Notes under the pieces: model-generated
Told to the model about the DNA's origin: nothing
Database searches by the model: none
What the model saw: only the letters and a program-made list of their open reading frames with translations
Translations under genes and position numbers: made by a program
Source: Planctomycetota bacterium
GTDB lineage: Bacteria; Planctomycetota; MHYJ01; JACPRB01
Assembly (NCBI GenBank): GCA_035574235.1
Contig: DATLZA010000156.1
Span: 17,998-81,997, forward strand
Reading direction: 5' to 3'
DNA: 64,000 bases
Part shown: positions 1-64,000 of the stretch, piece by piece
Numbering within the stretch: position 1 is the stretch's first letter
How the letters are laid out: the number at the start of each line of letters is the position of its first letter

Positions 1-1
1 C

Positions 2-427
2 AACTTCGACGCGGACGAACTCGACGAGGCCGTCCGCATCGCCGGCCCCGGTCGCATCGCCTGCAACCAGGTTCTCTACCATCTGGGCGAGCGGGCGATC
101 GAGCACCGGGTGCTTCCTCGGTGCGCGGCGCTGGGGATGGCGCTGGTCGCCTACAGCCCGTACGGCCAGGGGGCGTTCCCGGATCCCCGCTCGGAGGGGG
201 GGCGCGCCCTGGAGGAGGTGGCCCGTGCCCTCGGCGCCACGCCGCGCCAGGTCGCGCTGGCGTTTCTGCTGCGGAATCCGCGCGTGTTCGTCATTCCCAA
301 GGCGTCGCGACCGGAGCATCTCGAGGAGAACGCCGGCGCCGCGGCGGTGAAGCTGGGTCCCGAGGACGCGGCGAAGATCGACCGGGCCTTTCCCCGCGGA
401 CGGCCGCGGCCCCTCCCGGTGCTCTGA
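2..427 (+). CDS. aldo/keto reductase, C-terminal part (5' end outside window)
   Basis: Reading frame is open from the window edge. The translation (…NQVLYHLGERAIEHRVLPRCAALGMALVAYSPYGQG…) is typical of the AKR family C-terminus. GC3-rich sense codons; TGA stop at 425-427. Confidence 0.75.
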   Translation, partial: NFDADELDEAVRIAGPGRIACNQVLYHLGERAIEHRVLPRCAALGMALVAYSPYGQGAFPDPRSEGGRALEEVARALGATPRQVALAFLLRNPRVFVIPKASRPEHLEENAGAAAVKLGPEDAAKIDRAFPRGRPRPLPVL

Positions 428-455
428 GCCACGCGGTCCTTTTCCGGAACGGCCG

Positions 456-3143
456 TCACCGGCGTTCCCAGGGGGGGCCCAGCTCGCGGGCCTCGTCCGC
501 TCCGACCAGAGAAAGCTGAAACCCGCTCGCCTGGGACGTGTAGAAGACGCGGCCGTTCGAGACGACCGCCCCCAGGCACTCGCGCGAATCCACGGCCGGC
601 CCCGTGGAGACGAGCCTGTTGCCGTCGGACAGATCCACGATGTCCACGTTGGCTCCGAGGAGGTACGGCTCCGACATCGTGAACCGGCAGCAGGCGTAGT
701 TGTGGGTGATCGTGCTGAGGATTTTGCCCGTGTGGCGGTCGAGGATGTGACCGTTGCCCCGGAGCGCCATCGAGAAGATGTAACGTTCGCCCACGGTGAT
801 GACGTTGAGGGCGGATTTCACCGGTTCGGATTGCCAGACGAGCGAACCGTCGGCGGCGTTGAGGCACGTGATGAAGCGATCCTCGGTCCGTTCGTGCGGG
901 CGGTTGTTGCCGCCCAGATAGATCCGTCCATCCCGGGCGCTGACCGTGCACTTGGACGTGACGTAGTACCGGGTGGTCAGCCAATGGACGTCGCCCGTTT
1001 CGGGATCCAGGCATGCCGTCAGTCCGTTCGCTTCGGCGGGCTGGCCGCGGCGGCGCCGCAGCTCCGCGGCGTACCCGAAGAACGTGGAGTAATAGAGCCT
1101 GCCGTCCATGAGGGCCAGGCCGCAGTCGTTTCCGCCCCGGCCGTACTCGGAAAAATCCTTCTGCCACACGAGGCGTCCGGTTTCGAGATCCCACGCCCAG
1201 ATCAGAGGCCGGTTGTCCGACGGGTAGTAGGGGTTGTCGTTGGAGTAAATCCAGCTCATGACCTCCTTTCCGCCGGGGAAGTGTTCCGGTTCGGCCTTGA
1301 AGGTGAAGGGCTTCTCCGAGCCCTGGGGCGCGTACGTGCCGGAGCCGGAGGCGTAAATGACCCGCCGCCGTCCGTACAGGACCGGCGGGAACTGCCGGCT
1401 CCAGCTCGGCGAGCCGGTAAAAGGAGCTTCCCAGAGGAGCTTCCCGGTCGCCGCGTCGAGGCACCGCACGAAGGATCGCCGGAGGCCCGCCTGAGGCACG
1501 TAGAGCCGCTCCTGATGGTAAAGCGGCGAGGTGAACGAAAGATACACCCCCGGCCACCAGCGTCTCCAGAGAAGACGTCCGGTATCCTGCTCGACGGCGA
1601 TCACCTGTCCCTCGGCGGTGTGCGTATAGAGCCGTCCTCCGCCGCAGACCGGGATGTGCTTGACGGTCCCTTCGACGCGCCGGACCCATCGCACCTTGAG
1701 GGGCAGTTTGAGCCCCTGGGCGTTGGCGTTGGTGCAGGCGAAGTCGCCGTAGTTCGTGTACCAGTCGTAGCGGGCGGCCGCCCAGGGACCGGCCAGCGGC
1801 CGGCGGATTTTCCACACCTCGAGGTCGCGGGTCGGCGGCGGCGCCGTCCCGTCCGGTCCCAGCACGTACAGGTAGCCGTCTTCGCTTCCGAAATAGATGC
1901 GGCCGCCGGAAACCGCCGGCGAAGCCGTGATCGGCGCCCCCCAGGGCGTCCGGAACGACCACGCGGGGCCTCCGCCCAGGGGGACGACATAGAGGGCGCC
2001 GTCGAGTCCTCCGTAGACGGCCGTGTCGCGAAGGAGAATCGGAGAAGCGATCGCTCCGGTTGGGGCCAGAACTTCGGGATCTTCGCGGCCGGCGGCGTGC
2101 CGCGCGAGCCCGAAGCCTTCCTCCGGCCGGCACCGGTAGACGTCCTTGCCGCGGATGCTGACCGACGCGAAGCTCAGAAGCCCCGGAAGGTGAATCGCCG
2201 TCTGAGTGCCTTTGACGAAGTCGGTTTCGATCGCGCCGCCTTTCGGCCGGAGGATCTCGACGCGACCGGCGTTGTCGCGGCGATGCCACTGCACGTAGAC
2301 CTCGCCCTCCTCGCCCACGCTCTGCCCGAAGCAGGCGGGATACTCGCGTCCGTCGTAGGCGGGGATCTCTCCGATCCTGCGGAGCTCCGCCCGGCCTCCG
2401 GCATCTTCCAAAAAGACCGTCCGGCCGCCCGCCGGGATGAGGACCGTGCGGCCGTAGAGCGACAGGTCCCGTGAGGTCACGAAGTGCTCCCTCCACGTGA
2501 CGCGGCCCTGCTTGTGCTTGAGCCAGTCGGCTCCGCTCCAGCGGTCGCCCTCGAATCGGAGGACCTCGCGCACGAAGTCCCACGTCCAGGCGAGGGTACC
2601 GTCCGGCTCGACCGCGTAAACCGTGGAACCCAGGGTGACGAAGTACGCACGCCCGTTGCCGACGGCGGGACTCGAAAAGATCGCATCCCCGCAATCGATT
2701 TCCCGCACGATGCGGCCGGTGGCGCGGTCGAGAACGTAGTAGTACCCGGCGGAGGTTCCGAAGTGAAGGTACGGGCCGATCACAGCGGGGGACGAGACGT
2801 TGTTGACGTTCCCCGCGCCTCCGCGGGTGGGAGTTTTCCAGACGACCTCGAGCGTGCGCGCGTCGAGGGCGAAGGCGACGCCCGAGCCGTCGACGACATG
2901 GACGCGGCCGTCGGCGACCACGGGCGAGGTCTGGATCGCGTCGGTGAGAGGCACCGCGCCCACGAGGCCGAGCGGGGGTCGGACCTCCCGGTCGGGCGCG
3001 TTTCCGGAGCGCCGCGCGTCGAACTTGAGCTGGGGCCAGTCGTCGGCCCGGGATGAGGGCTCCGGGGATCCGCCCGCCGGCCCGTCGCCCGCGCGTGAGG
3101 GCGAAGGAGCGACCGCCAGGAAAATCGTCCAGAGGAGGATCAT
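456..3143 (-). CDS. secreted PQQ-like beta-propeller repeat protein (BamB/PQQ-repeat family, probably two propellers)
   Basis: 895 aa. N-terminal signal peptide MILLWTIFLAVAPSPSRAG. Recurring ~40-aa repeats with 'DG.l/vYV…G.l.A.D..TG..lW' pattern characteristic of PQQ beta-propeller blades. Convergent with the AKR gene. Confidence 0.75.
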   Translation of the reverse strand: MILLWTIFLAVAPSPSRAGDGPAGGSPEPSSRADDWPQLKFDARRSGNAPDREVRPPLGLVGAVPLTDAIQTSPVVADGRVHVVDGSGVAFALDARTLEVVWKTPTRGGAGNVNNVSSPAVIGPYLHFGTSAGYYYVLDRATGRIVREIDCGDAIFSSPAVGNGRAYFVTLGSTVYAVEPDGTLAWTWDFVREVLRFEGDRWSGADWLKHKQGRVTWREHFVTSRDLSLYGRTVLIPAGGRTVFLEDAGGRAELRRIGEIPAYDGREYPACFGQSVGEEGEVYVQWHRRDNAGRVEILRPKGGAIETDFVKGTQTAIHLPGLLSFASVSIRGKDVYRCRPEEGFGLARHAAGREDPEVLAPTGAIASPILLRDTAVYGGLDGALYVVPLGGGPAWSFRTPWGAPITASPAVSGGRIYFGSEDGYLYVLGPDGTAPPPTRDLEVWKIRRPLAGPWAAARYDWYTNYGDFACTNANAQGLKLPLKVRWVRRVEGTVKHIPVCGGGRLYTHTAEGQVIAVEQDTGRLLWRRWWPGVYLSFTSPLYHQERLYVPQAGLRRSFVRCLDAATGKLLWEAPFTGSPSWSRQFPPVLYGRRRVIYASGSGTYAPQGSEKPFTFKAEPEHFPGGKEVMSWIYSNDNPYYPSDNRPLIWAWDLETGRLVWQKDFSEYGRGGNDCGLALMDGRLYYSTFFGYAAELRRRRGQPAEANGLTACLDPETGDVHWLTTRYYVTSKCTVSARDGRIYLGGNNRPHERTEDRFITCLNAADGSLVWQSEPVKSALNVITVGERYIFSMALRGNGHILDRHTGKILSTITHNYACCRFTMSEPYLLGANVDIVDLSDGNRLVSTGPAVDSRECLGAVVSNGRVFYTSQASGFQLSLVGADEARELGPPWERR

Positions 3144-3287
3144 CGTCGGCCGTCTCCTTGTCTTTGCTCGCCCCTGCCGCCGGCGCCGGTCGTCCGGACG
3201 GAGGTCTCAGTAGTATTACGCCCGGTCCGCAGATCGGGCGGCGGCTCGGCTGTACGCCGTTCTCTTGCGGAACTACAATGTGGCTTG

Positions 3288-4037
3288 ATGAACGTGCGCC
3301 TGGGGTGTCGCCGGAGCGCTCTTCGACGAATCGCGCGATGCGCGTTCGCGGTCCTGATCGCGGCGGCGGGCGGGTGCTCGGCGATCCCCATTGATCCGCA
3401 TTCCTTTCCTCTCGAGAGGCTTTCCGAGGCGCATCGGGCCAAGGTCGAAGCGGTTCTGTCCGATGTCGCGGCGGTGGTGTCCCTGGAAGGAGGCCGGGTG
3501 AAGAGCCGGCCGGAAATTTATGACTTCCTGTTGGACGAGATGCCCTTCACCGGCGGCGTCGTGCGGGCGCTCGGGCGGGGGGACTGGAAAATCTTCCGGG
3601 ATCCCGAGCGACCGGAGCGAAACGTCTTCCACGTTCTGGACGCGGACGGGATGAGCCTGAGATTCGAGCTGGTCTGGCGGGAACCGTCGCGGCGGCTGTA
3701 CGTGTCGGAGGGGGTTTTCCCGATGGGGATTCTGCCGGCCTTGCGGGGGAGTACCGTGGTGGTGATGAGGACGATTCCGCAAGGAGAGGAGGTCTGGACC
3801 GACGCGGTCGTCTACGTGCGGGTGGAGACGCCGTTTTATTCGGGCCTGGCCAAGGGGCTGCGGGGACTCGTCGAGGACAAGGTTCGCGAGAAGTCCGGGT
3901 ACTTCATCCGTGCGGCGCGGTGGGTGGCGGAAGAAGCGGCGGCGCGGCCGGACGAGCTCTGCCGCGCGGCGGCCGGCTCTCCGGAGGTGGATCCGGCGGC
4001 GCTTGAGGAATTCCGGAAGCGATTCGCCGGTCCGTGA
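3288..4037 (+). CDS. hypothetical secreted protein, possible lipoprotein
   Basis: ATG at 3288 (the track uses TTG at 3285). N-terminal hydrophobic segment ending …LIAAAGGCSAIP. No recognisable domain. Coding-like GC3 bias. Confidence 0.5.
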   Translation: MNVRLGCRRSALRRIARCAFAVLIAAAGGCSAIPIDPHSFPLERLSEAHRAKVEAVLSDVAAVVSLEGGRVKSRPEIYDFLLDEMPFTGGVVRALGRGDWKIFRDPERPERNVFHVLDADGMSLRFELVWREPSRRLYVSEGVFPMGILPALRGSTVVVMRTIPQGEEVWTDAVVYVRVETPFYSGLAKGLRGLVEDKVREKSGYFIRAARWVAEEAAARPDELCRAAAGSPEVDPAALEEFRKRFAGP

Positions 4038-4066
4038 ACCGGGTTGCTTCGTTCTCCGCCGTACCC

Positions 4067-4072
4067 TATAAT
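4067..4072 (+). promoter_or_regulatory. -10-like TATAAT element upstream of rnpB
   Basis: ccctATAATgtcgg lies about 20 nt upstream of the P1 helix of the RNase P RNA. Confidence 0.35.
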
Positions 4073-4092
4073 GTCGGTCGGTTCTCTGAAAT

Positions 4093-4634
4093 TCGGGCGG
4101 AAGGAGACGGGGCGCGGGCGGTCGCGGTCGCCGAGAGGCGGCCGAGGCAAAGTCCGGGCTCCCGAGGGCAGGGTGGTCGCTAACGGCGACACGGCCCCGC
4201 CAGGGGCCGATGGAGAGTGCCACAGAGAAGATACCGCCGATGGTCTTCCCGCACGCCGAAGGGCGTTCGAGAGGAATCAGGCAAGGGTGAAAAGGCGGGG
4301 TAAGAGCCCGCCGCCCCGGCGGCGACGCCGGGGGTCCGCCGTCGCGTCCGGTTTCGGCCGCGGCGCCGCGGCGGATCCTCCCCAGCGGCCGGAAGGCCGC
4401 CGAGGAGGACACGGAAAACCCCACCCGGAGAAAGGCCGAATAGACGCGCGCCATCCTGGCGATCGACGGTGGCCCGCCGGAAGCCTTCCCGCACAGGGAG
4501 GGGGCGCGCCATGGGTAGGCCGTTCGAGCGCCGGCGCAAGCCGTCGCCCAGATTGATGACCGCCGCTTCCGGCCCGGAAACCCCGGGACGGGAGACCAGA
4601 ACCCGGCTTACAGCGCCCCGTCTCCCTCCGCCCG
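4093..4634 (+). ncRNA. rnpB: RNase P RNA, bacterial type A
   Basis: Universal RNase P RNA blocks are present: GCAAAGUCCGGGCUCC…AGGGCAGGGUGGUCGCUAACGGCGAC, GUGCCACAGAGAAGAUACCGCC, AUCAGGCAAGGGUGAAAAGGCGGGGUAAGAGCCCGCC, ACGGAAAACCCCACCCGGAGAAAGGCCGAAUAGA, CAGAACCCGGCUUACAG. The 5' segment GGGCGGAAGGAGACGGGGCGC is complementary to the 3' segment GCGCCCCGUCUCCCUCCGCCC (P1 helix). End coordinates are accurate to about 5 nt. Overlapping six-frame ORFs are therefore spurious. Confidence 0.85.
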
Positions 4635-4658
4635 CCACGGCAAGGAGGGGATCGGGCG

Positions 4659-5126
4659 ATGGCGATCGCGTGCCTCGCGGCGGCGCTTCTCGGGACCCCC
4701 GTTCAGGAGGATCAGGACGCCGCGCATCGGCGGATTCTCGAGCGCGTCGAGCGCGAGGTCCGCGAATCCTACCTCCGCCTGCGCCACGAGCTTCGCGCGC
4801 TCATCCGTTCGGAGATCGAGCGGGCGCGCGCGGCGGCTCCCCGGCGCGCCTACCTGGGCATCGTCGCCGGCGATCTGGGAGACGACGAGCGCCGCGCGCT
4901 CGGAATTCCGGGAGGCATCAAGATCGCCGAGGTGCGCGGCCCGGCCCGCGAGGCGGGCGTCCGGCCGGGAGACATCCTGCTCGAGGTCGATGGGGTTCCG
5001 GTCAGCGAGGAGCGCATCGCCGGGATCCTGGGGCGGTACCGTCCTGGAGACCGCGTGGCGGTCACGGTGCTGAGAGATCGGCGCCGGGAAACGCTGAACC
5101 TCCGGTTGGGGGAGCGCGCCGAGTAG
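4659..5126 (+). CDS. secreted PDZ-domain-only protein (HtrA-type PDZ)
   Basis: Signal peptide MAIACLAAALLGTPVQ, followed by a single PDZ: YLGIVAGDL…GIKIAEVRGPAREAGVRPGDILLEVDGVPV…RVAVTVLRDRRRETLNLRLGERAE. No protease domain. Confidence 0.7.
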   Translation: MAIACLAAALLGTPVQEDQDAAHRRILERVEREVRESYLRLRHELRALIRSEIERARAAAPRRAYLGIVAGDLGDDERRALGIPGGIKIAEVRGPAREAGVRPGDILLEVDGVPVSEERIAGILGRYRPGDRVAVTVLRDRRRETLNLRLGERAE

Positions 5127-5185
5127 AGGGGGGAGGGATTGCGTTGTAGCGGACGCGCCGTTCGGCCGATATAATGGGGGCGCCG

Positions 5186-5812
5186 ATGGTGACGCAAAGC
5201 TTCTATACGCCGGTGCAGGCCGCTCAAGTGCTCGGCTGCTCCGAGCAGGAAGTCGTCGATTACATCAAGTCCGGGCAGCTCAACGGCCAGTACATGGCCA
5301 ACATCGCCAACTACGTCATCACCCACAACGACCTTCTGGCCTTCCTCAAGGCCACCAAGGATTTCAAGACGATCCAGAAGATCCTGACCCGCCGGATCAT
5401 CCTGGTCGATCGGGATCCCAAGGTGCAGGACATCGTGCGGATGGAGCTGGGGCGCCAGGGCTTCGAGGTGCGCGTGGCCACCACGGAGCGGGAGGTGGCG
5501 TTCCTGGCGGACGAGATCCAGCCGGACGTCATCTGCGTCCACGCCGCGGCCACGACGCGCGGGAAGGACCCGGTGGGGCCCAGCCTGGAGCGGGCGCGCC
5601 GGGTTCACAAGACCTACGTCATCCTCTATCACAACTACGCTCCCCATTTCGCCAGCACCCCCGAAGTCGCCGCGCAACTTCAGGCGGTCCCCGCGGATCT
5701 AATCGTATCGACGGACCGCGGAGTCACTCCCCTGGTGGAGGCCGTGCGGGCCCGGTTCGGCCTCAAGGGCGGAGGCGGGGTCACGCCTCCTCCCCGCGGC
5801 CCGCTGCGGTAG
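5186..5812 (+). CDS. DNA-binding (excisionase/MerR-like HTH) protein fused to a receiver-like domain
   Basis: The N-terminus PVQAAQVLGCSEQEVVDYIKSGQL is HTH_17-like. It is followed by a CheY-like fold (RRIILVDRDPKVQDIVRMELGRQGFEVRVATT…PDVICVHAAA). The start at 5186 is preferred over 5174, because ATG 5174 lies inside the TATAAT at 5170-5175. Confidence 0.6.
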   Translation: MVTQSFYTPVQAAQVLGCSEQEVVDYIKSGQLNGQYMANIANYVITHNDLLAFLKATKDFKTIQKILTRRIILVDRDPKVQDIVRMELGRQGFEVRVATTEREVAFLADEIQPDVICVHAAATTRGKDPVGPSLERARRVHKTYVILYHNYAPHFASTPEVAAQLQAVPADLIVSTDRGVTPLVEAVRARFGLKGGGGVTPPPRGPLR

Positions 5813-5888
5813 CGCTCCCCAACGGGGTTGCCGGCGGGACGTATTACCTCTGAACGGAGGCGATCGAACGGTTCCCGAGGGAGGCTTT

Positions 5889-7193
5889 ATGAAGTTCCTG
5901 CGGACATTCCTGGCGGGGCTCGGGATTCTGGCGGCGGCCGTGCCGGCGGCGGCCCAGGATCAGGACAAGGAAGCGCTCAAGAAGAAGATCCTGGAGGACG
6001 TCGAGCGCCGCCTCCGGCAGGAAGAAGAACGCCTTCTCAAAGACATCGAAAAGATGCTCGAGGAGGAACTTTCCGGGGTCCGAAAGGCGCCGCCTCCGGA
6101 ATCCAAGCCTCCCGCTCCGCCGCGCAAGGCGCGCGGGTACCTGGGGATCCGGCCCGGAGACCTGAGCGACGAAGAGAAAAAGGATCTCGGAATCAAGAAC
6201 GGGATCCGGATTTTCGAGGTTGTCGAAGGAGGCCCGGCGGCCAAGGCCGGCCTCAAGGCGGACGACGTCCTGGTCGCCATCGACGGGAAACCCATCGAGT
6301 CGCCCCAGGAGATTCCCGCCCTGATCCAGAATCTCGGAGAGGGCGCCCGCATCAAGGTGGAGTACCTTCGAGACGGGCGCCGTTCCACCGCCGAGGTGAC
6401 GCTGGGGCGCCACCCGATGGACGCCGCGGGGGCGGAGGCGGCCCCGAAGAAGGAGGAGCCGCGGCCCGCCGAACCTCCCCGCGCGGAACCGCGGAAGGAG
6501 GAGCCCAAGAAGGAGGAGCTCCGGGAGCGCGTCAAGAAGTTCCTCGAGCCGCGCGAAGGGGAGCGCAAACAGGAAGAGCCCCGGGGCCCGGAGCGCGGCG
6601 CTCGTGGCGACGACGAGGGACTCGATTTCTTCGCCCTGGAGGACGAGGTCTTCGAGCAGCTCCGGGCCGTCTTCGAGCAGCTCGGAATGGATCCGGAGCA
6701 GTTTTTCGAGCAGGGCAAGGACGGCAAGTGGAGGCTCAACCGCGATCTGCGGGAAATGTTCCGCGGCCTGGACCTCGAGAAGTTCCGCGACCTTCTGCCG
6801 GGCAAGGAGGCGCCCGCCCCCCGCGCGAAGCCTCCCGCCCGCCCGGCCCCCAAGGTCGAGCCCCGCAAGGAAGCTCCCGCGCCTGCGGCGCCGCGGGCCT
6901 GGCTGGGGATCCAGCCGGAGGAACCGGCGGAACAACTCCGGGCTCAGCTTGAGATTGAGGACGGCGTCGGGCTTCTCGTGGCCGACGTCGTCTCCGGAAG
7001 TCCGGCGGAGCAGGCGGGACTCCGGAAGAACGACATCCTCCTCAAGATCGACGGGCAACCCGTCCGGGGCGAGGAGGGGCTGGCCAAATTCATGGAGGCG
7101 GCCAAGCCGGGCCAGGAGGCGGCGCTGACGATTCTGCGCCGCGGCAAGGAGCAGGTCCTCAAGGTCAAACTCGGCGAGCGAAAGGGCGAATAG
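5889..7193 (+). CDS. secreted protein with two HtrA-type PDZ domains separated by a charged low-complexity linker
   Basis: Signal peptide MKFLRTFLAGLGILAAAVPAAA. PDZ1 is YLGIRPGDL…GIRIFEVVEGGPAAKAGLKADDVLVAIDGKPI. The linker is rich in E/P/R/K. PDZ2 is WLGIQPEEP…GLLVADVVSGSPAEQAGLRKNDILLKIDGQPV…VLKVKLGERKGE. Confidence 0.75.
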   Translation: MKFLRTFLAGLGILAAAVPAAAQDQDKEALKKKILEDVERRLRQEEERLLKDIEKMLEEELSGVRKAPPPESKPPAPPRKARGYLGIRPGDLSDEEKKDLGIKNGIRIFEVVEGGPAAKAGLKADDVLVAIDGKPIESPQEIPALIQNLGEGARIKVEYLRDGRRSTAEVTLGRHPMDAAGAEAAPKKEEPRPAEPPRAEPRKEEPKKEELRERVKKFLEPREGERKQEEPRGPERGARGDDEGLDFFALEDEVFEQLRAVFEQLGMDPEQFFEQGKDGKWRLNRDLREMFRGLDLEKFRDLLPGKEAPAPRAKPPARPAPKVEPRKEAPAPAAPRAWLGIQPEEPAEQLRAQLEIEDGVGLLVADVVSGSPAEQAGLRKNDILLKIDGQPVRGEEGLAKFMEAAKPGQEAALTILRRGKEQVLKVKLGERKGE

Positions 7194-7326
7194 CCCCCCT
7201 TCGTTTTCTCCGCCGCCCGAATTCCTGAAAGGTCGGCGCGCGGCGGCGCGTCTCCTTTCCTGGAGGCCCGGCCGGCGACCCCGGATTTCGGCCGGGAGCG
7301 TCGTTCCTTCGGGCCTTCCCGGTCGT

Positions 7327-7332
7327 TATAAT
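7327..7332 (+). promoter_or_regulatory. -10-like TATAAT element upstream of the ECF sigma gene
   Basis: ggtcgtTATAATggttgggccctcgtcgcgcgagggc. A 7-bp hairpin (gccctcg/cgagggc) lies in the leader before ATG 7369. Confidence 0.3.
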
Positions 7333-7368
7333 GGTTGGGCCCTCGTCGCGCGAGGGCTCCCCCTGGAT

Positions 7369-7953
7369 ATGCCGGACGCCGCCGAAATCGCCCTGATTCA
7401 GCGCTGCCAGGAAGGACGGGAAGACGCCTTCCGGGAATTGGTCGAACGCTATCAGCGGCGCACCTTCTGGATCGCCTACAACATGGTCGGCAACCAGGAG
7501 ACGGCCCGGGAGATCTCTCAGGAAGCCTTCGTGCGCGTCTTCCGCAACATCCGCCGGTTCGACGTGCGGAAGAACTTCTACACCTGGCTCTACCAGATCG
7601 TCGTCAATCTTTCGATCGACCACGTCCGGAAGGCTTCGCACGCGCGGACGGTGGATCTCGACGGCGTAGGCGGGCTGGCGGATCCCGCGCGCCGCGATCC
7701 TTCCGAAAGCGGGGAAAGGGCCGAAACGCGCCGCCGGGTGCACCAGGCGCTGGACCGGTTGCCTCCGAAGTACAAGGCGGTCCTCACCCTGCGCGACATT
7801 CAGGGGTTTTCCTGCGAGGAGATCGCCGAGATCGTCGGCTGCACCAACGCCACCGTTCGCTGGCGCCTCCACCGGGCGCGGCGCCTCTTCAAGGCCGTGT
7901 GGGAAGGCAAGGGCGTCCAGATCGGCGACGAAGGGGAGGCGTCCGAGCGCTGA
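7369..7953 (+). CDS. ECF (sigma-24/RpoE-like) RNA polymerase sigma factor
   Basis: Region 2 motifs FRELVERYQRRTFWIAYNMVGNQETAREISQEAFVRVF and region 4 motif VLTLRDIQGFSCEEIAEIVGCTNATVRWRLHRAR. Confidence 0.9.
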   Translation: MPDAAEIALIQRCQEGREDAFRELVERYQRRTFWIAYNMVGNQETAREISQEAFVRVFRNIRRFDVRKNFYTWLYQIVVNLSIDHVRKASHARTVDLDGVGGLADPARRDPSESGERAETRRRVHQALDRLPPKYKAVLTLRDIQGFSCEEIAEIVGCTNATVRWRLHRARRLFKAVWEGKGVQIGDEGEASER

Positions 7954-8003
7954 CCCGCCTCCGCGCGCCTAACAGCCCCACCCGCGGCTCGTATAAGGGG
8001 TGA

Positions 8004-8576
8004 ATGGAGAAGCAGGATTTCATGGGCTGCGGGGAGATTCGGGAACTTCTGCCGCTCTACGTGGGCGGGGAGGCGTCCGAGGAGGACCGGGGGGCCGTCG
8101 AGGAGCACGTGCGGTTCTGCGGCGCCTGCGCGCGCGAGCTGGACCAGTACCGCGAGGCCCGCACCCACTTGGCCGTCCTCCGGGAAGTGGACGTCCCGCC
8201 GGGTCTCTGGCGGTCGATGTGGGCGGGCATTCGCGGCGAGCTTTTTCCGCGTTCGGTTCCCGCCGCGGGAGCGTCCTGGATGGAAACGGGCCTGCGGTGC
8301 GCCGCGGCGCTTTTTCTGGGCGTGGCGATCGGCCTGGGGGCGCACCTTGTGGGCGGAGATCGCCCGCAGGAGATCCCCGCGGCGCCGGAAGGCGTTCGAG
8401 AACCCGTGAGCGCCTCCGTGCCGGGCTCGGGACCCGCCCGGGTTCTGAGCTCGGAGCCCTGGCCCGCGAGACGCGCGCCCCGGTTCGAGATGGTGCTCCC
8501 CGAAGCGAACCCGGACGAGGACGCCTATCTCCCTCGCGTGGAATCCCTGCTTTCCGGCGACGAGCGGGAGTTCTAG
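8004..8576 (+). CDS. zf-HC2 (ChrR/RsrA-type) transmembrane anti-sigma factor
   Basis: Immediately downstream of the ECF sigma gene. N-terminal H-x3-C-x2-C motif (EEHVRFCGACAREL), then a single TM (AALFLGVAIGLGAHLVGG) and a ~70-aa extracytoplasmic tail. The RBS aagggg lies 6 nt upstream. Confidence 0.8.
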   Translation: MEKQDFMGCGEIRELLPLYVGGEASEEDRGAVEEHVRFCGACARELDQYREARTHLAVLREVDVPPGLWRSMWAGIRGELFPRSVPAAGASWMETGLRCAAALFLGVAIGLGAHLVGGDRPQEIPAAPEGVREPVSASVPGSGPARVLSSEPWPARRAPRFEMVLPEANPDEDAYLPRVESLLSGDEREF

Positions 8577-8596
8577 TCCTCGACGCCGAGGCGGCT

Positions 8597-9574
8597 ATGA
8601 ACGCGCTCTGCGCCCTGCTGGCGATCGCCGCGGCCACCGTTCAGGACCGTCCTTCGGACGACTCCACCCTGCGCAAGCTCGAACGGGACATCGCCGCCGT
8701 CGTCGAAAAGGTCCGTCCTTCCGTGGTTCGCGTGACCGCGATGCTCGGGAGCGATCCTCTCTTCGGGCCGCGCCGGCGGATCCTCTCGGGCGTCGTTTAC
8801 GGCGGCGAGGGACACGTGGTGACGGAAGCCTCGGGCGTCGAAGGCGCGGAAGACCTGTCCGTGGAAGCCGCCGGGGACGTGTACAAGGCGCGGCACGTGG
8901 CCTCCGACGTGCGGACCGGCGTGGCCGTTCTCCACGTTCCGGCGCGGGGGCTCGTCCCGGCCGCTTTCGTCTCCGAACCGTGCAAGCCGGGGGCCATTGC
9001 CGTGACGGTGGGATATCCCTTCGGCGCGCCGGGGGCTTCGTTCGGGAGCATTGCCGGCTCGGGCCGGTCGATCCTCGTGGGAGGCCGCCGGTACGACGAC
9101 ATGATCCAAGTGACCGCGCCCGTGCATCCGGGCGACTGCGGCGGATTCGTGGCCGATGCGGCGGGCCGGTTCGTGGGGCTGGTGCACTCGCTTTACGGGG
9201 CTGAGCCCGGTCGGTCCGCGGCGCCGGGAGCGGGTTTCGCCGTCCCGGCGGAATGGGTGAAGTTTTCGGCCGACCGCATCATCCGGCACGGACGGATGGT
9301 GCGCGGATGGCTGGGCGTGACGGTCCGCGCCGCCGGGCGGCCCGAAGGGGGCGTGCGGATTTTGCGCGTGGATCCGGACGGACCCGCCGCTCGCGCGGGG
9401 CTGGCGCCGGAGGACGTTCTGGTGGCCTTCGACGGCCGTCCCGTCCGGAATCCGGCGGAGCTGCAGTGGAAGGTGGCCCGTTTCGAAGAGCCGACTCCGG
9501 TGCGGGTGACCCTCCTGCGGGGGGAGGAGCGGCTCGAACTCGAGGTGCGCGTGGAGATCGATCCTCTCAAGTGA
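8597..9574 (+). CDS. HtrA/DegP-like protein with intact PDZ but degenerate catalytic triad (predicted non-catalytic or altered-nucleophile paralog)
   Basis: Trypsin-like fold (PSVVRVTAM…GYPFGAPGASFGSIAGSGR…) plus a C-terminal PDZ (WLGVTVRAAG…GVRILRVDPDGPAARAGLAPEDVLVAFDGRPV). Aligned to the canonical paralog at 10436: TNNHVV becomes TEASGV (His lost), DLALLK becomes GVAVLH (Asp lost), and GNSGG becomes GDCGG (Ser to Cys). The ATG at 8597 is in frame with the longer 8000-start track ORF. Confidence 0.8.
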   Translation: MNALCALLAIAAATVQDRPSDDSTLRKLERDIAAVVEKVRPSVVRVTAMLGSDPLFGPRRRILSGVVYGGEGHVVTEASGVEGAEDLSVEAAGDVYKARHVASDVRTGVAVLHVPARGLVPAAFVSEPCKPGAIAVTVGYPFGAPGASFGSIAGSGRSILVGGRRYDDMIQVTAPVHPGDCGGFVADAAGRFVGLVHSLYGAEPGRSAAPGAGFAVPAEWVKFSADRIIRHGRMVRGWLGVTVRAAGRPEGGVRILRVDPDGPAARAGLAPEDVLVAFDGRPVRNPAELQWKVARFEEPTPVRVTLLRGEERLELEVRVEIDPLK

Positions 9575-9658
9575 AATCGAGTCGCGGAGGACGACTCCCG
9601 AGGCCCGGGGCGTCCCCGTCCTTCGGGATTTGCCGTTCGATGATGGAGGAGAGGTTCC

Positions 9659-10417
9659 ATGGAAGTCCTTCTGGCGGCGCTGGCGGCCCTTCAGGATCCG
9701 GACCCCCGGACTCCCGACCTTCGGGACGTGCGGCTCTACGTCTATGACGCCTCGCGCGGGCTGACGCTGCGCGTGCGCAAGGACGGCGCCGTGGAGGTCG
9801 AGATCGTCGAAGAGGCGGAGGGGCGCAGGGAAGTGCGCCGGTATTCGGCCCCCAGCGTCGAGGCGTTCCGCGAAGCGCACGGGGAGGTGGTCCGCCGGCA
9901 CGGACTGGATCGCTACCTGGGCGCGGCGGCTTCACGCCCGGCGCGCCCGCGGGCGCCGGAATTCCGATCCCGTCCTCCGGCGGAGTGGGATGAGGAGTGG
10001 CGCCGATGGATGGAGGAACAGGAAGATCTCTTCCGGGAGTACCGGCGATTCTTCCGCGGGCCGTTTCCGGTCCCGCCCCGGCCCGAGCGTGACCCTGAGG
10101 CGACCGAACCGCGCGGTCGCGAGTTCGGCCTGCGGGTCGAGGGGCTGGAAGATCCGCTCCGCGAGCGGCTCGGGCTCAAGCCCGGCGAAGGCCTGCGGGT
10201 GGTCGAGGTGCGTCCCGGCACGCCCGCCGCGCGGGCGGGGCTTCTGAAGGACGATATCCTTCTGAAGGTGGACGGAAAGCCGGTCACGGACATCTGGCAA
10301 CTTCGGCGCGACGCGCGGGCGGCGATGCTCAAGCCCGAGTTCGAGCTGGAAGTGCTTCGGGCCGGCGAGCGCAAAACGATTCGCGTCAAGGGAGACTCCG
10401 ACGGCGCGGAGTATTGA
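9659..10417 (+). CDS. PDZ-domain protein (C-terminal HtrA-type PDZ, no protease domain, no obvious signal peptide)
   Basis: RBS ggaggagagg precedes the ATG. C-terminal PDZ: GLRVVEVRPGTPAARAGLLKDDILLKVDGKPVTDIWQLRRD. N-terminal ~150 aa are Arg/Glu-rich with no recognisable domain. Confidence 0.65.
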   Translation: MEVLLAALAALQDPDPRTPDLRDVRLYVYDASRGLTLRVRKDGAVEVEIVEEAEGRREVRRYSAPSVEAFREAHGEVVRRHGLDRYLGAAASRPARPRAPEFRSRPPAEWDEEWRRWMEEQEDLFREYRRFFRGPFPVPPRPERDPEATEPRGREFGLRVEGLEDPLRERLGLKPGEGLRVVEVRPGTPAARAGLLKDDILLKVDGKPVTDIWQLRRDARAAMLKPEFELEVLRAGERKTIRVKGDSDGAEY

Positions 10418-10435
10418 CGGGGAGGAGCGATCGTC

Positions 10436-11596
10436 ATGAAGGACATCCTGCGATCGATCGCCGTGGCGGCGTTCCTGGCGGCGGGCGTGGCGGCGGGGGT
10501 CGGGCTGGGGCGCGCGTTCGACGCTCGAGGGGAAGCGCCCCGGCCGCCGGCGGCGCGTCCCGAACCGCCGGCGGTGCTGGCGAGTCTTCAGGAGTCGTTT
10601 CACGCGGTGGCGGAAGCGGCGATGCCTTCGGTCGTTCACATCACCACCCAGGTGGGCGGCGGGCTCGGGGACTTCTTTCAGCCCATGATGGGCGTGGGCT
10701 CCGGCGTCATCGTGAGCGAGGAAGGCCATATCGTCACGAACAACCACGTCGTGGACGCCGGAGCGGACCGCCTGCGCGCGCTGCGCGTGCGGTTCGTGGA
10801 CGGCAAGGAGTATCCGGCCAAGGTGCTTGGGACGGATCCCGAGAGCGACCTGGCGCTTCTGAAGATTTCGGCCCGGGGAGCCAAGCTCGCGCCGATTCCG
10901 TTCGCGGATTCGGACCGGGTCCGCGTGGGAGACTGGTGTCTGGCGATCGGGAGCCCCTTCGGGTACAACCACACGGTGACGGCCGGCATCGTCAGCGCGA
11001 AGCACCGCCGCGCGCAGCTGGGGCTGCCGTATCAGGATTTCCTGCAGACCGACGCCGCGATCAACCCGGGCAACTCGGGCGGGGCGCTCGTGAACCTGAA
11101 GGGAGAGCTCGTCGGGATCAACACGGCGATCGTGTCCCAGACGCGGGGCAACGACGGCGTGGGCTTCGCGATCAGCTCGAATCTGGTCAAGTGGGTTTCC
11201 GAACGGCTCCAGCGCGAAGGTCGCGTGCGGCGCGGCTACCTCGGCGTGAAGCTGGCGGATCTGGACGCCCAGCTCGTGGAGGCGCTCCGCCAGGAGTACG
11301 GGATCGGGTCGCTGGAGGAGCTGCTGGACCACCTGGGACTCAAGGAGGCCCGAGGCGCCTTCGTCTTCGAAGTCGAGCCGGGCACTCCGGCGGCGGAGGC
11401 GGGGTTCAAGGACAAGGACGTGATCCTCGAATTCAACGGCGAGCGGGTGGCCGGTCAGGGGGACATGCTCTTCAAAGTCGCCCGGCTTTCTCCGGGAACC
11501 GAGGTGACCGTGAAGGTGCTGCGGGACCGCAGGGAGCGCGAACTTCGGGTGAAGCTCGGGGAGCGTCCCCCGATCGATCTGCGCCGGCGGCGGTAG
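10436..11596 (+). CDS. htrA: periplasmic serine endoprotease HtrA/DegP/DegQ family (canonical triad, one PDZ)
   Basis: Signal/TM segment MKDILRSIAVAAFLAAGVAAGVG. Triad motifs GHIVTNNHVV, SDLALLKI and GNSGGALV. PDZ: YLGVKLADLDAQ…GAFVFEVEPGTPAAEAGFKDKDVILEFNGERV…ELRVKLGERP. Confidence 0.9.
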   Translation: MKDILRSIAVAAFLAAGVAAGVGLGRAFDARGEAPRPPAARPEPPAVLASLQESFHAVAEAAMPSVVHITTQVGGGLGDFFQPMMGVGSGVIVSEEGHIVTNNHVVDAGADRLRALRVRFVDGKEYPAKVLGTDPESDLALLKISARGAKLAPIPFADSDRVRVGDWCLAIGSPFGYNHTVTAGIVSAKHRRAQLGLPYQDFLQTDAAINPGNSGGALVNLKGELVGINTAIVSQTRGNDGVGFAISSNLVKWVSERLQREGRVRRGYLGVKLADLDAQLVEALRQEYGIGSLEELLDHLGLKEARGAFVFEVEPGTPAAEAGFKDKDVILEFNGERVAGQGDMLFKVARLSPGTEVTVKVLRDRRERELRVKLGERPPIDLRRRR

Positions 11597-11683
11597 GGGA
11601 ACGCCGCGGACCCGGGAGCGCGCGACGACGCCGCGTCACGCGAGGGGGGCTTTCCGACTCCTCCGGTGGGGAGCCGCTTTCCG

Positions 11684-11953
11684 ATGCGCGCTTTGGGTGT
11701 TTCCTCCCGGGGGGTCGCCGCGGCGATCGGCATGGGCGCGGCGGCGCTCCTTCTGGCGGGAACGTCGGCGCTCACCCCGGCCTTCTGGGTGCGGGCGGCG
11801 GCGGTCCTGGCCGCGGCGGCTTTGGTGTGGCTGGCGGCGCGCTCCGGCGTTCCCGAAACCGATTCCGCCGAGGCCCGGCGCAAGGCCGCGATTCGGGACG
11901 AGCATCCGGAGTTTCTGGACGACGTTCCTACCGGGCCCCCGCCGCGGGAGTGA
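11684..11953 (+). CDS. hypothetical small membrane protein
   Basis: ATG at 11684 follows ggggag. Two predicted hydrophobic helices (AAAIGMGAAALLLAGTSALTPAFWVRAAAVLAAAALVWLAA). 3' end overlaps pabC convergently. No domain recognised. Confidence 0.3.
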   Translation: MRALGVSSRGVAAAIGMGAAALLLAGTSALTPAFWVRAAAVLAAAALVWLAARSGVPETDSAEARRKAAIRDEHPEFLDDVPTGPPPRE

Positions 11954-12704
11954 GCGCCCGGTAGGCGTCCGCCACGCGGCGGGTCACCGGTCCGGGCCGT
12001 CCCAGGGGCAGGATTTCGATGAGCGAATTGGTCAGGAAGGCTTCGTCCGCCTTCCACAATTCTTTGAGCCGCACGGTCCGCTCCCGCGCGGAGGGCTCGA
12101 TTTCAAGCACGATCTTCCGCGTGACGCCCGGAAGGATGCCGGGTCCCAGGCGCGGTGTGACCAGTCGGCCGCCGAAGACGAGGAACACGTTCGTCACGCA
12201 TCCTTCGAGGAGCTCTCCCCGCGGGCCCACGAAAAGGGCGTCCGCGCATCCGCGCCGGAGCGCTTCGCGGTGGGTCAGGACGTTTTCGAGGTAGTTGAGC
12301 GTCTTGTGCCCGCAGAGCGGGCCCCGCGGATCCCTTCGCCACGGGGCGATCATGACCTCGGCCCCCTTGCGGTACCACGCCCGCGGCAGGGGGCGCCGCG
12401 GCCGCGCCAGGACCAGGAGGTGTCCGCCGGCCGACAGCGTGATCCGCACGTAGGCGTCCGGCGCGCGGTTCCGGCGGCACAGCTCGGCGATCACGGGTTC
12501 GAGGTCCGGAAGCCGGAAGGGGACCTTGAAGAGCGCCGCCGAGCGGCGCATCCGCTCGAGATGGTCGGCCAGGCGGAACGGAATTCCGCCGTACGCCCGC
12601 GTGACCTCGAAGACGCCGTGTCCGTAAAGGAGGCCGGGGTCGGTCGCGGGGATGAGCGCCTTCTCTTCGGGACGGAAGGTTCCGTCGAGCCAGACCCAGC
12701 TCAC
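11928..12704 (-). CDS. pabC: aminodeoxychorismate lyase / class IV aminotransferase-fold protein
   Basis: GTG start overlaps the pabB stop (GTGA at 12704-12701). Sequence LIPATDPGLLYGHGVFEVTRAY…LERMRRSAALF…GELLEGCVTNVFLV…LPGVTRK is typical of PabC/IlvE fold type IV. The upstream N-terminal extension in the 647-aa track ORF is Arg/Pro-rich and rejected. Confidence 0.75.
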   Translation of the reverse strand: MSWVWLDGTFRPEEKALIPATDPGLLYGHGVFEVTRAYGGIPFRLADHLERMRRSAALFKVPFRLPDLEPVIAELCRRNRAPDAYVRITLSAGGHLLVLARPRRPLPRAWYRKGAEVMIAPWRRDPRGPLCGHKTLNYLENVLTHREALRRGCADALFVGPRGELLEGCVTNVFLVFGGRLVTPRLGPGILPGVTRKIVLEIEPSARERTVRLKELWKADEAFLTNSLIEILPLGRPGPVTRRVADAYRALTPAAGAR

Positions 12705-14065
12705 GGCAGGGAAACCCCCAGCGCCCGGGCGAGGCCGGCGGCCTTGGCCAGCGTCTCCTCGTACTCGGCCTGCGGATCCGAATCGGCCACGATTCCGCCG
12801 CCCGCCTGGAAGAAGCAGTCCTCGCCGTCCATGAGCACCGTGCGGATGGCGATGGAGAGATTCAGGGAGCCGTCCAGGCCGATCATGCCGAGGGCGCCGG
12901 TGTAGAACGCCCGCCGCGTGGGTTCCAGTTCGTCGATGATCTCCATCGCCCGGATCTTGGGCGCTCCCGTGATCGAGCCTCCTGGGAACGTCGCCCGAAG
13001 GATCTCCACGGGGCCCGCGTCCCGCCGCAGGGTTCCCTCGATCGAGGCGCAGAGATGATGGACGGTCGGGTGGCTTTCGAGAATCTTGGGTTCGGCCACG
13101 CGGACGGTTCCGTACTCGCAGACCCGCCCCAGGTCGTTGCGCTCGAGGTCCACGATCATGGCCAATTCGGCGTCGTCCTTGGGGCTCGACCAGAGATCCC
13201 TCCGGAGACGCTCGTCTTCGTCGGGATCGGGGTCCCGGCGGCGGGTGCCCTTGATGGGCCGGGTGACGATTCGGCGCCCGCGGCGTTCGAGGAAGAGTTC
13301 CGGGGAGGCCGAAAGGACCGCCCGGCGGCCGAATTCGAGGCACGCCGCATAGGGGGCGGGGGTCGCCGCGCGCATCCGTTCGTAAATCCGGACCGGCGGC
13401 TCCGGCACCCGGGCGTGAAAGCGTTGGGAAAGGTTGACCTGGTAGACGTCGCCGGCGGCGATGTACTCGAGGGCGCGGCGGACGGCCTGGACGTACCGCT
13501 CCCGCGTGAAGTTGGCGCCCCGCGGGCCGGCGGGGGCCGAGGCGGCGCCGAACGCTTCGTCGTAGGTGCGCGCGTCCATCGCTCTCGGGGTGTCGCGGTC
13601 GGCGAGTTCCACGATCGCGGCGCGGCGTTCCTGTCGGTCCACGACGAGGAAGCGGTCGTAGAAGCCCGCGACGAGATCCGGAAACCCGAGGTCGTCCTGG
13701 GCGCGCCTCGGGAGGCGCTCGAGGTGCCGCGCGAGATCGTATCCGAAGGCGCCCACGACGCCGCCGGGGAACGGAAGGTCGGGATCGGACTCGACCGGCC
13801 GTTCGGCCAGGAGTTCGCGGAGGGCATCGAACGGGTCGCCCTCCCAGGAGCGCTCGCGGCCGCCGCGCCACAGGGAGATCCGCCGGCCGCGGGCGAGGAG
13901 GACGGCGTAGGGATTGGAGCCCAGGAAGCTGAAGCGTCCGCCCGCCGCGCTTTCCAGGACGAAGGGGAAGGGGTGCCGGGCGGCCGCCGGATACCAGGAA
14001 AGAAGGTCGCGCGGCGGGGCGACCGCCGTTTTTCGGGCGCGGACCGGCTTGCCCAGCTTGAGCAC
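12701..14065 (-). CDS. pabB: aminodeoxychorismate synthase component I (chorismate-binding enzyme)
   Basis: Chorismate-binding core: YQVNLSQRF…SASPELFLER…RPIKGT…DDAELAMIVDLERNDLGRVCEYGTV…FPGGSITGAPKIRAMEII…RRAFYTGALGMIGLDG…GGGIVADSDPQAEYEET. Assignment as pabB rather than trpE rests on adjacency to pabC. Confidence 0.85.
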   Translation of the reverse strand: MLKLGKPVRARKTAVAPPRDLLSWYPAAARHPFPFVLESAAGGRFSFLGSNPYAVLLARGRRISLWRGGRERSWEGDPFDALRELLAERPVESDPDLPFPGGVVGAFGYDLARHLERLPRRAQDDLGFPDLVAGFYDRFLVVDRQERRAAIVELADRDTPRAMDARTYDEAFGAASAPAGPRGANFTRERYVQAVRRALEYIAAGDVYQVNLSQRFHARVPEPPVRIYERMRAATPAPYAACLEFGRRAVLSASPELFLERRGRRIVTRPIKGTRRRDPDPDEDERLRRDLWSSPKDDAELAMIVDLERNDLGRVCEYGTVRVAEPKILESHPTVHHLCASIEGTLRRDAGPVEILRATFPGGSITGAPKIRAMEIIDELEPTRRAFYTGALGMIGLDGSLNLSIAIRTVLMDGEDCFFQAGGGIVADSDPQAEYEETLAKAAGLARALGVSLP

Positions 14066-14094
14066 GGTCGGGGGATTATACTACACTCCCCGGC

Positions 14095-14514
14095 ATGAGC
14101 GCCATTCGGCGCCTGGCCGTGGACGTGGGCTGTCCGGAGTGCGGGCGGCCCAATACGCTCCTTCTGCCCGAGGGATGCTGCGGCAACGAGTTCGTCTGGC
14201 ATGCGCGCTGCGGCGGGTGCGGGGCGTGGCGCTGGTTCCACGCGCGGGAGGACGCCGAGTTCGTGCGCGCCGTGCGCGAGACGGCCCGGCGGCGCGGCGA
14301 GACCGAAGGGCTTTCGCCGGAGGGGACGCGGGAGGCGCACGCGGCGTTCGAGGCCACGGTCGAGCCGTGTCCCTGCGGCGGCCGTTTCCGCGTGGTGTTC
14401 GATTTCCGCGAGGCGGCCTGCGTGGGATGCGGGGCTGCGCTGGGGGGCAGGCCCCTGCCGGTCGTTCCGGCGCGCCCGGTGGCGGTCGAGCCGCTCAGGA
14501 CACCTTCTCGCTGA
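14095..14514 (+). CDS. hypothetical Cys-rich zinc-ribbon protein
   Basis: Five C-x-x-C/C-x-C pairs (CPECG, CCGNE…, CGGCG, CPCGG, CVGCG). A TATACT -10-like box lies 12 nt upstream of the ATG (leaderless-type spacing). The 3' end overlaps the 3' end of the convergent P5CDH gene by 20 nt. Could still be spurious in this GC-rich DNA. Confidence 0.4.
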   Translation: MSAIRRLAVDVGCPECGRPNTLLLPEGCCGNEFVWHARCGGCGAWRWFHAREDAEFVRAVRETARRRGETEGLSPEGTREAHAAFEATVEPCPCGGRFRVVFDFREAACVGCGAALGGRPLPVVPARPVAVEPLRTPSR

Positions 14515-16102
14515 CCACCTTGGCCTGCAGGAACAGCTTCAGGTAGTCCGGGCCGCCCGCCTTGGCGTTCGTGCCGCTCAGGTTGAAGCCCCCGAAGGGA
14601 TGGCCGCCCACGAGGGCGCCCGTGCACTTCCGGTTGATGTAAAGGTTGCCCACGTGGAATTCCCGCCGGGCCTCGGCGATCCGGGCGCGGCCGTAGAAGG
14701 CTCCCGTCAGGGCATATTCGCTGTCGTTGGCGATCTCGAGGGCGTGGGCGAAGTCGCGGGCGCGGAGAAAGGCCAGCACGGGGCCGAAAATCTCCTCCCG
14801 CGCGATCCGGGCGCGGGGGGAGACGTCGGCGAAGATCGTGGGCTCGACGAACCAGCCTTCGCGGCCGGGGATCCGGCGTCCGCCGGCGACGAGGCGCCCT
14901 TCTCGGCGGCCGAGGGCGATGTAGCGAAGGACCTTTCGGAGCTGGTTCTCGTCGGCCAGGGCGGACATCTGGGAGGCCGGGTCGGCCGCGTCCCCGACGC
15001 GCAGGGCCTGGGTTCGGCGGCGCACCTCCTCGAGGAGCCGGTCGTAGACCGGCTCGACGGCCACGACGCGCGAGCAGGCGGAGCACTTCTGTCCCTGAAA
15101 CCCGAAGGCGGAGACCGTGATTCCCGCCGCGGCCTGTTCGAGATCGGCGTCTTCGTCGACGACGATGGCGTCCTTGCCGCCCATTTCGGCGAGCACGCGC
15201 TTGAGCCACCGCTGTCCCGGATGGACCCGGGCGGCGCGCTCGTAGATGCGGATCCCGACGTCCCGGGAGCCTGTGAAGGAGATGAAGCGCGTGAGGGGAT
15301 GGTCCGTCAGGAAATCGCCGACCTCGCCCCCCGGGCCGGGCAGATAGTTGAGGACGCCGGGCGGCACGCCGGCTTTCTCGAAGATTTCGAAGACCTTGAA
15401 GGCGATGACCGGAGTGAGCGAAGAGGGCTTCAGGACGACCGTGTTTCCGGCCCCGAGCGCCGCGGCGGTCATGCCCGTGAGGATGGCGCAGGGGAAGTTC
15501 CAGGGGGAGATCACGAGTCCCGCTCCGAGCGGAAGGTAGAGGAGGGCGTTGCGCTCGCCGGGGACGGGCGTGAGGGGTTGTTCGCCCGCCAGCCGGAGGA
15601 TCTCGCGTCCGTAGTACTCGCAGAAATCGACGGCCTCGGCGGTGTCGGCGTCCGCCTCGGGCCACGTCTTGGCGACCTCGAGGATCATCGTGGCGTTGAG
15701 TTCCCAGCGTCGCTCTCTCATGAGGCGGGCGGCGCGGAAGAGGATCTCGGCGCGTTCTTCGGCGGGAGTGCGCGACCAGGCCGGGAAGGCGTCCCACGCC
15801 GCGCGAAGGGCGCGCTCCGCATGGGCTCGGCCGGCGCGGGACGCGCGGCCCACCAGGCGCGACGGCGCGCAGGGGTTGAAGGAGAGGATCTTCGCGCGGG
15901 TCGGAACGCGTTCTCCGGCGAGGACGAGCGGGCAATCGACGGGGCGGAAGGCGCCGAGCGCTTCCTCCTGGGCGCGGCGGGCGGCGTCGTCCCGGGCGAA
16001 ATCGGTCAGGGGTTCGTTGCGGAATTCGGAGATCACGGCGCCATCTTCGGCGAGGGCCGGCGCCGCGTCAAGACCCGCCGGAAGATCATTCGGGATCTCC
16101 AA
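14495..16102 (-). CDS. L-glutamate gamma-semialdehyde (1-pyrroline-5-carboxylate) dehydrogenase, ALDH family
   Basis: FRNEPLTDF N-terminal signature and ALDH motifs (LGAGNTVVLKPSSLTP, FTGSRDVG, catalytic GQKCSACSR, EEIFGPV). 535 aa. Confidence 0.9.
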   Translation of the reverse strand: MEIPNDLPAGLDAAPALAEDGAVISEFRNEPLTDFARDDAARRAQEEALGAFRPVDCPLVLAGERVPTRAKILSFNPCAPSRLVGRASRAGRAHAERALRAAWDAFPAWSRTPAEERAEILFRAARLMRERRWELNATMILEVAKTWPEADADTAEAVDFCEYYGREILRLAGEQPLTPVPGERNALLYLPLGAGLVISPWNFPCAILTGMTAAALGAGNTVVLKPSSLTPVIAFKVFEIFEKAGVPPGVLNYLPGPGGEVGDFLTDHPLTRFISFTGSRDVGIRIYERAARVHPGQRWLKRVLAEMGGKDAIVVDEDADLEQAAAGITVSAFGFQGQKCSACSRVVAVEPVYDRLLEEVRRRTQALRVGDAADPASQMSALADENQLRKVLRYIALGRREGRLVAGGRRIPGREGWFVEPTIFADVSPRARIAREEIFGPVLAFLRARDFAHALEIANDSEYALTGAFYGRARIAEARREFHVGNLYINRKCTGALVGGHPFGGFNLSGTNAKAGGPDYLKLFLQAKVVSEKVS

Positions 16103-16682
16103 AGTAGAGCGCCTCGTCGAGGGAGGCGGGGGTCGAGCGGGAGGGGATCCGCAGGGGCGAGCCGCACTTGTAGCACTGAAGGGAGGCGCCGGGGCGGAAC
16201 ATCACGACGTTGTACTGCGTATCGCACTGGGGGCAGTAGACGATGAGGCCCTTCTGCGTTTCGGCGATCTTGCGGACCTGTTCGACCGTGAGGTACCCCT
16301 TGATGACCATGATGTCGCCCAGGCGCATGAAGCGGTCCCGGGGGAGCTGCTCCTGGAGGGCCAGGCATTCGGCGAGCTGCTCTTCGGTGCAGAAGCCCAG
16401 GCGGATGGCGACTTTGCCGAAAAGGTTGTCTTCGCGGACGGCGCGCTGGCGGGAGGAGGCCTGGCTGAGGATTTCCTGCTGGGCCTTCAGGATGCGCTCG
16501 AGGTCCTTGTCGCTGACGTACTTGAGCTCCATGAGGAGGACGCCGAGAGGCTTGTGGCCCTGCGCGAAGCGCTGAAGCTCGAGGGCTTCCTCGAGCTGGG
16601 CGCGGGTGACGATGCCCAGCCGCAGGGCGATCTGCCCGAAGAGGGCGTCGGCCTTCGTGCGGTGCTTATCCTCGCTGCTCAT
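16086..16682 (-). CDS. protein with two tandem MshEN/GspE-N-like 24-residue motifs and a C-terminal zinc ribbon (candidate c-di-GMP receptor)
   Basis: Repeats LFGQIALRLGIVTRAQLEEALELQ and LFGKVAIRLGFCTEEQLAECLALQ fit the MshEN pattern RLGxxLLxxGLIxxxxLxxxLxxQ, except the first Arg is replaced by Leu. C-terminal CPQCD…CYKCGS zinc ribbon. Start at 16682 (MSSEDK…) is preferred; 16721 is also possible. Confidence 0.6.
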   Translation of the reverse strand: MSSEDKHRTKADALFGQIALRLGIVTRAQLEEALELQRFAQGHKPLGVLLMELKYVSDKDLERILKAQQEILSQASSRQRAVREDNLFGKVAIRLGFCTEEQLAECLALQEQLPRDRFMRLGDIMVIKGYLTVEQVRKIAETQKGLIVYCPQCDTQYNVVMFRPGASLQCYKCGSPLRIPSRSTPASLDEALYFGDPE

Positions 16683-17196
16683 GGGCGTACCAGAGGAGTC
16701 CGACGAGGCTCTTGGCGTCACGGACGCGTCCGCGCCGGGCGAGTTCCAGGGCGCGCGCCAGGGGCATACGCGCCGTGCGGATGATCTCGTCGGCGTCGCC
16801 CGGGGCCCGGGCGGGGGAGAGGTCCCGCGCGACGAAAAGGTGCATGAGCTCGGTGCAGAAGCCCGGGGCGGTGTAGAACTCGGCCAGTTTTTGCCAGCGT
16901 CCCGCGCGGTACCCGGTTTCCTCCACGATTTCCCGGCGGGCCGTCGCCAGCGGCCGTTCGCCGGGCTCGAGCGTGCCGGCCGGGATCTCGTAGAGTTCGC
17001 GGCCGATCGAGGGGCGGAACTGGCGGATGAGGAGCACGTCGCCGTCGTCGAAGACCGGGAGGATCGCGACCGCCCCGGGGTGTTCGACGACCTGCAGCGT
17101 CGCGCGGCGGCCGTTGGGGAGATCCACGTCCCGGAGAACCAGGCGAAGAACGCGTCCCTGGAAGATCTCCCTGGCCCTCCGCACCCGGAATTTCAC
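16666..17196 (-). CDS. NUDIX hydrolase (ADP-ribose pyrophosphatase-like)
   Basis: Nudix box GTLEPGERPLATARREIVEETG. 176 aa. Confidence 0.85.
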   Translation of the reverse strand: MKFRVRRAREIFQGRVLRLVLRDVDLPNGRRATLQVVEHPGAVAILPVFDDGDVLLIRQFRPSIGRELYEIPAGTLEPGERPLATARREIVEETGYRAGRWQKLAEFYTAPGFCTELMHLFVARDLSPARAPGDADEIIRTARMPLARALELARRGRVRDAKSLVGLLWYAHEQRG

Positions 17197-17248
17197 GTCC
17201 CCGATTCTAATGACGGGGGCGGGGAATGCAAAGGGTATCCAGGGGGAG

Positions 17249-18268
17249 CTACGGGTCGTTCTCGGCGGCGGGGGCGGAGAATCCCGTGGGGCGGGCTCCG
17301 GGCCCCTCCGGGGGGACCGGGGCGGGAGCGGAGCGCGCGTTTTCGCAGGCTTCGATCGTGGCCGAGGGGTCGTAGACGAAGCGATACTGCAGCGCGTCCA
17401 GCCAGTCGTAGACGGTCTCGAGCGAGACGAGAATTCCCAGATGCGGCACCGGCGTGGAGACCACGCCGTCGTAGGTGCAGACCATGACGGAGACGCCCAG
17501 AAGCTCGCGGGTTTCGCGGTGGAAGATGCCGCCGCCGGAATTCCCGAAGATCGTGGGGGCGTTCATCATCCAGAAATTCTCCCCGTTGACCTCCTTGGCG
17601 AGGGTGGCCACCTCGCCGAGGGTGGGCAGGGGATCGTGGCCCAGGGGGCAGCCGACGGCGTAGACGGGGGTGAAGACCTTGACGGCGCGGAGGGTTTCGC
17701 GGGAAGCCAGGCGGGCCACGTGCGGGAAGGAGCGTTCCGCGCGCAGGCGCAGGAGCGCCAGGTCGCGCCGCTCGTCGCAGGCCACGATGTCGGCGGGCAC
17801 CAGATCGGCCGGCCGGCCGCGATCGTCGTAGACGCGGACATCGACGGGCAGGCGACGTTCGCCGGACTCCTCGCGCCGGACGGCTTTCTGGACGACGTGG
17901 AAGGCCGTGATGGCGTAGGTCTGGCCCGGCCGGCTGAAAAGGAGGGTGCCGCCGCCCACGCCGCCCAGGGCGTTGACCTGGACGGAGGGAGCCAGGACGT
18001 CCCGGTAGAGCCGTTCGACGTCGCACGCGGCGAGGCGTTCCCGGAGGGCTTCGAAGTCCGCGCGGGTCCGCAGGACATCGCGGGCGAGGCGCTCGGAGCC
18101 GGCGCGGCTTTCGGCGGTAAGGCGCCGCATTTCCGCCTCCGCGCCTTCCAGGCGCGCGCGCAGGTCGTCCACTCCGCGGGCGAACTCTCCGACCACGGCG
18201 GTCAGGAGCGCCAGTAGGAACCCGCCTGCCAGGGTTGCGCCCGCCCATCTCATTGGCCCATCCTCCAT
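17249..18268 (-). CDS. membrane-anchored trypsin-like (S1/HtrA-core) serine protease without PDZ
   Basis: N-terminal TM WAGATLAGGFLLALLTAVVG, then a coiled coil (DDLRARLEGAEAEMRRLTAE), then a protease core with triad motifs AFHVVQK, RDLALLRL and TIFGNSGGGIF. Confidence 0.8.
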   Translation of the reverse strand: MEDGPMRWAGATLAGGFLLALLTAVVGEFARGVDDLRARLEGAEAEMRRLTAESRAGSERLARDVLRTRADFEALRERLAACDVERLYRDVLAPSVQVNALGGVGGGTLLFSRPGQTYAITAFHVVQKAVRREESGERRLPVDVRVYDDRGRPADLVPADIVACDERRDLALLRLRAERSFPHVARLASRETLRAVKVFTPVYAVGCPLGHDPLPTLGEVATLAKEVNGENFWMMNAPTIFGNSGGGIFHRETRELLGVSVMVCTYDGVVSTPVPHLGILVSLETVYDWLDALQYRFVYDPSATIEACENARSAPAPVPPEGPGARPTGFSAPAAENDP

Positions 18269-18383
18269 GGGGCTCGTGCGACAGCCTCCTTTGGGTCTTC
18301 GGCAAAGGGAGCCCGGAACTTGACTCTTAACAGCAACCCCTTGGGGGAAAGTGGGATATGTGGGTGCCCGGCGCGCCGTGAGC

Positions 18384-18411
18384 TTGCGTCCGGCGGGGGG
18401 GCCGGTATAAT
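18384..18411 (+). promoter_or_regulatory. sigma-70-like promoter of gyrA (TTGCGT-16-TATAAT), leaderless-type spacing
   Basis: TTGCGT at 18384-18389, TATAAT at 18406-18411, and the gyrA ATG at 18421 only 9 nt downstream of the -10. Confidence 0.4.
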
Positions 18412-18420
18412 GGGAGCCTC

Positions 18421-20982
18421 ATGCCTGAAGACCGAAAAGACCCTCAGCCTCCGGCGCCGGGCGGCACGATCGTGCCGGCCCTGGTCGAGGAGGAGATGAA
18501 GGATTCCTACCTCAACTACGCGATGAGCGTGATCGTCTCGCGCGCGCTGCCGGACGTGCGGGACGGCCTGAAGCCCTCGCAGCGGCGGATCCTGTACGCG
18601 ATGAACGAGCTGGGGCTGGGCCCGCGCGCCAAGTTCCGCAAATGCGCCACGATCGTCGGCGAGACGATGGGGAAATATCACCCGCACGGCGACGCGGCGA
18701 TCTATCCCACGCTCGTGCGTCTGGCGCAGGACTTCGCCACGCGGTATCTCCTCGTCCAGGGGCAGGGCAACTTCGGGACGATCGACGGCGACCCTCCGGC
18801 GGCCATGCGCTACACCGAGGCGCGCATGACCGAGTACGCCGTCCAGATGCTCGAGGACATCGACAAGGCCACGGTGGACTTCGTGCCGAACTTCGACGAG
18901 CGGTACGAGGAGCCGGTGGTCCTGCCCTCGAAGTTTCCGAACCTCCTGTGCAACGGCGCGGTCGGCATCGCCGTCGGCATGGCGACTTCGATTCCGCCGC
19001 ACAACCTGGCGGAGGTGTGCGACGCCCTGATTCACCTGATCGCCCATCCGGAAGCGCCGCTGGCCGACCTCGTCAAGTTCATTCCCGGCCCGGATTTTCC
19101 GACGGGCGGCATCGTCTGCGGCACGGCGGGGCTCCGGGAAGCCTACGAGACCGGTCGCGGGCACATCACCGTCCGGGGCCGGGTCTCGATCGAGGAGGCC
19201 CGCGGGGGCCGCAAGCTCATCGTCGTCACGGAGATCCCGTACAACGTCAACAAGACCAACCTCATCGAGCGGATCGCCGAGCTCGTCAAGAACGAGCAGA
19301 TTACGGGCATCAGCGACGTGCGCGACCTGTCCAGCCGGGAGGGGATGCGCATCGAGGTGGAGCTGCGCAAGGGCGAGGACGCCGAGGTCATCCTCAATCA
19401 GCTCTACGCGCTGACGCCGCTGCAGGAGACCTTTTCGATCATCATGATCGCGCTCGTCCACGGGCGGCCGCAGACGCTCTCGCTCAAGCAGATGCTTCTG
19501 GCGTACCTCGAGCACCGCAAGGACGTCATCCGGCGGCGCACGCGGTTCCTCCTGGAACAGGCCGAGCGCGAGGCGCACCTCCTCGAGGGGCTCGTCAAGG
19601 CGCTCGACGTGATCGACGAGGTCATCGCCCTGATCAAGCGCTCCGCCTCGCCGGAGGCGGCCCAGAAGGGCCTGGTCGAGGAATTCGGGTTCACCCCGCC
19701 GCAGGCCGAGGCGATCCTGCGGATGACGCTCTCCAAGCTCACCAATCTCGAGCGGGAAAAGCTCCTGCGCGACCTCGAGGAGCTGCGCGAGAAAATCGCC
19801 GAGTACAAGGCGATTCTCGCGGACGAAGCGCTCGTCTACGACATCATCCGCGAGGACCTTTACGAGCTGCGCAAGACGTCGGACCGCCGCCGCACCGAAA
19901 TCTCGCAAGAAGAGGTGGGCGCCTTCGACAAGGAGGAGCTGATCGCGGAAGAGGATGTCGTCGTGGTCCTCTCGCACCTGGGGTACATCAAGCGGGTTCC
20001 GATGACGAGCTACCGCAAGCAGCGCCGCGGCGGCAAGGGCCTGATCGGGGCCGACGTCAAGGAGAAGGACTTCATCGAGCGGATCTTCATCGCCTCGACG
20101 CACGACTACATCCTCTTCTTCACGCAGGACGGGAGGGTCCGCTGGCAGAAGGTCTACGACCTGCCGGCGCTGGAACGGACGGCGCGGGGGAAGCCCCTTT
20201 CGGCGATCCTGGGGCTCAAGGAAGGGGAGCGGGTGGCCGCCACCGTCGCGGTCCAGAGCTTCGAGAAGGGCTACCTCGTGATGGCCACGGAGCGGGGCCT
20301 CGTCAAAAAGACGGAGCTTGCCGAATACGGCAACCCGCGCCCCAGCGGCATCATCGCCATCAAGCTCGAGGAAGGCGACCGCCTCATCGGCGCGGCGGTG
20401 ACGTCCGGGGAGAACGAGGTGATGCTCGGCACGGCCGAGGGGATGGCGATCCGGTTCCACGAGAAGGACCTGCGGCCGATGGGCCGGGCCACGATCGGCG
20501 TCTACGGGATCGACCTCGAGCCCGGCGACCGCGTGGTGGACATGGTGATTCCGAAACCGGGCGAATCGATCCTGACCGCGTGCGAGAACGGCTACGGCAA
20601 GCGTTCGGCGCTGGAGGACTACCGTCTCCAGTCCCGGGGCGGCAAGGGCGTCATCAACATCCGCACCACGGAGCGCAACGGGCGCGTCGTGGGAATGAAG
20701 GCCGTCACCGACGACGACGACCTCATCATGATCTCCCAGAACGGGATCGTCGTGCGGATCGCCGTGCGGGACATCCGGATCATGGGCCGCGCCACGCAGG
20801 GGGTGCGGTTCCTGCGCCTGGAGCCGGGCGACAAGCTCGTCTCGATCGCCCGCGTGGCCAAGGAAGAGGAGGGCGAGGAATCGCCCATCGCGCGCGTCGA
20901 GGTTCCCCCGCCCGAGGAAAACGGAGGCGGCGAGTCCGCCGAGGAGCCGCCCGCGGGGTCGGCCCCCGGGGCGCCCGCGTGA
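18421..20982 (+). CDS. gyrA: DNA gyrase subunit A
   Basis: N-terminal [37 protein letters not shown] with active-site Tyr region [10 protein letters not shown]-terminal beta-pinwheel repeats. 853 aa. Confidence 0.95.
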
Positions 20983-21044
20983 ATCGCCGGAGGGGGCGGT
21001 TGGGTTCGGAAGATGGGTCGGGAGTTCCGTCAGGGAGGTGAGGC

Positions 21045-21206
21045 ATGGGCGAAGAGAAGAAAAAGAAGGGCGGCCTGCTCAAGAAGGTGGTGACGGTTCT
21101 GATCCTGGCGGCCGCCGTGGTCGGGGGAAGCGCCGTTCTGGCCAAAGCCACCGACAATCCGGGGCTGAACCTCTGGACCCGGATCGTCGGCGCCGTGCAG
21201 CGCTGA
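21045..21206 (+). CDS. small (53 aa) membrane protein, not in the ORF track (below length cut-off)
   Basis: RBS cagggaggtgagg precedes the ATG. Translation MGEEKKKKGGLLKKVVTVLILAAAVVGGSAVLAKATDNPGLNLWTRIVGAVQR has a Lys-rich N-terminus and one TM helix. TGA stop at 21204-21206. Confidence 0.4.
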   Translation: MGEEKKKKGGLLKKVVTVLILAAAVVGGSAVLAKATDNPGLNLWTRIVGAVQR

Positions 21207-21270
21207 GGGCCCCCGGGCGCCGCCGCGAAGGGGCTTCCGCGGCGTCCCCGTTTGTGTTTCAATCCGGGGC

Positions 21271-22545
21271 ATGACGTCCGGCCCGGAGCTGGCGGAGCGG
21301 CTGCGCTGGTTCGTCCGCCTGAGGTGGTGGGCGGTCGGCGGGATCGTCCTGGCGGCCGTCCTTGTGGCCGCGCTGGGAATGGGGGTCTCGTGGCCCATCC
21401 TGCTGGCCTTGGCCGGCCTTCTCGGGGGGCTCAACGTCGCCTTCGGGCTGCTCGCGCGCCGCGGCGCGCCGCCCCTGGCCCTGGCCTGGTGGCAGGTGGT
21501 GGTGGATCTGGCGATCCTCACCCTGGCCCTCCACGTGGCCGGCGGCATCGACAACCCTTTCGTCTTCTTCTACGTCTTCCACGTCATCATCGCCGCCATC
21601 CTCCTGCCCCGGCGCACGTCGTACGTCGTGGCGGCGCTGGCCTCGCTGTTCTATGTCGCCATGGCGGTTCTGGAGCACGGGGAACTCGTGCCCCACGCGG
21701 ATCTGGGGCTGGGCGGCTGGCGCGATCCCCGCGCGGTGGCCGCCTCGTCGCTCGTCCTGGCCTCGACGCTCTTCATCGCCACGTATCTCGCCTCGACCAT
21801 CATGGAGGGCCTGCGCCGCAAGGACGAGGAGATGCGCCGCTTCCACGAACGGCTGCTTCAGACCGAAAAGCTCGCCGGGCTGGGGCAGCTCGCCGCCGGA
21901 ATCGCCCACGAGCTCAACACGCCGCTCGCCTCGATCGCCGGCTACGCCGAGGAGCTGGCGGAGCTTTCGCGCGGCAACGGAGAGAAGATCGTCCGGTACA
22001 CCGACGTCATCCGGTCGCAGACCGAACGCTGCCGCGCCATCACGCGGAGCCTTCTCAACTTCGCCCGCAAGAGCGAGTTCCGCCTCCAGCCCGTGGACGT
22101 CAATGCCCTTCTTCGCGAGGCGATCGACTATCTGCGGTTCAAGAAGCGCCAGGAGCGCCTGGAGATCGTGACGGAGCTGGGACCGGCGCCTCCGGTGCAG
22201 GCGGACCCCGGCCAGCTTCTGCAGGTTTTTCTTTCGGTCCTCGTCAACGCGGCCGACGCCGTGGAGCCGGAGGGCGGCACGATCCGGGTGGAAAGCTCCG
22301 GCGGCCGGGACGTGCGCGTCCGGATCGCCGACACCGGCTGCGGCATCCCGCCGGAGAATCTCAAGAAGATCTTCGAGCCCTTCTTCACGACCAAGGGACC
22401 GGGCCAGGGGACCGGCCTGGGGCTTTCCCTGAGCTACGGGATCGTCCGCCAGCTCGGCGGCTCGATCGAGGTGCGCAGCGAGGTGGGGCAGGGGACCGAG
22501 GTGCTGATCGTGCTGCCGGCGGGCGAGCCGGCGCGGGAGCGCTGA
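21271..22545 (+). CDS. sensor histidine kinase (polytopic membrane sensor + HisKA + HATPase_c)
   Basis: Five or six TM helices. H-box [22 protein letters not shown]1 and G2 boxes present ([36 protein letters not shown]). Confidence 0.85.
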
Positions 22546-22551
22546 AGAGCC

Positions 22552-23868
22552 ATGGACAAGCCGGCCGTTCTCGTGGTCGACGACGACGAGAGCTTCCGCC
22601 AGCTCGTGGCCGACCGTCTGGCGCGGACGGGCCACCGCGTGGTGGCCGCGGCCGGGGGCGCCCAGGCGCTGTCGCTCCTGGACGGCGTGGACGTGGCGCT
22701 CGTGGACCTGCTCATGCCCGGGATGGACGGCCTGGCGCTTCTGCGGCGCATCCGCGAGGCGCGCCCCGACGTGGCCGTGGTGATCCTGACGGGGCACGGG
22801 ACGGTCGAGACCGCCGTCGAGGCCATGAAGGCCGGGGCGGCGGATTATCTTCAGAAGCCCTGCTCGCTGGCGGAGGTGGAGCTCCGGGTCGCGCAGGCCG
22901 TGCAGCGGCGGCGTCTCGAGCGCGAGAACGTCCAGCTCCGCGCGACCTTGCGTCACGAGCGGGGGGCGGCGGAGATCGTCGGGACGAGCCCGGCCATGCG
23001 GCGCGTCATGGAGCTGATCCGAAAGGTGAAGGACAGCGCCTCGCCCGTCCTCATCCAGGGCGAAAGCGGCACCGGCAAGGAGCTCGTCGCGCGGGCTCTG
23101 CATTTCGACAGCGTCCGGCGCGATTTCCCCTTCGTGGCGGTCAACTGCGCCACGCTGCAGGAGAACCTCCTGGAAAGCGAGCTTTTCGGCCACCGGGCGG
23201 GCGCGTTCACGGGGGCCGCCGCCGACAAGCGGGGCCTCCTCGAGATCGCCGACCGCGGAACCCTGTTCGTCGACGAAATCGCCGAGACCCATCCCAACGT
23301 GCAGGCCAAGCTGCTGCGCGTCCTCGAGACGGGCGAGTTTCGCCCCGTGGGCGACGTGCGCGAGCGCAAGGCGGACGTGCGGCTGGTGGCGGCCACGAAC
23401 AAGGATCTGCGGGCCGAGGTCGCCCGCGGCCGCTTCCGCGAGGATCTTTTCTACCGGCTCGACGTCGTCACGATTCTTCTGCCGCCCCTGCGGGAGCGCA
23501 AGGAGGACATTCCGCTCCTGGCGCGGCACTACCTCCTGCGGCGGGGCCGGACGATCTCGGACGGGGCGGTCGCCGCCCTCCTGGCCCACGACTGGCCGGG
23601 CAACGTCCGGGAGCTTTTCAACGTCCTGGAGCGCGCCGTCCTCTTCGACCCGTCCGGAAGGATCGAGTCCGTGGAGATCCCCTCCGCCGCCGCCCGCCCC
23701 GCGCCTCGCGGCGGCACGCTCGAGGAGATCGAGATCGCCCACATCCGCCGGGTGCTCGAGAGCGTCCAGTGGAACGTCTCGCGCGCGGCCGAGATCCTGG
23801 GGATGTCCCGCCGGAGCCTCCACCGCAAGATCAACCAGTACAACCTGCACCGCCACGGCGGAGCGTGA
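22552..23868 (+). CDS. sigma-54-dependent response regulator (NtrC family: REC + AAA+ + HTH)
   Basis: Receiver domain with DVALVDLLMPGMDG. Walker A GESGTGKE, GAFTGA motif, ESELFGH. C-terminal Fis-type HTH (LGMSRRSLHRKI). Confidence 0.9.
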   Translation: MDKPAVLVVDDDESFRQLVADRLARTGHRVVAAAGGAQALSLLDGVDVALVDLLMPGMDGLALLRRIREARPDVAVVILTGHGTVETAVEAMKAGAADYLQKPCSLAEVELRVAQAVQRRRLERENVQLRATLRHERGAAEIVGTSPAMRRVMELIRKVKDSASPVLIQGESGTGKELVARALHFDSVRRDFPFVAVNCATLQENLLESELFGHRAGAFTGAAADKRGLLEIADRGTLFVDEIAETHPNVQAKLLRVLETGEFRPVGDVRERKADVRLVAATNKDLRAEVARGRFREDLFYRLDVVTILLPPLRERKEDIPLLARHYLLRRGRTISDGAVAALLAHDWPGNVRELFNVLERAVLFDPSGRIESVEIPSAAARPAPRGGTLEEIEIAHIRRVLESVQWNVSRAAEILGMSRRSLHRKINQYNLHRHGGA

Positions 23869-23940
23869 TCGTCGGGGTTGCCGCCCCCCGGCGGCTTTTC
23901 CTATCATCATCGCGTGCATCGACGCAGGGAGGGACCTTCC

Positions 23941-24918
23941 ATGGCACGCCGGCTGATTCCGCTGCTCTGGCCGCTTCTGACGGGCTGCTTCATCTTCACG
24001 AGCGTGGACGTCAACCTCGCGCCGCGCCTGCGCCGCTACGTGGAGCGCACGGTGTCGGAGGCGCCGGACGCGGAAGGCAAGATCGCCCTCATCGAAATCG
24101 AGGGGGTCATCGCGGACGAGGCGGAGGCGGGCCTCCTTCAGGCGAGGGACTCCCTTCTCGTCTCCGTGGTCGAGAAGCTCAGGAAGGCGGAGGAGGATCC
24201 GGAAGTGAAGGCGGTGGTCCTGCGCGTGGACAGCCCCGGCGGCGGGGTCACCGCGAGCGACATCCTCCACCGGGAGATCCGCGAGTTCAAGGCGCGCAAG
24301 AAGGTGCCCGTCGTGGCGATGCTCATGGATCTGGCCGCCTCGGGCGGGTACTACGTGGCGGTGGCGGGCGACCGCATCGTGGCCCATCCCACCACCGTCA
24401 CGGGCTCCATCGGCGTCGTCGCGCTGCACGTGTCGCTGGCGGGACTGCTCGAGAAAATCGGCGTCCGCGTGGAAACGCTCAAGAGCGGGCCGCTCAAGGA
24501 CATGGTTTCGCCCTTCCGGGGGCTGGGAGACGAAGAGCGGCGCGTGCTGCAGCGGCTCATCGACCAGATGCACGAGCGGTTTGTGGCCGTCGTGACCGAA
24601 GGCCGCAAGGGGCTCCTCACCGAGGCGGAGGTCCGTCGGGTGGCCGACGGGCGGATCCTGAGCGCGCCCCAGGCGATGGAAGCGCGGCTCGTGGATCGCG
24701 TGGGCTATCTCGAGCAGGCGCTCGAGGAGGCGCGCGGGATGGCCGGGATCCGCGCCGCCCGGGTCGTCATGTACAGCCGCGATCCGCAGGCCGCGGAGAA
24801 CGTTTACTCGCAGCCCCGGGCGCACGCGGAACCGGCCTTCGGAAGCCTGGAATGGGCCCGCGGATTCCTCGGCGTGCGGCTCTATTATCTCTGGGAGCCG
24901 TATCTTCTGGGACGCTGA
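23941..24918 (+). CDS. sppA: signal peptide peptidase SppA (36K type, S49 family)
   Basis: S49 core KAVVLRVDSPGGGVTASD…AMLMDLAASGGYYVAVAGDRIVAHPTTVTGSIGV, including the Ser-Lys dyad region. Start MARRLIPLLWPLLTGC. Confidence 0.85.
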   Translation: MARRLIPLLWPLLTGCFIFTSVDVNLAPRLRRYVERTVSEAPDAEGKIALIEIEGVIADEAEAGLLQARDSLLVSVVEKLRKAEEDPEVKAVVLRVDSPGGGVTASDILHREIREFKARKKVPVVAMLMDLAASGGYYVAVAGDRIVAHPTTVTGSIGVVALHVSLAGLLEKIGVRVETLKSGPLKDMVSPFRGLGDEERRVLQRLIDQMHERFVAVVTEGRKGLLTEAEVRRVADGRILSAPQAMEARLVDRVGYLEQALEEARGMAGIRAARVVMYSRDPQAAENVYSQPRAHAEPAFGSLEWARGFLGVRLYYLWEPYLLGR

Positions 24919-24998
24919 GGCCGGAGGTCCTTCCCCGGCGGCGGTCCTGGACTATACTTTCACGGGGCTGCGGGGCGCAGGGCGAGAGGGGGGAACGC

Positions 24999-25457
24999 AT
25001 GAGCTTCTTGGACCGTCTGCGGGGCGGGTCGGGATCGGCCCGCGCCGGACTGAATCCCATCGTTCAGAAGGTTCCGCTGCCGGCGGCGCCGCCGCGTCCC
25101 TCGCAGGCGCGTCCCGCGGCCAGGCCCGCCCCGCCGGCGGCTGTTTCTCCGCCCGTGCGGGACGCGGCGCCGGAGACGTCGGGTTCGCCTCCCCCGCCGC
25201 CTTCCGAAGCCCTTTCTCATTTCCGCCGCGGGCTTCTGTACCAGGCGGCCGGCGATCATGCGCGGGCGGTCGAGGAATTCAATCGGGCTCTTGCGCAGGA
25301 TCCGGCGGCCGCCGAAGCGTACGCGAGCCGGGGCATCTCGCGCGAGTTTCTCGGCGACCTGGCCGGAGCGCGGGCGGATTATGCGCGGTCGATCGAATTG
25401 GAAGTGAAGGCGGAGATTCGACGCCAAGCCCGAGCGGTCGAAGACGTCCCTCCCTGA
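24999..25457 (+). CDS. TPR-like repeat protein with Pro/Ala-rich N-terminus
   Basis: RBS gagaggggggaa precedes the ATG. C-terminal half fits two TPR units (FRRGLLYQAAGDHARAVEEFNRALAQDP…AEAYASRGISREFLGDLAGARADYARSIEL). Confidence 0.55.
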   Translation: MSFLDRLRGGSGSARAGLNPIVQKVPLPAAPPRPSQARPAARPAPPAAVSPPVRDAAPETSGSPPPPPSEALSHFRRGLLYQAAGDHARAVEEFNRALAQDPAAAEAYASRGISREFLGDLAGARADYARSIELEVKAEIRRQARAVEDVPP

Positions 25458-25624
25458 TCGAGTGAGACATTCTGGCGCACTCCGCGTCCGAATGACCCCT
25501 CGATGCCCCCGGCCACGTCCGCTTTTCTTTCGGCACGTCCTTTGCTCCTTCCGTCCGGCGTTTTCCTTGACCCCCTCCGGGGGGCTCTCTATAGTAGCGG
25601 GCGCTTCACGCCCGAGAGGACGGC

Positions 25625-26554
25625 TTGACCGACGATCGCGAGCTCCGCCAGAAGATCGCCGCCGAGGCGCAGACCGGGTCGGCCTTGGATGCGGGCCCGG
25701 GCGTGCGGGCCTTTCAGTTTTTCCTCGTGCCTCTCCTGATCGTCGCGGTTTGCGTGGGGGTGGTGGCGGGGATGACCTACCTCGTGTCGAACCCGCGTCC
25801 GGCGGCGGAATGGCTCAAGGACATCCGGGACGGGGGACCCAACACGCGCCCGCATGCGGCCCTTCAGCTGGCGCAGGCGCTGAGGCGGATGAAGGAGCCG
25901 GATCCGTCGCTGACGCCCGGAATCATCGAGGTCTATCGTTCCAGTCGTCCGGACGAGACGGAGCTTCGGCGCTATCTGGTGAACTGTCTGGGGACGCTCC
26001 GGGATCCGAAGGCGTCCCCTTTCCTGTTGGAGCGGGTCCGGGAGGAGAAGGATCTCGAGCTGCGGGCGGCATGTCTGGACGCGCTCGGGGCGGTCAAGGA
26101 TCCCGAGACGCTGCCGGAACTCGTCAAATTGCTTGACGATCCGGACGGCGTCGTTAGAAAATACGCCGCCTTCAACGCGGGCGCCGTGGCGGAGCGCGCG
26201 CCGGATCGGTCCGGCGCCGTCGAAGCGCTGCGCCGGAAACTTTCGGACCCGCGGCCGGACGTGGGCTGGAACGCGGCGCTGGCGCTGGCTTACTTCCTGG
26301 AAGACGGCTCGGGGACGGACACCTTGAAGAAGATGCTCGACCGGGCGTATCTCCGGGAGACGATCGACCCGAAGGATCCGAACGCGGAGATTCTGGCGGC
26401 GCGGGTCCTGGTCGGAGCCTGCAACGCGGCCGCGCGCCTTCGGGACGCGAGCTTCCTGCCGCTTCTGCGCCGGCTGGCGGACGACCGCCGGGAGCCGGAT
26501 CCCGACGTGCGGTTTATCGCCCATCAGGCGATCCAAAAGATCGAATCGAGGTGA
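25625..26554 (+). CDS. membrane-anchored HEAT/PBS-lyase-like repeat protein
   Basis: TTG start per the track. One TM (FQFFLVPLLIVAVCVGVVAGM). Repeated units of the form LxxLxDPDxxVRxxAAxALG (LGTLRDPKA…, LGAVKDPET…, LLDDPDGVVRKYAA…, LSDPRPDVGWNAALAL). The gene ends 8 nt before the Rieske gene. Confidence 0.65.
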   Translation: MTDDRELRQKIAAEAQTGSALDAGPGVRAFQFFLVPLLIVAVCVGVVAGMTYLVSNPRPAAEWLKDIRDGGPNTRPHAALQLAQALRRMKEPDPSLTPGIIEVYRSSRPDETELRRYLVNCLGTLRDPKASPFLLERVREEKDLELRAACLDALGAVKDPETLPELVKLLDDPDGVVRKYAAFNAGAVAERAPDRSGAVEALRRKLSDPRPDVGWNAALALAYFLEDGSGTDTLKKMLDRAYLRETIDPKDPNAEILAARVLVGACNAAARLRDASFLPLLRRLADDRREPDPDVRFIAHQAIQKIESR

Positions 26555-26561
26555 GCGCGCG

Positions 26562-27173
26562 ATGGCCGAGGAACAGTTCACGGGCGATCAGGTGAAGGAT
26601 CTTCGCCGCAAGGTCCCGGAGCCCTACAGCCTCGTGGCGGACTATCCGCCCAAGATCACGCGGCGGAGTTTTTTCATGTCGTGGGCGGGGGCGGCCTGGA
26701 CCGCCTTCGGCGCCGCGTCGGGCGTGGGGACGCTGGCGATGCTGCGGTACATGATGCCGAACGTTCTTTTCGAGCCGCCGCAGGTCTTCAAGGCAGGCAA
26801 GCCCGAGGACTACGAGTGGGACAAGCCGGATGAGCGCTTCAAGCAGGACAAGAAGACCTGGATCGTGAAGCTCTCGAAGGACTATAACGGCCGCCAGAAG
26901 GTGCTCGTGGCGCTGGACACCACCTGCACCCACCTGGGCTGCACGCCGAACGTGCTTTTCAGCGAAAGCAAGATCAAGTGCCCCTGCCACGGCTCGGGCT
27001 TCCGGTTCACGGGCATCAATTTCGAAGGGCCGGCGCCGCGTCCCCTGGAGCGGTACGCCGTTTCGATCGATCCGATCGACGGACAGATCGTCGTGGACAA
27101 GAACCGGAAGTTCCAGCAGGAAAAGGGGCAGTGGGAGGACAAGGCTTCCTTCATCGATCTTTCCACGGCATAG
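26562..27173 (+). CDS. Rieske [2Fe-2S] iron-sulfur subunit of a cytochrome bc-type complex
   Basis: Tat-type signal [12 protein letters not shown]. Rieske boxes CTHLGC and CPCHGS. Confidence 0.9.
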
Positions 27174-27177
27174 CGGC

Positions 27178-27972
27178 ATGGCGAAGAAGGGCGACGTCGG
27201 GCGAATCTGGGATTACATCGTCAACACGCAGGTGTGGCGCTCCATCATGCGCCACGGCTACCCGGACACCCCCCGGAACCGTTCGCTGGCGATCATGTCG
27301 AACGTGTTCCTGCATCTGCACCCCATCCGGCTGCGCAAGAGCGGCCTGCGGGTGCGGTACACGTGGTGCATGGGAGGGCTGACCTTTTTCCTCTTCCTCG
27401 TCGAGACGATCACCGGGCTGCTCCTGATGTTCTACTACCGCCCCACGGCGGAATACGCCTACCACGACATCGTGTACCTGCGGGCGGACGTGGCGCTGGG
27501 GACGATGCGCGAGATTCACCGGTGGGGCGCGCACGCGATGGTGATCACGATCTGGCTGCACATGATGCGTGTGTTTCTCACCGGCGCCTACAAGCCGCCC
27601 CGGGAGTTCAACTGGGGCGTGGGGGTGGTGCTTCTGGTGATCACGCTGCTGCTTTCGTTCACCGGATACCTCCTCCCGTGGGACCAGCTGGCCATGTGGG
27701 CGATTACGGTGGGGACGAACATGGCGCGGGCGACCCCGCTTCTGGGCCATGAGGGTCCGGGCGCCGCGCTCATCAAGGTCGGCGACATCGGCGTGGTGCA
27801 CATGGCCAGCGACGTCCGGTTCGGCCTTCTGGCCGGACGGTTCGTGGGACCGCCGGCGATCCTGCGGTTCTACGTGCTGCACTGCGTGGGGTTCCCGCTG
27901 ATCGCGGCGTTCTTGATCGCGGTTCACTTCTGGCGGGTGCGCAAGGACGGCGGCATCTCGGGCCCGCTGTAG
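27178..27972 (+). CDS. cytochrome b, N-terminal half (b6-like, split cytochrome b)
   Basis: Four heme-ligand histidines in two H-x13-H pairs ([17 protein letters not shown]; [19 protein letters not shown]). 264 aa. Confidence 0.9.
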
Positions 27973-28011
27973 GGCGGGCTTTTTTCGGGGGAGCCGAGGG
28001 GACGGCGAACG

Positions 28012-29142
28012 ATGCACGTGCTGGCGGCGGTGGCGGCGGGCGGCGGAGGAGGGGGATTCCTCCCCGAAGGGTTCAAGGACTGGCTCAACCACCTTTTCAA
28101 CCCCGTCGTCTATACCCTCCTGAGCATCGTGCTGTTCGTGCTCATGATGGTGGGCTATCGCGTCTGGACGCGCCCCAAGGTCGCCCTCGGGATCCTCATC
28201 GCCGTCGCCCTCTTCTTCGTGGTGGCCTTTCCGGACATGAACTTCCGGAAGATCGTCACGAAGCCCGACAACGTTCCCATCGTCGCGCTCATCTTCGTGC
28301 TGGGCTTCTTCACGTGGTGGGCGCTGCGCCAGGCCGCGATCAACGACGAGCGGATCGAAAAGGGCCTGCCGCCTCAGGAAGCCCTGGAATCCAACGACCG
28401 CGTCCTGAGCTGGCCCGACCTGGTCTACACGGAACTCATCTGCTCCGTGATCTTCACGGTCGTGCTCGTGCTGTGGGGCGTGTTCCTGGACGCCCCCCTC
28501 GAGGAGCCCGCCAACCCCGGAAAGACCCCGAACCCCTCGAAGGCGCCCTGGTACTTCCTGGGGCTTCAGGAAATGCTCGTCTACTTCGACCCCTGGATCG
28601 CGGGCGTGGTGCTGCCCACGATGATCATCACGGGGCTCATCATCATCCCCTACTGCGACCGGAATCCCAAGGGCGTGGGGTATTACACCCTCAAGGAACG
28701 CCCCTTCGCCGTCTGGACCTTCATGTTCGGCTTCCTCATCCTCTGGGTGTCCCTCATCATCATGGGCACGTTCCTGCGCGGGCCTAACTGGGAGTTTTTC
28801 GGTCCCTTCGAGGCGTGGGACGTCCACAAGGTGAGCCCGCTTTCGAACGTGAACCTGTCGGAGTATTTCTGGGTCAAGTGGCTCGGACAGCCTCTTCCCA
28901 ACAACATTTTCATGCGCGAGGCGCCGGGCTTCGTGCTGGTCCTGGGTTACCTGTTCGTTCTGCCGCCCGTTCTGGCCTTCACCGTGTTCCGGGGCCTTTA
29001 CCGGCAGATCGGATTCATCCGGTATAACCTCGTCATCCTCCACCTCCTCGTCATGGTGGGGATGGTCATCAAGATGGTTCTCCGCTGGACGGTGAACCTG
29101 AAATACGTCGTGTTCATCCCCGAGTGGTTCTTCAACATCTGA
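28012..29142 (+). CDS. cytochrome b C-terminal half (subunit IV-like) with extra transmembrane helices
   Basis: Qo-site region KAPWYFLGLQEML corresponds to the PEWY motif, here reading APWY. Multiple TM helices. Stop lies 1 nt before the next ORF. Confidence 0.8.
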   Translation: MHVLAAVAAGGGGGGFLPEGFKDWLNHLFNPVVYTLLSIVLFVLMMVGYRVWTRPKVALGILIAVALFFVVAFPDMNFRKIVTKPDNVPIVALIFVLGFFTWWALRQAAINDERIEKGLPPQEALESNDRVLSWPDLVYTELICSVIFTVVLVLWGVFLDAPLEEPANPGKTPNPSKAPWYFLGLQEMLVYFDPWIAGVVLPTMIITGLIIIPYCDRNPKGVGYYTLKERPFAVWTFMFGFLILWVSLIIMGTFLRGPNWEFFGPFEAWDVHKVSPLSNVNLSEYFWVKWLGQPLPNNIFMREAPGFVLVLGYLFVLPPVLAFTVFRGLYRQIGFIRYNLVILHLLVMVGMVIKMVLRWTVNLKYVVFIPEWFFNI

Positions 29143-29143
29143 T

Positions 29144-32100
29144 ATGGCCGACGCCGCCAAGCCCGACGCCCCCGTGAAGCACGAGCCCCCCAAGGAGCTC
29201 GAAGGGAAGGCCCAGGTCCAGAAGTTCATGGGCCGTCCCAAGAGAACTCCCGCGGACCAGGCGGAGTACTTCTACGACGTCAAGGTCACCCATATCGTCT
29301 TCTTCGCCGCTTCGCTCGGCCTGCTGGCGTCGTTCCTCCTCATGTTCCGCAAGGACCACGCCCGGCCCTGGAAGGAGTACCAGCGCCAGTTCGCCGAGAT
29401 GGATTTCGAGAAGCTCTGGTTCGAAATGAACGAGCTGCGCAAGGCGGAGGCGGCTCACGACCAGAAGAAGCGCGAGCTCGAACGCCAGATCGAGGCTTTC
29501 CTCAAGATCGTCCGCGGCCGCACGGTTCCGGTCACGCTTTTCGACCCTCAGGCCGCCGAGAAAGTCGCGCGGCTCAAGTCCGCGCCGACCGTCACGGTCC
29601 TCGTCGACGAGGAGAAAAAGAAGCTCCTTCTGGCCGAGCAGGAAAAGATCCGCGGGGAGCACTACGACAAGCAGCAGCTTTTCAACTTCGCCAAGGACGA
29701 GCTGGGGGCCGTCCGGTACCGCTTCGAGGAAGCGAGCCGCCATTACGAGGAGGCCCGGAAGTCCGGCGACGCCCGGCTTCCCGAGCACGAGCGCGCCTAT
29801 CTCGAGGCCAAGAAGGCCTGGGAGGCGGTGAACGCCAAGGTGGATCTCCGCAAACGCGAGTTCGACGAGGTGGACGCGCTGAAGACCTTCTACGAGGACT
29901 TCGTGACGGCCCTGGAGAGCCGCTCGGTGCCGGGACTCTGGGAGGGGCGCCCGTCCCTGGCGGAGCTGCAGAAAGAGATCGCCCTCATCACCCGCGACCT
30001 GGAAGACAAGCGCACGCGCTTCCAGAAGGAACGCCCCAGCTTCGCCAACCGGGTGCGCAACCTTCCCATGCTGGACTTCTTCGCCCCGCAGTACAAGGTC
30101 CAGCAGGTGATCCTCCCCGACCTCAAGGATCAGCTCAACTTCACGCGCGTCGACAAGGTGGACCGCTGCCATACCTGCCACGTGGGCATCGCCAATCCCG
30201 TCTACGAGGTGCGCATCCATCGTTCGGCGGAGAAGGAGGAGGACCGGTACGTTTTCAAGGATCCCTTCCTTCGGGAGTTCGTGGCCCACGCGCGGGGCCT
30301 CAGGGACGGCCGGCCCTTCGAGCCGAAGGACTGCAAGGTCTGCGACCCGGAAGGGCGCAAGAACGCGGAAATGGCCGCCCCGCTTACGCCCCACGGCTCC
30401 TGGGATTCGGACGACGCGATCCGGTTCACGAAAGCCTTCATGGCCCATCCGCGCCTGGACCTGTACGTGGCCGATTCCTCCCGCCACCCGATGCAGCGGT
30501 TCGGCTGCACGATCTGCCACGAGGGAGACGGACGGGACACGGACTTCACGCGCGTCGTTCACACGCCCGACGACCGCCAGGAAGCGGCCGCCTGGCGCCG
30601 CCGGCACGGCACTCCCTTCGGCGAGGAACGCTACAACTGGAACTACCGGGAGCTGTGGGATCTCCCGATGATCCCCTCGAAGTTCGTCCAGGCGTCGTGC
30701 CGGCGCTGCCACGTGGATGCCGTGGAGCTGGACGGGGCGGAGAAGTACGTGGCCGGCATGAAGCTCTTCGAGCGCGCCGGCTGCTACGGCTGCCACCGCA
30801 CGGACACCTACCAGGTTCTGGAAAAGGATCAGGCCAATCCTTCGCTGGATCCCAACCGCAAGGCGCGCCGTCCCGGGCCGCCGCTCACGCGGATCGACAC
30901 CAAGGTCACGCCGGAATGGGCCTGGAAGTGGCTCATGGGCCCCCGCGACTTCCGCCCCACCACCCGCATGCCGCATTTCTTCCTGCAGTCCAACGCGCGA
31001 AACTTCGTCACCGGGCTTGACGAGAAGGGGGAAGTCCGCAAGAAGCCCTACAAGCCCGAGGAGATCGACGGCACCCTCGCCTGGTCGATCCTGCGGTACA
31101 TCTGGAGCCTGTCGGAGACCCAAGAGGACGCCCCGCCTCCGGCTTCTCTCAAGGGCGATCCCAAACGCGGGGAGCTCATCGTCCGACAGGTGGGATGCAC
31201 CGCCTGCCACAAGGTCGAGGATACCCCCGAATCCGAATTCCGCGCCTGGACGGATCGGAGCCGGTACCTGGAGGAATTCGCTCCGGCGCTGGCGGGCGTG
31301 GGGAGCAAGATCAAGTCCAAAACCTGGCTGTACCACTGGGTGCGCAACCCCAAGAAGCACTTCCCGGATTCCGCGATGCCGAGCCTGCGCCTCACGGAAC
31401 AGGAAGCGCTGGACGTCGTGGAATACCTGATGACGCTCCGCAAGCCGGAATGGGAGCGCCGCCCCGGCCCGCCGCCGGTGCGGGAAGAGCTCGTCAATGA
31501 CCTCGTCTTCGAGCAGCTGCGCAAGGCGACCTCCGACGCCAACGCCCGCCGGTTGCTCCAGGGCGGGGATCCGGAGCTCAAGGACCTGGACGGCCGGGTG
31601 CGGTGGCTCGGGCGCAAGATGACGGCCAACTTCGGCTGCTACTCCTGCCACCGGCTGCCCCGCAAGGACGGAGAGCCGGACTGGCTCAACACCGAGGGCA
31701 TCGGCGTGGAGCTGACGGGAGCGCAACCGTTCGGTTCCAAGCATTACGACCGGCTGGACTTCGGCTTCACGATGGACGACGGGGTCAACCATCACGGCGT
31801 CACGTTCAAGCACGGAGTGACCGGTCAGGAGATCACCGCCCGCGTCCACGAAACCCGCCAGGACTGGCTGGAGTGGAAGCTGCGCAATCCCCGGATCTTC
31901 GACGGCGGCAAAATGGAGTCGAAGCCCTGGGACGAGCTTCTGCGGATGCCCCACTTCGGCCTGACCGACTATGAGATCGAGCTGCTTCAGACGTTCGTCC
32001 TGTCCTTCACGGACCATCGGGTCGCCGGGCTGGTGGCGTCGGCGGAGAAGCGGTTTTCCCCCGACGAGAAGGCGCTCAACCGCGGAGAGCGCCTTGTGCG

Positions 32101-33202
32101 GGACAACAACTGCCGGGCCTGCCACCGGATGTCCCTCGATCGCTTCGAGACGGAGTGGACGCGATTGGACCCGGCTCAGAAGAAGGTCGTGACCACCTGG
32201 GAGTGGGTCGAAGGGCGCAACCTCGGGCGCGCGGGGGCGGACAACGCCGAGGCGATCCTCCGGCGCTGGGGGCTGATCTCCGGCGACGTCAAAAAGGAGC
32301 AGCTCGCCCGGTACGAGGTTTACTCGATCGACTGGGCGTCCGATCATCGCACGCTCCGGATCCCGGGCGTCGTGGCCGGGGGCAACAAGTTCGTGGCCTT
32401 CGACGGGGACGATTGGTGGTACCTCGACACGGACGAAAAAGGCCAGCCCCTCAAGCGGCCGATTCGCCGGAGGATCCCCCAGGACGGAGGGGACATCCTG
32501 CCCAAGATCGCCGCCTTCAAGAAGAAGCTCGCCGACGAATCGGACGAGGACATCGGCGACATGAGCGACCCCGGGCAGCTCGAGGCGCGCTATCCTCCGA
32601 TGCTGCGGACCCAGGGCGTCAAGACCCAGGCCGACTGGCTCTACCGCTTCCTCAAGAATCCCTGGCCGATCCGGCCGAACATTTTCCCGGTGGCGCCGGG
32701 CGCCAGGACGATGCCGGATCTCAACATTCGGATGCCCACGTTCGGACTGTCCGACGAGGAGGCGGCGTCGCTTGTGCGGTGGTTCGCCGTCCGGGACCAT
32801 CTGCCGGGGGTGGATGTCTACCCCTACACGAATTTCCCGGAGCGGGACCCGGCCCTTCTGGCCGCCCGCCGGGAGATCCACGAGAAGGTTCTTCGCGGCG
32901 TGATTCTGGACCGCGAAAAGGGGTGCGCAAGCTGCCACTGGGTGGCCGGCCAGGCGCCGCCCGGCGACCCCTTCAAGCACGCGCCGGATCTGGCCCATGT
33001 GGAGGAACGGCTCCGCCCCCGGTGGCTCTACCCGTGGGTGGCCGTCCCGGCTTCGATCTATCCGCGCACGACGATGACGTCCTTCTGGTCGAACCCGCAG
33101 GATCCGAAACAGGCCGACGAGATCCGGGCGGCCGTGGAGGCGCTGTTGAACTTCCGGAAACTGACCTCCGCGAAGGGCGCGGAGACGCAGGAGAAGAAAT
33201 AA
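29144..33202 (+). CDS. membrane-anchored poly-cytochrome c (8 CxxCH; tandem class I cytochrome c domains) with long N-terminal coiled coil
   Basis: Eight heme motifs: CHTCH, CTICH, CRRCH, CYGCH, CTACH, CYSCH, CRACH, CASCH. At least four are followed by class-I Met-ligand signatures (TRMPHFFL, SAMPSLRLTEQEALDVVEYL, LRMPHFGLTDYEIELLQTF, IRMPTFGLSDEEAASLVRWF). N-terminal TM IVFFAASLGLLASFLLMF, then ~250 aa of heptad-like charged sequence. Confidence 0.85.
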   Translation: MADAAKPDAPVKHEPPKELEGKAQVQKFMGRPKRTPADQAEYFYDVKVTHIVFFAASLGLLASFLLMFRKDHARPWKEYQRQFAEMDFEKLWFEMNELRKAEAAHDQKKRELERQIEAFLKIVRGRTVPVTLFDPQAAEKVARLKSAPTVTVLVDEEKKKLLLAEQEKIRGEHYDKQQLFNFAKDELGAVRYRFEEASRHYEEARKSGDARLPEHERAYLEAKKAWEAVNAKVDLRKREFDEVDALKTFYEDFVTALESRSVPGLWEGRPSLAELQKEIALITRDLEDKRTRFQKERPSFANRVRNLPMLDFFAPQYKVQQVILPDLKDQLNFTRVDKVDRCHTCHVGIANPVYEVRIHRSAEKEEDRYVFKDPFLREFVAHARGLRDGRPFEPKDCKVCDPEGRKNAEMAAPLTPHGSWDSDDAIRFTKAFMAHPRLDLYVADSSRHPMQRFGCTICHEGDGRDTDFTRVVHTPDDRQEAAAWRRRHGTPFGEERYNWNYRELWDLPMIPSKFVQASCRRCHVDAVELDGAEKYVAGMKLFERAGCYGCHRTDTYQVLEKDQANPSLDPNRKARRPGPPLTRIDTKVTPEWAWKWLMGPRDFRPTTRMPHFFLQSNARNFVTGLDEKGEVRKKPYKPEEIDGTLAWSILRYIWSLSETQEDAPPPASLKGDPKRGELIVRQVGCTACHKVEDTPESEFRAWTDRSRYLEEFAPALAGVGSKIKSKTWLYHWVRNPKKHFPDSAMPSLRLTEQEALDVVEYLMTLRKPEWERRPGPPPVREELVNDLVFEQLRKATSDANARRLLQGGDPELKDLDGRVRWLGRKMTANFGCYSCHRLPRKDGEPDWLNTEGIGVELTGAQPFGSKHYDRLDFGFTMDDGVNHHGVTFKHGVTGQEITARVHETRQDWLEWKLRNPRIFDGGKMESKPWDELLRMPHFGLTDYEIELLQTFVLSFTDHRVAGLVASAEKRFSPDEKALNRGERLVRDNNCRACHRMSLDRFETEWTRLDPAQKKVVTTWEWVEGRNLGRAGADNAEAILRRWGLISGDVKKEQLARYEVYSIDWASDHRTLRIPGVVAGGNKFVAFDGDDWWYLDTDEKGQPLKRPIRRRIPQDGGDILPKIAAFKKKLADESDEDIGDMSDPGQLEARYPPMLRTQGVKTQADWLYRFLKNPWPIRPNIFPVAPGARTMPDLNIRMPTFGLSDEEAASLVRWFAVRDHLPGVDVYPYTNFPERDPALLAARREIHEKVLRGVILDREKGCASCHWVAGQAPPGDPFKHAPDLAHVEERLRPRWLYPWVAVPASIYPRTTMTSFWSNPQDPKQADEIRAAVEALLNFRKLTSAKGAETQEKK

Positions 33203-33226
33203 AAAGAGAATGGAGGTGACAGGGAC

Positions 33227-33964
33227 ATGCGTACGCTTGCGATGATGGCGGCCGTCGCGGTCGCGCTGGGCGCGTCCGGCGACCGGCGGGCGTCGGCCGG
33301 GACCGGCGGCACGACGGCCCAGGACGGCTTCGCGGTCACGGGCAACGTCAAGATCAAGGGCGACATCCCCAAGCGGAAGAAGATCCGCATGGACGCGGAT
33401 CCGAAGTGCGCCGCGCTCCACGCGGAGCCTCCGTTGACGGAGGAGGTCGTGGCCGACGCCCAGGGCAACGTCCAGTGGGCGTTCGTCTACGTGAAGAAGG
33501 GGCTCGAGGGCAAGAAGTTCGAAGCGCCCAAGACCCCGGTCGTGATCGACCAGAAAGGGTGCCAGTATCACCCGCACGTTCTGGGAATCATGGTCGGACA
33601 GGATCTTCTGATCCGCAACAGCGACGATCTGCTCCACAACATCCATGCGCTGCCCTTCAACAACCGAGAGTTCAACTTCGGGCAGCCGCAGAAGGGGATG
33701 GAGGAGAAGAAGCAGTTCACCACGCCCGAAATCATGGTCAAGGTGAAGTGCGACATTCATCCGTGGATGAGCGCCTGGGTCGGGGTTCTCGAGCACCCCT
33801 TCCACGCGGTTACGGGTCCCGACGGCAACTTCAAGATCGAAGGCCTGCCCGCCGGCAAGTACACGATCGAAGTCTGGCACGAGAAGTACAAGGCGGTTTC
33901 CCAGGAGGTCGAAGTCAAGGCCGCCACGACCGTCAACTTCGAGCTGACGGAGAAGAAGGAGTAA
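33227..33964 (+). CDS. secreted cupredoxin (amicyanin/plastocyanin-like type-1 Cu site) fused to a CarboxypepD_reg-like beta-sandwich
   Basis: Signal peptide MRTLAMMAAVAVALGASG. The segment VGQDLLIRNSDDLLHNIH…KVKCDIHPWMSAW matches amicyanin VGDTVTWINREAMPHNVH…YHCTPHPFMRGKV (Cu ligands H, C-x2-H-x2-M). C-terminal VTGPDGNFKIEGLPAGKYTIEVWHEKY resembles a carboxypeptidase-regulatory domain. Confidence 0.75.
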   Translation: MRTLAMMAAVAVALGASGDRRASAGTGGTTAQDGFAVTGNVKIKGDIPKRKKIRMDADPKCAALHAEPPLTEEVVADAQGNVQWAFVYVKKGLEGKKFEAPKTPVVIDQKGCQYHPHVLGIMVGQDLLIRNSDDLLHNIHALPFNNREFNFGQPQKGMEEKKQFTTPEIMVKVKCDIHPWMSAWVGVLEHPFHAVTGPDGNFKIEGLPAGKYTIEVWHEKYKAVSQEVEVKAATTVNFELTEKKE

Positions 33965-33989
33965 GCGTTCCCTCTTCGGACGGAATTCG

Positions 33990-34030
33990 CGAAGCCCCGG
34001 GCGGAGGTCGCCCGGGGCTTCTTTTTATTC
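33990..34030 (+). terminator. rho-independent terminator after cupredoxin A
   Basis: Hairpin gaagccccgggcg / cgcccggggcttc followed by TTTTTATT. Confidence 0.5.
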
Positions 34031-34166
34031 CTCTTGCGGCGCGGAAAATTGAAGCGGGACAGAATGTCCCAATCCGATCCCGATTCCGGCGCGCCGGTCG
34101 AAGTTCCGCCCGTCAGGCGTGGGCGGCATGCCGTTTGCTTGGGGTCACGGGAAACAGGAGGGCGCG

Positions 34167-34961
34167 ATGAAACGACTTGCGGCGACCCTGATGAGTGTTT
34201 TTGTTCTGGGGTGCGGCCGGTCCGAGACGCCCGGTGGATCGGGGGCCGCTTCCCCTTCGCCGGCCCCCGCTCCGGGCGCGGCCGAGTCCCGGCCGGCGCC
34301 GCCTTCGGGCGACGCCCCGAAGGGCACGGCGTCGATCCGGGGCGTCGTGCGCGTGACGGGCACGCCGGCACGCGGCAAGGCGCGGCCCAGCGACGACTGC
34401 GCGGCGCTTCACGCCGGGCCGATTCTCCTGGACGATATCGTCGCCGACGCGCAGGGTCGCCTGCAATGGGCGTTCGTCTACGTCCGGAAAGGTCTCGAGG
34501 GACGCCGTTATCCGCCGCCGGCCGCGCCGGTGGTCATCGATCAGCGCGGCTGCCGGTACGAACCTCACGTGGTCGGGCTCGTCGCCGGCCAGCGGCTGAA
34601 GGTCACCAACAGCGACGATCTCCTGCACAACGTGCACGGACTTCCGTTCGCCAACCGCGAATGGAACTGGGGTCAGCCGCGCAAGGGGACGGAAAACGAA
34701 ATCACGCTTCAGGTGCCGGAGGTCATGATCCGGATGAAATGCGACATCCATCCCTGGATGAGCGCGTGGATCGGCGTGCTGGAGCACCCCTTCTTCGCGG
34801 TCACGGGTCCCGACGGGAGCTTCGCGATCGAAGGGCTGCCCGACGGCCGGTACGTCCTGGAAGTCTGGCACGAGGCGTTCGAGCCGGTCCTGAGGGACGT
34901 GGAACTCAAGGGCGGAGAATCGCGGGTCGAGGAGTTCGTGCTGGAGAAAAGGAAGCAATAG
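34167..34961 (+). CDS. lipoprotein paralog of the cupredoxin-CarboxypepD_reg fusion
   Basis: RBS aggagg precedes the ATG. Lipobox-like MSVFVLGCG. The same ligand set is present: DLLHNVH…KCDIHPWMSAW. ~55% identity by eye to the 33227 product over the core. Confidence 0.75.
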   Translation: MKRLAATLMSVFVLGCGRSETPGGSGAASPSPAPAPGAAESRPAPPSGDAPKGTASIRGVVRVTGTPARGKARPSDDCAALHAGPILLDDIVADAQGRLQWAFVYVRKGLEGRRYPPPAAPVVIDQRGCRYEPHVVGLVAGQRLKVTNSDDLLHNVHGLPFANREWNWGQPRKGTENEITLQVPEVMIRMKCDIHPWMSAWIGVLEHPFFAVTGPDGSFAIEGLPDGRYVLEVWHEAFEPVLRDVELKGGESRVEEFVLEKRKQ

Positions 34962-34995
34962 ATCCGCCGCGGCGGATGCCTATAATGGCGCACGC

Positions 34996-36018
34996 ATGAA
35001 GGAAAAGGCGCTCTGGGCGCTCTTCGTCGTCCTGGCCGCCTGCGCGGTGGCGGCCGTTCTGGGGCTGTGGTTGCGCCGGGCGGCGCGCGACCGCGCGCCG
35101 GAGTTCGCGCTCGTGGACGCGCAAGGGCGGCCGGTGACGCGGCGCGACCTTCTCGGCGAAGTCTGGGTGGCGGACTTCGTCTTCACCCGCTGCCGGCTCA
35201 CCTGTCCCGCCATGACGTCCGCGATGGCGACGCTGGCCGAGCGCGTGCCGGGGGCTCGGTACGTGTCCTTCACCGTCGATCCGTCGCACGACACTCCCGA
35301 GCATCTGGCCCGGTGGACCGCGACGATGGGCGTGGCCCGCGAGGGATGGCTTTGGCTCTCGGGGGCGTCGGAGGAGGAGATGGGGCGGATCGCGCGGGGC
35401 TTTCTCCTTCCGACGGGACGGGCCCCGGAAACCGACTCCCGCATGGCGATCCTGCACAGCGAGAAGTTCGTCCTCGTGGACCGCTATGGGCGGATCCGCG
35501 GCTGGTACTCGGTGGTGGACGGGCTTTCGCTGCGGAGGGACGAGGCGGCGCTGGCGCGGCTGGAGCAGGATCTGCGGCGCCTGCTGGGGGAGCGCCGGCT
35601 GCCCGTCCAGAAGCTGCCGGCGGTGAACGCCGGATTCAACGCCGTCAGCACGCTTCTGCTCATATCCGGATTCGTCTTCATCCGGAAGAAGCGTGTCGGA
35701 GCGCACCGGGCCTGCATGGTGGGGGCATTGGCGGCTTCGGCGCTCTTTCTGGCCGGGTATCTGGCGGCGCACTACTATCTGGGTTCGACGCCGTATCCGC
35801 GACGGGATTGGACGCGGCCGCTGTATTTCGCCGTTCTGGCGAGTCACTCGGTTCTGGCGGCGTTCATTCTGCCCCTGGCCGGGATCACCCTCTACCGGGC
35901 GTTTCGGGGCGACTTCGAGCGTCACCGGGGGATCGCCCGCTGGACGCTTCCCTTGTGGTTGTACGTCTCGGTGACGGGGGTGGCGATCTACGGGATGCTC
36001 TACGGCGTCGGCGGATAG
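34996..36018 (+). CDS. SCO1/SenC copper chaperone (CxxxCP thioredoxin fold) fused to a DUF420-like polytopic membrane domain
   Basis: N-terminal TM, FVFTRCRLTCPAMTS (CxxxC) with a downstream His (DPSHDTPEH). C-terminal four TM helices with conserved His (LASHSVLAAF). TATAAT 9 nt upstream of the ATG (leaderless-type spacing). Confidence 0.8.
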   Translation: MKEKALWALFVVLAACAVAAVLGLWLRRAARDRAPEFALVDAQGRPVTRRDLLGEVWVADFVFTRCRLTCPAMTSAMATLAERVPGARYVSFTVDPSHDTPEHLARWTATMGVAREGWLWLSGASEEEMGRIARGFLLPTGRAPETDSRMAILHSEKFVLVDRYGRIRGWYSVVDGLSLRRDEAALARLEQDLRRLLGERRLPVQKLPAVNAGFNAVSTLLLISGFVFIRKKRVGAHRACMVGALAASALFLAGYLAAHYYLGSTPYPRRDWTRPLYFAVLASHSVLAAFILPLAGITLYRAFRGDFERHRGIARWTLPLWLYVSVTGVAIYGMLYGVGG

Positions 36019-36024
36019 GCGGCG

Positions 36025-36408
36025 GTGGGGGATTTGTCCTTCGCACGGATATTGGCGCGGGGGATGAAGCTTCGCTGTCCCCGTTGCGGGCTGGGGCGGC
36101 TCTTCGCGCGCGCCTTTCGGATGCATGCGGCCTGCGTTTCGTGCGGGTTGCCGTTCGAACCCGAGCCGGGATACTATGTCGGAGCGATGTATTTGAATTA
36201 CGGGGTAACGGCGGCGCTCGGCCTGGCGGCGGGGCTTTTTCTATTGACGCGGATGGATGCTCGAGGCGTGGTGGCGGGTCTGATGATCTTCGGGGTCGTG
36301 TTTCCCGTTCTTTTTTTTAGGCACTCCCGATCCCTGTGGCGGGCGGCGGACTTCTACGTGGAAAGGCGCACATCCGGCCCGCCGCCCGAGGAACGCCTGC
36401 CAAGGTGA
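36025..36408 (+). CDS. DUF983-like zinc-ribbon membrane protein
   Basis: CPRCG…CVSCG zinc ribbon, followed by two TM helices. This family is commonly linked to cytochrome oxidase/Sco genes. An alternative start exists at 36064. Confidence 0.55.
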   Translation: MGDLSFARILARGMKLRCPRCGLGRLFARAFRMHAACVSCGLPFEPEPGYYVGAMYLNYGVTAALGLAAGLFLLTRMDARGVVAGLMIFGVVFPVLFFRHSRSLWRAADFYVERRTSGPPPEERLPR

Positions 36409-36419
36409 CGCCTCCCTCC

Positions 36420-36571
36420 TGTCAACCCAACAGGACTTCGAAAGTCAGTGGATAGATTGATGTAAAATCATGATTCCAAGCATCTTATAATCGCGTTTTG
36501 TCGGCCCTCCTGGCATACCGTTTGCAAGTCTCAAGGCGTCCACGTTTATTGCTGCAGATGGAGGTCTAGAG
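36420..36571 (+). promoter_or_regulatory. AT-rich promoter region of groES-groEL (no CIRCE inverted repeat found)
   Basis: This is the only markedly AT-rich stretch in the window. It contains TTGATG…TATAAT-like hexamers. No TTAGCACTC-N9-GAGTGCTAA element is present. Confidence 0.3.
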
Positions 36572-36862
36572 ATGGCGTCGCTTAAGCCTTTGCGGGACAA
36601 GGTGGTGGTGGAGCGCAGCGAGGCGGAGGAGCGCACGGCGGGAGGAATCGTGCTGCCCGATACCGCCAAGGACAAGCCCAAGCAGGGGACGGTCATCGCG
36701 GTGGGGCCGGGGCGGCTTCTGGAGAACGGCGAGGTCAAGCCCCTGGAGGTGAAGAAGGGGGACCGGGTGCTCTTCGGCGGGTTCGCCGGGACCGAGGTGA
36801 AGCTCAACGGCAAGGAGTACCTGATCCTGAGCGAGAACGAGATTCTGGCGGTGGTCGGATAG
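36572..36862 (+). CDS. groES: co-chaperonin GroES
   Basis: [47 protein letters not shown]…, 96 aa. RBS ggagg. Confidence 0.95.
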
Positions 36863-36878
36863 ATATTTAGGAGAAGCC

Positions 36879-38516
36879 ATGGCTGCGAAGCGAATTGCGT
36901 TCGACCAGGAGGCGCGCGAGGCGGTCCGCCGCGGCGTGCGGCAGCTGGCCCGCGCCGTGAAGGTCACGCTCGGCCCGCGCGGCCGCGCGGTGCTCCTGGA
37001 GAAGAAGTGGGGCGCCCCGGTCGTCTCGGTCGACGGCGTCACGGTCGCCAAGGAGATCGAGCTCAAGGACGCCTACGAAAATATGGGCGCCCAGATGGTC
37101 AAGGAGGTCGCCTCCAAGACCAACGACGTGGCCGGCGACGGGACGACGACGTCCGTGGTGCTGGCCGAGGCCATCTTCGAGGAGGGCCTCAAGAACGTGA
37201 CCGCCGGCGCCAACCCGATCGCCCTCAAGCGCGGGATCGACAAGGCGGTCGAGGCCGTCGTCGCCGAGCTCAAGCGGCTGTCCAAGCCGGTCCGGCTCGA
37301 CGACATCTCCGAGGTCCGCAACGTCGGCACCATCGCCGCCGGCGGCGACGAGGAAATCGGAAAGATGCTCGCCGAGGCGATGCAGAAGGTGGGCAAGGAC
37401 GGCGTCATCACCGTCGAGGAAGGCAAGGGCCTGGAGACCTACGTGGAGTGGGTCGAGGGCATGCAGTTCGACAAGGGGTACCTCTCCCCGTACTTCGTGA
37501 CGGAGCCCGAGGAGATGAAGTGCACCCTGAAGGACTGCTACATCCTCATCCACGAGAAGAAGATCTCGGCGGTCAAGGATCTCATTCCGCTGCTCGAGAA
37601 GATCGCCAAGACGGGCAAGCCCCTCCTCATCATCGCGGAAGAGGTGGAAGGCGACGCCCTGGCGACGCTGGTCGTCAACAAGCTGCGCGGGACGCTCCAG
37701 GTCTGCGCCGTCAAGGCCCCCGGCTACGGCGACCGCCGCAAGGCCATGCTCGAGGACATCGCCGTCCTCACCGGAGGCAAGGCGATCTTCGAGGATCTGG
37801 GCATCGAGCTCGAGAAGGTGGATATCTCCCTCCTCGGCCGGGCCAAGAAGGTCGTCGTCGAGAAGGAGAACACCACGATCGTCGAAGGCGCCGGCGACAC
37901 CAAGGCCATCCAGGGCCGGATCGCCCAGATCAAGAAGGAGATCGAGACGACGACCTCCGACTACGACCGCGAGAAGCTCCAGGAGCGCCTGGCCAAGCTC
38001 GCCGGCGGGGTGGCCCAGATCAACGTCTGCGCCGCCACCGAGGTGGAGATGAAGGAGAAGAAGCTCCGCGTCGAGGACGCGCTGCACGCCACCCGCGCCG
38101 CGGTGGAGGAAGGCATCCTGCCCGGCGGCGGCGTGGCCCTCGTGCGCGCGGCCAAGGCGCTCGACAAGGTCAAGGCCTCGGGCGACGACGAGAAGGTCGG
38201 CGTGGACATCATCCGCCGCGCCTGCGAGGCCCCCATCCGGCAGATCGCTCAGAACTCGGGCGTGGACGGCGCGATCGTCATCGAGAAGGTGCGCGAGTCC
38301 AAGGACGCCACCTTCGGCTTCAACGCGGAGACCCTGGAGTACGGCGACATGCTCAAGATGGGCATCATCGACCCCACCAAGGTCGTCCGCAGCGCCCTCC
38401 AGAACGCCGCGAGCGTCGCGTCGCTCCTGCTGACGACCGACGCCGTGATCGCCGAGATTCCGGAGAAGAAGCCCGCCGCGCCTCCGCGTGAAGCGGGCAT
38501 GGAGGACGAGTTCTAG
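36879..38516 (+). CDS. groEL: chaperonin GroEL (Hsp60)
   Basis: [20 protein letters not shown]…[21 protein letters not shown]…, 545 aa. Classic GroEL motifs throughout. Confidence 0.97.
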
Positions 38517-38546
38517 TCCGGCCGATTCGCACTCCGACGACGGTGA

Positions 38547-38580
38547 GAGCGCCCCATCCCCCCGGATGGGGCGCTTTTCC
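38547..38580 (+). terminator. rho-independent terminator after groEL
   Basis: Hairpin agcgccccatcc-cccc-ggatggggcgct followed by TTTTCC. Confidence 0.6.
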
Positions 38581-38694
38581 AGGCGCCGACCCCTGCGGGC
38601 GGTGTCGGGGGGCCCCGGATAGGAGGGGAGGTTAGGGGTTCCGCCTCCGCGGCGGAGCCGCCGGCCCTGTTCTTGGGCCAGGGAAGTTCCTTCG

Positions 38695-38733
38695 GGCGTC
38701 TCTTCCGGGCGACCGGGAGAGACGCCTTTTTTT
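38695..38733 (+). terminator. second hairpin + T7 tract downstream of groEL
   Basis: Hairpin ggcgtctcttccgg-gcga-ccgggagagacgcc followed by TTTTTTT. Confidence 0.45.
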
Positions 38734-38746
38734 CGCTCCGGGACGC

Positions 38747-39352
38747 TCAGCGCGCCGGGGGAGGGGACGTCTCGCCCTTGGGCGCCGCGGGGCTCAGCGG
38801 CTCCGCGGGGGGAGGCGCCTCGGGTCCGCCGAACTCCGGCGGCACCTTCTGCTTGAAACGCTCCTCGAAGATCTGGAACGGCTTCTCGTCGTAGAGCACG
38901 AACATCACTTCCTCGAGCCCCGACGCCCCCGAGCCGCAGTGGCGGAGCGTCTCTTCGATCAGGATGTCCGCGCAGCGCTCGACGGGCAGCGCCCCCGCCC
39001 CCGTGCCGATGGCGGGGAAGGCGATCGTGCGGCACCGAAGCTCGTCCGCCTTCTGAAGCGCCGCGCGCGCGGCGTGGCGCACCGACTTGGCGTCCGCCCA
39101 GAGGCCCAGCGGATTCACCGCCGCGTGGATGATCCACTTGGCTTTGAGTTGTCCCGCCGAGGTGACGGCCGCCGTCCCGAGCGGAATCGTTCCGATCCGG
39201 TGGCACTCCTCCTGCACCTCCGGACCGGCGGCTCGGCGGATGGCTCCCGAAACGCCTCCTCCGAGCACCAGGTCGTTATTGGCCGAGTTGACGATGGCGT
39301 CGGCTTCGACCTGCGTGATGTCGCCTCGGATCATGCGGAGCCGGGTTTTCAT
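38747..39352 (-). CDS. Macro-domain protein (ADP-ribose/O-acetyl-ADP-ribose binding/deacetylase family)
   Basis: IRGDITQVEADAIVNSANNDLVLGGGVSGAIRRAAG…IAFPAIGTGAGALP. 201 aa. Confidence 0.85.
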   Translation of the reverse strand: MKTRLRMIRGDITQVEADAIVNSANNDLVLGGGVSGAIRRAAGPEVQEECHRIGTIPLGTAAVTSAGQLKAKWIIHAAVNPLGLWADAKSVRHAARAALQKADELRCRTIAFPAIGTGAGALPVERCADILIEETLRHCGSGASGLEEVMFVLYDEKPFQIFEERFKQKVPPEFGGPEAPPPAEPLSPAAPKGETSPPPAR

Positions 39353-39412
39353 GGGCGCGCCTGAGCTTTCGCATTATAGGAGGGAGCGCGCGGGCCGTAA
39401 AGGGGGGCGCCG

Positions 39413-40246
39413 TCACGGTCCGCCGAATCGGCGGCGGCACCAGGCGCGCGCGAGGACCAGGTTGAGCCCCATGAGCGCCAGGAATCCGCCCAGCCCGAGC
39501 GCCTTGCGGCGCGCAAACTCCGCCTTCCGCCGCTCCGCCCGGTCGAACGTCTCGCGGGCGGTCCGGGCGGCGGCCGGGATCTCCTCCTCCAGCTTCTTGA
39601 AGACGGAAAAGAGCCCCGCGTGCTGCCGGGAACGGAACTCCCCGCGCGCGCGCCGGGCGGCCTCGAGCGCCGCGCGCTCCGCCGCCCAGGAGATTCCCGG
39701 TTCCTCCTCCGCCAGGCAGGCTTCCAGCCGCGCCAGCTCCGGTTCGAAGGCGGCCATCTGCTCCCCGAATTTCGTCATGGCGGCGATCTGCCGCGAGGCC
39801 GGCCGATGACACTCGGCGCACCCTTGTTCCTTGCTCCTGAGGATTTCCTCCCGCCGCGCCGGGGCCGTCCGGTGCTCGGTGTGGCAGGCCAGGCAGCCCC
39901 GGACCTTTCCGCCTCCCTCCCAGTCGGCATAGTGCTGGCTGCGCTTGAATTCCTCGAGTTCCTGGATATGGCACGTCCCGCACAGGGCGGGCGAATCGCT
40001 GCGGGGGCGGCCGGCCTCGTCGAGCTCCTTAAGGACGCCGCGGCGGAAGCCCTGGACGTAGAGGTGCGGACGCGACTTTCGGGTGTCGATCTGGTCGGCG
40101 CCGTGGCACCCGACGCAGTCGGTTCCTTTGAGCGCGTGAACGGAATCCTTCCAGTGGTCGCGCTGCTCCTCGTGGCATTCCGCGCACCGGCGAGCGTCGG
40201 CCACCCTCTCCTGCGCCGCCAGGAACGCCAGCAGCGCCGCGATCAT
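39413..40246 (-). CDS. pentaheme c-type cytochrome with C-terminal membrane anchor
   Basis: Signal peptide MIAALLAFLAAQ. Five CxxCH motifs: CAECH, CVGCH, CGTCH, CLACH, CAECH. C-terminal TM LGLGGFLALMGLNLVLA. The ATG overlaps the cytochrome b stop (ATGA). The upstream 93 codons of the track ORF are rejected. Confidence 0.8.
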   Translation of the reverse strand: MIAALLAFLAAQERVADARRCAECHEEQRDHWKDSVHALKGTDCVGCHGADQIDTRKSRPHLYVQGFRRGVLKELDEAGRPRSDSPALCGTCHIQELEEFKRSQHYADWEGGGKVRGCLACHTEHRTAPARREEILRSKEQGCAECHRPASRQIAAMTKFGEQMAAFEPELARLEACLAEEEPGISWAAERAALEAARRARGEFRSRQHAGLFSVFKKLEEEIPAAARTARETFDRAERRKAEFARRKALGLGGFLALMGLNLVLARAWCRRRFGGP

Positions 40247-41379
40247 CGGCCGCCCTCCGCCGCGCGGTGCGGCACGCCCCGGATGTCGAACTCCCAGGGT
40301 CCGATCCGCCGCTCGGAAAGGAACCCGAGGATTCCGAGCGCGAGCGTCGCCGCCAGACCCGCCGCGGCGGCCGCCATCAGGAACCGCCGCCGCCCGGGCC
40401 GGCGCTCGGGATTGCGGTCGAGAAACGGCAGGAGAAAAAGAAGCGCCACCGCTCCGTTGACCACGAGAAGCCCCGCGAGCTTCGGGAAATACTTGAGCGC
40501 CTGGTAGACGGGCAGGAAATACCACTCGGGCTTGACTCCCCTGGGCGTGGACTGCGGGGTGGCCTTGGGCCCCAGCTCGAACGGGAAAAGCACCGCCAGC
40601 GTCACCACCAGGCTCAGGACCACGATGACCGTGGTCACCTCGCGGTAGAGATGCCGCGCGAAGGGAACGCCCTCCCGGGCCATGATCCCCTCATATCCCT
40701 CGCCGATCTCCTCCCTGACGCTGCGGCGCGTGCTGATGCCCAGGCGGCGCACCAGGTAGAGATGGCCCGCCACGAGCCCGACGAGAGCGGCCGGGAGGAG
40801 AAGCACGTGCACGATGAAGAAACGCGACAGGGTTGCGTCCGAAACCCGGGAGCCTCCGCGGATCATCTGTCCCAGGGTATCCCCCACGAGGGGCAGTCCC
40901 ATGAACGACTCCGTGGCCACCACGGTGCCCCAGTAGGAAACCTGGTCCATGGGCAGGAGGTACCCCGTGAACCCGAACGTGACCGTGACGAGAAGAAGCG
41001 CGCACCCGAAAAGCCACGTCAGCTCGCGCGGCTTCTTGTACGCCCCGTACCAGAAAACCCGCCCGAGGTGAAGGAGCACCACGAAGACCATCGTGTGGGC
41101 CCCCCAGGCGTGGAAGGAACGGATGAGCCAGCCGCCGGGAATCTCATGCGTGATCCGGCGCACGCTCTCGTACGCCCTGTCCATCGAGCTCGAGTAGTTG
41201 AGGGCCAGGAGGATGCCGCTTCCGACCTGCGTCATGAAGAGCACGAGCGCCGCCGTGCCCAGCGTGAAGGCGTAGCTCTCCGCGTGCGGCGGAACCGGCT
41301 TGTAGAGCTGCTCCCGGCCGAAGCGGGCGAACGACGAAAGCCCCAGCCGTTCCTCCAGCCACGTCCGCAGGCGACCCAT
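40243..41379 (-). CDS. cytochrome b (full-length, unsplit)
   Basis: Both H-x13-H pairs are present (AWGAHTMVFVVLLHLG; IVHVLLLPAALVGLVAGHLY). Canonical Qo motif PEWYFLP. Start at MGRLRTW (41379), 2 nt after the Rieske stop. Confidence 0.9.
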   Translation of the reverse strand: MGRLRTWLEERLGLSSFARFGREQLYKPVPPHAESYAFTLGTAALVLFMTQVGSGILLALNYSSSMDRAYESVRRITHEIPGGWLIRSFHAWGAHTMVFVVLLHLGRVFWYGAYKKPRELTWLFGCALLLVTVTFGFTGYLLPMDQVSYWGTVVATESFMGLPLVGDTLGQMIRGGSRVSDATLSRFFIVHVLLLPAALVGLVAGHLYLVRRLGISTRRSVREEIGEGYEGIMAREGVPFARHLYREVTTVIVVLSLVVTLAVLFPFELGPKATPQSTPRGVKPEWYFLPVYQALKYFPKLAGLLVVNGAVALLFLLPFLDRNPERRPGRRRFLMAAAAAGLAATLALGILGFLSERRIGPWEFDIRGVPHRAAEGGR

Positions 41380-41381
41380 GT

Positions 41382-41855
41382 TCAGAAGACCACGACCAGA
41401 CGACCCTTCTCCGAGCGCACCGGGAACGCCTGAAGCTCCCGCGCCGCCGGTGTCGTCGGTCCGGTCCCGTCCGGACGGAAGGTGGCGCTGTGGCAGGGGC
41501 ACCGGATCAGGCCGCTCTTCTCATCCCACTTCACCAGACACGCCAGGTGCGTGCAGGTGGCATTGACCGCGGTAAGTTTGCCTCCCGCGCGGATGATGAG
41601 CAGGGGGATCGCGCCTTTCTCGATCGCCTTGAAGCCGCCTTCGGGGATGTCGTCCGGCCCCACGTCGACGGGCCCCGAGAGGCGCGCTTCGGGGAGGGGA
41701 GCCAGATAGCGGGCCACCGGCACGGCGCTCAGGGCGCAGGTTGCGCACGCGGAGAGAGCGCACGCCGCGCCCAGGAAGTCCCGGCGGCTCGTTCCCGGCT
41801 GCTCGTCGCGTTCCACCGTCCGATCCTTAGTAGCCCCGCGCCGGACGCGCGTCAA
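41382..41855 (-). CDS. Rieske [2Fe-2S] protein
   Basis: Tat signal RRDFLGAACALSA. Rieske boxes CTHLAC and CPCHSA. 157 aa. Confidence 0.9.
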   Translation of the reverse strand: MTRVRRGATKDRTVERDEQPGTSRRDFLGAACALSACATCALSAVPVARYLAPLPEARLSGPVDVGPDDIPEGGFKAIEKGAIPLLIIRAGGKLTAVNATCTHLACLVKWDEKSGLIRCPCHSATFRPDGTGPTTPAARELQAFPVRSEKGRLVVVF

Positions 41856-42697
41856 GGAATTCCACGCCCGGAGCTCTTTCTTTCCTTACCCAGAAACGCC
41901 CGCGGCAGGTACGCCAGGAGGTCCGTCGCCATCAGGGAAACTTCGCCGAGATCCCGCGCCCCCAGATCCCCCGCCCGGCCGTGCACCTCGACGCCCAGGC
42001 AGGCGGCCTCGAAGGGCTCGATCTTCTGGCCCAGAAGCGCTCCGAGAACCCCCGCCAGGACGTCTCCCGATCCTCCCGTCGCCATTCCGGGGTTCCCGGT
42101 CCGGTTCCGGAAGAGCCGCCGGCCGTCCGTCACGAGCGTTCCGTGCCCTTTGAGGACGGCGATCCCGCCAAGGCGGCGCGCCAGCTCACGCGCGGTTCCC
42201 TCCCGGTCCGCCTGGACGTCCCCGGCGGTGCGCCCCAGGAGGCGGGCCGCCTCGCCCGGATGCGGCGTGAGGATCCGCGGCGCGCGGGCGCGGGCCAGAA
42301 GTTCCGCGCGGCCCTCGAAGGCGTTCAGGCCGTCGGCGTCGAGAACGAAGGGGATCTCGAGCCGCGCGACGAGTTCCCGGACCAGGCGGACGGCGGCGGG
42401 ATCGCGCGAGAGCCCCGGGCCGATCACCGCCGCCGTGCTCCGAGCCGCCTCGGCCAGGACCCGGCGGGCCGCCGCCCGCGGAGGAAAGGGCCGCACAATG
42501 CCGCAGGTGTGCTTGATCGAAAGAATGTCGGCCACCCGCTCGGGGCAGGCCAGGACGACGAGTCCCGCGCCCGCCCGGTAGGCCGCTTCCGCCGCAAGAT
42601 AGGCCGCCCCCGTCATGCCCGGAGAGCCGGCCACGACGAGCACCGTGCCGTAATCTCCCTTGTGCGTCTCGGGACGGCGCGGAGGCAGGCCGGGCAT
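41852..42697 (-). CDS. ADP-dependent NAD(P)H-hydrate dehydratase (YjeF C-terminal / carbohydrate kinase fold)
   Basis: HKGDYGTVLVVAGSPGMTGAAYLAAEAAYRAGAGLV…TPHPGEAARL…GSGDVLAGVLGALL. Its 3' end overlaps the Rieske start by 4 nt. Confidence 0.85.
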   Translation of the reverse strand: MPGLPPRRPETHKGDYGTVLVVAGSPGMTGAAYLAAEAAYRAGAGLVVLACPERVADILSIKHTCGIVRPFPPRAAARRVLAEAARSTAAVIGPGLSRDPAAVRLVRELVARLEIPFVLDADGLNAFEGRAELLARARAPRILTPHPGEAARLLGRTAGDVQADREGTARELARRLGGIAVLKGHGTLVTDGRRLFRNRTGNPGMATGGSGDVLAGVLGALLGQKIEPFEAACLGVEVHGRAGDLGARDLGEVSLMATDLLAYLPRAFLGKERKSSGRGIP

Positions 42698-42817
42698 GGG
42701 CGGGATTGTAACAGCGCCCCGCGCGGCGGGGAAGGAAACGCGCGGCGATTCGATGCTCCGAGCGGCCCGCCCGGCGTATTATTTAGCGGAAGCGGGATCC
42801 ACCGGGGAGGCCGTCGC

Positions 42818-43795
42818 ATGAGATTCGCCCTCTGGGGGCTGGCCCTTCTGGCGTCCGGGACGTTCCAGGAGGACATGGTCAAGAAAGTGGCGCCCGACGC
42901 CGAGCGCGTGCGCAAGGTCGCCCGCAAGCCGGCGCCCGGGGCGCGCGAGAAGATCGAAAAGGCGCTCGGCGAGCGGCTCGCCGAAGCCGACCTTTCCGCC
43001 CCGCTTTTCGAGTGCTATGCGACCGTTCCGTCCGTTTCGAGCATGGAAAAGACCCGCGTCGTGGTCGGCGTGTTCTCCGGCCGGGGCCCCAAGGGGCCGT
43101 TCCGCGTGGCGGTGGCGGTGGCCCCGGGCGAGGATACGATCCACGCGGTGCGCGTGCTCGAGAACGCCGACGAAAAGGCGCTCGAGTCGAACGCGTTCCT
43201 GGCCCAGTTCCAGGGGTTCGAGTACACCCCGAACATCTACAACCCGCCTCAGAGCCTTGCGGCGGCGCTTCAGAAAGCCAAGGGGGCCGATGAAGCGGCG
43301 CGCGAACTGGACGCGCTCGTGCGGATCAGCCTGCAGATGCGCGCGGTGGGGCCGGCGTGGGATCGGCTCCTGGAGAAAATCGACAAGAAGGACGCCGCCG
43401 CGGAGGAGGATCTTGCGTTCCTCGAACGGGCGTTCGACGAGGCGCTCAAGCTCGTTCCGGCGGCGCGCTTTCTCAAGCCCACCCAGCAGGAGCGCTTCCG
43501 CCAGTACGCCTCGGGGGCGCGCGCGGATGTCCAGGAGTTGCGGCGATTCCTGAAGGAAGGGAACTTCGAGGAGGCCTACCGTAAGTCGGGGGAGGTCGAT
43601 TCTCAGCGTTGCGCCAAGTGCCATGGCGCGTACCGGCGCAGTTTCCGCGAGGCGCGATCGGATCGCGGTCTCGGAAACGGCTACCTTTCGACCCGCCTGG
43701 AGGTCGCCGTGCCGGATGCCCGGCATGAAGCCTCGTTTCAGGCGCTGGCTCAGACCGTCCGCAAGGCGGTGCTCCTGATCGAGGAGACGAAGTAG
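42818..43795 (+). CDS. secreted protein with FMN_bind-like domain and C-terminal monoheme CxxCH
   Basis: RBS ggggagg precedes the ATG. Signal peptide MRFALWGLALLASG. Segment GVFSGRGPKGPFRVAVAVAPGEDTIHAVRVLENADEKALESNAFLAQFQGF resembles the FMN_bind domain consensus (…VgiD.dG.I.gV.VL.H.ET.G.G…FL.QF.GK). C-terminal QRCAKCHGAY. Confidence 0.55.
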   Translation: MRFALWGLALLASGTFQEDMVKKVAPDAERVRKVARKPAPGAREKIEKALGERLAEADLSAPLFECYATVPSVSSMEKTRVVVGVFSGRGPKGPFRVAVAVAPGEDTIHAVRVLENADEKALESNAFLAQFQGFEYTPNIYNPPQSLAAALQKAKGADEAARELDALVRISLQMRAVGPAWDRLLEKIDKKDAAAEEDLAFLERAFDEALKLVPAARFLKPTQQERFRQYASGARADVQELRRFLKEGNFEEAYRKSGEVDSQRCAKCHGAYRRSFREARSDRGLGNGYLSTRLEVAVPDARHEASFQALAQTVRKAVLLIEETK

Positions 43796-43851
43796 ATTTT
43801 CCGGTCGCCCGCCGCCGCCGGGCTCAAGCTTTCGCCGCCGCCTGCCGAAGG

Positions 43852-45048
43852 ATGAAGGGGCGAATCCCGGAGCCTGTCATGTCGCGCGACGCGGCGCTTC
43901 TCATGGTGGTCGTGCTGGCCCTGGTGGCGATCGGCCTGGTCATGCTCTACTCGGCCACGGGGGTGACGGCGGAGAAGTCGCCGCGGTACCAGGACGGCGA
44001 GTACTTCCTGAAGCGCCAGCTCGCCTGGGCGGCGGTGGCCTTGCCGTGCATGTTCCTGCTGTCCCGTGTGCCCTACCGGTTTTGGGAGCGCTGGCGGTGG
44101 GCGATCCTGGGTCTGACGGTGGCGGGACTGGTTCTCGTCTTCGTGCCGGGGATCGGAGCCAAGATCAACGCGGCGCGCCGCTGGATCCGGATCGGGGGAT
44201 TCCAGGTCCAGCCGTCGGAGATGGCCAAGATCGGCATCGCCGTCTTCCTGGCGGGATTCGCGGCGGCCGATCCGGAGCGGCTGAAGCGCTTCTTCCGGGG
44301 ATTCCTGCCGGCCTGCCTGGCGCTGGGGATCGTGGCGGGGCTGATCCTCATCGAGCCGGACGTGGGAACGGCGCTTTTCATCACGCTGGTCATGGGACTG
44401 ATGCTGCTCGTGGCGGGAGTGCGGATTTTCCATGGAGTGCCCGTGGCGGTGGCCGCGGCGGGGCTCGTGGCGTTCTATGCGCTGACGCACACGGAGCACG
44501 TGGAACGGCGTCTGGCGGAGTGGGGGACCGGATACCAGGTGACCCAATCGCTCCTGGCGCTGGGGTCCGGGGGCTGGACGGGGGAGGGCCTCGGTCGCGG
44601 CCGGGCGAAGCTCTACTTTTTGCCGGAAGCGCATTCGGACTTCATCTTTCCGATTCTGGGGGAAGAACTGGGGTTCGTGGGGGCGGCGTGCACGCTGCTT
44701 CTCTATGCGGCCCTGGGGATCCTGGGATACCGCATCATGCGCCGGGCGCCGGACCGCTTCAGCTTCCTGTTGTCGTTCGCCCTGACGACCTATATAATTC
44801 TCCAGGCGGCGGTGAACGTGGCGGTCGTGACGGCCGCCGTGCCCACCAAGGGCATTCCGCTCCCCTTCGTGAGCGCCGGGGGGTCTTCCCTCCTTTTCAC
44901 GACGGCGGGGGTGGGAATCCTGGCGGGCATCGCCAACGCCGCCGAGGGGGAACCATGTCGGGCGGAGAGGGGCTGCGGATCCTTTTCGCCGGGGGCGGCA
45001 CCGGCGGGCACGTCTTCCCCGGCATCGCTCTCGCTCAGCACGCGGTAG
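43852..45048 (+). CDS. ftsW: peptidoglycan glycosyltransferase FtsW/RodA (SEDS family)
   Basis: Ten TM helices. SEDS motifs (QPSEMAKI, HSDFIF, LPFVSAGGSS). The reading frame runs 94 nt into murG, so the true stop/overlap is uncertain. Confidence 0.85.
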   Translation: MKGRIPEPVMSRDAALLMVVVLALVAIGLVMLYSATGVTAEKSPRYQDGEYFLKRQLAWAAVALPCMFLLSRVPYRFWERWRWAILGLTVAGLVLVFVPGIGAKINAARRWIRIGGFQVQPSEMAKIGIAVFLAGFAAADPERLKRFFRGFLPACLALGIVAGLILIEPDVGTALFITLVMGLMLLVAGVRIFHGVPVAVAAAGLVAFYALTHTEHVERRLAEWGTGYQVTQSLLALGSGGWTGEGLGRGRAKLYFLPEAHSDFIFPILGEELGFVGAACTLLLYAALGILGYRIMRRAPDRFSFLLSFALTTYIILQAAVNVAVVTAAVPTKGIPLPFVSAGGSSLLFTTAGVGILAGIANAAEGEPCRAERGCGSFSPGAAPAGTSSPASLSLSTR

Positions 45049-46037
45049 GCTCGCCGGTCTTCTGGCTCTGCACCTCCCGGGCCTTCGACGCGGCGCAGCT
45101 TTCGAAGGAAGGAATCCCTTTCGAGCCTCTCCCGTCTCGCCGCTGGAGCGGCCTGCGCGGCTTCTTGGCGCCCATGGCGCGGGCGCTCCGGCGTGCCGCG
45201 GCGCGGATCCGCGAGTTCCGGCCGGACGTCGTTGTGGGCGTCGGGGGCTACGGAACGGTGCCGCCCGTCCTGGCGGCCCGGGCGCTCGGCGTGCCGTATG
45301 TGCTTCTGGAGCAGAACGTCCGTCCGGGGCGGGCCAATCGGTTCCTGGCCGCCGGGGCGCGGCGGATTTACGTCCAATGGGCCGAGGCGAAGGCCGCCTT
45401 TCCGGGGTGCGGCCCCCGCGTTCGGGTGACGGGGAGCCCCCTTCGCCGGGGGATGCGGCGCGCCGACCGGGCGGAGGCGCTGCGGCGATTCGGCCTGGAG
45501 GAAGGCCGGCCCACCGTGGCGGTCGTGGGAGGAAGCCAGGGAGCCGAGGCGCTCAACCGGGGCGTCCTGGCGGGATTGGACGGAACCGCCGACCGGATCC
45601 AGCTCATCCACGTGGCGGGGGCCGGACGGGCGGAAGCGGTGCGGTCGGCGTACCGGGAGCGCGGCGCCCGGGCGGTCGTGTGCGAGTTCGTGGCGGACAT
45701 GGACCGCCTCTATTCGGCGGCGGACCTGGTGATCTCCCGGGCGGGGGCGATGGCGATCGCCGAGATGGCCGCGCTGGAGGTTCCGGCGGTTCTTGTTCCG
45801 ATCGCCCGTTCCGCGGGCGATCATCAGCGGGAGAACGCCCGGGCGGCGGCGCGGACGGGGGGAGCGATCTATCTGGAGGAAGAGGAGTGCCTGCGCGGGG
45901 GGCTGGCCCCGATCCTCAGGAGACTTGTGTCGGGGGAGCCGCTCTTCGATAATATGAGGCGTCGCCTTCGCGCGCTGGCCCGTCCCGAGGCGGCGCGGAC
46001 CATTCTGGAGGACCTGGGGGAGCTCTTCGGGGGATGA
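44955..46037 (+). CDS. murG: UDP-GlcNAc:lipid I N-acetylglucosaminyltransferase
   Basis: N-terminal AGGGTGGHVFPGIALA. C-terminal G-loop VISRAGAMAIAE. 361 aa. Confidence 0.9.
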   Translation: MSGGEGLRILFAGGGTGGHVFPGIALAQHAVGSPVFWLCTSRAFDAAQLSKEGIPFEPLPSRRWSGLRGFLAPMARALRRAAARIREFRPDVVVGVGGYGTVPPVLAARALGVPYVLLEQNVRPGRANRFLAAGARRIYVQWAEAKAAFPGCGPRVRVTGSPLRRGMRRADRAEALRRFGLEEGRPTVAVVGGSQGAEALNRGVLAGLDGTADRIQLIHVAGAGRAEAVRSAYRERGARAVVCEFVADMDRLYSAADLVISRAGAMAIAEMAALEVPAVLVPIARSAGDHQRENARAAARTGGAIYLEEEECLRGGLAPILRRLVSGEPLFDNMRRRLRALARPEAARTILEDLGELFGG

Positions 46038-47362
46038 AGATTCACTTTGTCGGGATCGGCGGCATCGGCATGAGCGGGCTGGCCAAGATCCTGCTCGTGC
46101 GGGGGCATCGGATCACGGGGAGCGATCTCCGGCCGTGCTCGTTCCCCGGGGCGGTCGCGGGCCACGACGCGCGCAACGTCCCGCCGGACGCCGAGCAGGT
46201 GGTGCGGTCGGCGGCGGTGCGGGACGACAATCCCGAAATCGTCGAGGCGCGCCGCCGGGGGCTGCCCGTCCTGAAGTACGCCGAGATGGTGGGGCAGCTG
46301 ACGCGGGAGAAGCAGACGATCGCCGTGGCCGGCTGCCACGGCAAGACCACGACCACCGCGATGGTGGCGTATGTCCTGTCGCGGGCGGGCTTCGGGCCGA
46401 CGTTCCTTTGCGGAGGGGTGATTCCGCAGCTCGGCTCCAACGCCGCGCCGGGGCCGGGGAAGCACCTAGTCGTCGAGGCCTGCGAGTACGACCGGTCGTT
46501 TCTGCACTACACGCCCGCCTGCGCGGTGATCACGAACATCGAGGAGGACCATCTCGACTATTACAAGGACCTGGCGGAGATCGTCTCGGCGTTCCGCGAG
46601 TTCGCCGGAAAGTCCACAGGGCCGGTGATCGCGTCGCTGGACAATCCGCCGGCGGCGTCGATCCTGAAGGAGCTCAAGGGGAAGGGGGAGAGTTTTTCTC
46701 TTTCCCAGGACGCCGACTGGCGGGCGCGGAACATCGAGGTGCGCGACGGCCGCTGGACGTTCGACGCGCTCAAGTACGGACGTCCGTACGGGAGCTACAC
46801 GCTTTCGGTGGCGGGGGTCCACAACGTGGCCAACGCGCTGGCGGCGCTGGCGGCGGCGACGTGGGCGGGGGTGGGGCAGGAGATCGTCCAGGTGGCGCTT
46901 TCGGAGTTCACGGGGGCGGAACGGCGGTTTCAGCTTCTGGGGGAGAGGCGGGGGGCGCTCGTCGTGGACGACTACGGGCACCATCCCACGGAGATTCAGG
47001 CCACGCTGCGGGCGGCGCGCGAGCGGTTTCCGGACCGCAAGATCTGGTGCGTCTTCCAGCCGCATCAGGCCTCGCGGACGCGGATTTTTCTCAAGGAATT
47101 CGCCCGCTCGTTCGGGGATGCCCACGTCGTGCTCCTGCCGGAGATCTACGAGGCGCGGGAACAGAACGGCGCGCCGAAGATTTCGAGCGCGGATCTGGCC
47201 AAGGCGGTGGCGGAGCAGGGCAAACCCGCGCTTTATCTTCCCACGTTCGACGAAGTTCTGGCCTTTCTTCGCGAAAAAGCCACGCCCGATTGCCTCATCC
47301 TGACGATGGGCGCCGGGGACGTCGGCGAGATCGCCCGTCGGTTCCTGGCCGAAGCCGGGTAG
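46034..47362 (+). CDS. murC: UDP-N-acetylmuramate--L-alanine ligase
   Basis: MKIHFVGIGGIGMSGLAKILL…AVAGCHGKTTTTAM. The ATG overlaps the murG stop (ATGA). Confidence 0.92.
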   Translation: MKIHFVGIGGIGMSGLAKILLVRGHRITGSDLRPCSFPGAVAGHDARNVPPDAEQVVRSAAVRDDNPEIVEARRRGLPVLKYAEMVGQLTREKQTIAVAGCHGKTTTTAMVAYVLSRAGFGPTFLCGGVIPQLGSNAAPGPGKHLVVEACEYDRSFLHYTPACAVITNIEEDHLDYYKDLAEIVSAFREFAGKSTGPVIASLDNPPAASILKELKGKGESFSLSQDADWRARNIEVRDGRWTFDALKYGRPYGSYTLSVAGVHNVANALAALAAATWAGVGQEIVQVALSEFTGAERRFQLLGERRGALVVDDYGHHPTEIQATLRAARERFPDRKIWCVFQPHQASRTRIFLKEFARSFGDAHVVLLPEIYEAREQNGAPKISSADLAKAVAEQGKPALYLPTFDEVLAFLREKATPDCLILTMGAGDVGEIARRFLAEAG

Positions 47363-47483
47363 GCGGGAGGCCGTTCGCCAGGCGGTGCGCCCTTCGCGGG
47401 AGCAGGTGTCCGCGAAGGGAAAACTCGGGAAGCGCCATCCGCGAGGGAACGGTTCGGATCTGGATATTTTATGATTTGTATGT

Positions 47484-47489
47484 TATAAT
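47484..47489 (+). promoter_or_regulatory. -10-like TATAAT in an AT-rich stretch upstream of murB
   Basis: tttatgatttgtatgtTATAATtcgagc. The ATG is 53 nt downstream, preceded by gagagggggg. Confidence 0.3.
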
Positions 47490-47542
47490 TCGAGCGTTCC
47501 GGGCGCCAGCCCGGAACCGGGACGCGAGAGAGGGGGGCAGCC

Positions 47543-48415
47543 ATGAGCCGGGCGGTCGCCGAGCGCGCCTTCGGGGCGCTCCTGGCGGAAGGGCGGATCC
47601 CCGTGCGCCGCGAGGTGCCCCTGGCGCCGTATACCACCCTCAAGGTCGGCGGCCCGGCCGAGTACTTCATCGAACCCCGTGACCCGGACGAACTCGCCCG
47701 GGTGCTCGCGGCCGCCCGGGAGTGCGACGTTCCCCTCCGCGTCCTCGGAAGCGGAGCCAATCTCCTCGTCCGCGACGCGGGCGTCCGGGGAGCCGTCGTC
47801 CGGCTCACGCGCTTCACCCGCCGCCGCGGATGGCACGTCGAGGCCGGCTACGGCCTGCCCCGGCTCGTCAAGGAATCCGTCGCGGAGGGACTCGCGGGCC
47901 TGGAGCCCCTGGCCGGAGTCCCCGCCGCCGTCGGCGGCGCCGTCCGCATGAACGCGGGCGGCCGACACGGGGAAATCGCCGGCGCCGTCGCCTACGTCGA
48001 CGTCGTCGGCCCCGACGGGACGCTCCGGCGGCTCCGCCGCGACGAGGTGGGCTTTCGCTACCGCGGAACCTCGCTCGGCGACGCCGTCGTCGTCGCCGCG
48101 GGGTTCGACCTGCGGCCGGACCCGCAGGCCGCCCGCCGCTACGGCGAGATCCTCGCCGCCAAGAAGGCCACCCAGCCCCTCGGAGTCCCGAGCGCCGGGT
48201 GCATGTTCAAGAATCCCCCCGGCGCGTACGCGGGACGCCTCATCGATGAGTGCGGCCTCAAAGGGGCCCGCGTCGGACGCGCCCATGTCTCCCGCAAGCA
48301 TGCCAACTTCATCGTCAACGAAGGAGGCGCCAGCGCCGACGACGTCCTGCGGCTCGTGGATCTCGTCCGCAGCCGCGTTCCCGTGCCGCTCGAACTCGAA
48401 GTCCTGGTCTGGTGA
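47543..48415 (+). CDS. murB: UDP-N-acetylenolpyruvoylglucosamine reductase
   Basis: FAD-binding PYTTLKVGGPAEYF…LGSGANLL and C-terminal MurB domain (GCMFKNP…SRKHANFIVN). Confidence 0.9.
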   Translation: MSRAVAERAFGALLAEGRIPVRREVPLAPYTTLKVGGPAEYFIEPRDPDELARVLAAARECDVPLRVLGSGANLLVRDAGVRGAVVRLTRFTRRRGWHVEAGYGLPRLVKESVAEGLAGLEPLAGVPAAVGGAVRMNAGGRHGEIAGAVAYVDVVGPDGTLRRLRRDEVGFRYRGTSLGDAVVVAAGFDLRPDPQAARRYGEILAAKKATQPLGVPSAGCMFKNPPGAYAGRLIDECGLKGARVGRAHVSRKHANFIVNEGGASADDVLRLVDLVRSRVPVPLELEVLVW

Positions 48416-48435
48416 ACGATAAAGGAGCCGCCGCC

Positions 48436-49395
48436 ATGGGCCATCCGGGCCGCCTGCGCATCGCCGTTCTCATGGGAGGGACGTCGTCCGAACGGGAGAT
48501 CTCGCTCCGCTCCGGAGCCGCCGTCGCCGCGGCGCTCCGCGCGCGCGGTCACGACGTCGTTCCCGTGGACATCCGCACCGAAACCGGCCGGGAACTCGAC
48601 GGGCTCAAGATCGACGTCGCCTTCGTCGCCCTCCACGGCCGCTTCGGAGAGGACGGCCGCCTTCAGGCGATCCTTCAGTCCCGCGGGATCCCCTACACGG
48701 GCAGCGGCCCCGAAGCCTCCCGCGCCGCCATGGACAAGGTCGAGGCCAAGCGCCTCTTCAAGCTGCGCGGCGTCGAAACGCCCCCGCACCGGGTCATCCT
48801 TCGCGGCGAGTCCCCCGCGCTCTGGGAGCAGTGCGCCCGCGCCCTCGGCTATCCGGTCGTCGTCAAGCCGAGCGCCGAGGGCTCCAGCGTCGGCGTCACC
48901 GTGCACGAGGACCGCTCCACCCTCCTCGACGGCGCCGCCGAGGCTTTCCGGCACGGCCCCGTCGCCCTCATGGAGAAATTCATCCGGGGAACGGAGCTCA
49001 CCGTGGGCATCCTGGAAGGGCGCGCGCTCCCCATCATCGAGCTGCGGCCGCGCTCCCGCTTCTTCGACTACAAGGCCAAATACCAGGACCCCGAGACGCT
49101 CTACGTCGTCGATCCGCCCCTGAGCGAACTCGACAAGCGGCGCGTCCAGAAGGCCGCCCGAGAGGCCCACGAGGCCCTGGGCTGCGAGGGCATGAGCCGC
49201 GTGGACCTCATCCTCACCCCCTTCTGCGCCGTTCACGTCCTCGAGGTGAACACCATCCCGGGACTCACGGAGCGCAGCCTCCTGCCCAAGGCCGCGCGCG
49301 CCGCCGGGATCGATTTCCCCGAGCTCTGCGAACGGATCGTCCAGACCGCCTTCAAACGACGTCAGGGCGGCTTCTGGGCGGCGGCGATGCTGTAG
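48436..49395 (+). CDS. ddl: D-alanine--D-alanine ligase
   Basis: RBS aaaggag precedes the ATG. RIAVLMGGTSSEREISLRSG…ALHGRFGEDGRLQAILQSRGIPYTGSG…, ATP-grasp fold. 319 aa. Confidence 0.9.
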   Translation: MGHPGRLRIAVLMGGTSSEREISLRSGAAVAAALRARGHDVVPVDIRTETGRELDGLKIDVAFVALHGRFGEDGRLQAILQSRGIPYTGSGPEASRAAMDKVEAKRLFKLRGVETPPHRVILRGESPALWEQCARALGYPVVVKPSAEGSSVGVTVHEDRSTLLDGAAEAFRHGPVALMEKFIRGTELTVGILEGRALPIIELRPRSRFFDYKAKYQDPETLYVVDPPLSELDKRRVQKAAREAHEALGCEGMSRVDLILTPFCAVHVLEVNTIPGLTERSLLPKAARAAGIDFPELCERIVQTAFKRRQGGFWAAAML

Positions 49396-49401
49396 GGATG
49401 C

Positions 49402-50964
49402 CTACCGCTCCGTGGTCGGCGGCTCGGGCCGGCGGACTTCGATCGCCCGCGCGGCCGCCCGGCCCGCCCCCCACGCCTTGAGGAAGTAGTCCCCCGGGAC
49501 GAGGTCGGCGGGCAGCGAAAGCTCCAGCGCGAACGCTCCGCCGCGCGATTCCGCCCGACCCCGCACGATGACCTTGTTGTTGGCGTTGGCGTACCGGCGG
49601 ACGATCTGCGCTTCGACCGTCTCCCCCACGAGATCCGTCGGGTGATAAAACCGGTCCCTCGGACACTCGAAGGTCACCTCCACCGGTCCCTCTTCCGGGA
49701 GACGTCCGGAGACCGACAGCGTCGTCCCCGGGGGGACCCGCTCCGGAGCCGAAAGCTCCAGATCTCGTCCCGGTCGGCGCAGTCGAAGCGCCGGATCGCC
49801 CAGAAGGTTGTAGTGCAGCGTCACGTCCCGGCGCATCGGCTCCAGACTCGCGGGTCCCTGGACAAGTCCCGCCAGCGCGTCGGCCCGGAGCCGGAGGGGA
49901 GTGCGCGGGCCGTCGTTCAGGACCGCCGCCTTGGCCGCCCACAGAGCCTCTCCCAGCGTGGGCGCCCCGCCGGGTCGGAACACCTCCGCCACGAGCGCTT
50001 CTCCGAGAAGGGCGTTTCCGTAGGGTTGCGTGATCCGGCTTCCTCCGATGAACGCCACCGGGCCCCGCGGGCGCTTGAGAAGTTCCTCGCCGATCGAATC
50101 TCCGAATCGGGCGTCATAGGCCCCCGTCAGGCACGCCAGGACCACCATGACCGGAAGTCCCGCGCGCACCTCCACCCGCGCGGCGTCCCGGCTCTCGAGG
50201 ACCGGATAAAGAAACCCGTTGTAGCGCACCTCGTCGAAGCCCGTCCGCAGCCCGTGCCCCACGTAGGCGTAAAAGAGCGACCCCTCGTTGAGGAGGCGCA
50301 CCGCGTGATCGTTGAACCGCGGGGGATAGTAGCCGTATTTCGACGAAAGCTTCGCGTAGGCGGTCTCCACGTCGTACTCGGGCGGGATCCCGCGGGCCAC
50401 GACGGCGGAAAATTGCGCTTCCAGCGCCAGGTCCAGGAGAGGCCCGAAGCCACCCTCGCCGGCCAGCACGGTTACCTTCTTCTGCCACGGTCCGCCCGCC
50501 GGCTCCCTCTCGTAGGCGAGAGTCTTGGCGATCATCGCGCCGAGCTCCTCCCGCGTGTCGGCGGGCAGGCGTCCCGCGACCGGACCGAAAAGATGATCGG
50601 TGGCCAGGTCGGGATCGCACGGGAAACGGTCGCTCCGGTAGGCCGAAGGACGCTCGAAGGTGGGAACGCGGTCGGCGTCCCCGGCCAGCAGGAGAAACCG
50701 CGGCCGCACCCGCGCGACGAACCGGGCCAGCCCGTCCGCGCCGGGCCCGAACCGGGCGGCCACGTCGTCGGTGCGCACGACGGCCGCCGCCCCTCCGCCG
50801 CGCGCCCGGTGCTCCGCCAGCGCGTCGCACGCCTCTGCGAACTCCGGGGGGGCCACGATGAGATAATCGGCGCGCACGCCGTCGAGGTCCCGCCGCAGAT
50901 ACTTCGAATCCCCCGCGGCGGAAAGCGCCGCCGCCAGGGCGAGCGCGAGTGCCATTGAAGTCAT
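49402..50964 (-). CDS. secreted peptidase C25 (gingipain)-like family protein
   Basis: Signal peptide MTSMALALALAAALSAAG, then a DYLIVAPPEF start typical of the C25 family. Candidate catalytic His/Cys regions (YVGHG; VVLACLTGAYD). Antisense to the dcw block. Confidence 0.55.
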   Translation of the reverse strand: MTSMALALALAAALSAAGDSKYLRRDLDGVRADYLIVAPPEFAEACDALAEHRARGGGAAAVVRTDDVAARFGPGADGLARFVARVRPRFLLLAGDADRVPTFERPSAYRSDRFPCDPDLATDHLFGPVAGRLPADTREELGAMIAKTLAYEREPAGGPWQKKVTVLAGEGGFGPLLDLALEAQFSAVVARGIPPEYDVETAYAKLSSKYGYYPPRFNDHAVRLLNEGSLFYAYVGHGLRTGFDEVRYNGFLYPVLESRDAARVEVRAGLPVMVVLACLTGAYDARFGDSIGEELLKRPRGPVAFIGGSRITQPYGNALLGEALVAEVFRPGGAPTLGEALWAAKAAVLNDGPRTPLRLRADALAGLVQGPASLEPMRRDVTLHYNLLGDPALRLRRPGRDLELSAPERVPPGTTLSVSGRLPEEGPVEVTFECPRDRFYHPTDLVGETVEAQIVRRYANANNKVIVRGRAESRGGAFALELSLPADLVPGDYFLKAWGAGRAAARAIEVRRPEPPTTER

Positions 50965-50996
50965 TTTACCAAAACGACGATAGAGAACATCGAGCG

Positions 50997-51902
50997 ATGC
51001 GAAACCTCTTCGCTCCGCTGGGGCGGTGGAAGAACTGGGACCGGTGGGCGGCCCGCGCGGGGGCGTTTCTCGCCGCGCGCCGCCGGACCGGCCGCGCTCT
51101 CCTCTTCGCGGGCGGCTTCGCGCTCGTCGTCCTGCTCGTTCACCGCGAAGTCTACAGCTTCCTCGCCCAGTCCCGCCGCTACACGCTCCCGCGCCTGGAA
51201 ACCGCCGTGGCCCCCCGGTGGGCCGACCGCACCGGCGAGGAGATCGTGCGCCTGGACCTCGGCGGCGGGTCGCTTTTCGACCGGAGTCTCGTCGAACGCG
51301 TGGGGCGTGCCTTCGAGGCGTCCCCCTGGATCCGCCGGGTGATCTCCGTCGAGCGGGTTTTCCCGAACCAGCTCCGCGTGCGCTTCGAATACCGGAGGGC
51401 CTACGCGGCCGTCCGGCGCCCGAACGGGCACGTTCTCGTGGACGCCGACGGCGTGCGCCTGCCCGGCGTCTGGGCGGATCCGCCCACGTGCGAGCGCCCG
51501 GCGGCGATCACGGGCGTCGCCTCCGCGCCGCCGGCGCCCGGCAAGGTCTGGGAGGACCCGGCGCTGCGGGCGGGGATCGCGCTGGCCGATTTCGTCCACG
51601 CGGATCCGATCCTCCGCCGTCTGGGCGTCAAGGAGATCGACGTGGCCAATTTCGGCGGCCGCGTGGACCCGCGCCGCAGCGAAGTGGCGCTGGTCACGGC
51701 CGGAGGGTGCGTGATACACTGGGGCCGCGATCCGTCGCAGTCGCGCTTCGGCGATCCGTCGACCGATGAGAAGCTCGAGAACCTCCGCGAGGTCCTGGCC
51801 GTGTATCCCGACCTGGCCGGGCTCCGCAGCGTCAAGGTCTACTTCCGGGGCGCCCGCGCGGTGGAGCCTCAGGACGCCACGGCCGCCCGCCGGAGCCGCT
51901 GA
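50997..51902 (+). CDS. ftsQ: FtsQ/DivIB-like cell-division protein (TM + POTRA)
   Basis: Single TM LLFAGGFALVVLLV, then a POTRA-like region (IVRLDLGGGSLFDRSLVERVGRAFEASPWIRRVISVERVFPNQLRVRFEYR). Start assumed at MRNLF (50997). Confidence 0.6.
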   Translation: MRNLFAPLGRWKNWDRWAARAGAFLAARRRTGRALLFAGGFALVVLLVHREVYSFLAQSRRYTLPRLETAVAPRWADRTGEEIVRLDLGGGSLFDRSLVERVGRAFEASPWIRRVISVERVFPNQLRVRFEYRRAYAAVRRPNGHVLVDADGVRLPGVWADPPTCERPAAITGVASAPPAPGKVWEDPALRAGIALADFVHADPILRRLGVKEIDVANFGGRVDPRRSEVALVTAGGCVIHWGRDPSQSRFGDPSTDEKLENLREVLAVYPDLAGLRSVKVYFRGARAVEPQDATAARRSR

Positions 51903-51940
51903 CGGCCGGCGCCGCTCCCCCGGGGAGAGGCAGGTGCGTC

Positions 51941-52582
51941 GTGCCCCGGCTTGACCCTCAGAAGATCTCCACCCTGGCCGTCGGGTGGATCGGATTCCTG
52001 TCGATCGTGACGCTCGTCACGCTGGCTCAGACGCTTCCCTTCCGCCTGACGTTCGTGCGTCCGGAGACGTTTCACGCCTGGTTCGTTCGCGTGGAGCTTT
52101 TCTTCGCCGTGTTTCTCTGGCCGTTCTTTCTTCCCGGCCTGGTTCGCGAGGGATGCGGAATCCTCGGGAGTCTCGCGGCGCTGGGGATGATGATCGTCCT
52201 CGCGGCGCCTCTGACCGCGGCGGCGGCGAATCTTTCGGCCGCGCCGGCGGGGGAGGCGCTTTCCGGGCAGATCCTTGTGGGGGCCGCAGCGGCTCCGGCG
52301 GCGGCGCTTGAGGAGCTTTCGCGCCGGGCGGGATGGAGGCGCGCGAGAGCGTGGTATCTCCTGGCGGCATTTTTCCTTTCCGCGGTGCCGCCCTTCGCGC
52401 ACTTCCTGCTGCGCGATCTGGCGGGAAGGGGCGATCTTTCCGCCCTCGCGTGGGCGAGCCCGTTCTGGGCGGCCGCGGCCGCTCCGCTGCCCGCCGCGGC
52501 GGTCTTCGCGGGGCTGGCGCTGGCGGGCCTGGCGGCGGGCCTCCTTTGGACTCCCCGGATGGAGGCGGAGGTCGAAGCGTGA
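51941..52582 (+). CDS. hypothetical polytopic membrane protein
   Basis: GTG start per the track. Five or six hydrophobic helices. No motifs recognised. Confidence 0.4.
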   Translation: MPRLDPQKISTLAVGWIGFLSIVTLVTLAQTLPFRLTFVRPETFHAWFVRVELFFAVFLWPFFLPGLVREGCGILGSLAALGMMIVLAAPLTAAAANLSAAPAGEALSGQILVGAAAAPAAALEELSRRAGWRRARAWYLLAAFFLSAVPPFAHFLLRDLAGRGDLSALAWASPFWAAAAAPLPAAAVFAGLALAGLAAGLLWTPRMEAEVEA

Positions 52583-53937
52583 TTGGTCTCCTCGGCGTGT
52601 TCCTGGCCGCCGCGGCCTCCGATCCCCGCGTGGAACGCGTGGAGCGCCTGGCCGGAGAGGCGCGGCGGACCACCGTGTGGGCCCCCCTGGCGGTCACGCT
52701 TTCGAGCGCCGCGGGGTTCGAAGGGGATCTCGTCGCGCGGAGTTCCTTCGGGTTTTTCACCGCCCGGCGCGTCCGCGTGGCGCCCGGAGGGCGCGAGCGG
52801 GTGCTCCTACCCGCCGTGGACCCGGTCGAGATCCGCGCCGGGGCGATCGGGGCGGCGCCGCCGGAGGCGTCGGCGCGCCCGGATCTCGTGGTCGGCGTGG
52901 ATGTCCGGCTCCCGTTCGCGCGCGAACTGACTTCCGGGGAGCGCGTGCGGTTCGTCCGGTTCGATCCCTCCGATCCCTTCGCGCGGGAGCTTCTGCGCCG
53001 GGGATTGCTGGAGGCGTGGGATCTTCTTCTCCTGGCGGACGCGGCGGACCTTCCGCTCGGGGCCGGGCCGGAAGCGTATGTTCCTTCGTCCCGGGAGGAC
53101 GCCGAGCGGAGGATTCAGGCGCGGGCGGCGCTTCCGCCGCCCGCCCGCTTCGAGGCGGTCGATCGCGAGCTTTGGAACGTCCTTGCCCCGCGGGAGGGAT
53201 GGGTTCCCGCAAAGCGGACCTTCGCCCTCTTCTTCGCGGGGGCCTACGCGGTGGCGGCGTTCGCGGCGCTGCCCTTCATGGCCTGGGCCCGACCGCGGTG
53301 GATGCTGCCGTCCGCCGTCGCCCTGGCGGGGCTTTTTGCGATCGTCTATCTCGTCTTCTTCCCGAAAGGGCAGCTCTGGGTCCTGGAGCATCGGTGCGAG
53401 GTGGCGCCGGCCGGGGAGGGAGAGGCGGCGGAGTGGAGGGTGTGGTTCGCGGGCGCGCCGGTGGCGCGGCGCACGCGCGTGGAATTCCCCCGCTGGGTCA
53501 AGCCCGTCCTTCCGCATCCGGGGGCGGTGGATCGGCCGTTCACGATTCGGTTCTCCGACGCGGGTTCGTCCGCCGTCGAGGACCTCGAGCTGGCCGGCGG
53601 CGTGCCCGTGGCGTTCGCCGGGGCGGAATCGCGTCCGCCTTCCTTCCGGGCCGTGGAACGCCTTCCGCGACCGCTCTACGGAGCGTCGATTCTCCGCGGA
53701 AACCGGAACCGGCGGCTGGGAGACCTGCCCGCGGGAACCGAAGTGAACGCGCTTGCCGTCCGGGACGACGAGCCGGCGCCGGGCGAGGCGGATTTCCGCG
53801 CCTTCCGGAGGTTCATCCGGGGGGATGCGCTCTTCGGCCGGCTGGACCGCGAGGACGCGGGCGCGGGCGAGGTGTCGTCCGCCGACCTGGCGGAGGCGCG
53901 CCGCCGCCCGCGGTTTTTCATCCAGAGGTTGCCATGA
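52579..53937 (+). CDS. hypothetical membrane/extracytoplasmic protein
   Basis: GTG start overlapping the previous stop (GTGA). N-terminal hydrophobic segment VIGLLGVFLAAAASDP and an internal TM pair (FALFFAGAYAVAAFAALPFMAWA…LAGLFAIVYLVFF). Confidence 0.4.
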   Translation: MIGLLGVFLAAAASDPRVERVERLAGEARRTTVWAPLAVTLSSAAGFEGDLVARSSFGFFTARRVRVAPGGRERVLLPAVDPVEIRAGAIGAAPPEASARPDLVVGVDVRLPFARELTSGERVRFVRFDPSDPFARELLRRGLLEAWDLLLLADAADLPLGAGPEAYVPSSREDAERRIQARAALPPPARFEAVDRELWNVLAPREGWVPAKRTFALFFAGAYAVAAFAALPFMAWARPRWMLPSAVALAGLFAIVYLVFFPKGQLWVLEHRCEVAPAGEGEAAEWRVWFAGAPVARRTRVEFPRWVKPVLPHPGAVDRPFTIRFSDAGSSAVEDLELAGGVPVAFAGAESRPPSFRAVERLPRPLYGASILRGNRNRRLGDLPAGTEVNALAVRDDEPAPGEADFRAFRRFIRGDALFGRLDREDAGAGEVSSADLAEARRRPRFFIQRLP

Positions 53938-54389
53938 ACGGGCGGGAACACGTCGAAGTCGTGCGGACGCCGGTGGGGCCGGTTTCGGTGACCGTGAGGG
54001 ACGGGCGCGTGCGGGCGGTCCGGTTCGGGGGAAGGGCGGGGAAGGGGAAGGCGGCCGCGGCGCGCTGGCTGGCGCGATGGTTCCGGGGGGAGGATCCCGG
54101 GGTGAGGCTGGACCTTTCCTGGGCCACGCCGTTCGAGCGTCGCGTGTACGCCGTGGTCCGCCGGATTCCCCGGGGCGGAACGCGGACCTACGGCGAGGTC
54201 GCGCGGGCGGCCGGCGCCCCGGGGGCGGCGCGGGCGGTGGGCCGGGTCCTGGCGCGCAACCGGATCTGCCTTTTTATCCCCTGCCATCGGGTGGTGGGCG
54301 CCGCCGGTCCGGGCGGCTTCACGGCGCCGGGGGGCGTGCGGCTGAAACGGCGCCTCCTGAGCCTCGAGCGCCGCGCGCCGCGCGCATAG
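53934..54389 (+). CDS. ogt: methylated-DNA--protein-cysteine methyltransferase (O6-alkylguanine alkyltransferase)
   Basis: Active-site IPCHRVV and upstream YGEVA…GAPGAARAVG. The ATG overlaps the previous stop (ATGA). Confidence 0.85.
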   Translation: MNGREHVEVVRTPVGPVSVTVRDGRVRAVRFGGRAGKGKAAAARWLARWFRGEDPGVRLDLSWATPFERRVYAVVRRIPRGGTRTYGEVARAAGAPGAARAVGRVLARNRICLFIPCHRVVGAAGPGGFTAPGGVRLKRRLLSLERRAPRA

Positions 54390-54554
54390 CGCGGCCCATC
54401 CTTCTGCATATGTCGCATAAAAAATTTGACATGCCATGGGTGGCCGCCTATAGTTTATGCCCAGCTTCGCGCCCCGGCGCGGAGGTTTCGCGTCCCGAGC
54501 GTCGCGGGACGGGTTCGGAGTCCGCGCGCCCGGGCGCTTTCCGAAAGGAGCGGC

Positions 54555-54812
54555 ATGCCGGTTCCCAAGGACCTGCTGGATCTCATGGCGTGCCCGTTCT
54601 GCAAGAGCGGGCTGCGCGAGGACGGGGAGAAGCTCCGCTGCGTGAATGCGGAATGCGGCCTCGTCTTTCCGGTCAAGGACGACATCCCGATCATGCTCAT
54701 CGACGAAGCGGAGCGGCCCTGCCCGAAGTGCGGCAAGTCGCGGGACTGGCAGGGCGACGTGCTGCGGTGTCCGTCCTGCGGGGCGACGCTGAACGTCGAG
54801 AGGAAGGGATAG
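54555..54812 (+). CDS. Trm112-like (UPF0434) zinc-ribbon protein with extra C-terminal CxxC pair
   Basis: RBS aaaggag precedes the ATG. LMACPFCKSGL…DDIPIMLIDEA is the Trm112/YcaR signature. Additional CPKCG…CPSCG ribbon. Confidence 0.7.
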   Translation: MPVPKDLLDLMACPFCKSGLREDGEKLRCVNAECGLVFPVKDDIPIMLIDEAERPCPKCGKSRDWQGDVLRCPSCGATLNVERKG

Positions 54813-54813
54813 C

Positions 54814-56631
54814 GTGGATCGGCGCACCCTTCTGGCCATGGTCGTGTGCATGGCCATCTTCATCCTCTGGACCGGGGTCGTGGCGCCGCTGATCTGGCCC
54901 CCGCCGAAGCCGGCGCCCCGGAAGCCCGCGCCGCCGCCGTCCGCCACCCCCGCTCCCAAGTCCGCGCCGGCGCCGGCCGCCCCGGCGCCCCAGGAGATCG
55001 TCCGACATCCGGAGCTGCCTCCGGTGACGCTGCGGGCCGGCCGTCTCAAGGCGGTCTTCACGAACGTCGGAGCGGGTCTTCGGGAGCTGGCTACGCTCTA
55101 CGAGAACGAAGAAGTTCTCCTCCTGGGGCCGCGCCCGGGCGGCGCGCCGCACCTGGCGGTGCGCGAGGTGGGCGGTCCGGATCCCGTCGAGACGCTCCCC
55201 TGGAAGCTCGAGGAGCAGACGGAACGCTCGGTGCGGTATTCGATCGTCCTGCGCAGCGGCGTGCGGCTGGCCAAGAAGTTCACCCTCGATCCGGAGACGT
55301 ATCGCCTGGGGTTCGTCCTCGACGTGGAGGGGCCGGCCGACGTGCCGGAGGATCGGAAGGTGCAGCTGGAAATCCTGGCGCTCCAGGGGATCCAGCCCGA
55401 CAGCCCGTACCGGTACGACTACTACCTCCACGGCGTGGTGGCGATGGACGGACGGATCCTGGAGTTCAACTGGGCGGGGATCTCGTCCGGCGAAGCCAAG
55501 CTCGCCGAGGCGCGCCGGCAGCCGCCCGGAAGCGCCCGGGACCAGGCCGTTCAGGAGGCCCGCAAGTACTTCACCGTCACCACGGGCCGGAAGGATTGGT
55601 TCGGCCTGAAGAACCGGTTCTTCGCGATTCTGCTTCAGCCGCTCGGCCCCGCCCGGACGCGGCTGGAGGCGTACGAGTTCCACACGCTGCCCTCCGGCGC
55701 GCCCGCGGGGCCGGGAGTGCCGGACAAGAACCTTTCCGCCTCGGCGCGGACCGAGCCGCTGGCGGTGCGGGACCGCCGGGTGAGCTTCGAGTTCTCCGCC
55801 TACGCGGGTCCCCTGAAACGGGATTTCCTGGCCGAGGTCCCCGGCGCGCTCGATCTCATCAACTACGGGGCGGGCTGCACGAAGGGATGCGGGCCGGTCG
55901 GGGTCCTGTTCGCGCCGATGGCCGCGCTCGTGAACCTGGCGGCCCCGGCGATCCTGGGGCTGCTGAAGTTCTTCGGCGGCCTCTTCGGGAACTACGGCGT
56001 GGGAATCATCCTGACGACGCTGGCGATCCGCGTGCTTCTCTTCCCCCTGTCGAAGAAGAGCCAGGTCTCGGCTTTCCGGATGCAGCAGCTGGCGCCCAAG
56101 ATCCAGGCGCTGCGCGAGCGCTACAAGGACGACCAGCAGAAGTTCGGAGTGGAACAGATGCGGCTCTTCCGGGAGCACAAGATCAATCCCCTGGCGGGCT
56201 GCCTGCCGCTGCTCCTGCAGATGCCGATCTTCGTGGGCATGTACAGCGTCTTTGAGCTGTCCGTGGAGCTGCGCCGGGAGCCGTTCGTCCTCTGGATCCG
56301 GGATCTCTCGCAGCCGGACATGCTCCTGGGACCCTGGACGCCCATCCAGATTCCGCTTCTGCCGACGATCGACGGGCTGAACCTCCTGCCGATCGTGATG
56401 ACGGTGATCTGGTTCCTTCAGGCGTACTTCGCGCCGCGGTCGCCGGATCCCCAGATGGCCGCGCAGCAGAAGATCATGCTGGCGATGCCCGTGATCTTCG
56501 GGCTGATGTGCTATGGGCTGGCCAGCGGTCTGAGCCTCTACTTCCTGGTGAACTCTCTTCTGGCCCTGGTGGAGCAGAAGGCCATCAAGAAATTCTTCCT
56601 CAAGCCGCTGGAAGCAGGCGGGAGCGCCTGA
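54814..56631 (+). CDS. yidC: membrane protein insertase YidC
   Basis: N-terminal TM, large periplasmic domain, then the conserved 5-TM core (GIILTTLAIRVLLFPLS…AGCLPLLLQMPIFVGMY…). Confidence 0.9.
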   Translation: MDRRTLLAMVVCMAIFILWTGVVAPLIWPPPKPAPRKPAPPPSATPAPKSAPAPAAPAPQEIVRHPELPPVTLRAGRLKAVFTNVGAGLRELATLYENEEVLLLGPRPGGAPHLAVREVGGPDPVETLPWKLEEQTERSVRYSIVLRSGVRLAKKFTLDPETYRLGFVLDVEGPADVPEDRKVQLEILALQGIQPDSPYRYDYYLHGVVAMDGRILEFNWAGISSGEAKLAEARRQPPGSARDQAVQEARKYFTVTTGRKDWFGLKNRFFAILLQPLGPARTRLEAYEFHTLPSGAPAGPGVPDKNLSASARTEPLAVRDRRVSFEFSAYAGPLKRDFLAEVPGALDLINYGAGCTKGCGPVGVLFAPMAALVNLAAPAILGLLKFFGGLFGNYGVGIILTTLAIRVLLFPLSKKSQVSAFRMQQLAPKIQALRERYKDDQQKFGVEQMRLFREHKINPLAGCLPLLLQMPIFVGMYSVFELSVELRREPFVLWIRDLSQPDMLLGPWTPIQIPLLPTIDGLNLLPIVMTVIWFLQAYFAPRSPDPQMAAQQKIMLAMPVIFGLMCYGLASGLSLYFLVNSLLALVEQKAIKKFFLKPLEAGGSA

Positions 56632-56642
56632 AAGGAGGCCGC

Positions 56643-57155
56643 ATGGAGCCCAAAAAGAGGGTCACGCAGGAGGATATCGCCCGGGTCTGCAAGATCGACC
56701 AGGGATCGGTCTCCCGCATCCTCAACGAGGACACGCGCGACTCCTTCGCGGAGGAGACGATCCAGAGGGTCTTCAAGGCGGCCCGGGAGCTGGGGTATCT
56801 GCATCCGTCGCTCGTGACGTCCAACCGCCGCGAGTCCAGCCGCCGCAAGGCGGAGCTCCGCGGAAAGGTCCAGATCGTGATCGGGACGAACACGGTCTAC
56901 GACGAAGGCGAGATCGACATCGACGAGATCTCGATGTCCGGGATGCTGCTGCGGAACTTCCGGACGAAGAAGAGGACGCTTCCGATGGACCGCTTCAAGT
57001 TCAACGTCGAGGTCACGGAGGGGCGCCTGAAGGGCTTCAAGTGCCGCTGCAAGCTCGTGCGCTTCTCGGACAACGAGGACGAGTTCGCCCTGGCCGTGAA
57101 GTTCGACAGCCTCGACGAGGATGCCAAGGAAAAGCTCAAGGGCTTCGTCAAGTAG
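56643..57155 (+). CDS. LacI-type HTH fused to PilZ domain (candidate c-di-GMP-responsive DNA-binding protein)
   Basis: RBS aaaggagg precedes the ATG. HTH VTQEDIARVCKIDQGSVSRILN. PilZ motifs RRESSRR (RxxxR) and DISMSGML (DxSxxG). Lower GC than its surroundings. Confidence 0.75.
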   Translation: MEPKKRVTQEDIARVCKIDQGSVSRILNEDTRDSFAEETIQRVFKAARELGYLHPSLVTSNRRESSRRKAELRGKVQIVIGTNTVYDEGEIDIDEISMSGMLLRNFRTKKRTLPMDRFKFNVEVTEGRLKGFKCRCKLVRFSDNEDEFALAVKFDSLDEDAKEKLKGFVK

Positions 57156-58401
57156 CGACACCATCGCCGCGGTGTCCTCCCCTCCGGGAGCCGGGCTGCG
57201 GGCGGTGGTCCGGCTGAGCGGCCCGGACGCGGCGGCGCTGGCGGCGGGGGAGCCGGGGGCGGTCCTCTTCCGGGCCCCGCGCTCCTACACGGGCGAGGAT
57301 GTGGCGGAGCTTCATCTGCCCGGCTCGCCTCCGCTCGTGGAGGCCTGTCTGCGCCGCCTCGCGGAACGCGGAGCCCGTCCCGCCCGGCCCGGCGAATTCA
57401 CCCTGCGCGCCTTCCTCAACGGCCGGATGGATCTTTCCCGCGCGGAAGCGGTCGAGCGTCTGATCGCCGCGGAGGACGACGCGGAGCGCCGCGCGGCGCT
57501 CGAGGCGCTGGCGGGCGGGTTTTCGGACCGCCTGCGGCGGATCGAGGCGCTCGTTCTCGACCTGACGGCCGACGTCGAGGCGTCGATCGATTTCGTCGAT
57601 CAGGACATCGAGATCCTCCCGCTTTCGGAGGCGGCGGATCGGGCGGCGGCGCTGGCGAAGGATCTCGCGGATCTGCTCCGGGAGACGGCGGCGGCGCGGG
57701 TCGCCGACGAGCGTCCTGTGGCGGCCCTGTACGGTCCGGCGAACGCGGGGAAGTCCACGCTCTTCAACGCTTTGACGGGCGGCCGCGCGATCATATCCGA
57801 TCGGGAGGGGACCACGCGGGACGTGCTCGAGGGGGAGCTGGAGGTCGGGGGCCGCCGGGTGCGGCTTCTGGACGCGGCGGGGCAGCGGGGAGGAGAGGGG
57901 ATCGACGCGGAGGCGGAGCGGCGGGCGCGCGCGGCGGCGGAGGCGGCCGATCTTGTGCTCTTCGTGGTGGACGCCGCGGACTGGGAGCGGGCGCGGAAAT
58001 GGGTTCTCCGCGGGCGGCCGGCGATCCTGGTCGTCAACAAGATCGATCGGGCTTCGGCGGAGGGAGCGGCGGGCGGTCTCGGAATGTCCGAGGCGGTCGC
58101 CGTTTCGGCGCGGACGGGGGCGGGGCTCGAGGAGCTGCGGGAGCGGATCGCGCGGCGGCTGGCGGGCGACGAAGCGCCTGTTTCCGGCGCGCGCTACCGC
58201 GTGAGCGTCCGGCAGCACGGGCTTCTGAGGGAGGCGCGGGAGGCGCTGGGGCGCGCCGCTTCGTCGGGGCCGGCGCTGGGGGTCGAGTGCCTGGCGCTCG
58301 ATCTGCGGGCGGCGCTCGAGGCGCTCGGCGGCGTGACGGGCCGCTGCGTGGGGGAGGATCTGCTCGACCGGATCTTTTCGCGCTTCTGTCTGGGAAAGTA
58401 G
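57121..58401 (+). CDS. mnmE: tRNA modification GTPase MnmE (TrmE)
   Basis: N-terminal DTIAAVSSPPG, G-domain GPANAGKSTLFNAL…DREGTTRD…DAAG, and C-terminal …RIFSRFCLGK (CxGK motif). Confidence 0.9.
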   Translation: MPRKSSRASSSSDTIAAVSSPPGAGLRAVVRLSGPDAAALAAGEPGAVLFRAPRSYTGEDVAELHLPGSPPLVEACLRRLAERGARPARPGEFTLRAFLNGRMDLSRAEAVERLIAAEDDAERRAALEALAGGFSDRLRRIEALVLDLTADVEASIDFVDQDIEILPLSEAADRAAALAKDLADLLRETAAARVADERPVAALYGPANAGKSTLFNALTGGRAIISDREGTTRDVLEGELEVGGRRVRLLDAAGQRGGEGIDAEAERRARAAAEAADLVLFVVDAADWERARKWVLRGRPAILVVNKIDRASAEGAAGGLGMSEAVAVSARTGAGLEELRERIARRLAGDEAPVSGARYRVSVRQHGLLREAREALGRAASSGPALGVECLALDLRAALEALGGVTGRCVGEDLLDRIFSRFCLGK

Positions 58402-58476
58402 AATCCGTCCTTTCCCCGCGGCGGGCGGGTCCTCCAAATCATCGACGCCGTTCGCCGCCCCCGATAAGATCCCCGC

Positions 58477-59973
58477 ATGCCGGAAGAGGGCCGCTCGGCG
58501 CGCCTTCGAAAGGCCGCGGGTCTGGCGGCCGGGCTGGCCGCGTTCTTCGCGATCGCCTTCGTTCCGTCCGGGCTCCACCAGGTTCCCGGGGCGGGCGGCG
58601 CGCCCGCCGCGGCCGCGGGAATCGCCGCCCTCATGGCCATCTGGTGGTTTACGGAGGCGCTGCCGATCCACTGGACGGCGCTCGTGCCCCTCGTGGCCTA
58701 TCCCCTCCTCGGCGTCTTCGAGCCCTGGGTCGGCCGCGAGGGCGCCGGGACGCTTCTCCTGCGAAACGCGGGTCGCGCGGCGGCTCCGTATGGGGACGCC
58801 TATATCTTTCTTTTCCTGGGCGGCATGATGATCGGCGCGGCCGCGGAGCAATGGAATCTCCACCGGCGGGTGGCCCTTCACATCCTGCGGGCGATCGGGG
58901 TGGGCCCTCGGCGGCTCCTCCTGGGGGTTCTCGCGGCCACGGCGTTCGTTTCGCTTTGGATCTCCAACACCGCCACCGCCGTCATGATGACGCCCATCGG
59001 AATGGCGCTTCTGAGCCAGCTGGAGGCCGCCGCGGGAGGGCGCCGTCTGGGCCACTTCGGCGCGGCGGTGATGCTCGCCGTGGCCTACGGTTCCAACGTC
59101 GGCGGCATCGGGACGAAGATCGGCACCGGTCCCAACTCCATTCTCTGCGGCTGGGTCCAGCGCCACATGGGACTGGAGCTGAGCTTCCTCTACTACATGC
59201 TTCTGGCCCTGCCCTTCGTCGTTCTCTTTCTCCCGGTCGTCTGGGCGGTGCTCTGGCGGCGCGCGCGCCGGGACCCCCTCGACGGCCTGCGGGCCGACGA
59301 GGTTCTGGACCGCGAACTGGCGGCGCTGGGGCCTATGTCCGTTCCGGAGCGGAAGGTCCTGGCCGTTTTTCTCGCGGCGGCGGTCCTGTGGATTTTCGGG
59401 AACGTGCTTCGTCCCGCCGTCGCCCCGTGGGTCCCGCGGTTCTGGGAGGGTTTCCAGTTCCGGGAGAAACACTACGAGGCCGCCGTGGCGATGGCGGCGG
59501 GCGCGGCGCTTCTGGCGCTGCGGGTTCTTTCGCCGGCGCGGCTGATGCGGATTCCCTGGGACACGCTGGTTCTTCTCGGGGGCGGCTTCGCCCTGGCGGC
59601 GGGGGTGGAGGGAAGCGGACTGTCCGAGTGGCTGGCCCTCCGGCTCAAGGCCGTGGCCGGATTTCCGGCCCCCGTCCAGATCGGCCTGGCCGCGCTCTTC
59701 AGCGTGGGGCTCACCGCCGTCGCTTCCAACACCGCCACGATCAACGTCCTGCTGGGGCTGGTGCCCCGTTCGCTGCCGGTCCTTATGGCCGTGACGCTCG
59801 GATGTTCCTGCGACTTCATGCTCCCCGCGGGGACGCCTCCCAACGCCATCGTTTTCGGCAGCGGCTACATCCGCCTTCCCGTCATGATCCGCACGGGATT
59901 CGCGCTCGATCTGGCGGCGGTGCTGGCGATCGTTCTCTACGGCTCGTTCTACCTGCGCTGGATCGCGTCTTGA
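58477..59973 (+). CDS. DASS/SLC13-family sodium:anion (di/tricarboxylate or sulfate) symporter
   Basis: Approximately 12-14 TM helices. Duplicated SNT-type re-entrant hairpin motifs (WISNTATAVMM; VASNTATINVLL). Confidence 0.85.
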   Translation: MPEEGRSARLRKAAGLAAGLAAFFAIAFVPSGLHQVPGAGGAPAAAAGIAALMAIWWFTEALPIHWTALVPLVAYPLLGVFEPWVGREGAGTLLLRNAGRAAAPYGDAYIFLFLGGMMIGAAAEQWNLHRRVALHILRAIGVGPRRLLLGVLAATAFVSLWISNTATAVMMTPIGMALLSQLEAAAGGRRLGHFGAAVMLAVAYGSNVGGIGTKIGTGPNSILCGWVQRHMGLELSFLYYMLLALPFVVLFLPVVWAVLWRRARRDPLDGLRADEVLDRELAALGPMSVPERKVLAVFLAAAVLWIFGNVLRPAVAPWVPRFWEGFQFREKHYEAAVAMAAGAALLALRVLSPARLMRIPWDTLVLLGGGFALAAGVEGSGLSEWLALRLKAVAGFPAPVQIGLAALFSVGLTAVASNTATINVLLGLVPRSLPVLMAVTLGCSCDFMLPAGTPPNAIVFGSGYIRLPVMIRTGFALDLAAVLAIVLYGSFYLRWIAS

Positions 59974-60010
59974 CAACCCCCGGCGGGGGGCCTACAGTAA
60001 CCGCACTTCG

Positions 60011-60475
60011 ATGCGCTGCCCCTTCTGCAAGAAGGACAACGACCGGGTTATCGACTCGCGTTCGGCCAACGCGGGCGCGACGGTCCGCCGGCGCCGCGAG
60101 TGCCTGGCCTGTTCCAAGCGCTTCACCACGTACGAGAAGGTCGAGGAGATCACCCTCTACGTCATCAAGAAGGACGGCCGCCGCGACGTCTTCGACCGGG
60201 AGAAGATCAAGCGCGGCCTCCTGACGGCCTGCAAGAAGCGCCCCGTGTCCCTTCAGACCATCGAGGACATCGTCAACCGCATCGAAATCGAGCTGTACGA
60301 GAAATACGACCGCGAGGTGAAATCCACCAAGATCGGAGACCTCGTGATGCGCGAGCTCAAGGCGATCGACCACGTCGCGTACGTCCGCTTCGCCTCGGTC
60401 TATCGCGAGTTCAAGGACGTCAGCGAGTTCATGCGCGAGCTGCGGCCCATGCTCAAGACGGGCGCGCGTTCCTAA
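60011..60475 (+). CDS. nrdR: transcriptional repressor NrdR
   Basis: Zinc ribbon MRCPFCK…CLACSKRFTTYE, followed by an ATP-cone domain. Confidence 0.92.
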   Translation: MRCPFCKKDNDRVIDSRSANAGATVRRRRECLACSKRFTTYEKVEEITLYVIKKDGRRDVFDREKIKRGLLTACKKRPVSLQTIEDIVNRIEIELYEKYDREVKSTKIGDLVMRELKAIDHVAYVRFASVYREFKDVSEFMRELRPMLKTGARS

Positions 60476-60502
60476 GGGACGGGACGCCGGGGAGAGGAGG
60501 GC

Positions 60503-62419
60503 ATGCCGATCCGGAAGGTCGAAACGGTCCGAAAGCGGGACGGCCGCATCGTCCCCTACGACGAACAGAAGATCGCCGAGGCGATCGTGCGCGCCGCCCG
60601 CGCCGCCGGACACGACAACGCCACCATCGGCCGCGACCTCGCCAGCGTCGTGACGATGTATTTGGAGCGCTATCGGGAGCGCGACGTTCCCACGAGCGAG
60701 GAAATCCAGCGTCTCGTCGAGAAGATCCTCTTCGATACGGGCCACGCCGCCGTCGCCCGGGCCTACATCGTCTACCGGGAGCGCAAGGGCCAGCCGGCCG
60801 GCGCGGCCGCGCCTCCCGCGGAGGACCTTTTCCCGACGAACCTCGTCCTCGTGGACGGCGCCACCCGGGCCGAAGTCGCTCCCTGGGGGCGCGAGCGCAT
60901 CATCGCCGCGCTCACCAAGGAAGCCGGCCTCGAGGAGGAGGCCGCTTCGGAGATCGCCGGATCCGTCGAGCAGAAAATCTTCCAGCTCGGCCAGCGGCGC
61001 GTCTCCACGACCCTCATCCGGGAGCTCGTCAACCACGAGCTCCTGGCCCGCGGGTACGGCTCGAAACTCCGCCGGCAGATCGTCGTGGGCCTTCCCAAGT
61101 ACGACCTCGGCCGCCTCATGGGCGACGAGGAAGCCCGCATCGATCCCGACGGGATGTGCCGCCTCATCGGCCAGACCACGCTCAAGCAGTACGCCCTCCA
61201 GGAGATCTTCACGCGCGACGTGGCCGACGCCCACCTCGAGGGGCGCCTGCACGTCCACGGCCTGGAGGAACCGCTCAAGCTTCACGCCCTGGAGCCTTCG
61301 GTCCTCGAGATCCGCCGCACGGGCGTCCGGGTGCGCGGCTCGGCGGCCCTTTCGGAGCCGGCCCGCGACGCGCGGACCCTGACCGTCCAGCTCGCCCGCG
61401 TGGCCGCCGACGCGCGCCGGTTCGTCAGCGGGCCGACCACGTTCCTCGGCCTGAGCGAAGCGTACGATCAGCTCCTGTGGGGGGCGGACGAGGACCGCGT
61501 GCGCCTGGAGGTCGAGCACGTGGCGGCGGCGCTCGAGGACGCGCCGTTCGTCGTGGAGCCCCGGCACCGCACGGCGGCGCCCCTGGCGCGGATGGGCCGG
61601 GCGGTCGTATGGACGGCCGGCGTGGGCGAGGAGCTGCGGGAGTTCTGCCGGCTGGCGGCGGACCGCGGCATGGTGTTCGCCTTCGCGCGGCCGCAGCCCG
61701 CCGGACCGGCCTCCGCCGCGCCGGGGGGCGCCCTGGAGGGCCGGGCCGTCGCCCAGGCGGTGACGCTCAACCTGCCGCAGGCCTTCTTCCGGAGCGAGGG
61801 CGGCGCCGATTTCTACACCGAGCTCGAGGCGGCCATCGAGCTGGCGGTCAAGGCGCACCTTCAGAAGCGCCAGCTGCTGCGCAAGTTCGCCGACCGCGCC
61901 ACGGGCGCCTTCGGCGCCGCCTTCGGGTGGCCGGCCGACGGCGGCGCCGCGCCGCCCTTCGACCGCTTCGAATACGCCGTGAGCCTGGCCGGACTCAACG
62001 AGGCGGTGAAGCTGCTTTCCGGCCAGGAAATCCTCGAGGGGGACGCCGCGGTGCGCCTGGCCCTGCGGCTGGTCTCGTACGTTTATTTCCGCCTCCGCGA
62101 GGAATCCGCCCGGCAGGGGATCCGGCTCGTGCTCGAGGACGTCCCGCCGGGGGAGGCGATCGACCGCTTCGTGCGGATCGACGCGCAGATGTATCCCCGG
62201 GCGCGCGGGCTCCTGGCCGACCGCGTCCGCTACACGCCGGGCTTCCGCGTCCGGGGGGCGCCGTCCTTCGAGACCCTCGCGGTCGAGGCGCGGTTCCACA
62301 CGCTCGTTCCCACCGCGCGCGCCACGGCGGAGCGCGCGCGCCTGTCGCCGGGGGATCTCTTCGCGATCCTGGAGCGGCTGTACGCCGAGACCCCCGCCGC
62401 CCGCGTGGCCGTCGAATGA
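60503..62419 (+). CDS. ATP-cone domain protein with large RNR-sized C-terminal body lacking catalytic cysteines
   Basis: RBS ggagaggaggg precedes the ATG. The N-terminal ATP-cone is VRKRDGRIVPYDEQKIAEAIVRAA. The remaining ~540 aa contain only 2 Cys and have no glycyl-radical (RVxGY) or CxxC signature. Confidence 0.7.
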   Translation: MPIRKVETVRKRDGRIVPYDEQKIAEAIVRAARAAGHDNATIGRDLASVVTMYLERYRERDVPTSEEIQRLVEKILFDTGHAAVARAYIVYRERKGQPAGAAAPPAEDLFPTNLVLVDGATRAEVAPWGRERIIAALTKEAGLEEEAASEIAGSVEQKIFQLGQRRVSTTLIRELVNHELLARGYGSKLRRQIVVGLPKYDLGRLMGDEEARIDPDGMCRLIGQTTLKQYALQEIFTRDVADAHLEGRLHVHGLEEPLKLHALEPSVLEIRRTGVRVRGSAALSEPARDARTLTVQLARVAADARRFVSGPTTFLGLSEAYDQLLWGADEDRVRLEVEHVAAALEDAPFVVEPRHRTAAPLARMGRAVVWTAGVGEELREFCRLAADRGMVFAFARPQPAGPASAAPGGALEGRAVAQAVTLNLPQAFFRSEGGADFYTELEAAIELAVKAHLQKRQLLRKFADRATGAFGAAFGWPADGGAAPPFDRFEYAVSLAGLNEAVKLLSGQEILEGDAAVRLALRLVSYVYFRLREESARQGIRLVLEDVPPGEAIDRFVRIDAQMYPRARGLLADRVRYTPGFRVRGAPSFETLAVEARFHTLVPTARATAERARLSPGDLFAILERLYAETPAARVAVE

Positions 62420-63297
62420 TCGGGCGGGTCCAGAAGATCGCGGGGAACGACTACGCGGTGAGCGCCGGAGGCGCGCTCTATCACTGCCGGTTCCGCGGGC
62501 GCCTGAAGAAGGACGCGCGCGCCGAGGGAAAGCTCGCCGCGGTGGGGGACGAGGTGGAATTCGTCCCCACGGGCGCCGGCGAAGGCGTCATCGAAAGCGT
62601 CCTTCCGCGCCGCACGAAACTCTCCCGCGCGGACGTCCACCGGCCCCGCCGGGAGCAGGTGATCGTGGCCAACGTGGACACCCTGTTCGTCGTCCAGGCC
62701 GCGCGCGATCCGGACTTCAACGACCTGGTCGCGGACCAGTGCACGGTTATGGCGGCGGCCAACGGGCTTCCGTGCGTTCTCGTCGTCAACAAGTGCGATC
62801 TGGGGGAGCCGGATCTTTCCGCCTACGAGAAGGCCGGCTACCGGACGGTGCGCACGTCGGTCCGCGACGGGCGGGGACTCGACGAGCTGCGGCAGCTTCT
62901 CCGGGGCCGGGTGAGCGTGTTTCTGGGGCCGAGCGGGGTGGGGAAGTCGTCGCTCTTGAACGCGCTGGAGCCGGGCCTGAACCTGAAGGTGGGGGAGGTT
63001 TCCCGCCGCGGCGAGGGGCGTCACACGACGACGTGGGTGGAGCTTCTTCCGGTGGCGGGAGGCTGGGCGGCGGACACGCCGGGCCTCGAGTTCTTCACGC
63101 TGTGGGGGGTGACCCCCGAGAATCTGAAGGATCATTTCCTGGATTTTGCGGAGCTGGCGGCGCGGTGCCGGTTCCGGGACTGTTCGCACACGATCGAGGC
63201 CGGCTGCGCCGTGCGCGAGGGGGCGGTTCCTTCCCGGTACCGCAATTATCTCGCGCTGCGCGAGAAGCTCCGGACCCGACGGGCGGTCTTCGAATAG
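62416..63297 (+). CDS. rsgA: ribosome small-subunit-dependent GTPase A
   Basis: Circularly permuted GTPase motifs VVNKCD…GPSGVGKSSLLNAL…TPG and a C-terminal zinc finger CRFRDCSHTIEAGCAV. The ATG overlaps the previous stop. Confidence 0.9.
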   Translation: MIGRVQKIAGNDYAVSAGGALYHCRFRGRLKKDARAEGKLAAVGDEVEFVPTGAGEGVIESVLPRRTKLSRADVHRPRREQVIVANVDTLFVVQAARDPDFNDLVADQCTVMAAANGLPCVLVVNKCDLGEPDLSAYEKAGYRTVRTSVRDGRGLDELRQLLRGRVSVFLGPSGVGKSSLLNALEPGLNLKVGEVSRRGEGRHTTTWVELLPVAGGWAADTPGLEFFTLWGVTPENLKDHFLDFAELAARCRFRDCSHTIEAGCAVREGAVPSRYRNYLALREKLRTRRAVFE

Positions 63298-63416
63298 GCG
63301 CCGGCGGGGATCAAGAATTCCCCGCGGGCGGCCGATATGGGAAGTGGACGTTTCACCGTGATCCGGAGAGGGCCCGCCGGGCGGTTCCCGGCCCCGAACG
63401 TTTGACCGAGGGCGCC

Positions 63417-64000
63417 ATGCAGCTCAAGAAGCTCGAAATGTGCGGCTTCAAGTCGTTCGCCAACCGAACGGAGATCCTTTTCGACAAGGGCGTCACCGGA
63501 ATCGTCGGACCGAACGGCTGCGGCAAGTCGAACGTCGTCGACGCCATCAAGTGGGTCCTCGGGACGCTCTCCTACAAGTCGGTCCGCGGCGAGGAGATGC
63601 TGGACGTCATCTTCAAGGGCGCCGAGGGGGTGCCCCCGATGGGGTTCGCGGAAGTCTCCCTGACGCTGGACAACTCCGACCACACGCTGCCCCTGGAGTT
63701 CGAGGAAGTGACGATCACGCGGCGGCTCTTCTCGACGGGGGAAGGCGAGTATTTCATCAACAAGGCCCCGTGCCGCCTGAAGGACATCCGGGAGCTGCTC
63801 TACGGGACGGGGATCGGGACGGACAATTATTCGGTCATCGAGCAGGGGAAGATCGACAAGCTGGTGCTTTCGAATCCGCACGAGCGGCGGCTCGTGTTCG
63901 ACGAGGCGGCGGGGATTTCGAAGTACCGGGCGCGCAAGCGCGAGACGGAGCACCGGCTCGAGAAGGTGTCGCAGGATCTCCTGCGGATCCAGGACGTCGT
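63417..64000 (+). CDS. smc: chromosome segregation protein SMC (N-terminal part; 3' end outside window)
   Basis: MQLKKLEMCGFKSFANRTEILFDKGVTGIVGPNGCGKSNVVDAIKWVLG (Walker A), followed by coiled-coil onset. Confidence 0.9.
   Translation, partial: MQLKKLEMCGFKSFANRTEILFDKGVTGIVGPNGCGKSNVVDAIKWVLGTLSYKSVRGEEMLDVIFKGAEGVPPMGFAEVSLTLDNSDHTLPLEFEEVTITRRLFSTGEGEYFINKAPCRLKDIRELLYGTGIGTDNYSVIEQGKIDKLVLSNPHERRLVFDEAAGISKYRARKRETEHRLEKVSQDLLRIQDV

Follow-up and report, generated by a model that had tools for sequence, protein, structure and literature searches.

The analysed window, a 64,000-nucleotide stretch of a planctomycete contig, contains a run of forward-strand genes in which the subunits of a Rieske/cytochrome b complex are followed by a large octahaem c-type cytochrome (29144–33202, 1352 aa, approximately 156 kDa as apoprotein, ATG start). 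The run opens with a gene for a HEAT-repeat (PBS-lyase-like) protein that has a hydrophobic segment near its N-terminus (25625–26554; Pfam HEAT_2 at 9.4e-23, and HEAT_PBS). It is followed by a Rieske [2Fe-2S] subunit (26562–27173; PF00355 at 2.1e-8, and the NCBIfam b6f/bc1 Rieske models), whose box II reads CPCHGSGF in the translation and is of the Ser/Phe type; by a four-helix cytochrome b6-type subunit (27178–27972; PF00033 at 4.4e-38, and NCBIfam cytochrome b6 at 1e-52) carrying the CxGG motif (TWCMGG) for haem cn; and by an enlarged subunit-IV-like protein of 376 aa (28012–29142; PF00032 at 1.2e-7), for which hydropathy indicated approximately eight hydrophobic helices. The Qo motif of this last protein is APWY (KAPWYFLG in the translation), by which the complex may be assigned to the clade of that motif described by Kao and Hunte in 2014, of which no member has been characterised (PMC4122944).

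Directly downstream of the octahaem gene lies a gene for a secreted protein in which a cupredoxin-like (type-1 copper) domain is fused to a CarboxypepD_reg domain (33227–33964). Pfam detected the C-terminal domain alone, and the copper domain was recognised from PDB profile matches and its ligand motif. The matches were to the blue copper protein 5fc9_A (E 0.0072 with the single sequence and 4.8e-4 with the profile) and amicyanin (0.03); H137/H140, C175, H178, and M181 were invariant, and homologues carried the JGI label ‘plastocyanin’. The likeness to cupredoxins is modest (E 4.8e-4) and stems largely from the ligand motif. A paralogue with 53% identity follows (34119–34961), and then a haem-copper oxidase assembly factor that joins an SCO1/SenC copper chaperone to a membrane domain of the DUF420 (CtaM-like) kind (34996–36018; PF02630 at 2.5e-23 and PF04238 at 5.2e-41).

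This arrangement recurred across phyla as a module in the order HEAT-repeat protein, Rieske subunit, cytochrome b6 (CxGG), 8-TM subunit IV (APWY), octahaem protein, and cupredoxin-like protein(s), often with SCO1/CtaM, CtaA/B, or COX1/2 genes after it. Among the related loci (L001–L024), the Rieske–b6–subunit IV–octahaem order was found in L001–L014, L016–L019, and L021–L024, which represent several phyla, and the HEAT-repeat gene was directly upstream of the Rieske gene in L001, L003–L005, L008, L009, L011, L016, L019, L021, L022, and L023. The gene after the octahaem gene was always homologous to 33227–33964, with C-x2-H-x2-M kept. The SCO1/DUF420 gene recurred in L001, L003, L004, L009, and L023/24, accompanied in the last by CtaA and CtaB, and COX2, COX1, and CtaA were located downstream of the cluster in L017.

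The octahaem ORF is a real, intact gene. Its GC3 was uniform over the nine 150-codon blocks (0.87–0.91 in each), so that no signs of frameshifts were present within 29144–33202. An antisense ORF of 1582 aa (29132–33880), with a GC3 of just 0.66, was rejected as a high-GC shadow. The original prediction of a 1352-aa ORF with eight CxxCH motifs and one N-terminal transmembrane (TM) helix was confirmed from the translation and hydropathy, as was a start 1 nt past a cytochrome b stop: the upstream gene, which encodes the C-terminal, subunit-IV-like half of a split cytochrome b, ends with TGA at 29142, and the ATG follows from 29144. The N-terminal 300 aa do not belong to a separate gene, as homologues aligned from Met1 at 98–100% coverage. 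When the N-terminus alone served as the query of an exhaustive search, every match lay at the start of a large protein; among the 66 matches of at least 900 aa, 62 contained exactly eight CxxCH motifs.

These motifs lie at aa 342, 455, 519, 547, 685, 832, 990, and 1261; no variant haem-binding motifs were found in the translation, and one further Cys pair, CKVC, occurs at 397/400. Exactly eight CxxCH motifs were present in all of the 110+ full-length homologues, although their lengths span 950–1853 aa. All eight motifs, together with His435, His448, His473, Met609, Met745, Met935, Met1197, and Met1311, were invariant in 69 of 69 sequences. Because three His and five Met residues are invariant across this set, they indicate candidate bis-His ligation for haems 1–3 and His/Met ligation for haems 4–8. 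With a candidate sixth ligand for every haem, all eight would be six-coordinate, which suggests an electron wire and not an enzyme. The CxxCH-to-Met distances for haems 4–8 were 62, 60, 103, 207, and 50 aa, and the earlier description of Met signatures roughly 90–110 aa after each motif was true for one domain only among the four to which it referred (62, 60, 103, and 207). The four Met-Pro signatures that it quoted are present (M609, M745, M935, and M1197), but a fifth ligand had been missed, namely the invariant M1311 of haem 8, 50 aa from its motif in TTMTSF. Met-Pro signatures of this kind are the usual C-terminal signature of class-I c domains, not a special repeat.

As c-type haem attachment implies the periplasmic side, the best explanation of the topology is that everything past aa 70 is periplasmic and that the single N-terminal TM helix serves as the anchor. 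The cytoplasmic N-terminal tail (aa 1–47, 29144–29284) showed 67% identity in the close clade and was missing from distant homologues. The TM anchor (aa 48–70, 29285–29353) was recognised by hydropathy as a hydrophobic helix at 48–68 and modelled by AF2 as a helix at 47–72. It is followed by a helical arm (aa 71–300, 29354–30043) and a conserved pre-haem segment (aa 301–341, 30044–30166), whose beta hairpin at 322–340 packs on the haem domain (strands E3–12 and E15–21 in the AF2 haem-domain model, pLDDT 85–90).

The first three haems belong to a trihaem module (aa 342–530, 30167–30733) with CxxCH motifs at 342, 455, and 519 and the invariant distal residues His435, His448, and His473; the CKVC pair sits in a clade-specific insert of this module. 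In motif closeness and conserved distal His residues, haems 1–3 would fit compact bis-His modules (c7/c3/NrfB-like). Pfam Cytochrome_C7 scored 34.0 bits (cut-off 24.8) over aa 516–557, which covers the third and fourth CxxCH motifs. Bis-His haems are usually low-potential, and electrons entering at the trihaem module would have to move uphill from a high-potential Rieske cluster, a consideration that counts against the overall reading favoured below.

The remaining five haems are carried by class-I domains, hereafter D4–D8. D4 (30734–31108; CxxCH 547, Met609) has a FixO-like Pfam match at aa 574–618, and D5 (31121–31468; CxxCH 685, Met745) was above the Pfam Cytochrom_C threshold (PF00034, 78.9 vs 21.3 bits, aa 675–765), with a SoxX-like NCBIfam match. 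D6 (31586–32038; CxxCH 832, Met935) is preceded by a helical linker (aa 776–814), and D8 (32846–33178; CxxCH 1261, Met1311) gave PDB profile matches to the cytochrome c domain 2l4d and to CcoO. The long CxxCH-to-Met distance in D7 (32045–32827; CxxCH 990, Met1197) arises because a beta-rich insertion of approximately 120 aa (aa 995–1115; strands at 676–792 in the numbering of the AF2 haem-domain model) interrupts the domain; identity within this insertion was 39% among close homologues, and gaps made up 34% of it among distant ones. All five domains have the class-I characteristics (PF00034/PF13442), with CxxCH, its His the predicted proximal ligand, near the start of an alpha-helical domain (approximately 80–120 aa in this class), an invariant candidate distal Met C-terminal to it, and mutual homology. 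In hhalign, seven of the ten pairs reached probabilities of 86–99% (D5–D8 99.1, D4–D5 98.7, D5–D7 96.4, D5–D6 96.0, D4–D8 95.2, D6–D7 93.7, and D4–D6 85.9), while the D4–D7 pair was weak (25.9). Profile–profile comparison thus bore out the proposed internal duplication. The description of the protein as built from repeated class-I domains stands for D4–D8 but fails for the first three haems. Likewise, the claim that it does not show compact multihaem packing was half right, because haems 1–3 share a module in which three distal His residues are invariant and the third and fourth CxxCH motifs are only 28 aa apart.

The arm consists of helices at 76–123, 166–207, 212–259, and 272–296 and a small beta sub-domain at 127–163. 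Its residues (aa 71–300) are 41% charged, and AF2 modelled it as long helices with pLDDT >90 across aa 110–290. A hydrophobic pattern at heptad a/d positions exceeded that of shuffles in three of the four helices (p 0.007–0.03; p 0.31 for helix 76–123). A putative coiled coil of approximately 250 aa could form a rigid stalk that keeps the whole haem array at a distance from the membrane, perhaps so as to meet partners on the far side of the wide planctomycete periplasm, but several features make this unlikely. In bc1 and b6f, the mobile Rieske head is established to serve only a haem near the membrane surface, and in a Rieske/cytochrome b complex it must contact the first c haem there. Conservation is lowest and indels are most frequent in the helical region (41% identity vs 56–65% in most haem domains). 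The segments bordering it are nearly invariant, both beside the TM helix (the P-side juxtamembrane motif M67, D71, R74, W76, K77, and Q80) and beside haem 1 (P308, D311, F333, D340, and R341), which suggests that both ends of the region lie on a conserved core. The same region also occurs in the short-form homologues of Marinimicrobia and ‘Deltaproteobacteria’ MAGs. A model has been published for just one analogous subunit, the octahaem Kustd1485 in the Kustd1480–1485 complex of Kuenenia stuttgartiensis; in this AlphaFold3 model, long alpha-helices wrap around part of the complex, and the haems form groups of two and three, with two of them near the membrane (PMC12954380). For the long helical part we regard a structural arm as likelier than a stalk, and the best explanation is a clade-variable arm of approximately 230 aa that would pack against or around the complex.

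No solved structure homologous to the whole protein was found in PDB sequence and fold searches, and neither sequence nor fold comparison linked it to cytochrome c1 (PF02167) or cytochrome f (PF01333). Pfam, NCBIfam, PDB sequence, and fold searches gave no match to HAO, ONR, or octahaem nitrite or tetrathionate reductases, and Pfam and NCBIfam gave none to the NrfA and MauG families. These results bear on the idea that the octahaem protein works independently in the periplasm, as a membrane-anchored redox protein or a multihaem enzyme, and that its gene does no more than share a transcript with the bc genes. Two homologues, in L015 and L020, are indeed located apart from any Rieske or cytochrome b gene, and the octahaem protein evolves much faster than b6 (approximately 56% vs 92–94% identity at the same loci). 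However, synteny with the genes for the Rieske protein, b6, and subunit IV persisted in 19 of the 21 distinct related loci (Planctomycetota, Marinimicrobia, Brocadiia, and a ‘Deltaproteobacteria’ MAG), and the complex would otherwise be left without a c-type cytochrome gene to receive the Rieske electrons. Together with the absence of an evident catalytic site, each haem having a conserved candidate sixth ligand, and of a match to the enzyme families named above, this makes an independent redox protein or enzyme very improbable. The synteny and the 1-nt junction instead support the original proposal that the protein is a subunit of the Rieske/cytochrome b complex, which we consider likely from this genomic evidence.

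We therefore favour, with a probability of approximately 0.72, the reading in which the octahaem protein serves as the c-type cytochrome subunit of an APWY-clade Rieske/cytochrome b quinol oxidoreductase of the b6 type and acts as a pure wire delivering electrons to a cupredoxin and an aa3-type oxidase; in function it would correspond to cytochrome c1, cytochrome f, or QcrC. Menaquinol would be oxidised at the Qo site, and the Rieske cluster would hand one electron to a membrane-proximal haem, from which it would travel from haem to haem until it reached the blue-copper (cupredoxin-like) protein whose gene lies directly downstream. The aa3-type haem-copper oxidase would be reached from this protein, or directly. 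The five His/Met class-I domains would have arisen via internal duplication, behind the compact bis-His N-terminal trihaem module. The potential of a Ser/Phe Rieske cluster suits His/Met haems and a downstream cupredoxin. Rieske proteins of this type are associated with values of +200 to +335 mV (PMC3509893, PMC12954380).

The same components might run in reverse, with the octahaem protein gathering electrons from high-potential periplasmic donors (the cupredoxin or others) and the complex feeding the menaquinone pool at the cost of proton-motive force. Kao and Hunte suggested reverse operation as possible for complexes with the APWY motif (PMC4122944), and a many-haem antenna could take several donors; however, no periplasmic substrate oxidase is encoded in the window or the related loci. 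The genes that do recur (SCO1/DUF420, CtaA/B, and COX1/2) are for an oxidase and its biogenesis and fit forward flow to O2, so we regard reversal as improbable.

Among known systems, the Kuenenia complex shares, by description, an eight-haem c subunit replacing cytochrome f/c1, a b6-type split cytochrome b with subunit IV, a TM anchor, long N-terminal helices, and the Ser/Phe Rieske type. Its operon additionally encodes an NAD(P) oxidoreductase subunit, and the complex has been proposed to generate NAD(P)H (PMC12954380), whereas no gene for such a subunit was present in the window or L001–L024; a Brocadiia-class MAG has its family member in an ordinary module without the oxidoreductase. Cytochrome b6f with plastocyanin is similar in its four-helix b6 subunit, in which CxGG serves haem cn, its separate subunit IV, Rieske protein, anchored c-type cytochrome, and cupredoxin acceptor (here proposed). 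It differs in that subunit IV has three helices rather than approximately eight and a PEWY rather than an APWY motif, and that the cupredoxin is here fused to a CarboxypepD_reg domain; cytochrome f is monohaem and beta-rich with a C-terminal anchor, unlike the N-terminally anchored eight-haem protein, which lacks PF01333 similarity. The dihaem QcrC of actinobacterial bcc-aa3 supercomplexes, and cytochrome c1/CcoO-type class-I domains, are also related systems; where these have two domains, the present protein has five of class I together with a trihaem bis-His module, and it adds an N-terminal helical region of approximately 230 aa. Alternative Complex III, with the pentahaem ActA and monohaem ActE, likewise has an anchored multihaem wire that passes quinol electrons to an aa3 oxidase (here proposed), and a weak sequence match was observed (6btm_A, E 0.005), but it lacks a Rieske or cytochrome b core and its haem-domain architecture is unrelated past single c domains. 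Overall, the locus likely represents an uncharacterised type of respiratory quinol-oxidising complex with an eight-haem subunit, whose genes occur in several bacterial phyla.

The octahaem cytochrome gene (29144..33202, + strand) was a single ORF of 1352 codons with an ATG start, as originally predicted. All eight expected CxxCH motifs were located (aa 342, 455, 519, 547, 685, 832, 990, and 1261), no variant haem motif was found in a motif scan of the 1352-aa protein, and hydropathy gave one hydrophobic helix (aa 48–68), in agreement with the single N-terminal TM helix proposed. The 1-nt gap after the cytochrome b stop was also present, with the upstream TGA ending at 29142 and the octahaem ATG at 29144; the preceding gene encodes the C-terminal, subunit-IV-like half of a split cytochrome b (PF00032). 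A frameshift and a separate gene for the N-terminal 300 aa, both raised by the original prediction as possible flaws, were ruled out by the uniform GC3 (0.87–0.91 in each 150-codon block), the absence of stops, the full-length homologues, and the confinement of the N-terminal domain to octahaem proteins. An antisense ORF (29132-33880, 1582 aa) was rejected because its composition was that of a shadow frame in high-GC DNA.

Haem ligands were assigned from a conservation alignment of 69 sequences reaching down to approximately 27% identity. The invariant columns included all eight CxxCH motifs, H435, H448, and H473 within the region of haems 1–3, and M609, M745, M935, M1197, and M1311, one after each of CxxCH 4–8; every full-length relative contained exactly eight CxxCH. 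The simplest reading of these columns would be three bis-His haems and then five with His/Met ligation, each of the eight being six-coordinate, which argues for electron transfer only and not catalysis; this ligand inventory was the ground for rejecting a catalytic octahaem enzyme. The four Met-Pro signatures quoted earlier, similar to the C-terminal signature usual in class-I c domains, were all present, but at 62, 60, 103, and 207 aa from their CxxCH rather than the proposed 90–110 aa, and the list had missed the Met of the eighth haem (M1311). Separately, an extra Cys-x2-Cys pair without His (CKVC, aa 397–400, window 30332-30343) lies in an insert that separates haems 1 and 2. Of 23 close relatives, 18 keep this pair, which distant ones lack; it could be a disulfide or metal site.

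The proposed duplication of class-I domains stood for haems 4–8 but not for haems 1–3. In profile–profile comparisons, domains 4–8 were mutually homologous (86–99% probability for 7 of the 10 pairs), whereas the match between the trihaem module and the class-I domains was limited to CxxCH itself. Pfam gave a strong Cytochrom_C match at aa 675–765 and a FixO-like match at 574–618, while a Cytochrome_C7 match spanned CxxCH 3 and 4. An AF2 model of aa 320–1352, built with the family alignment, had a mean pLDDT of 90.0 and a pTM of 0.90; it placed a beta hairpin before haem 1 (aa 322–340), predicted helical c domains, and contained a helical linker at aa 776–814. The 207-aa spacing in domain 7 is explained by a beta-rich insertion of ~120 aa between its CxxCH and Met (aa 995–1115, window 32126-32488). 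Conservation of this insertion is low, with 39% identity among close relatives and 34% gaps in distant ones.

The N-terminal helical region belongs to the octahaem family only, since aa 1–341, used as the query of an exhaustive phmmer search against 1.84 billion representatives, matched 326 clusters, always at the N-terminus of the target, and 62 of the 66 matches of at least 900 aa had exactly eight CxxCH. A heptad test was significant for three of its helices and not for the first. This region had been proposed to be a stalk projecting the haems away from the membrane. It was the least conserved part of the protein (41% identity in close relatives versus 56–65% for most haem domains) and carried indels in distant relatives (aa 121–160 and 201–280); it is flanked by two stretches that are nearly invariant family-wide: a P-side (periplasmic-side) juxtamembrane motif (M67, D71, R74, W76, K77, and Q80) and a pre-haem segment (P308, D311, F333, D340, and R341). 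From this pattern, we infer that both ends of the region rest on conserved core surfaces. In bc1 and b6f complexes, moreover, the Rieske head can reduce only a haem close to the membrane surface. Given the flank conservation and this limit on Rieske reach, a stalk is unlikely. On the other side of the membrane, the cytoplasmic tail (aa 1–47, window 29144-29284) was better kept than the periplasmic helical region, with 67% identity and invariant G30, K33, P36, A40, and Y44 among close relatives. Distant homologues lack the tail, which suggests a cytoplasmic contact specific to the clade.

All genes of the module are on the + strand. Directly upstream of the Rieske gene (26562-27173), whose product has a box of the Ser/Phe type, lies the gene for a PBS-lyase-like HEAT-repeat protein (25625-26554) that carries a hydrophobic segment at its N-terminus. 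Next come the genes for a four-helix cyt b6, whose CxGG motif for haem cn reads TWCMGG (27178-27972), and for the subunit-IV-like protein (28012-29142). The latter is 376 aa long, carries the Qo motif APWY, and has ~8 hydrophobic helices, compared with 3 in the ~160 aa of an ordinary subunit IV. Downstream of the octahaem gene are two secreted paralogues whose only Pfam label is CarboxypepD_reg (33227-33964 and 34119-34961), an SCO1/SenC copper chaperone fused to a DUF420 (CtaM-like) membrane domain (34996-36018), and then GroES and GroEL.

A search of 5.8 billion proteins returned >120 octahaem relatives of 950 to 1853 aa, which databases already list under ‘c-type cytochrome’ or ‘multiheme c-type cytochrome’ and which, where a source was named, come from Planctomycetota or Pirellulales. 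One was 92% identical, and many were 54–63% identical at 98–100% coverage. Separately, a family member is encoded in an Acidobacteriota MAG. PDB sequence searches with the protein and the family profile gave weak single-domain matches only; neither a sequence match nor a specific fold match to the c1 and f families was obtained, and the octahaem protein is therefore placed outside both. Related loci were retrieved by a profile search of genome contigs seeded with a narrow family alignment, as a single-protein query gave no match and the wide alignment was too diverse as a seed.

The co-occurrence with split cytochrome b suggested as a check was observed across phyla. The order HEAT–Rieske–b6–subunit IV–octahaem was kept in 14 close Planctomycetota loci wherever the flank sufficed, in distant Planctomycetota and Pirellulales loci (L016–L019), and in ‘Deltaproteobacteria’ (L021), Marinimicrobia (L022), and Brocadiia (L023/24) MAGs, the HEAT gene lying upstream of the Rieske gene in all these groups. 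Only two loci, L015 and L020, had the octahaem gene away from any Rieske/cyt b gene; their proteins have 1583 aa (L015 7968-12719) and 1152 aa (L020 8001-11459), with eight CxxCH each. L015 is from a groundwater Planctomycetota MAG with 39.5% GC, where the octahaem gene has genes for ThiF and peptide deformylase as its neighbours. Identity in the same loci was 92–94% for cyt b6 and approximately 56% for the octahaem protein, indicating far faster evolution of the peripheral subunit than of the core. PBS-type lyases join tetrapyrroles to Cys through a thioether bond. The factor attaching haem cn outside phototrophs is not known (PMC5600118), and the HEAT protein is, by analogy, a speculative candidate for this role in non-photosynthetic bacteria, or for an assembly factor.

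The paralogues after the octahaem gene both contain an N-terminal cupredoxin-like domain (LLHNIH ... CDIHPWM). A homologue of 33227-33964 directly follows the octahaem gene in L016–L019, L022, and L023 (BLASTP E 1e-15 to 1e-64), and tblastn found one after the gene in close relatives wherever the downstream flank was present. C-x2-H-x2-M was always kept in the former (CDIHPWM in the window, which we take to resemble the amicyanin ligand loop), and H137/H140, C175, H178, and M181 were invariant in a 27-sequence alignment. The best PDB match was the type-1 blue copper protein 5fc9_A (E 0.0072 with the single sequence and 4.8e-4 with the profile), followed by copper nitrite reductase and amicyanin (~0.03), and many homologues are named ‘plastocyanin’ by JGI. 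With moderate confidence, both paralogues are regarded as cupredoxin-domain proteins and likely electron acceptors of the octahaem protein, probably acting as blue-copper electron carriers. By gene content, several loci tie the module to A-type haem-copper oxidases: the SCO1/DUF420 fusion is near it in the window, L001, L003, L004, L009, and L023/24, where CtaA and CtaB follow, and in L017 a dihaem cytochrome c, COX2, COX1, and CtaA come directly after the cluster. The Rieske potentials on record suit His/Met haems and a downstream cupredoxin. The Ser/Phe type has been correlated with about +200–230 mV (PMC3509893), and Kustd1480, the Rieske protein of a Kuenenia stuttgartiensis complex, was measured at +335 mV (PMC12954380).

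Set beside the observed parts list, ligand inventory, domain homology, and module conservation, the complex membership, entry haem, direction of flow, and acceptor are those we infer. Menaquinol would be oxidized at the Qo site (APWY), and electrons would pass through the Rieske cluster to a membrane-proximal haem of the octahaem protein, along its chain of haems to the cupredoxin, and from there to an aa3-type oxidase, while the low-potential branch would run through haems b and cn. Were electrons to enter at the bis-His trihaem module, the step from the Rieske cluster could be uphill. Direction and partners are open questions for APWY-clade complexes (PMC4122944), and the chief functional alternative is the reverse operation that Kao and Hunte suggested for them; since no periplasmic donor enzyme was found in the module and oxidase genes recur, this direction was given low weight and is quite improbable here. 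The broader reading, to which we assign a probability of roughly one in four, is that the six genes (HEAT, Rieske, b6 with haem cn, 8-TM APWY subunit IV, octahaem, and cupredoxin-CarboxypepD_reg) form a distinct respiratory complex III common to several phyla, in which the octahaem protein would be a built-in long-range wire or electron store that links the Q cycle with a dedicated blue-copper carrier. The protein may also dock an aa3 oxidase as an obligate supercomplex, with its arm of N-terminal helices serving to clamp the Rieske protein or to reach across to the partner.

The window contains a second Rieske/cyt b cluster on the opposite strand (39413-41855, −). It comprises genes for a Rieske protein (41382-41855), an unsplit cytochrome b of 419 aa (40243-41502), and a small multihaem cytochrome resembling c3/c7, which lies within 39413-40525, where the ORF as listed overlaps that of cyt b. 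Two different complexes, ~6 kb apart, are thus encoded by this organism. The window also contains the gene for NrdD, an anaerobic ribonucleotide reductase that has an ATP-cone (60503-62419, +); its presence alongside the oxidase-assembly genes hints that the organism may live as a facultative anaerobe.

As a kind, multihaem c subunits were already known from non-canonical Rieske/cyt b complexes. A literature search for a planctomycete octahaem bc subunit returned only the Kuenenia modelling paper, and the closest described case, Kustd1485, has the same haem count, a b6-type operon, and long helices, a likeness judged from its description; unlike the locus here, its operon also encodes an NAD(P) oxidoreductase. 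Functional likenesses are found in b6f with plastocyanin and in the dihaem QcrC wire of actinobacterial bcc-aa3 supercomplexes. As far as we know, and as far as the searched literature shows, three features have not been described before: the 3+5 haem architecture, a helical arm specific to the family, and a module with HEAT and cupredoxin proteins that spans phyla.

APWY-clade complexes have never been studied biochemically (PMC4122944), and the locus provides a complete parts list for one, conserved across phyla. It sets the haem inventory of the giant c subunit, read as three bis-His plus five His/Met, points to a specific cupredoxin partner and aa3-oxidase assembly genes, and offers a non-anammox reference for reading the unusual Kuenenia complexes. 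Current understanding is not overturned; rather, the octahaem locus offers a testable model of an uncharacterised complex III class that would link menaquinol oxidation to oxygen reduction in Planctomycetota, Marinimicrobia, and related uncultured groups.

Follow-up and report, generated by a model that had tools for sequence, protein, structure and literature searches.

Auracyanin (Chloroflexus, Roseiflexus), sulfocyanin (SoxE of Sulfolobus) and halocyanin (haloarchaea) are type-1 copper proteins tethered to the membrane through a flexible linker and an anchor, which is either a lipid or a helix. Pairs of paralogues are frequent among them, and they connect a quinol-oxidising complex to the terminal oxidase where soluble cytochrome c is not used. 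Plastocyanin, whose acceptor is photosystem I, has the loop Cys-x2-His-x4-Met, and amicyanin (MauC of Paracoccus denitrificans and P. versutus; 1aac and 1id2) has the short loop Cys-x2-His-x2-Met. Two further cupredoxins with solved structures come from ammonia-oxidising archaea: the purple cupredoxin Nmar_1307 (5fc9) and the C-terminal cupredoxin of a multicopper oxidase of Nitrosopumilus maritimus (9cck). For the genome of Caldithrix abyssi, two adjacent genes with the annotation-level name 'plastocyanin' have been proposed to encode the protein that takes electrons from alternative complex III, as a soluble monohaem cytochrome c could not be found there (PMC5317091). This proposal was the sole related item in the literature searched on the cupredoxin and CarboxypepD_reg architecture, on the phyla concerned and on Rieske/oxidase clusters, where the family analyzed here is undescribed.

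We analyzed two neighboring genes, called Cu1 and Cu2 in the following, in a 64-kb stretch of planctomycetotal DNA (the window, i.e., the whole stretch that was analyzed). The features discussed are collected in Table 1. An earlier note on this DNA had read the two genes as tandem cupredoxin paralogues, and this reading holds: both reading frames are present on the forward strand, have a coding-type GC3 of 0.83-0.89, and encode products that are 57% identical across 212 residues (E = 3e-95 in the pairwise comparison). The N-termini also differ as proposed, one product having a putative Sec-type signal and the other a lipobox. That of Cu1, MRTLAMMAAVAVALGASG, resembles a signal peptide and has no Cys. 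The start of Cu2 is probably the ATG at 34167, which is preceded by AGGAGG, and not the GTG at 34119; a conserved -24/-12 promoter-like element sits within the extension from this GTG. Read from the ATG, the N-terminus of Cu2 is MKRLAATLMSVFVLGC, with the lipobox VLGC ending at Cys16 (34203-34214). It fits, at the level of the motif, the bacterial-lipoprotein pattern [LVI][ASTVI][GAS]C that closes the signal peptide, so that Cu2 is predicted to be lipidated. Cu1 has a Ser where this Cys aligns, and lacks the lipobox. In Cu2, a Pro/Ala/Ser-rich linker modeled with low confidence extends to about residue 53 and is followed by the same presumably nested module as in Cu1. Neither protein has a hydrophobic helix beyond the signal peptide. 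Across the family, lipobox-like N-termini occur in around 55% of the members.

Table 1. Features of the Cu1-Cu2 locus, in positions of the window
Feature	Position	Strand	Remarks
Sigma-54-type -24/-12 promoter-like element GGCACGTCCTTTGCT	25532..25546	+	79 nt 5' of the first gene of the bc-type operon; exact GGCAYG-N4-TTGCW match
HEAT-repeat protein, conserved first operon gene	25625..26554	+	Pfam HEAT_2, E = 9e-23
Rieske iron-sulfur protein	26562..27173	+	Pfam PF00355
Cytochrome b, N-terminal part (b6-like)	27178..27972	+	Pfam PF00033, E = 4e-38
Cytochrome b, C-terminal part (subunit IV-like)	28012..29142	+	Pfam PF00032
Octahaem cytochrome c, membrane-anchored	29144..33202	+	1352 aa; 8 CxxCH motifs; one N-terminal hydrophobic helix
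Cu1 (ORF1), predicted secreted copper protein	33227..33964	+	245 aa; N-terminus signal-like, without Cys
Cu1 residues 33-93, strands A (33-46) and B (79-93) of the CarboxypepD_reg sandwich	33323..33505	+	DSSP strands 35-43 and 81-91
Cu1 residues 96-190, probably inserted cupredoxin (predicted type-1 copper)	33512..33796	+	Foldseek and profile matches
Cu1 ligand codons	H137 33635-33637; C175 33749-33751; H178 33758-33760; M181 33767-33769	+	Ligand motif
Cu1 residues 191-245, CarboxypepD_reg strands C-G, including the VWHE motif	33797..33961	+	Pfam PF13620, E = 9.5e-10
Intrinsic terminator hairpin	33991..34021	+	14-bp stem with 11 G-C pairs, then T run TTTTTATT; would close the bc-Cu1 transcription unit
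Perfect palindrome GGGACAGAATGTCCC	34056..34070	.	About 55 nt upstream of the -24 element; conserved in loci L082 and L084
Sigma-54-type -24/-12 element GGCATGCCGTTTGCT	34125..34139	+	28 nt 5' of the Cu2 ATG
Cu2 (ORF2), predicted lipoprotein paralogue	34167..34961	+	264 aa; longer ORF reading 34119-34961
Cu2 ligand codons	H154 34626-34628; C192 34740-34742; H195 34749-34751; M198 34758-34760	+	Ligand motif
Sco1/SenC copper chaperone-DUF420 membrane domain fusion	34996..36018	+	Pfam PF02630, E = 2.5e-23; PF04238, E = 5e-41
Small DUF983-like membrane protein with zinc-ribbon motif, last gene before groES	36025..36408	+	Weak Pfam PF06170, E = 0.0016; NCBIfam PRK05978, E = 8e-7

Both proteins contain the ligand set His/Cys-x2-His-x2-Met. 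In Cu1, H137 lies 38 residues N-terminal to C175-x2-H178-x2-M181, and the spacing expected of a cupredoxin is around 35-45. Among 228 diverse members of the family, the conservation is 99% for H137, 96% for C175, 99% for H178, and 99% for M181. Hence, the motif is no chance match. The full C-C-H-C-H-M pattern is retained by 95% of the members; some others lack the Cys or the Met ligand, so that the family cannot consist entirely of blue copper proteins. The amicyanin-like character of the ligands, claimed by the earlier note, is found in Cu1 as well as in Cu2, with the four residues in register with His53, Cys92, His95, and Met98 of amicyanin. The likeness goes beyond the two short motifs, since the family profile covers amicyanin residues 20-102 of 105.

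The AF2 models (pLDDT 89 and pTM 0.83 for Cu1, pLDDT 87 and pTM 0.79 for Cu2) gave the same picture: in Foldseek, both match amicyanin, plastocyanin, pseudoazurin, and 5fc9 in the PDB, with TMt of 0.69-0.75 and a probability of 1.00, the best match being NirK 6hbe. For plastocyanin, both models gave a TMt of 0.74 at an rmsd of 1.9-2.1 A. In sequence, the E-values against solved cupredoxins are weak (3.5e-4 to 0.15), the best matches of the family profile in the PDB being 5fc9 (E = 3.5e-4), 9cck (E = 0.01), and amicyanin (E = 0.035). The search with the Pfam cupredoxin models (Copper-bind, Cupredoxin_1) that had been suggested as a check did not detect the domain, neither in Cu1 and Cu2 nor in the isolated domain at E <= 10. 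The plastocyanin and other cupredoxin models of Pfam and NCBIfam gave no family match to the two proteins either, and the NCBIfam amicyanin model TIGR02657 scored 15.8 bits against a cut-off of 110.2. As these models gave no usable match, the assignment rests on the PDB profile searches and the fold comparison, which suggest that Cu1 and Cu2 are type-1 (blue) copper proteins. A further pair of Cys, C61 and C112, is conserved and probably staples the N-terminal loop onto the cupredoxin through a disulfide. We also considered a second metal site made of H117, H140, H190, and D176, which are invariant among close relatives only. This candidate was rejected: in the 228 diverse members these residues reach 79-89%, with Arg or Asn as replacements, hence the extra His do not form an obligatory site.

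The second domain was expected to follow the cupredoxin. A CarboxypepD_reg match is indeed present: PF13620 scores 39.1 bits in Cu1, above the cut-off of 32.3, over positions 30-82 of the 82 in the profile, and 28.4 bits in Cu2, slightly under it. The end-to-end order did not stand, as the two domains are probably nested, with strands A and B of the sandwich N-terminal to the cupredoxin. When the insert was excised in silico, the PF13620 match widened from 31-82 to 10-82 (43.1 bits) and that of PF13715 spanned profile positions 2-79. Positions 3-84 of the spliced profile align end to end with residues 27-104 of the CarboxypepD_reg domain 9gbc_A (E = 1.2e-4), and the order of strands in the models is 2 + 9 + 5. 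By these alignments and models, the cupredoxin (~95 residues) probably interrupts a CarboxypepD_reg (transthyretin-like) sandwich of seven strands, entering after strand B and leaving before strand C. Known CarboxypepD_reg domains, such as the N-terminal domain of the TonB-linked receptor 9gbc and the NOMO repeats, share with Cu1 the five C-terminal strands that match PF13620. In contrast, the sandwich of Cu1 would be broken by the insert and by a basic loop of 32 residues between strands A and B, which carries the conserved Cys61. To our knowledge, no other CarboxypepD_reg domain has been described as host to a metal-centre domain, and the fold would be a clear example of such a domain inside another small domain.

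How do these proteins compare with the described ones? Amicyanin shares the fold (TMt ~0.69, E ~1e-5), the short loop, and the HNxH motif around the first His. It differs in sequence (~20% identity), in having neither the predicted insertion into a second domain nor the extra Cys pair, and in context, since there are no mau (methylamine dehydrogenase) genes in the window and the neighbors of Cu1 and Cu2 are Rieske, cytochrome b, cytochrome c, Sco, and DUF420 genes. The best sequence matches among solved structures, 5fc9 and 9cck, share the loop C-x2-H-P-W, and 9cck also the Met (CTLHPWM), whereas 5fc9 has an Arg aligned with the axial Met and is a free-standing protein of 95 aa, and 9cck is a domain within a larger oxidase. 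Plastocyanin is similar in fold (TMt 0.72-0.75, rmsd 1.9-2.4 A) but has no second domain. Auracyanin 6kol is a weak structural match to the model (E = 5e-4, TMt 0.49). Profile searches detected no sequence relationship of Cu1 and Cu2 to auracyanin, sulfocyanin, or halocyanin, all of which are devoid of the CarboxypepD_reg scaffold. Unlike in the chains served by these three proteins, the bc-type complex of the window still includes a multihaem cytochrome c.

The genes around the pair are those of a respiratory chain. A poly-cytochrome c upstream and a Sco copper chaperone downstream had been recognized before, and are indeed the octahaem cytochrome c and the Sco1/SenC-DUF420 fusion of Table 1, the latter probably co-transcribed with Cu2. 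Homologues of the HEAT-repeat protein occupy the equivalent position in 21 related loci, and the order of the Rieske gene is kept in 23. The DUF983-like protein may belong to the copper-protein system. No terminal oxidase gene was found within the 64-kb window.

The earlier note had also pointed out a terminator that would allow the two genes to be expressed differentially, which is borne out by conservation. The hairpin is kept in loci L082, L083, and L084, and its stem in L084 carries a compensatory change from C-G to T-A. In a relative with 91% identity, a gene on the reverse strand separates the two copper-protein copies. A sigma-54-type element precedes Cu2, and across 1.26 Mb of loci the exact motif occurs only four times, always 45-49 nt upstream of a Cu2 orthologue. 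With one mismatch allowed, 3 occurrences were found window-wide for 2.8 expected, i.e., no excess over chance, hence the case for the element comes entirely from where the matches lie and from their being conserved among relatives. Both points suggest that the expression of Cu2 may depend on sigma-54, and the palindrome GGGACAGAATGTCCC is a candidate binding site for the activator. An NtrC-type regulator, a candidate for this activator, is encoded at 22552-23868. The element GGCACGTCCTTTGCT may be the promoter of the bc-type operon, judging by its position only. The transcript of this operon would then include Cu1 and stop at the terminator, and Cu2 and Sco-DUF420 would be transcribed from their own sigma-54-type promoter. 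With separate transcription units, the amounts of Cu1 and Cu2, or the conditions of their production, can differ.

The fusion of a blue-copper domain with a CarboxypepD_reg fold had been called unusual. This is true only among characterized cupredoxins: the family comprises 7,277 clusters at 90% identity and 1,603 clusters at 50% identity (E <= 1e-30) in more than 15 phyla, so the architecture is common in nature. Its public annotation is "plastocyanin" or "carboxypeptidase regulatory-like" only, and JGI calls many members plastocyanin. Culturable carriers of the family include Gemmatimonas, Bryobacteraceae, Isosphaeraceae, and Ignavibacteria strains. The genomic context was surveyed at 81 loci, spread over more than 15 phyla; they are the most query-like loci and not a random sample of the family. 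At least one type of respiratory neighbor was found in 71 of them. The multihaem cytochrome c of a HEAT-Rieske-cytochrome b-cytochrome b operon lies immediately upstream in 33 loci, and COX1 is within 10 kb in 43, in 33 of these immediately downstream. Genes for haem A synthesis (CtaA/CtaB) are nearby in 47 loci, Sco and/or DUF420 in 33. Typically, the copper-protein gene directly follows that of the multihaem cytochrome c in the HEAT-Rieske-cytochrome b operon and is directly followed by genes for the aa3-type oxidase, haem A synthesis, Sco, and DUF420. A role in copper delivery or assembly would also agree with this proximity to Sco, DUF420, and haem A synthesis genes. A locus has between 1 and 4 copies. 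Further members stand behind a Nar/Nxr-like molybdoenzyme operon, or behind a bd-like oxidase accompanied by cytochromes c, and some loci have a member without any respiratory neighbor. An upstream module first taken for alternative complex III in locus L003 was assigned by Pfam to a Nar/Nxr-type molybdoenzyme operon. In verrucomicrobial loci, a divergent copy right after Sco-DUF420 lacks the Cys ligand and retains the His and Met.

Since the copper protein directly precedes COX1 in many loci, we considered whether it replaces COX2, and rejected this. Genuine COX2 genes (PF00116) are separately present in related clusters, the loop of the copper protein has one Cys and not two, and Cu1 and Cu2 have neither the CuA motif with two Cys nor the two N-terminal transmembrane helices of COX2. 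None of the five COX2 proteins examined has a cytochrome c domain, which implies that those oxidases need an external electron donor.

We favor, with a fair degree of confidence, the reading that Cu1 and Cu2 are periplasmic type-1 copper electron carriers, one secreted and the other lipid-anchored, which work between the bc-type complex and terminal oxidases. Electrons from quinol would enter the Rieske/cytochrome b complex and pass to the membrane-anchored octahaem cytochrome c. From there they would reach the copper centre of Cu1, or that of Cu2 on its lipid anchor and flexible linker. The terminal acceptor served by the copper protein would most likely be the CuA site of an aa3-type haem-copper oxidase whose genes lie in another part of the genome. 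A plastocyanin-like role as a carrier is suggested by analogy, since the copper-protein gene comes after those for a Rieske/cytochrome b complex of the split, cytochrome b6-like kind. The members beside Nar/Nxr-like or bd-like modules also fit a general electron carrier.

The same neighborhood can be read differently. Cu1 and Cu2, the latter especially, might be a copper chaperone or assembly factor that passes copper to Sco or to the CuA/CuB sites of the haem-copper oxidase and carries no electrons. The probable co-transcription of Cu2 with the Sco1-DUF420 fusion would fit, as would the frequency of Sco/DUF420 (33 of 81 loci) and CtaA/CtaB genes (47 of 81) near the family, and the Cys-less verrucomicrobial copies placed directly after Sco-DUF420; the chaperone PCuAC also has a cupredoxin-like fold with His/Met ligands. 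We find this unlikely, however, for both proteins retain the complete, rigid His/Cys-x2-His-x2-Met set typical of electron-transfer sites, and they give no PCuAC (DUF461) or SCO1-SenC match in Pfam/NCBIfam at E <= 0.1. Moreover, the commonest upstream neighbor is the multihaem cytochrome c and not an assembly gene, and members also follow Nar/Nxr-like and bd-like modules, enzymes that have no CuA site in need of assembly. The proteins might instead carry electrons as fixed subunits, with the CarboxypepD_reg scaffold permanently docked on the octahaem cytochrome c or on the oxidase, thereby making the copper centre a wire of a bc-aa3 supercomplex, as sulfocyanin is in the archaeal SoxM complex. 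In 33 loci the gene shares the operon of the cytochrome c and comes right behind it, and in 33 loci the next gene is COX1 or COX2; many members have a predicted lipid anchor, and no redox role is evident for the extra domain, whose surface motifs (VWHE, W180) are conserved. Yet the family also stands beside unrelated respiratory modules, in some loci beside none, its copy number varies, and the long disordered linker of Cu2 suggests a head that is tethered yet mobile. A permanent subunit thus seems improbable to us.

The similarity to 5fc9 and NirK, the leading matches in sequence and in structure, raises the question whether the two proteins are small redox enzymes with a nitrogen oxide as substrate, since NO- or nitrite-type activity is reported for Nmar_1307 and for NirK-type enzymes. 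The conservation of H117, H140, H190, and Asp176 in the close family would be in line with this. Against it, the axial Met, which aligns with an Arg in 5fc9, is present and 99% conserved, the extra His drop to 79-89% in the wider family, and the window has no nitrogen-oxide genes near Cu1 and Cu2. We regard such an activity as very unlikely.

Returning to the role as electron carriers, a broader proposal can be made for the family, which we advance tentatively and as a single joint statement. The family may represent the "missing cytochrome c", as the main periplasmic electron shuttle that connects quinol-oxidising complexes with haem-copper oxidases in at least a dozen non-proteobacterial phyla (including Planctomycetota, Verrucomicrobiota, Acidobacteriota, Omnitrophota, Gemmatimonadota, Latescibacterota, Rhodothermales, and Ignavibacteria). 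Docking would be the task of the transthyretin-like sandwich, which would keep the copper head on a bc-aa3 supercomplex, and the Cys-less paralogues found after Sco-DUF420 would have taken up a new role as copper chaperones.

Many abundant phyla of soil, sediment, and freshwater have Rieske/cytochrome b complexes that include giant multihaem cytochromes. The family is a concrete and widespread candidate for the carrier from these complexes onward to the aa3-type oxidase, with a predicted canonical type-1 site, a conserved place between both sets of genes, and soluble as well as lipid-anchored forms. A dedicated family model would fix thousands of annotations and sharpen the reconstruction of respiratory chains from metagenomes.

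Two neighbouring forward-strand genes, Cu1 (ORF1) and Cu2 (ORF2), lie where the earlier note had placed them (see the table) and show the codon-position GC typical of genuine genes in this 69% G+C window. By sequence, they are clearly paralogues (57% identity over 212 residues, E = 3e-95), in line with the tandem paralogues described at the time. The N-terminus of Cu1 is short, hydrophobic and signal-like, with no Cys, while that of Cu2, read from the ATG at 34167 with an AGGAGG 5 nt upstream, is the lipobox MKRLAATLMSVFVLGC; the description of one signal-bearing and one lipobox copy thus holds. We take this ATG as the true start of Cu2 because a conserved promoter-like element falls within the longer reading from the GTG at 34119. 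The flanks are also as described: upstream of Cu1 is a cytochrome c of 1352 aa, which has eight CxxCH motifs and a single hydrophobic helix at its N-terminus, and downstream of Cu2 is a Sco1/SenC-DUF420 protein. These two domains are fused in the window and its close relatives and are encoded by adjoining but separate genes in most other loci.

The copper domains of Cu1 and Cu2 very probably have the structure of cupredoxins. The proposed check with Pfam cupredoxin models gave no match, even with the excised copper domain at E <= 10, and the NCBIfam amicyanin model scored 15.8 bits against a cut-off of 110. Among solved structures, the best single-sequence match was the purple cupredoxin Nmar_1307 (5fc9, E = 0.007). 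A profile of the copper domain matched 5fc9 at E = 3.5e-4, the C-terminal cupredoxin of a Nitrosopumilus multicopper oxidase (9cck), which has C-x2-H-P-W-M in common with the family, at E = 0.01, and amicyanin at E = 0.035-0.15. The last alignment spans residues 20-102 of the 105 of amicyanin and pairs H137, C175, H178 and M181 (Cu1 numbering throughout) with His53, Cys92, His95 and Met98. Hence, the likeness exceeds the two short motifs to which it might have been restricted. AlphaFold2 models built from 45-sequence alignments were confident (pLDDT 89 and pTM 0.83 for Cu1, 87 and 0.79 for Cu2), and Foldseek matched them in the PDB with amicyanin, plastocyanin, pseudoazurin, 5fc9 and CuA domains at probability 1.00 (target-normalised TM-scores 0.69-0.75, rmsd 1.9-2.4 A for plastocyanin), so the predicted fold also points to a cupredoxin. 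Across 228 diverse members, the ligands are conserved in 99% (H137), 96% (C175), 99% (H178) and 99% (M181) of the proteins, a Cys pair in 96% (C61) and 99% (C112), and all six residues together in 95%. A second metal site formed by H117, H140 and H190 was considered and rejected: these residues looked invariant among close relatives, but are kept in only 79-89% of the diverse members.

The earlier note had read the proteins as a cupredoxin followed by a CarboxypepD_reg domain. Both domains are present, but their order is apparently not sequential. The PF13620 match (39.1 bits for ORF1, above the cut-off; 28.4 bits for ORF2, just under it) covers only the C-terminal half of CarboxypepD_reg, opening at profile position 30 and ending at 82. 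In both models two long strands precede the cupredoxin (residues 35-43 and 81-91 of Cu1), giving an order of two strands, then nine, then five more. When the flanking segments of Cu1 were spliced (33-46 + 79-93 + 189-245), the matches lengthened to positions 10-82 of PF13620 and 2-79 of PF13715, with slightly higher scores. Positions 3-84 of a profile of spliced sequences aligned with the whole CarboxypepD_reg domain of a TonB-linked receptor (9gbc_A, residues 27-104, E = 1.2e-4). The best reading is a nested arrangement, in which the cupredoxin would interrupt the sandwich between strands B and C, and a 32-residue basic loop bearing Cys61 would separate strands A and B.

Such a fusion had been called unusual, yet the architecture is very abundant. 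At E <= 1e-3, the family of homologues sharing it (Cu family) comprises 7,277 clusters at 90% identity and 14,246 at 50% identity, 1,603 of the latter at E <= 1e-30, and species-representative genomes contain at least 577 confirmed loci. The best 80 of these loci come from Planctomycetota, Verrucomicrobiota, Omnitrophota, Acidobacteriota, Gemmatimonas, Latescibacterota, Rhodothermales, Bacteroidota, Ignavibacteria, Calditrichia, Kryptoniota, Fidelibacterota, Marinimicrobia, Armatimonadota, Eisenbacteria and Binatia. Members are named plastocyanin (JGI), carboxypeptidase regulatory-like domain-containing protein (NCBI) or hypothetical protein. No model in Pfam or NCBIfam captures the nested architecture, and our literature searches found no study of the family.

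To characterize the neighbourhood, we compared the ORFs of these 80 loci and of L001, a related planctomycete locus, with the window proteins, and clustered and annotated the recurrent neighbours. A multihaem cytochrome c homologue lies directly upstream of the Cu gene in 33 of the 81 loci, usually as the final gene of a HEAT-Rieske-cyt b(N)-cyt b(C)-cytochrome c operon. COX1 is found within 10 kb in 43 loci (directly downstream in 33), CtaA/CtaB in 47, and Sco and/or DUF420 in 33; at least one of these neighbours occurs in 71. In Verrucomicrobia, the genes are typically arranged as in L010: HEAT, Rieske, cyt b, cyt b, cytochrome c, Cu, COX1, COX3, COX4, small ORF, COX2, CtaA, CtaB, ABC transporter, Sco, DUF420, Cu. 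None of the five COX2 proteins checked has a cytochrome c domain. Other partners also occur. In a homologue of 68% identity from Planctomycetales (L003, 1747-10672), the Cu gene ends a Nar/Nxr-type molybdoenzyme operon (alpha, beta, NarJ-like, and a gamma subunit combining cytochrome c and EB_dh), and in Latescibacterota (L043, 3836-10660) it comes after subunit I of a bd-like oxidase, which is accompanied by several cytochromes c. One planctomycete subfamily member lacks respiratory neighbours. The 64-kb window itself encodes no terminal oxidase, the oxidase block found elsewhere between Cu and Sco being missing. The HEAT-repeat protein is the conserved opening gene of the Rieske/cyt b/multihaem operon in the window and in 21 related loci, across several phyla. 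L001 carries four tandem Cu copies between cytochrome c and Sco-DUF420 (9989-13358), the fourth with Glu at the axial Met position and without the conserved Cys pair. Verrucomicrobia have a divergent second member right after Sco-DUF420 (L005 19544-20272, L010 19658-20401, and also L007, L008 and L013), which keeps the architecture, His and Met, lacks Cys61, and has Ala, Val or Gly for the Cys ligand; it is possibly a copper chaperone or a non-redox derivative.

On balance, we favour a role of the Cu proteins as periplasmic electron carriers, which would accept electrons from the bc-type complex and pass them to terminal oxidases. This is because the type-1 ligand set is canonical and strongly conserved, with the short loop of amicyanin; because the proteins bear export signals, in soluble and lipid-anchored forms (around 55% of members have lipobox-like N-termini); and because they hold a conserved place, with a quinol-oxidising complex whose last component is a multihaem cytochrome c on one side and an oxidase on the other, the latter lacking a cytochrome c of its own in each of the five clusters checked. 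Their role would be analogous to that of plastocyanin, or to that of auracyanin, sulfocyanin and halocyanin, which are tethered carriers. For two adjacent "plastocyanin" genes of Caldithrix abyssi, a genome paper made a proposal of this kind from annotation alone (PMC5317091).

There are three main rivals. The proteins might deliver copper to the oxidase, which is supported by the Sco, DUF420 and haem A gene neighbours and by the Cys-less paralogues directly after Sco-DUF420 in Verrucomicrobia. They might instead not be mobile at all but form a fixed part of a supercomplex. An enzymatic function in nitrogen-oxide chemistry is unlikely, since the proteins have the axial Met and lack a conserved second site.

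The secreted and tethered copies could be differentially expressed, an idea that the earlier note had drawn from the separating terminator and that finds good support in the sequences. The hairpin after Cu1 is kept in relatives of 91-94% identity, with a compensatory C-G to T-A change in the stem of L084. In a 91%-identical relative a reverse-strand cpYpsA-family gene (L084 5461-5958, L085 2283-2798) is inserted between Cu1 and Cu2, precisely between the terminator and a palindrome, and therefore Cu2 must have its own promoter there. A near-perfect sigma-54-type -24/-12 element, GGCATGCCGTTTGCT, precedes Cu2 and is conserved in the relatives L082-L085; among 1.26 Mb of retrieved loci there are four exact copies of the motif, each 45-49 nt upstream of the Cu2 orthologue. 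The palindrome, GGGACAGAATGTCCC, is also found in L082 and L084, where only its 3-nt spacer differs, and may be an enhancer-binding-protein site. Together with the elements before the HEAT-Rieske bc operon and groES, that of the Cu2-Sco unit makes three, each preceding the opening gene of its unit by 28-79 nt. Window-wide, the motif count with one mismatch allowed is not above chance, and the case for these putative promoters is one of position and conservation only. An NtrC-type two-component pair is a candidate regulator of them.

Coordinates of the features in the window
Feature	Position	Strand	Remarks
NtrC-type pair	21271-23868		histidine kinase with PilS-like membrane domain and sigma-54-activating response regulator; few kb upstream of bc-type operon
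-24/-12 promoter-like element	25532-25546	+	before HEAT gene opening bc-type operon
HEAT-repeat protein	25625-26554		
Cu1 (ORF1)	33227-33964	+	245 aa
Hairpin	33991-34021		14-bp stem and T run; between Cu1 and Cu2
Palindrome	34056-34070		perfect 6-3-6; ~55 nt upstream of Cu2 -24/-12 element
Cu2 (ORF2), long GTG reading	34119-34961	+	
Sigma-54-type -24/-12 element	34125-34139	+	28 nt before Cu2 ATG
Sco1/SenC-DUF420 fusion	34996-36018		340 aa; downstream of Cu2
-24/-12 promoter-like element	36512-36526	+	before groES
Second Rieske/cytochrome b-type complex	39413-41855	-	
Its pentahaem cytochrome c	39413-40525	-	true start probably internal
Its fused full-length cytochrome b	40243-41502	-	
Its small Rieske protein	41382-41855	-	
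Anaerobic ribonucleotide reductase	60503-62419		ATP-cone + NRDD

Elsewhere, the window encodes another Rieske/cytochrome b-type complex that differs in kind from the first. The presence of two bc-type complexes together with an anaerobic ribonucleotide reductase suggests that the host has a facultatively anaerobic or microaerobic lifestyle.

The components of these proteins, i.e., the cupredoxin, the transthyretin-like sandwich and the use of blue-copper carriers in respiration, are already known. What appears to be undescribed is that the nested architecture forms a family, that this family is very widely distributed, and that it is tightly linked to Rieske/cyt b-multihaem operons and to aa3 oxidase clusters. 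The Cu family is unsurprising in principle. It provides a concrete, testable candidate for the component that connects complex III-type with complex IV-type enzymes in electron transfer in many phyla that have been little studied.

Follow-up and report, generated by a model that had tools for sequence, protein, structure and literature searches.

Complexes of a Rieske protein and a cytochrome b with multiheme c-type cytochromes are known from Deltaproteobacteria (the tetraheme type), Geobacter (GSU2930-2937) and the anammox planctomycete Kuenenia (Kustd1480-85 and Kuste4569-74) (PMC2825233, PMC12954380, PMC5317091). We analysed a 64,000-nt stretch of a Planctomycetota contig (hereafter, the window), in which, as in these systems, the genes for a Rieske protein and a cytochrome b lie together with that for a multiheme cytochrome c, and not for a monoheme c1 or f. 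Contigs nearly identical to this stretch are present in samples SRR7882662, JGI 3300039489 and ERZ23499828. A first-pass annotation of the window had described four closely joined minus-strand genes, those of a second Rieske/cytochrome b complex and of an NAD(P)HX dehydratase. Domain matches and coordinates bear this out: each of the four, nnrD, the Rieske gene, the cytochrome b gene and c5, is real (Table 1), and the first Rieske/cytochrome b cluster lies in the same window, in line with the several such complexes per genome of anammox Kuenenia. The reading we hold to be probable is that positions 39413-41816 encode a three-subunit, multiheme-type quinol:cytochrome c oxidoreductase, with nnrD a housekeeping neighbour expressed from its own promoter.

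Table 1. Features of the locus and of its surroundings in the window.
Feature	Position	Strand	Description
First Rieske/cytochrome b cluster	26562-33202		Rieske, split cytochrome b6, SUIV-like protein, 1352-aa protein with eight CxxCH
Macro-domain gene	38747-39352	-	O-acetyl-ADP-ribose deacetylase-like; PF01661 3e-32; downstream of c5
TTTACG-17-TATAAT	39401-39373	-	Promoter-like site of the macro-domain gene; 10/12
c5	39413-40246	-	Pentaheme c-type cytochrome; 277 aa
Cytochrome b	40243-41379	-	Fused b6-like N-terminal and subunit IV-like parts; 378 aa
Rieske [2Fe-2S] subunit	41382-41816	-	144 aa; start GTG 41816
TTGACG-N17-TACTAA	41827-41855	-	Motif upstream of the Rieske gene
nnrD	41852-42697	-	Stand-alone ADP-dependent NAD(P)HX dehydratase, YjeF C-terminal type; 281 aa
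TACAAT	42705-42710	-	-10-like hexamer 7 nt before the nnrD ATG; no Shine-Dalgarno sequence
orf325	42818-43795	+	Secreted monoheme protein with predicted b562/c'-like bundle; divergent from nnrD

The Rieske protein was recognised in domain searches (PF00355, 1.1e-12) and carries both cluster boxes, CTHLAC and CPCHSATF, in the CxH...CxxH pattern. Its N terminus combines a membrane anchor with a twin-arginine motif, SRRDFL, and the TAT export signal scores 21.7 bits against a cutoff of 16.7 (TIGR01409). Cytochrome b matches PF00033 (3e-49) and PF00032 (1.4e-16) within one protein, and has what is expected of a bc-type subunit, namely two histidine pairs for hemes bL and bH (H90/H104 and H191/H206) and a PEWY-type Qo motif (residues 284-287). 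Among 23 cytochrome b homologues, H90, H104, H206, P284 and W286 are invariant, and H191, E285 and Y287 are conserved in at least 90%.

The complex shares with cytochrome bc1 the long fused cytochrome b, the PEWY motif, the disulfide cysteines of the Rieske protein and a C-terminally anchored c subunit; the best match of cytochrome b among solved structures, 8smr_I (5e-57), is a bc1-type chain. It differs from bc1 in the second histidine pair, which has the b6 spacing H-x14-H, in Rieske box II, which is CPCHGSxY in bc1 Rieske proteins, and in the c subunit, which has five hemes and is unrelated to c1. As in b6f and Firmicutes-type bc complexes, the N-terminal half of cytochrome b is b6-like (NF002990, 197 bits) and the C-terminal half subunit IV-like. 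Unlike in those complexes, however, the halves are fused into one ORF, and the cysteine of the CxGG heme cn motif (PMC5600118) is missing: cytochrome b has neither an N-terminal Cys nor a heme cn site, its single Cys being at position 126. In the window's first complex the halves are separate and CMGG is present. Fusion and the absence of the heme cn motif also set the 378-aa cytochrome b apart from that of the anammox complexes, which is split into b6 and SUIV. In addition, unlike the anammox complexes, the locus encodes neither an NAD(P) oxidoreductase nor an HAO-like subunit; no gene for an FeS-, FAD- or NAD(P)-binding subunit was found at 38.7-43.8 kb or in the gene tables of relatives.

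The c subunit distinguishes the locus from the known multiheme complexes: it is a 277-aa pentaheme cytochrome that has a helical stalk and is anchored at its C terminus. Its five CxxCH motifs (C21AECH, C44VGCH, C89GTCH, C118LACH and C143AECH), which had been listed exactly in the first-pass annotation, are all invariant in the family, and the C-terminal helix proposed there is confirmed as a single hydrophobic one centred on residue 257. Behind a short hydrophobic leader at the N terminus, the protein (AlphaFold model pLDDT 92.9) has its five-heme core at residues ~15-150, followed by three long helices that make up the stalk and by the transmembrane anchor. Five further histidines are conserved (H37, H61, H105, H125 and H209, the last in a Q208-H209 pair), which fits five bis-His hemes; that c5 is of the low-potential type is plausible. 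c5 seems to stand in for cytochrome c1/f: as expected of the c subunit of a bc-type complex, it is membrane-anchored, and its gene overlaps that of cytochrome b by 4 nt. Together with the domain searches and the conserved gene order described below, this overlap backs the assignment of a C-terminally anchored pentaheme c to the second complex.

The junctions within the complex are close. In the window, a 2-nt spacer separates the Rieske stop codon from the ATG of cytochrome b, and cytochrome b and c5 overlap in an ATGA. Both had been correctly read in the first pass, and both are kept in relatives: the Rieske/cytochrome b gap ranges from -4 to +4 nt, and the 4-nt cytochrome b/c5 overlap is found in the window and in loci L085, L087-L090, L005, L007 and L093. 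A word-index protein search with c5 returned 5 hits and its repeat with a family profile missed most of the 270-aa family, so an exhaustive HMMER search was used instead. In the 80 reference-genome loci (L005-L084, 1.1 Mb), c5 homologues adjoin cytochrome b or Rieske in about 70. A full-length five-heme homologue lies directly downstream of cytochrome b at about 25 loci of Planctomycetota, Gemmatimonadota and Latescibacterota, and a nine-heme version directly upstream of Rieske at about 45 loci of Verrucomicrobiota, Omnitrophota and Phycisphaerae (c5-family HMM). Judged by gene order, a Rieske/cytochrome b complex with a pentaheme c is an arrangement common to several bacterial phyla; our literature searches returned nothing specific on a pentaheme Rieske/cytochrome b subunit. 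A by-product of the analysis is the clear definition of a widespread, unstudied family of cytochrome c subunits, with five hemes if encoded downstream of cytochrome b and nine if upstream of Rieske. Its members share the helical stalk and the anchor at the C terminus, and the PDB holds no significant match to the family. Together with its partner, a b562-like protein that recurs with it in this planctomycete lineage, the family could help in annotating the menaquinol-oxidising bc complexes of Planctomycetota, Verrucomicrobiota, Gemmatimonadota, Latescibacterota and Omnitrophota and in studying their structures.

That partner is likely the product of orf325. Its N-terminal domain is beta-rich, and residues ~157-282 are predicted to fold as a four-helix bundle like that of cytochrome b562/c', with one heme motif, C265AKCH269, and an invariant M174. 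Weak matches to PF01322 were found in 8 of 9 family members, all below the cutoff (best E 0.0033); a profile search of solved structures gave b562 and c' as top matches, and Foldseek aligned the partial model to b562/BRIL (TM 0.46-0.56, normalised to target). The single-sequence model is poor outside the bundle (pLDDT 54 overall, 68-91 for helices 157-282). A reading of the N-terminal domain by eye as FMN_bind-like was dropped, since it gave no Pfam match even at E<=1. In L091 and L092, orf325 overlaps c5 as a c5-orf325 pair, and in L007 it follows c5; the linkage occurs in three different arrangements. Since orf325 is encoded next to c5 in three relatives, it, and not nnrD, is the recurring partner of the complex, and its product is likely a periplasmic redox partner of c5.

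The first-pass annotation had extended translational coupling to nnrD, reading an ATGA overlap with the Rieske gene. This junction, however, reads TTGA and requires TTG 41855, the first codon of the longest ORF, as the Rieske start. In the gene calls on every contig fetched, from the species and its relatives, the Rieske gene starts at GTG 41816 or its equivalent, which lies 35 nt downstream of nnrD and is preceded by AAGGA; such a conserved alternative start had been named beforehand as the finding that would speak against coupling. Furthermore, L087 differs by a 2-nt indel that shifts the TTG out of the Rieske frame (TTG to GTG 41 nt, as against 39 nt in the window), and the gap between nnrD and Rieske, 35-152 nt overall, is 53-152 nt in L088-L092. 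Tight coupling, therefore, appears to cover three genes, not four, and the conserved unit is the Rieske-cytochrome b-c5 trio.

A TTGACG encloses both the TGA that ends nnrD and the spurious TTG start, and TTGAC[GC] is kept at a distance of 39-44 nt before the Rieske start codon in the window, L085, L087, L089, L090 and L092. The TTGACG-N17-TACTAA of the window may be an internal promoter with a non-canonical -10 part; the promoter scanner made no call on it, the second hexamer being without T at position 6. TTGACG was also considered as half of an FNR/CRP-type palindrome and was rejected, as the other half is not kept in relatives. A transcript starting from the putative internal promoter would have hardly any leader in which to carry the AAGGA ribosome-binding site.

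The identity of nnrD is clear: PF01256 matches at 2e-58 over positions 1-242 of its 242, and TIGR00196, the NAD(P)HX dehydratase model, scores 219.4 bits against a cutoff of 129.85. Upstream of the gene, TA[CAG]AAT is kept 7 nt before the start codon in 7 of 8 lineages and at 9 nt in L090; in L088 a scan flags TTCACA-18-TAGAAT (10/12) at the same -10 position. We infer that nnrD has its own conserved promoter of the leaderless type. It adjoins the Rieske gene only in one uncultured Planctomycetota clade (the window/L001-4 and L085-L092; cytochrome b identity 64-100%), and none of the 80 reference loci has an nnrD homologue (1.1 Mb, E<=1). The operon conservation that the earlier annotation wanted checked is thus split: the Rieske-cytochrome b-c5 order is kept across phyla, and the nnrD adjacency within a single clade.

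Could nnrD nevertheless belong to the operon, with one transcript running from its own promoter through the genes of the complex and with a functional tie to them, either through upkeep of the NAD(P)H pool while this branch is expressed or through an NAD(P)H-handling complex as proposed for anammox? Because nnrD and Rieske share a strand, are 35 nt apart and have no terminator between them in the window according to a terminator scan, co-transcription with the complex in the source organism is possible. In addition, the adjacency has outlasted local rearrangements in eight lineages, with cytochrome b identity down to 64%, including relocation of c5 and insertions of STAS and asparaginase genes, and this could reflect selection; NAD(P) oxidoreductase subunits do occur in the Rieske/cytochrome b complexes of anammox Planctomycetes (PMC12954380). 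The present cluster, however, lacks any NAD(P)-binding or FeS oxidoreductase subunit, and nnrD is not translationally coupled to it. In L089 the gap contains a hairpin resembling a terminator, and in L088 one of -81 kcal/mol. The trio stands without nnrD in L005, L007 and L093, and L005 nests within the nnrD-linked clade in a distance tree. Since the whole region from murC-murG-ftsW to groEL is syntenic throughout the nnrD-linked relatives, descent alone can explain the adjacency. We found no evidence of a functional link between nnrD and the complex, and literature searches returned nothing specific linking nnrD to respiration. Operon membership is, thus, unlikely, and the unusual operon partner of the first-pass annotation is better described as a neighbour that was probably retained through descent and has a predicted promoter to itself than as a core part of the complex. 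We regard as very improbable the joint claim that nnrD is co-transcribed and kept adjacent by selection and, separately, that the pair of c5 (five- or nine-heme) and orf325 is an uncharacterised replacement of c1 in at least five phyla, with no solved homologue. Were nnrD both co-transcribed and selected, this would hint that this branch of planctomycete Rieske/cytochrome b complexes has to do with NAD(P)H chemistry, a link already proposed for those of anammox.

Two other readings concern what the complex does with its electrons. A protein 95% identical to c5 (P0001) is named 'formate-dependent nitrite reductase cytochrome c552 subunit' by JGI, and the best sequence and fold matches of c5, though weak, are NrfA, HAO and MccA, with which it shares the layout of long helices after a compact multiheme core; c5 might, accordingly, be a catalytic, NrfA-like nitrite reductase and the cluster a quinol:nitrite reductase. 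To this we give almost no credence. Unlike those enzymes, c5 has no CxxCK or other catalytic heme signature, all five motifs being CxxCH and five extra conserved histidines being available for five hemes, and it is about 60% of their length (277 aa as against 441-473 aa for the matched NrfA chains). None of the matches is significant (E 0.02-1, TM about 0.25; Foldseek of the c5 model against the PDB, best E 0.96, TM 0.27), and c5 does not match Cytochrom_C552 (PF02335). Alternatively, the complex could be the inner-membrane entry to extracellular or low-potential electron transfer (to metal, selenite or an electrode), like the Geobacter cluster, rather than a branch to a soluble acceptor. The top NCBIfam score of cytochrome b is indeed to ExtP of the Geobacter selenite/tellurite operon, a Rieske/cytochrome b pair in Geobacter is clustered with 2-, 5-, 10- and 12-heme cytochromes (PMC2825233), and bis-His multihemes are typical of such chains. 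The ExtP score, however, is 203 bits, far under the family cutoff of 290, and the surroundings of the locus, in the window as in close relatives, contain neither porin-cytochrome nor outer-membrane multiheme genes, which makes this reading decidedly unlikely.

In the favoured three-subunit oxidoreductase, a quinol, probably menaquinol, would be oxidised at the PEWY Qo site, as family knowledge suggests. The first electron would pass to the TAT-exported Rieske cluster and on to the five probably bis-His hemes of c5, which its C-terminal helix would keep on the periplasmic face, where cytochromes c1 and f are likewise held by a C-terminal helix. The second electron would cross the membrane via bL and bH to the Qi site, the Q cycle building proton-motive force. 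From c5 electrons would probably move to the orf325 protein and then to a terminal enzyme. nnrD, an NAD(P)H repair gene, would have been placed between orf325 and Rieske in the ancestor of one Planctomycetota clade; its transcript may read through into the genes of the complex, which would be neither translationally coupled to it nor dependent on it.

On the other side of the complex, the macro-domain gene downstream of c5 has its own promoter-like site (Table 1), and in L088-L090 and L092 an asparaginase gene sits between it and the complex. The macro-domain gene is predicted to be a separate unit.

The window is about 69% G+C, and four minus-strand ORFs with a strong third-position G+C bias lie between 39.4 and 42.7 kb: nnrD, the Rieske gene, the cytochrome b gene and c5, encoding a pentaheme cytochrome c (see the table). 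The first-pass annotation had described them as four genes joined by gaps or overlaps of 2-4 nt, with nnrD translationally coupled to the respiratory complex. Reading the bases directly bore this out at two junctions: 2 nt separate the Rieske stop codon from the cytochrome b ATG, and cytochrome b and c5 overlap by ATGA. The supposed ATGA between nnrD and Rieske, however, reads TTGA, and the genes overlap only if TTG 41855, the start of the longest ORF, is taken as the Rieske start. Gene calls instead place this start at GTG 41816 or its equivalent in all four near-identical contigs and in eight out of eight more distant relatives, and AAGGA lies 8-12 nt 5′ of the GTG; a downstream start with a good ribosome-binding site is what the annotation itself had named as evidence against the overlap. 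In the metagenomic relative L087, the TTG is out of frame, because it lies 41 nt rather than 39 nt from the GTG; the stretch between them thus tolerates a frame-breaking indel. In relatives L088 to L092 the distances from the nnrD stop to the Rieske start are 152, 85, 55, 87 and 53 nt, respectively. Because of the conserved GTG, the AAGGA, the indel and these gaps, the nnrD/Rieske junction does not hold: the tight coupling involves three genes, not four.

Features of the locus and of the first Rieske/cytochrome b cluster of the window
Feature	Coordinates	Strand	Description
nnrD	41852-42697	-	Stand-alone NAD(P)HX dehydratase; PF01256 2e-58, whole profile; TIGR00196 219 bits (cutoff 130)
Rieske	41382-41816	-	ORF next after nnrD; twin-arginine signal (domain searches)
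Cytochrome b	40243-41379	-	378 aa; b6-like and subunit-IV-like halves fused (domain searches)
c5	39413-40246	-	c-type cytochrome, 277 aa, five CxxCH (domain searches)
Promoter-like site	39373-39401		TTTACG-17-TATAAT; macro-domain gene's own
Macro-domain gene	38747-39352	-	O-acetyl-ADP-ribose deacetylase-like; 3′ of c5
Terminator-like hairpin	38694-38727	+	Strong, 15 bp, probably bidirectional; between groEL (end 38516) and the convergent macro-domain gene
orf325	42818-43795	+	325 aa, signal peptide, one CxxCH at 265-269 (CAKCH); divergent from nnrD
First cluster: Rieske	within 26562-33202	+	203 aa
First cluster: split cytochrome b6	within 26562-33202	+	264 aa; CMGG at residue 64, heme cn motif
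First cluster: subunit IV-like protein	within 26562-33202	+	376 aa
First cluster: multiheme protein	within 26562-33202	+	1352 aa; eight CxxCH; class I cytochrome c and FixO-like domains

The survey was anchored on cytochrome b (1197 homologues at E≤1e-20), and we compared 80 loci from species-representative genomes and nine from metagenomic relatives. The Rieske gene lies directly 5′ of cytochrome b in virtually all of them. The c5 family was searched for with an HMM trained on 33 full-length members. In about 25 of the 80 loci (Planctomycetota, Gemmatimonadota and Latescibacterota) it detects, directly 3′ of cytochrome b, a five-heme homologue that matches the profile from end to end, helical stalk and anchor included; in about 45 (Verrucomicrobiota, Omnitrophota and Phycisphaerae) it detects, directly 5′ of Rieske, a nine-heme form, 420-480 aa long, whose N-terminal four-heme part is duplicated. 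For this clade of cytochrome b, c5 is thus the cognate c subunit. The 4-nt cytochrome b/c5 overlap recurs in L005, L007, L085, L087-L090 and L093. Since Rieske and cytochrome b are adjacent and c5 stands beside them across phyla, the functional unit is therefore Rieske-cytochrome b-c5, and it is widespread.

The nine-heme loci (paralogue or orthologue) comprise L010, L012, L013, L043-L048 and about 35 more, many of which also have 11- and 19-heme proteins close by. In L006 a macro-domain gene lies directly 3′ of cytochrome b.

nnrD, searched for by tblastn and with an HMM from eight orthologues, was not found in the 80 reference loci (1.1 Mb), even at E≤1. It precedes Rieske only in one uncultured Planctomycetota group (the window, its near-identical contigs L001-L004, and L085-L092; cytochrome b identity 64-100%), where the whole murC-murG-ftsW to groEL region is syntenic. 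In a cytochrome b distance tree the nnrD-linked loci form one clade, inside which nests the reference locus L005, with the three genes behind PSCyt/DUF1501 genes and without nnrD. L007, outside the clade, has the order Rieske-cytb-c5-orf325-ResB, and L093 has argG-Rieske-cytb-c. Of eight lineages (the window, L085 and L087-L092), seven carry TA[CAG]AAT (42705-42710 on the minus strand of the window) at a distance of exactly 7 nt 5′ of the nnrD start codon, with no ribosome-binding site, and a promoter scanner independently flags TTCACA-18-TAGAAT at the same position in L088; judged by sequence, nnrD mRNA looks leaderless in this clade. Between nnrD and Rieske, L089 has a 13-bp terminator-like hairpin and L088 a hairpin of −81 kcal/mol (7412-7555; z = −7.5), made of repeated GGCGTYAGGCG-like units, which may be a REP-like element; no unusual structure was found in this spacer in the window, L090, L091 or L092. 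TTGAC[GC], within which the nnrD stop codon of the window falls, is kept in six lineages 39-44 nt 5′ of the Rieske start; a spacer of 17-18 nt separates it from TA[CG][AT]A[AG] further 3′. An internal promoter here is a weak possibility, because the −10 element is non-canonical and almost no leader would be left. Co-transcription of nnrD with the three genes in this organism is possible. Translational coupling, in contrast, is refuted by the out-of-frame TTG and the 53-152-nt gaps, and with it falls the reason for calling the operon unusual, a metabolite-repair enzyme coupled to a respiratory complex; a functional link of nnrD is likewise without support. What stands of the first-pass annotation is the genes, two junctions and a second complex with a pentaheme c. 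Both neighbours of the respiratory operon, nnrD and the macro-domain gene, are housekeeping genes that deal with NAD-derived metabolites, an arrangement that seems coincidental.

The CxxCH motifs of c5 are exactly the five reported earlier (CAECH, CVGCH, CGTCH, CLACH, CAECH), and its C-terminal membrane anchor was likewise recovered as a single hydrophobic helix centred on residue 257. All five motifs, H37, H105 and Q208-H209 are invariant in the 33-member alignment, and conservation of H61 and H125 is 90% or more. Five extra histidines for five hemes fit all-bis-His ligation, a pattern that would favour, by sequence alone, the earlier guess of a low-potential type. The AlphaFold model, a confident one (pLDDT 92.9, pTM 0.83), has a compact heme core, three long helices and a C-terminal helix ending in the anchor. 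Neither the sequence nor the fold search of the PDB gave a significant match for c5; NrfA was the top sequence match (E 0.024), and HAO, MccA and NrfA were the top fold matches (E 0.24-1, TM 0.2-0.27). A protein 95% identical to c5 is labelled as a nitrite reductase of the NrfA type in one source. The label is not supported, as c5 has no CxxCK and no PF02335 match, and is 277 aa long against 441-473 residues in the matched NrfA chains.

Both His pairs are preserved in cytochrome b (H90/H104, and H191/H206 with the 14-residue spacing of b6), as is PEWY, whereas an N-terminal Cys that could bind heme cn is missing. In the Rieske protein the disulfide cysteines are retained, and the second box is CPCHSATF. 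In bc1 complexes, as known from their sequences and from yeast mutants, a Ser and a Tyr raise the Rieske cluster potential; CPCHSATF presumably lacks both, which would suit a menaquinol oxidiser. The complex is most likely a Q-cycle quinol:cytochrome c oxidoreductase, in whose predicted high-potential chain electrons would pass from Rieske through the five hemes of c5 to orf325 and onward to a terminal enzyme.

orf325 matches no Pfam family above threshold. Sub-threshold matches to PF01322 (cytochrome c′) occur in eight of nine orthologues, cytochromes b562 and c′ come first in a profile search of the PDB, and in a model predicted from the single sequence, the confidently modelled helices 157-282 form a four-helix bundle matched by Foldseek to b562/BRIL. 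Met174 is invariant and could be the sixth heme ligand. The c5 gene has moved within the clade: it is 3′ of cytochrome b in the window and L085-L090, and absent from that place in L091 and L092, where c5 (5795-6604 and 5756-6616, respectively, both minus) is followed by orf325 with a 4-nt overlap, divergent from nnrD-Rieske-cytb on the opposite strand. In L007 orf325 comes directly after cytb-c5. The two genes are linked in three different ways, which suggests that orf325 is a redox partner of c5, a partnership better supported than that of nnrD.

The complex was correctly called the second of the window, as another Rieske/cytochrome b cluster is encoded on the plus strand. Behind this first cluster, at 33227-36018, come two proteins with a CarboxypepD_reg domain and a fusion of SCO1 with DUF420, which suggests a tie to a copper oxidase.

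Rieske/cytochrome b cores with multiheme c subunits are already known, and the present complex adds one more. Deltaproteobacteria have tetraheme subunits, and the Geobacter GSU2930-2937 cluster has 2-, 5-, 10- and 12-heme proteins (PMC2825233); in Caldithrix, a Rieske/cytochrome b pair within the nap cluster was proposed to feed multihemes (PMC5317091). Complexes of anammox planctomycetes contain hexa- and octaheme subunits and NAD(P) oxidoreductases (PMC12954380; also PMC5600118), whereas here cytochrome b is fused and without the cn motif, the pentaheme subunit is distinct, and there is no NAD(P) oxidoreductase. The c5/orf325 pair, for which no characterisation was found in the literature searched, is not rare.
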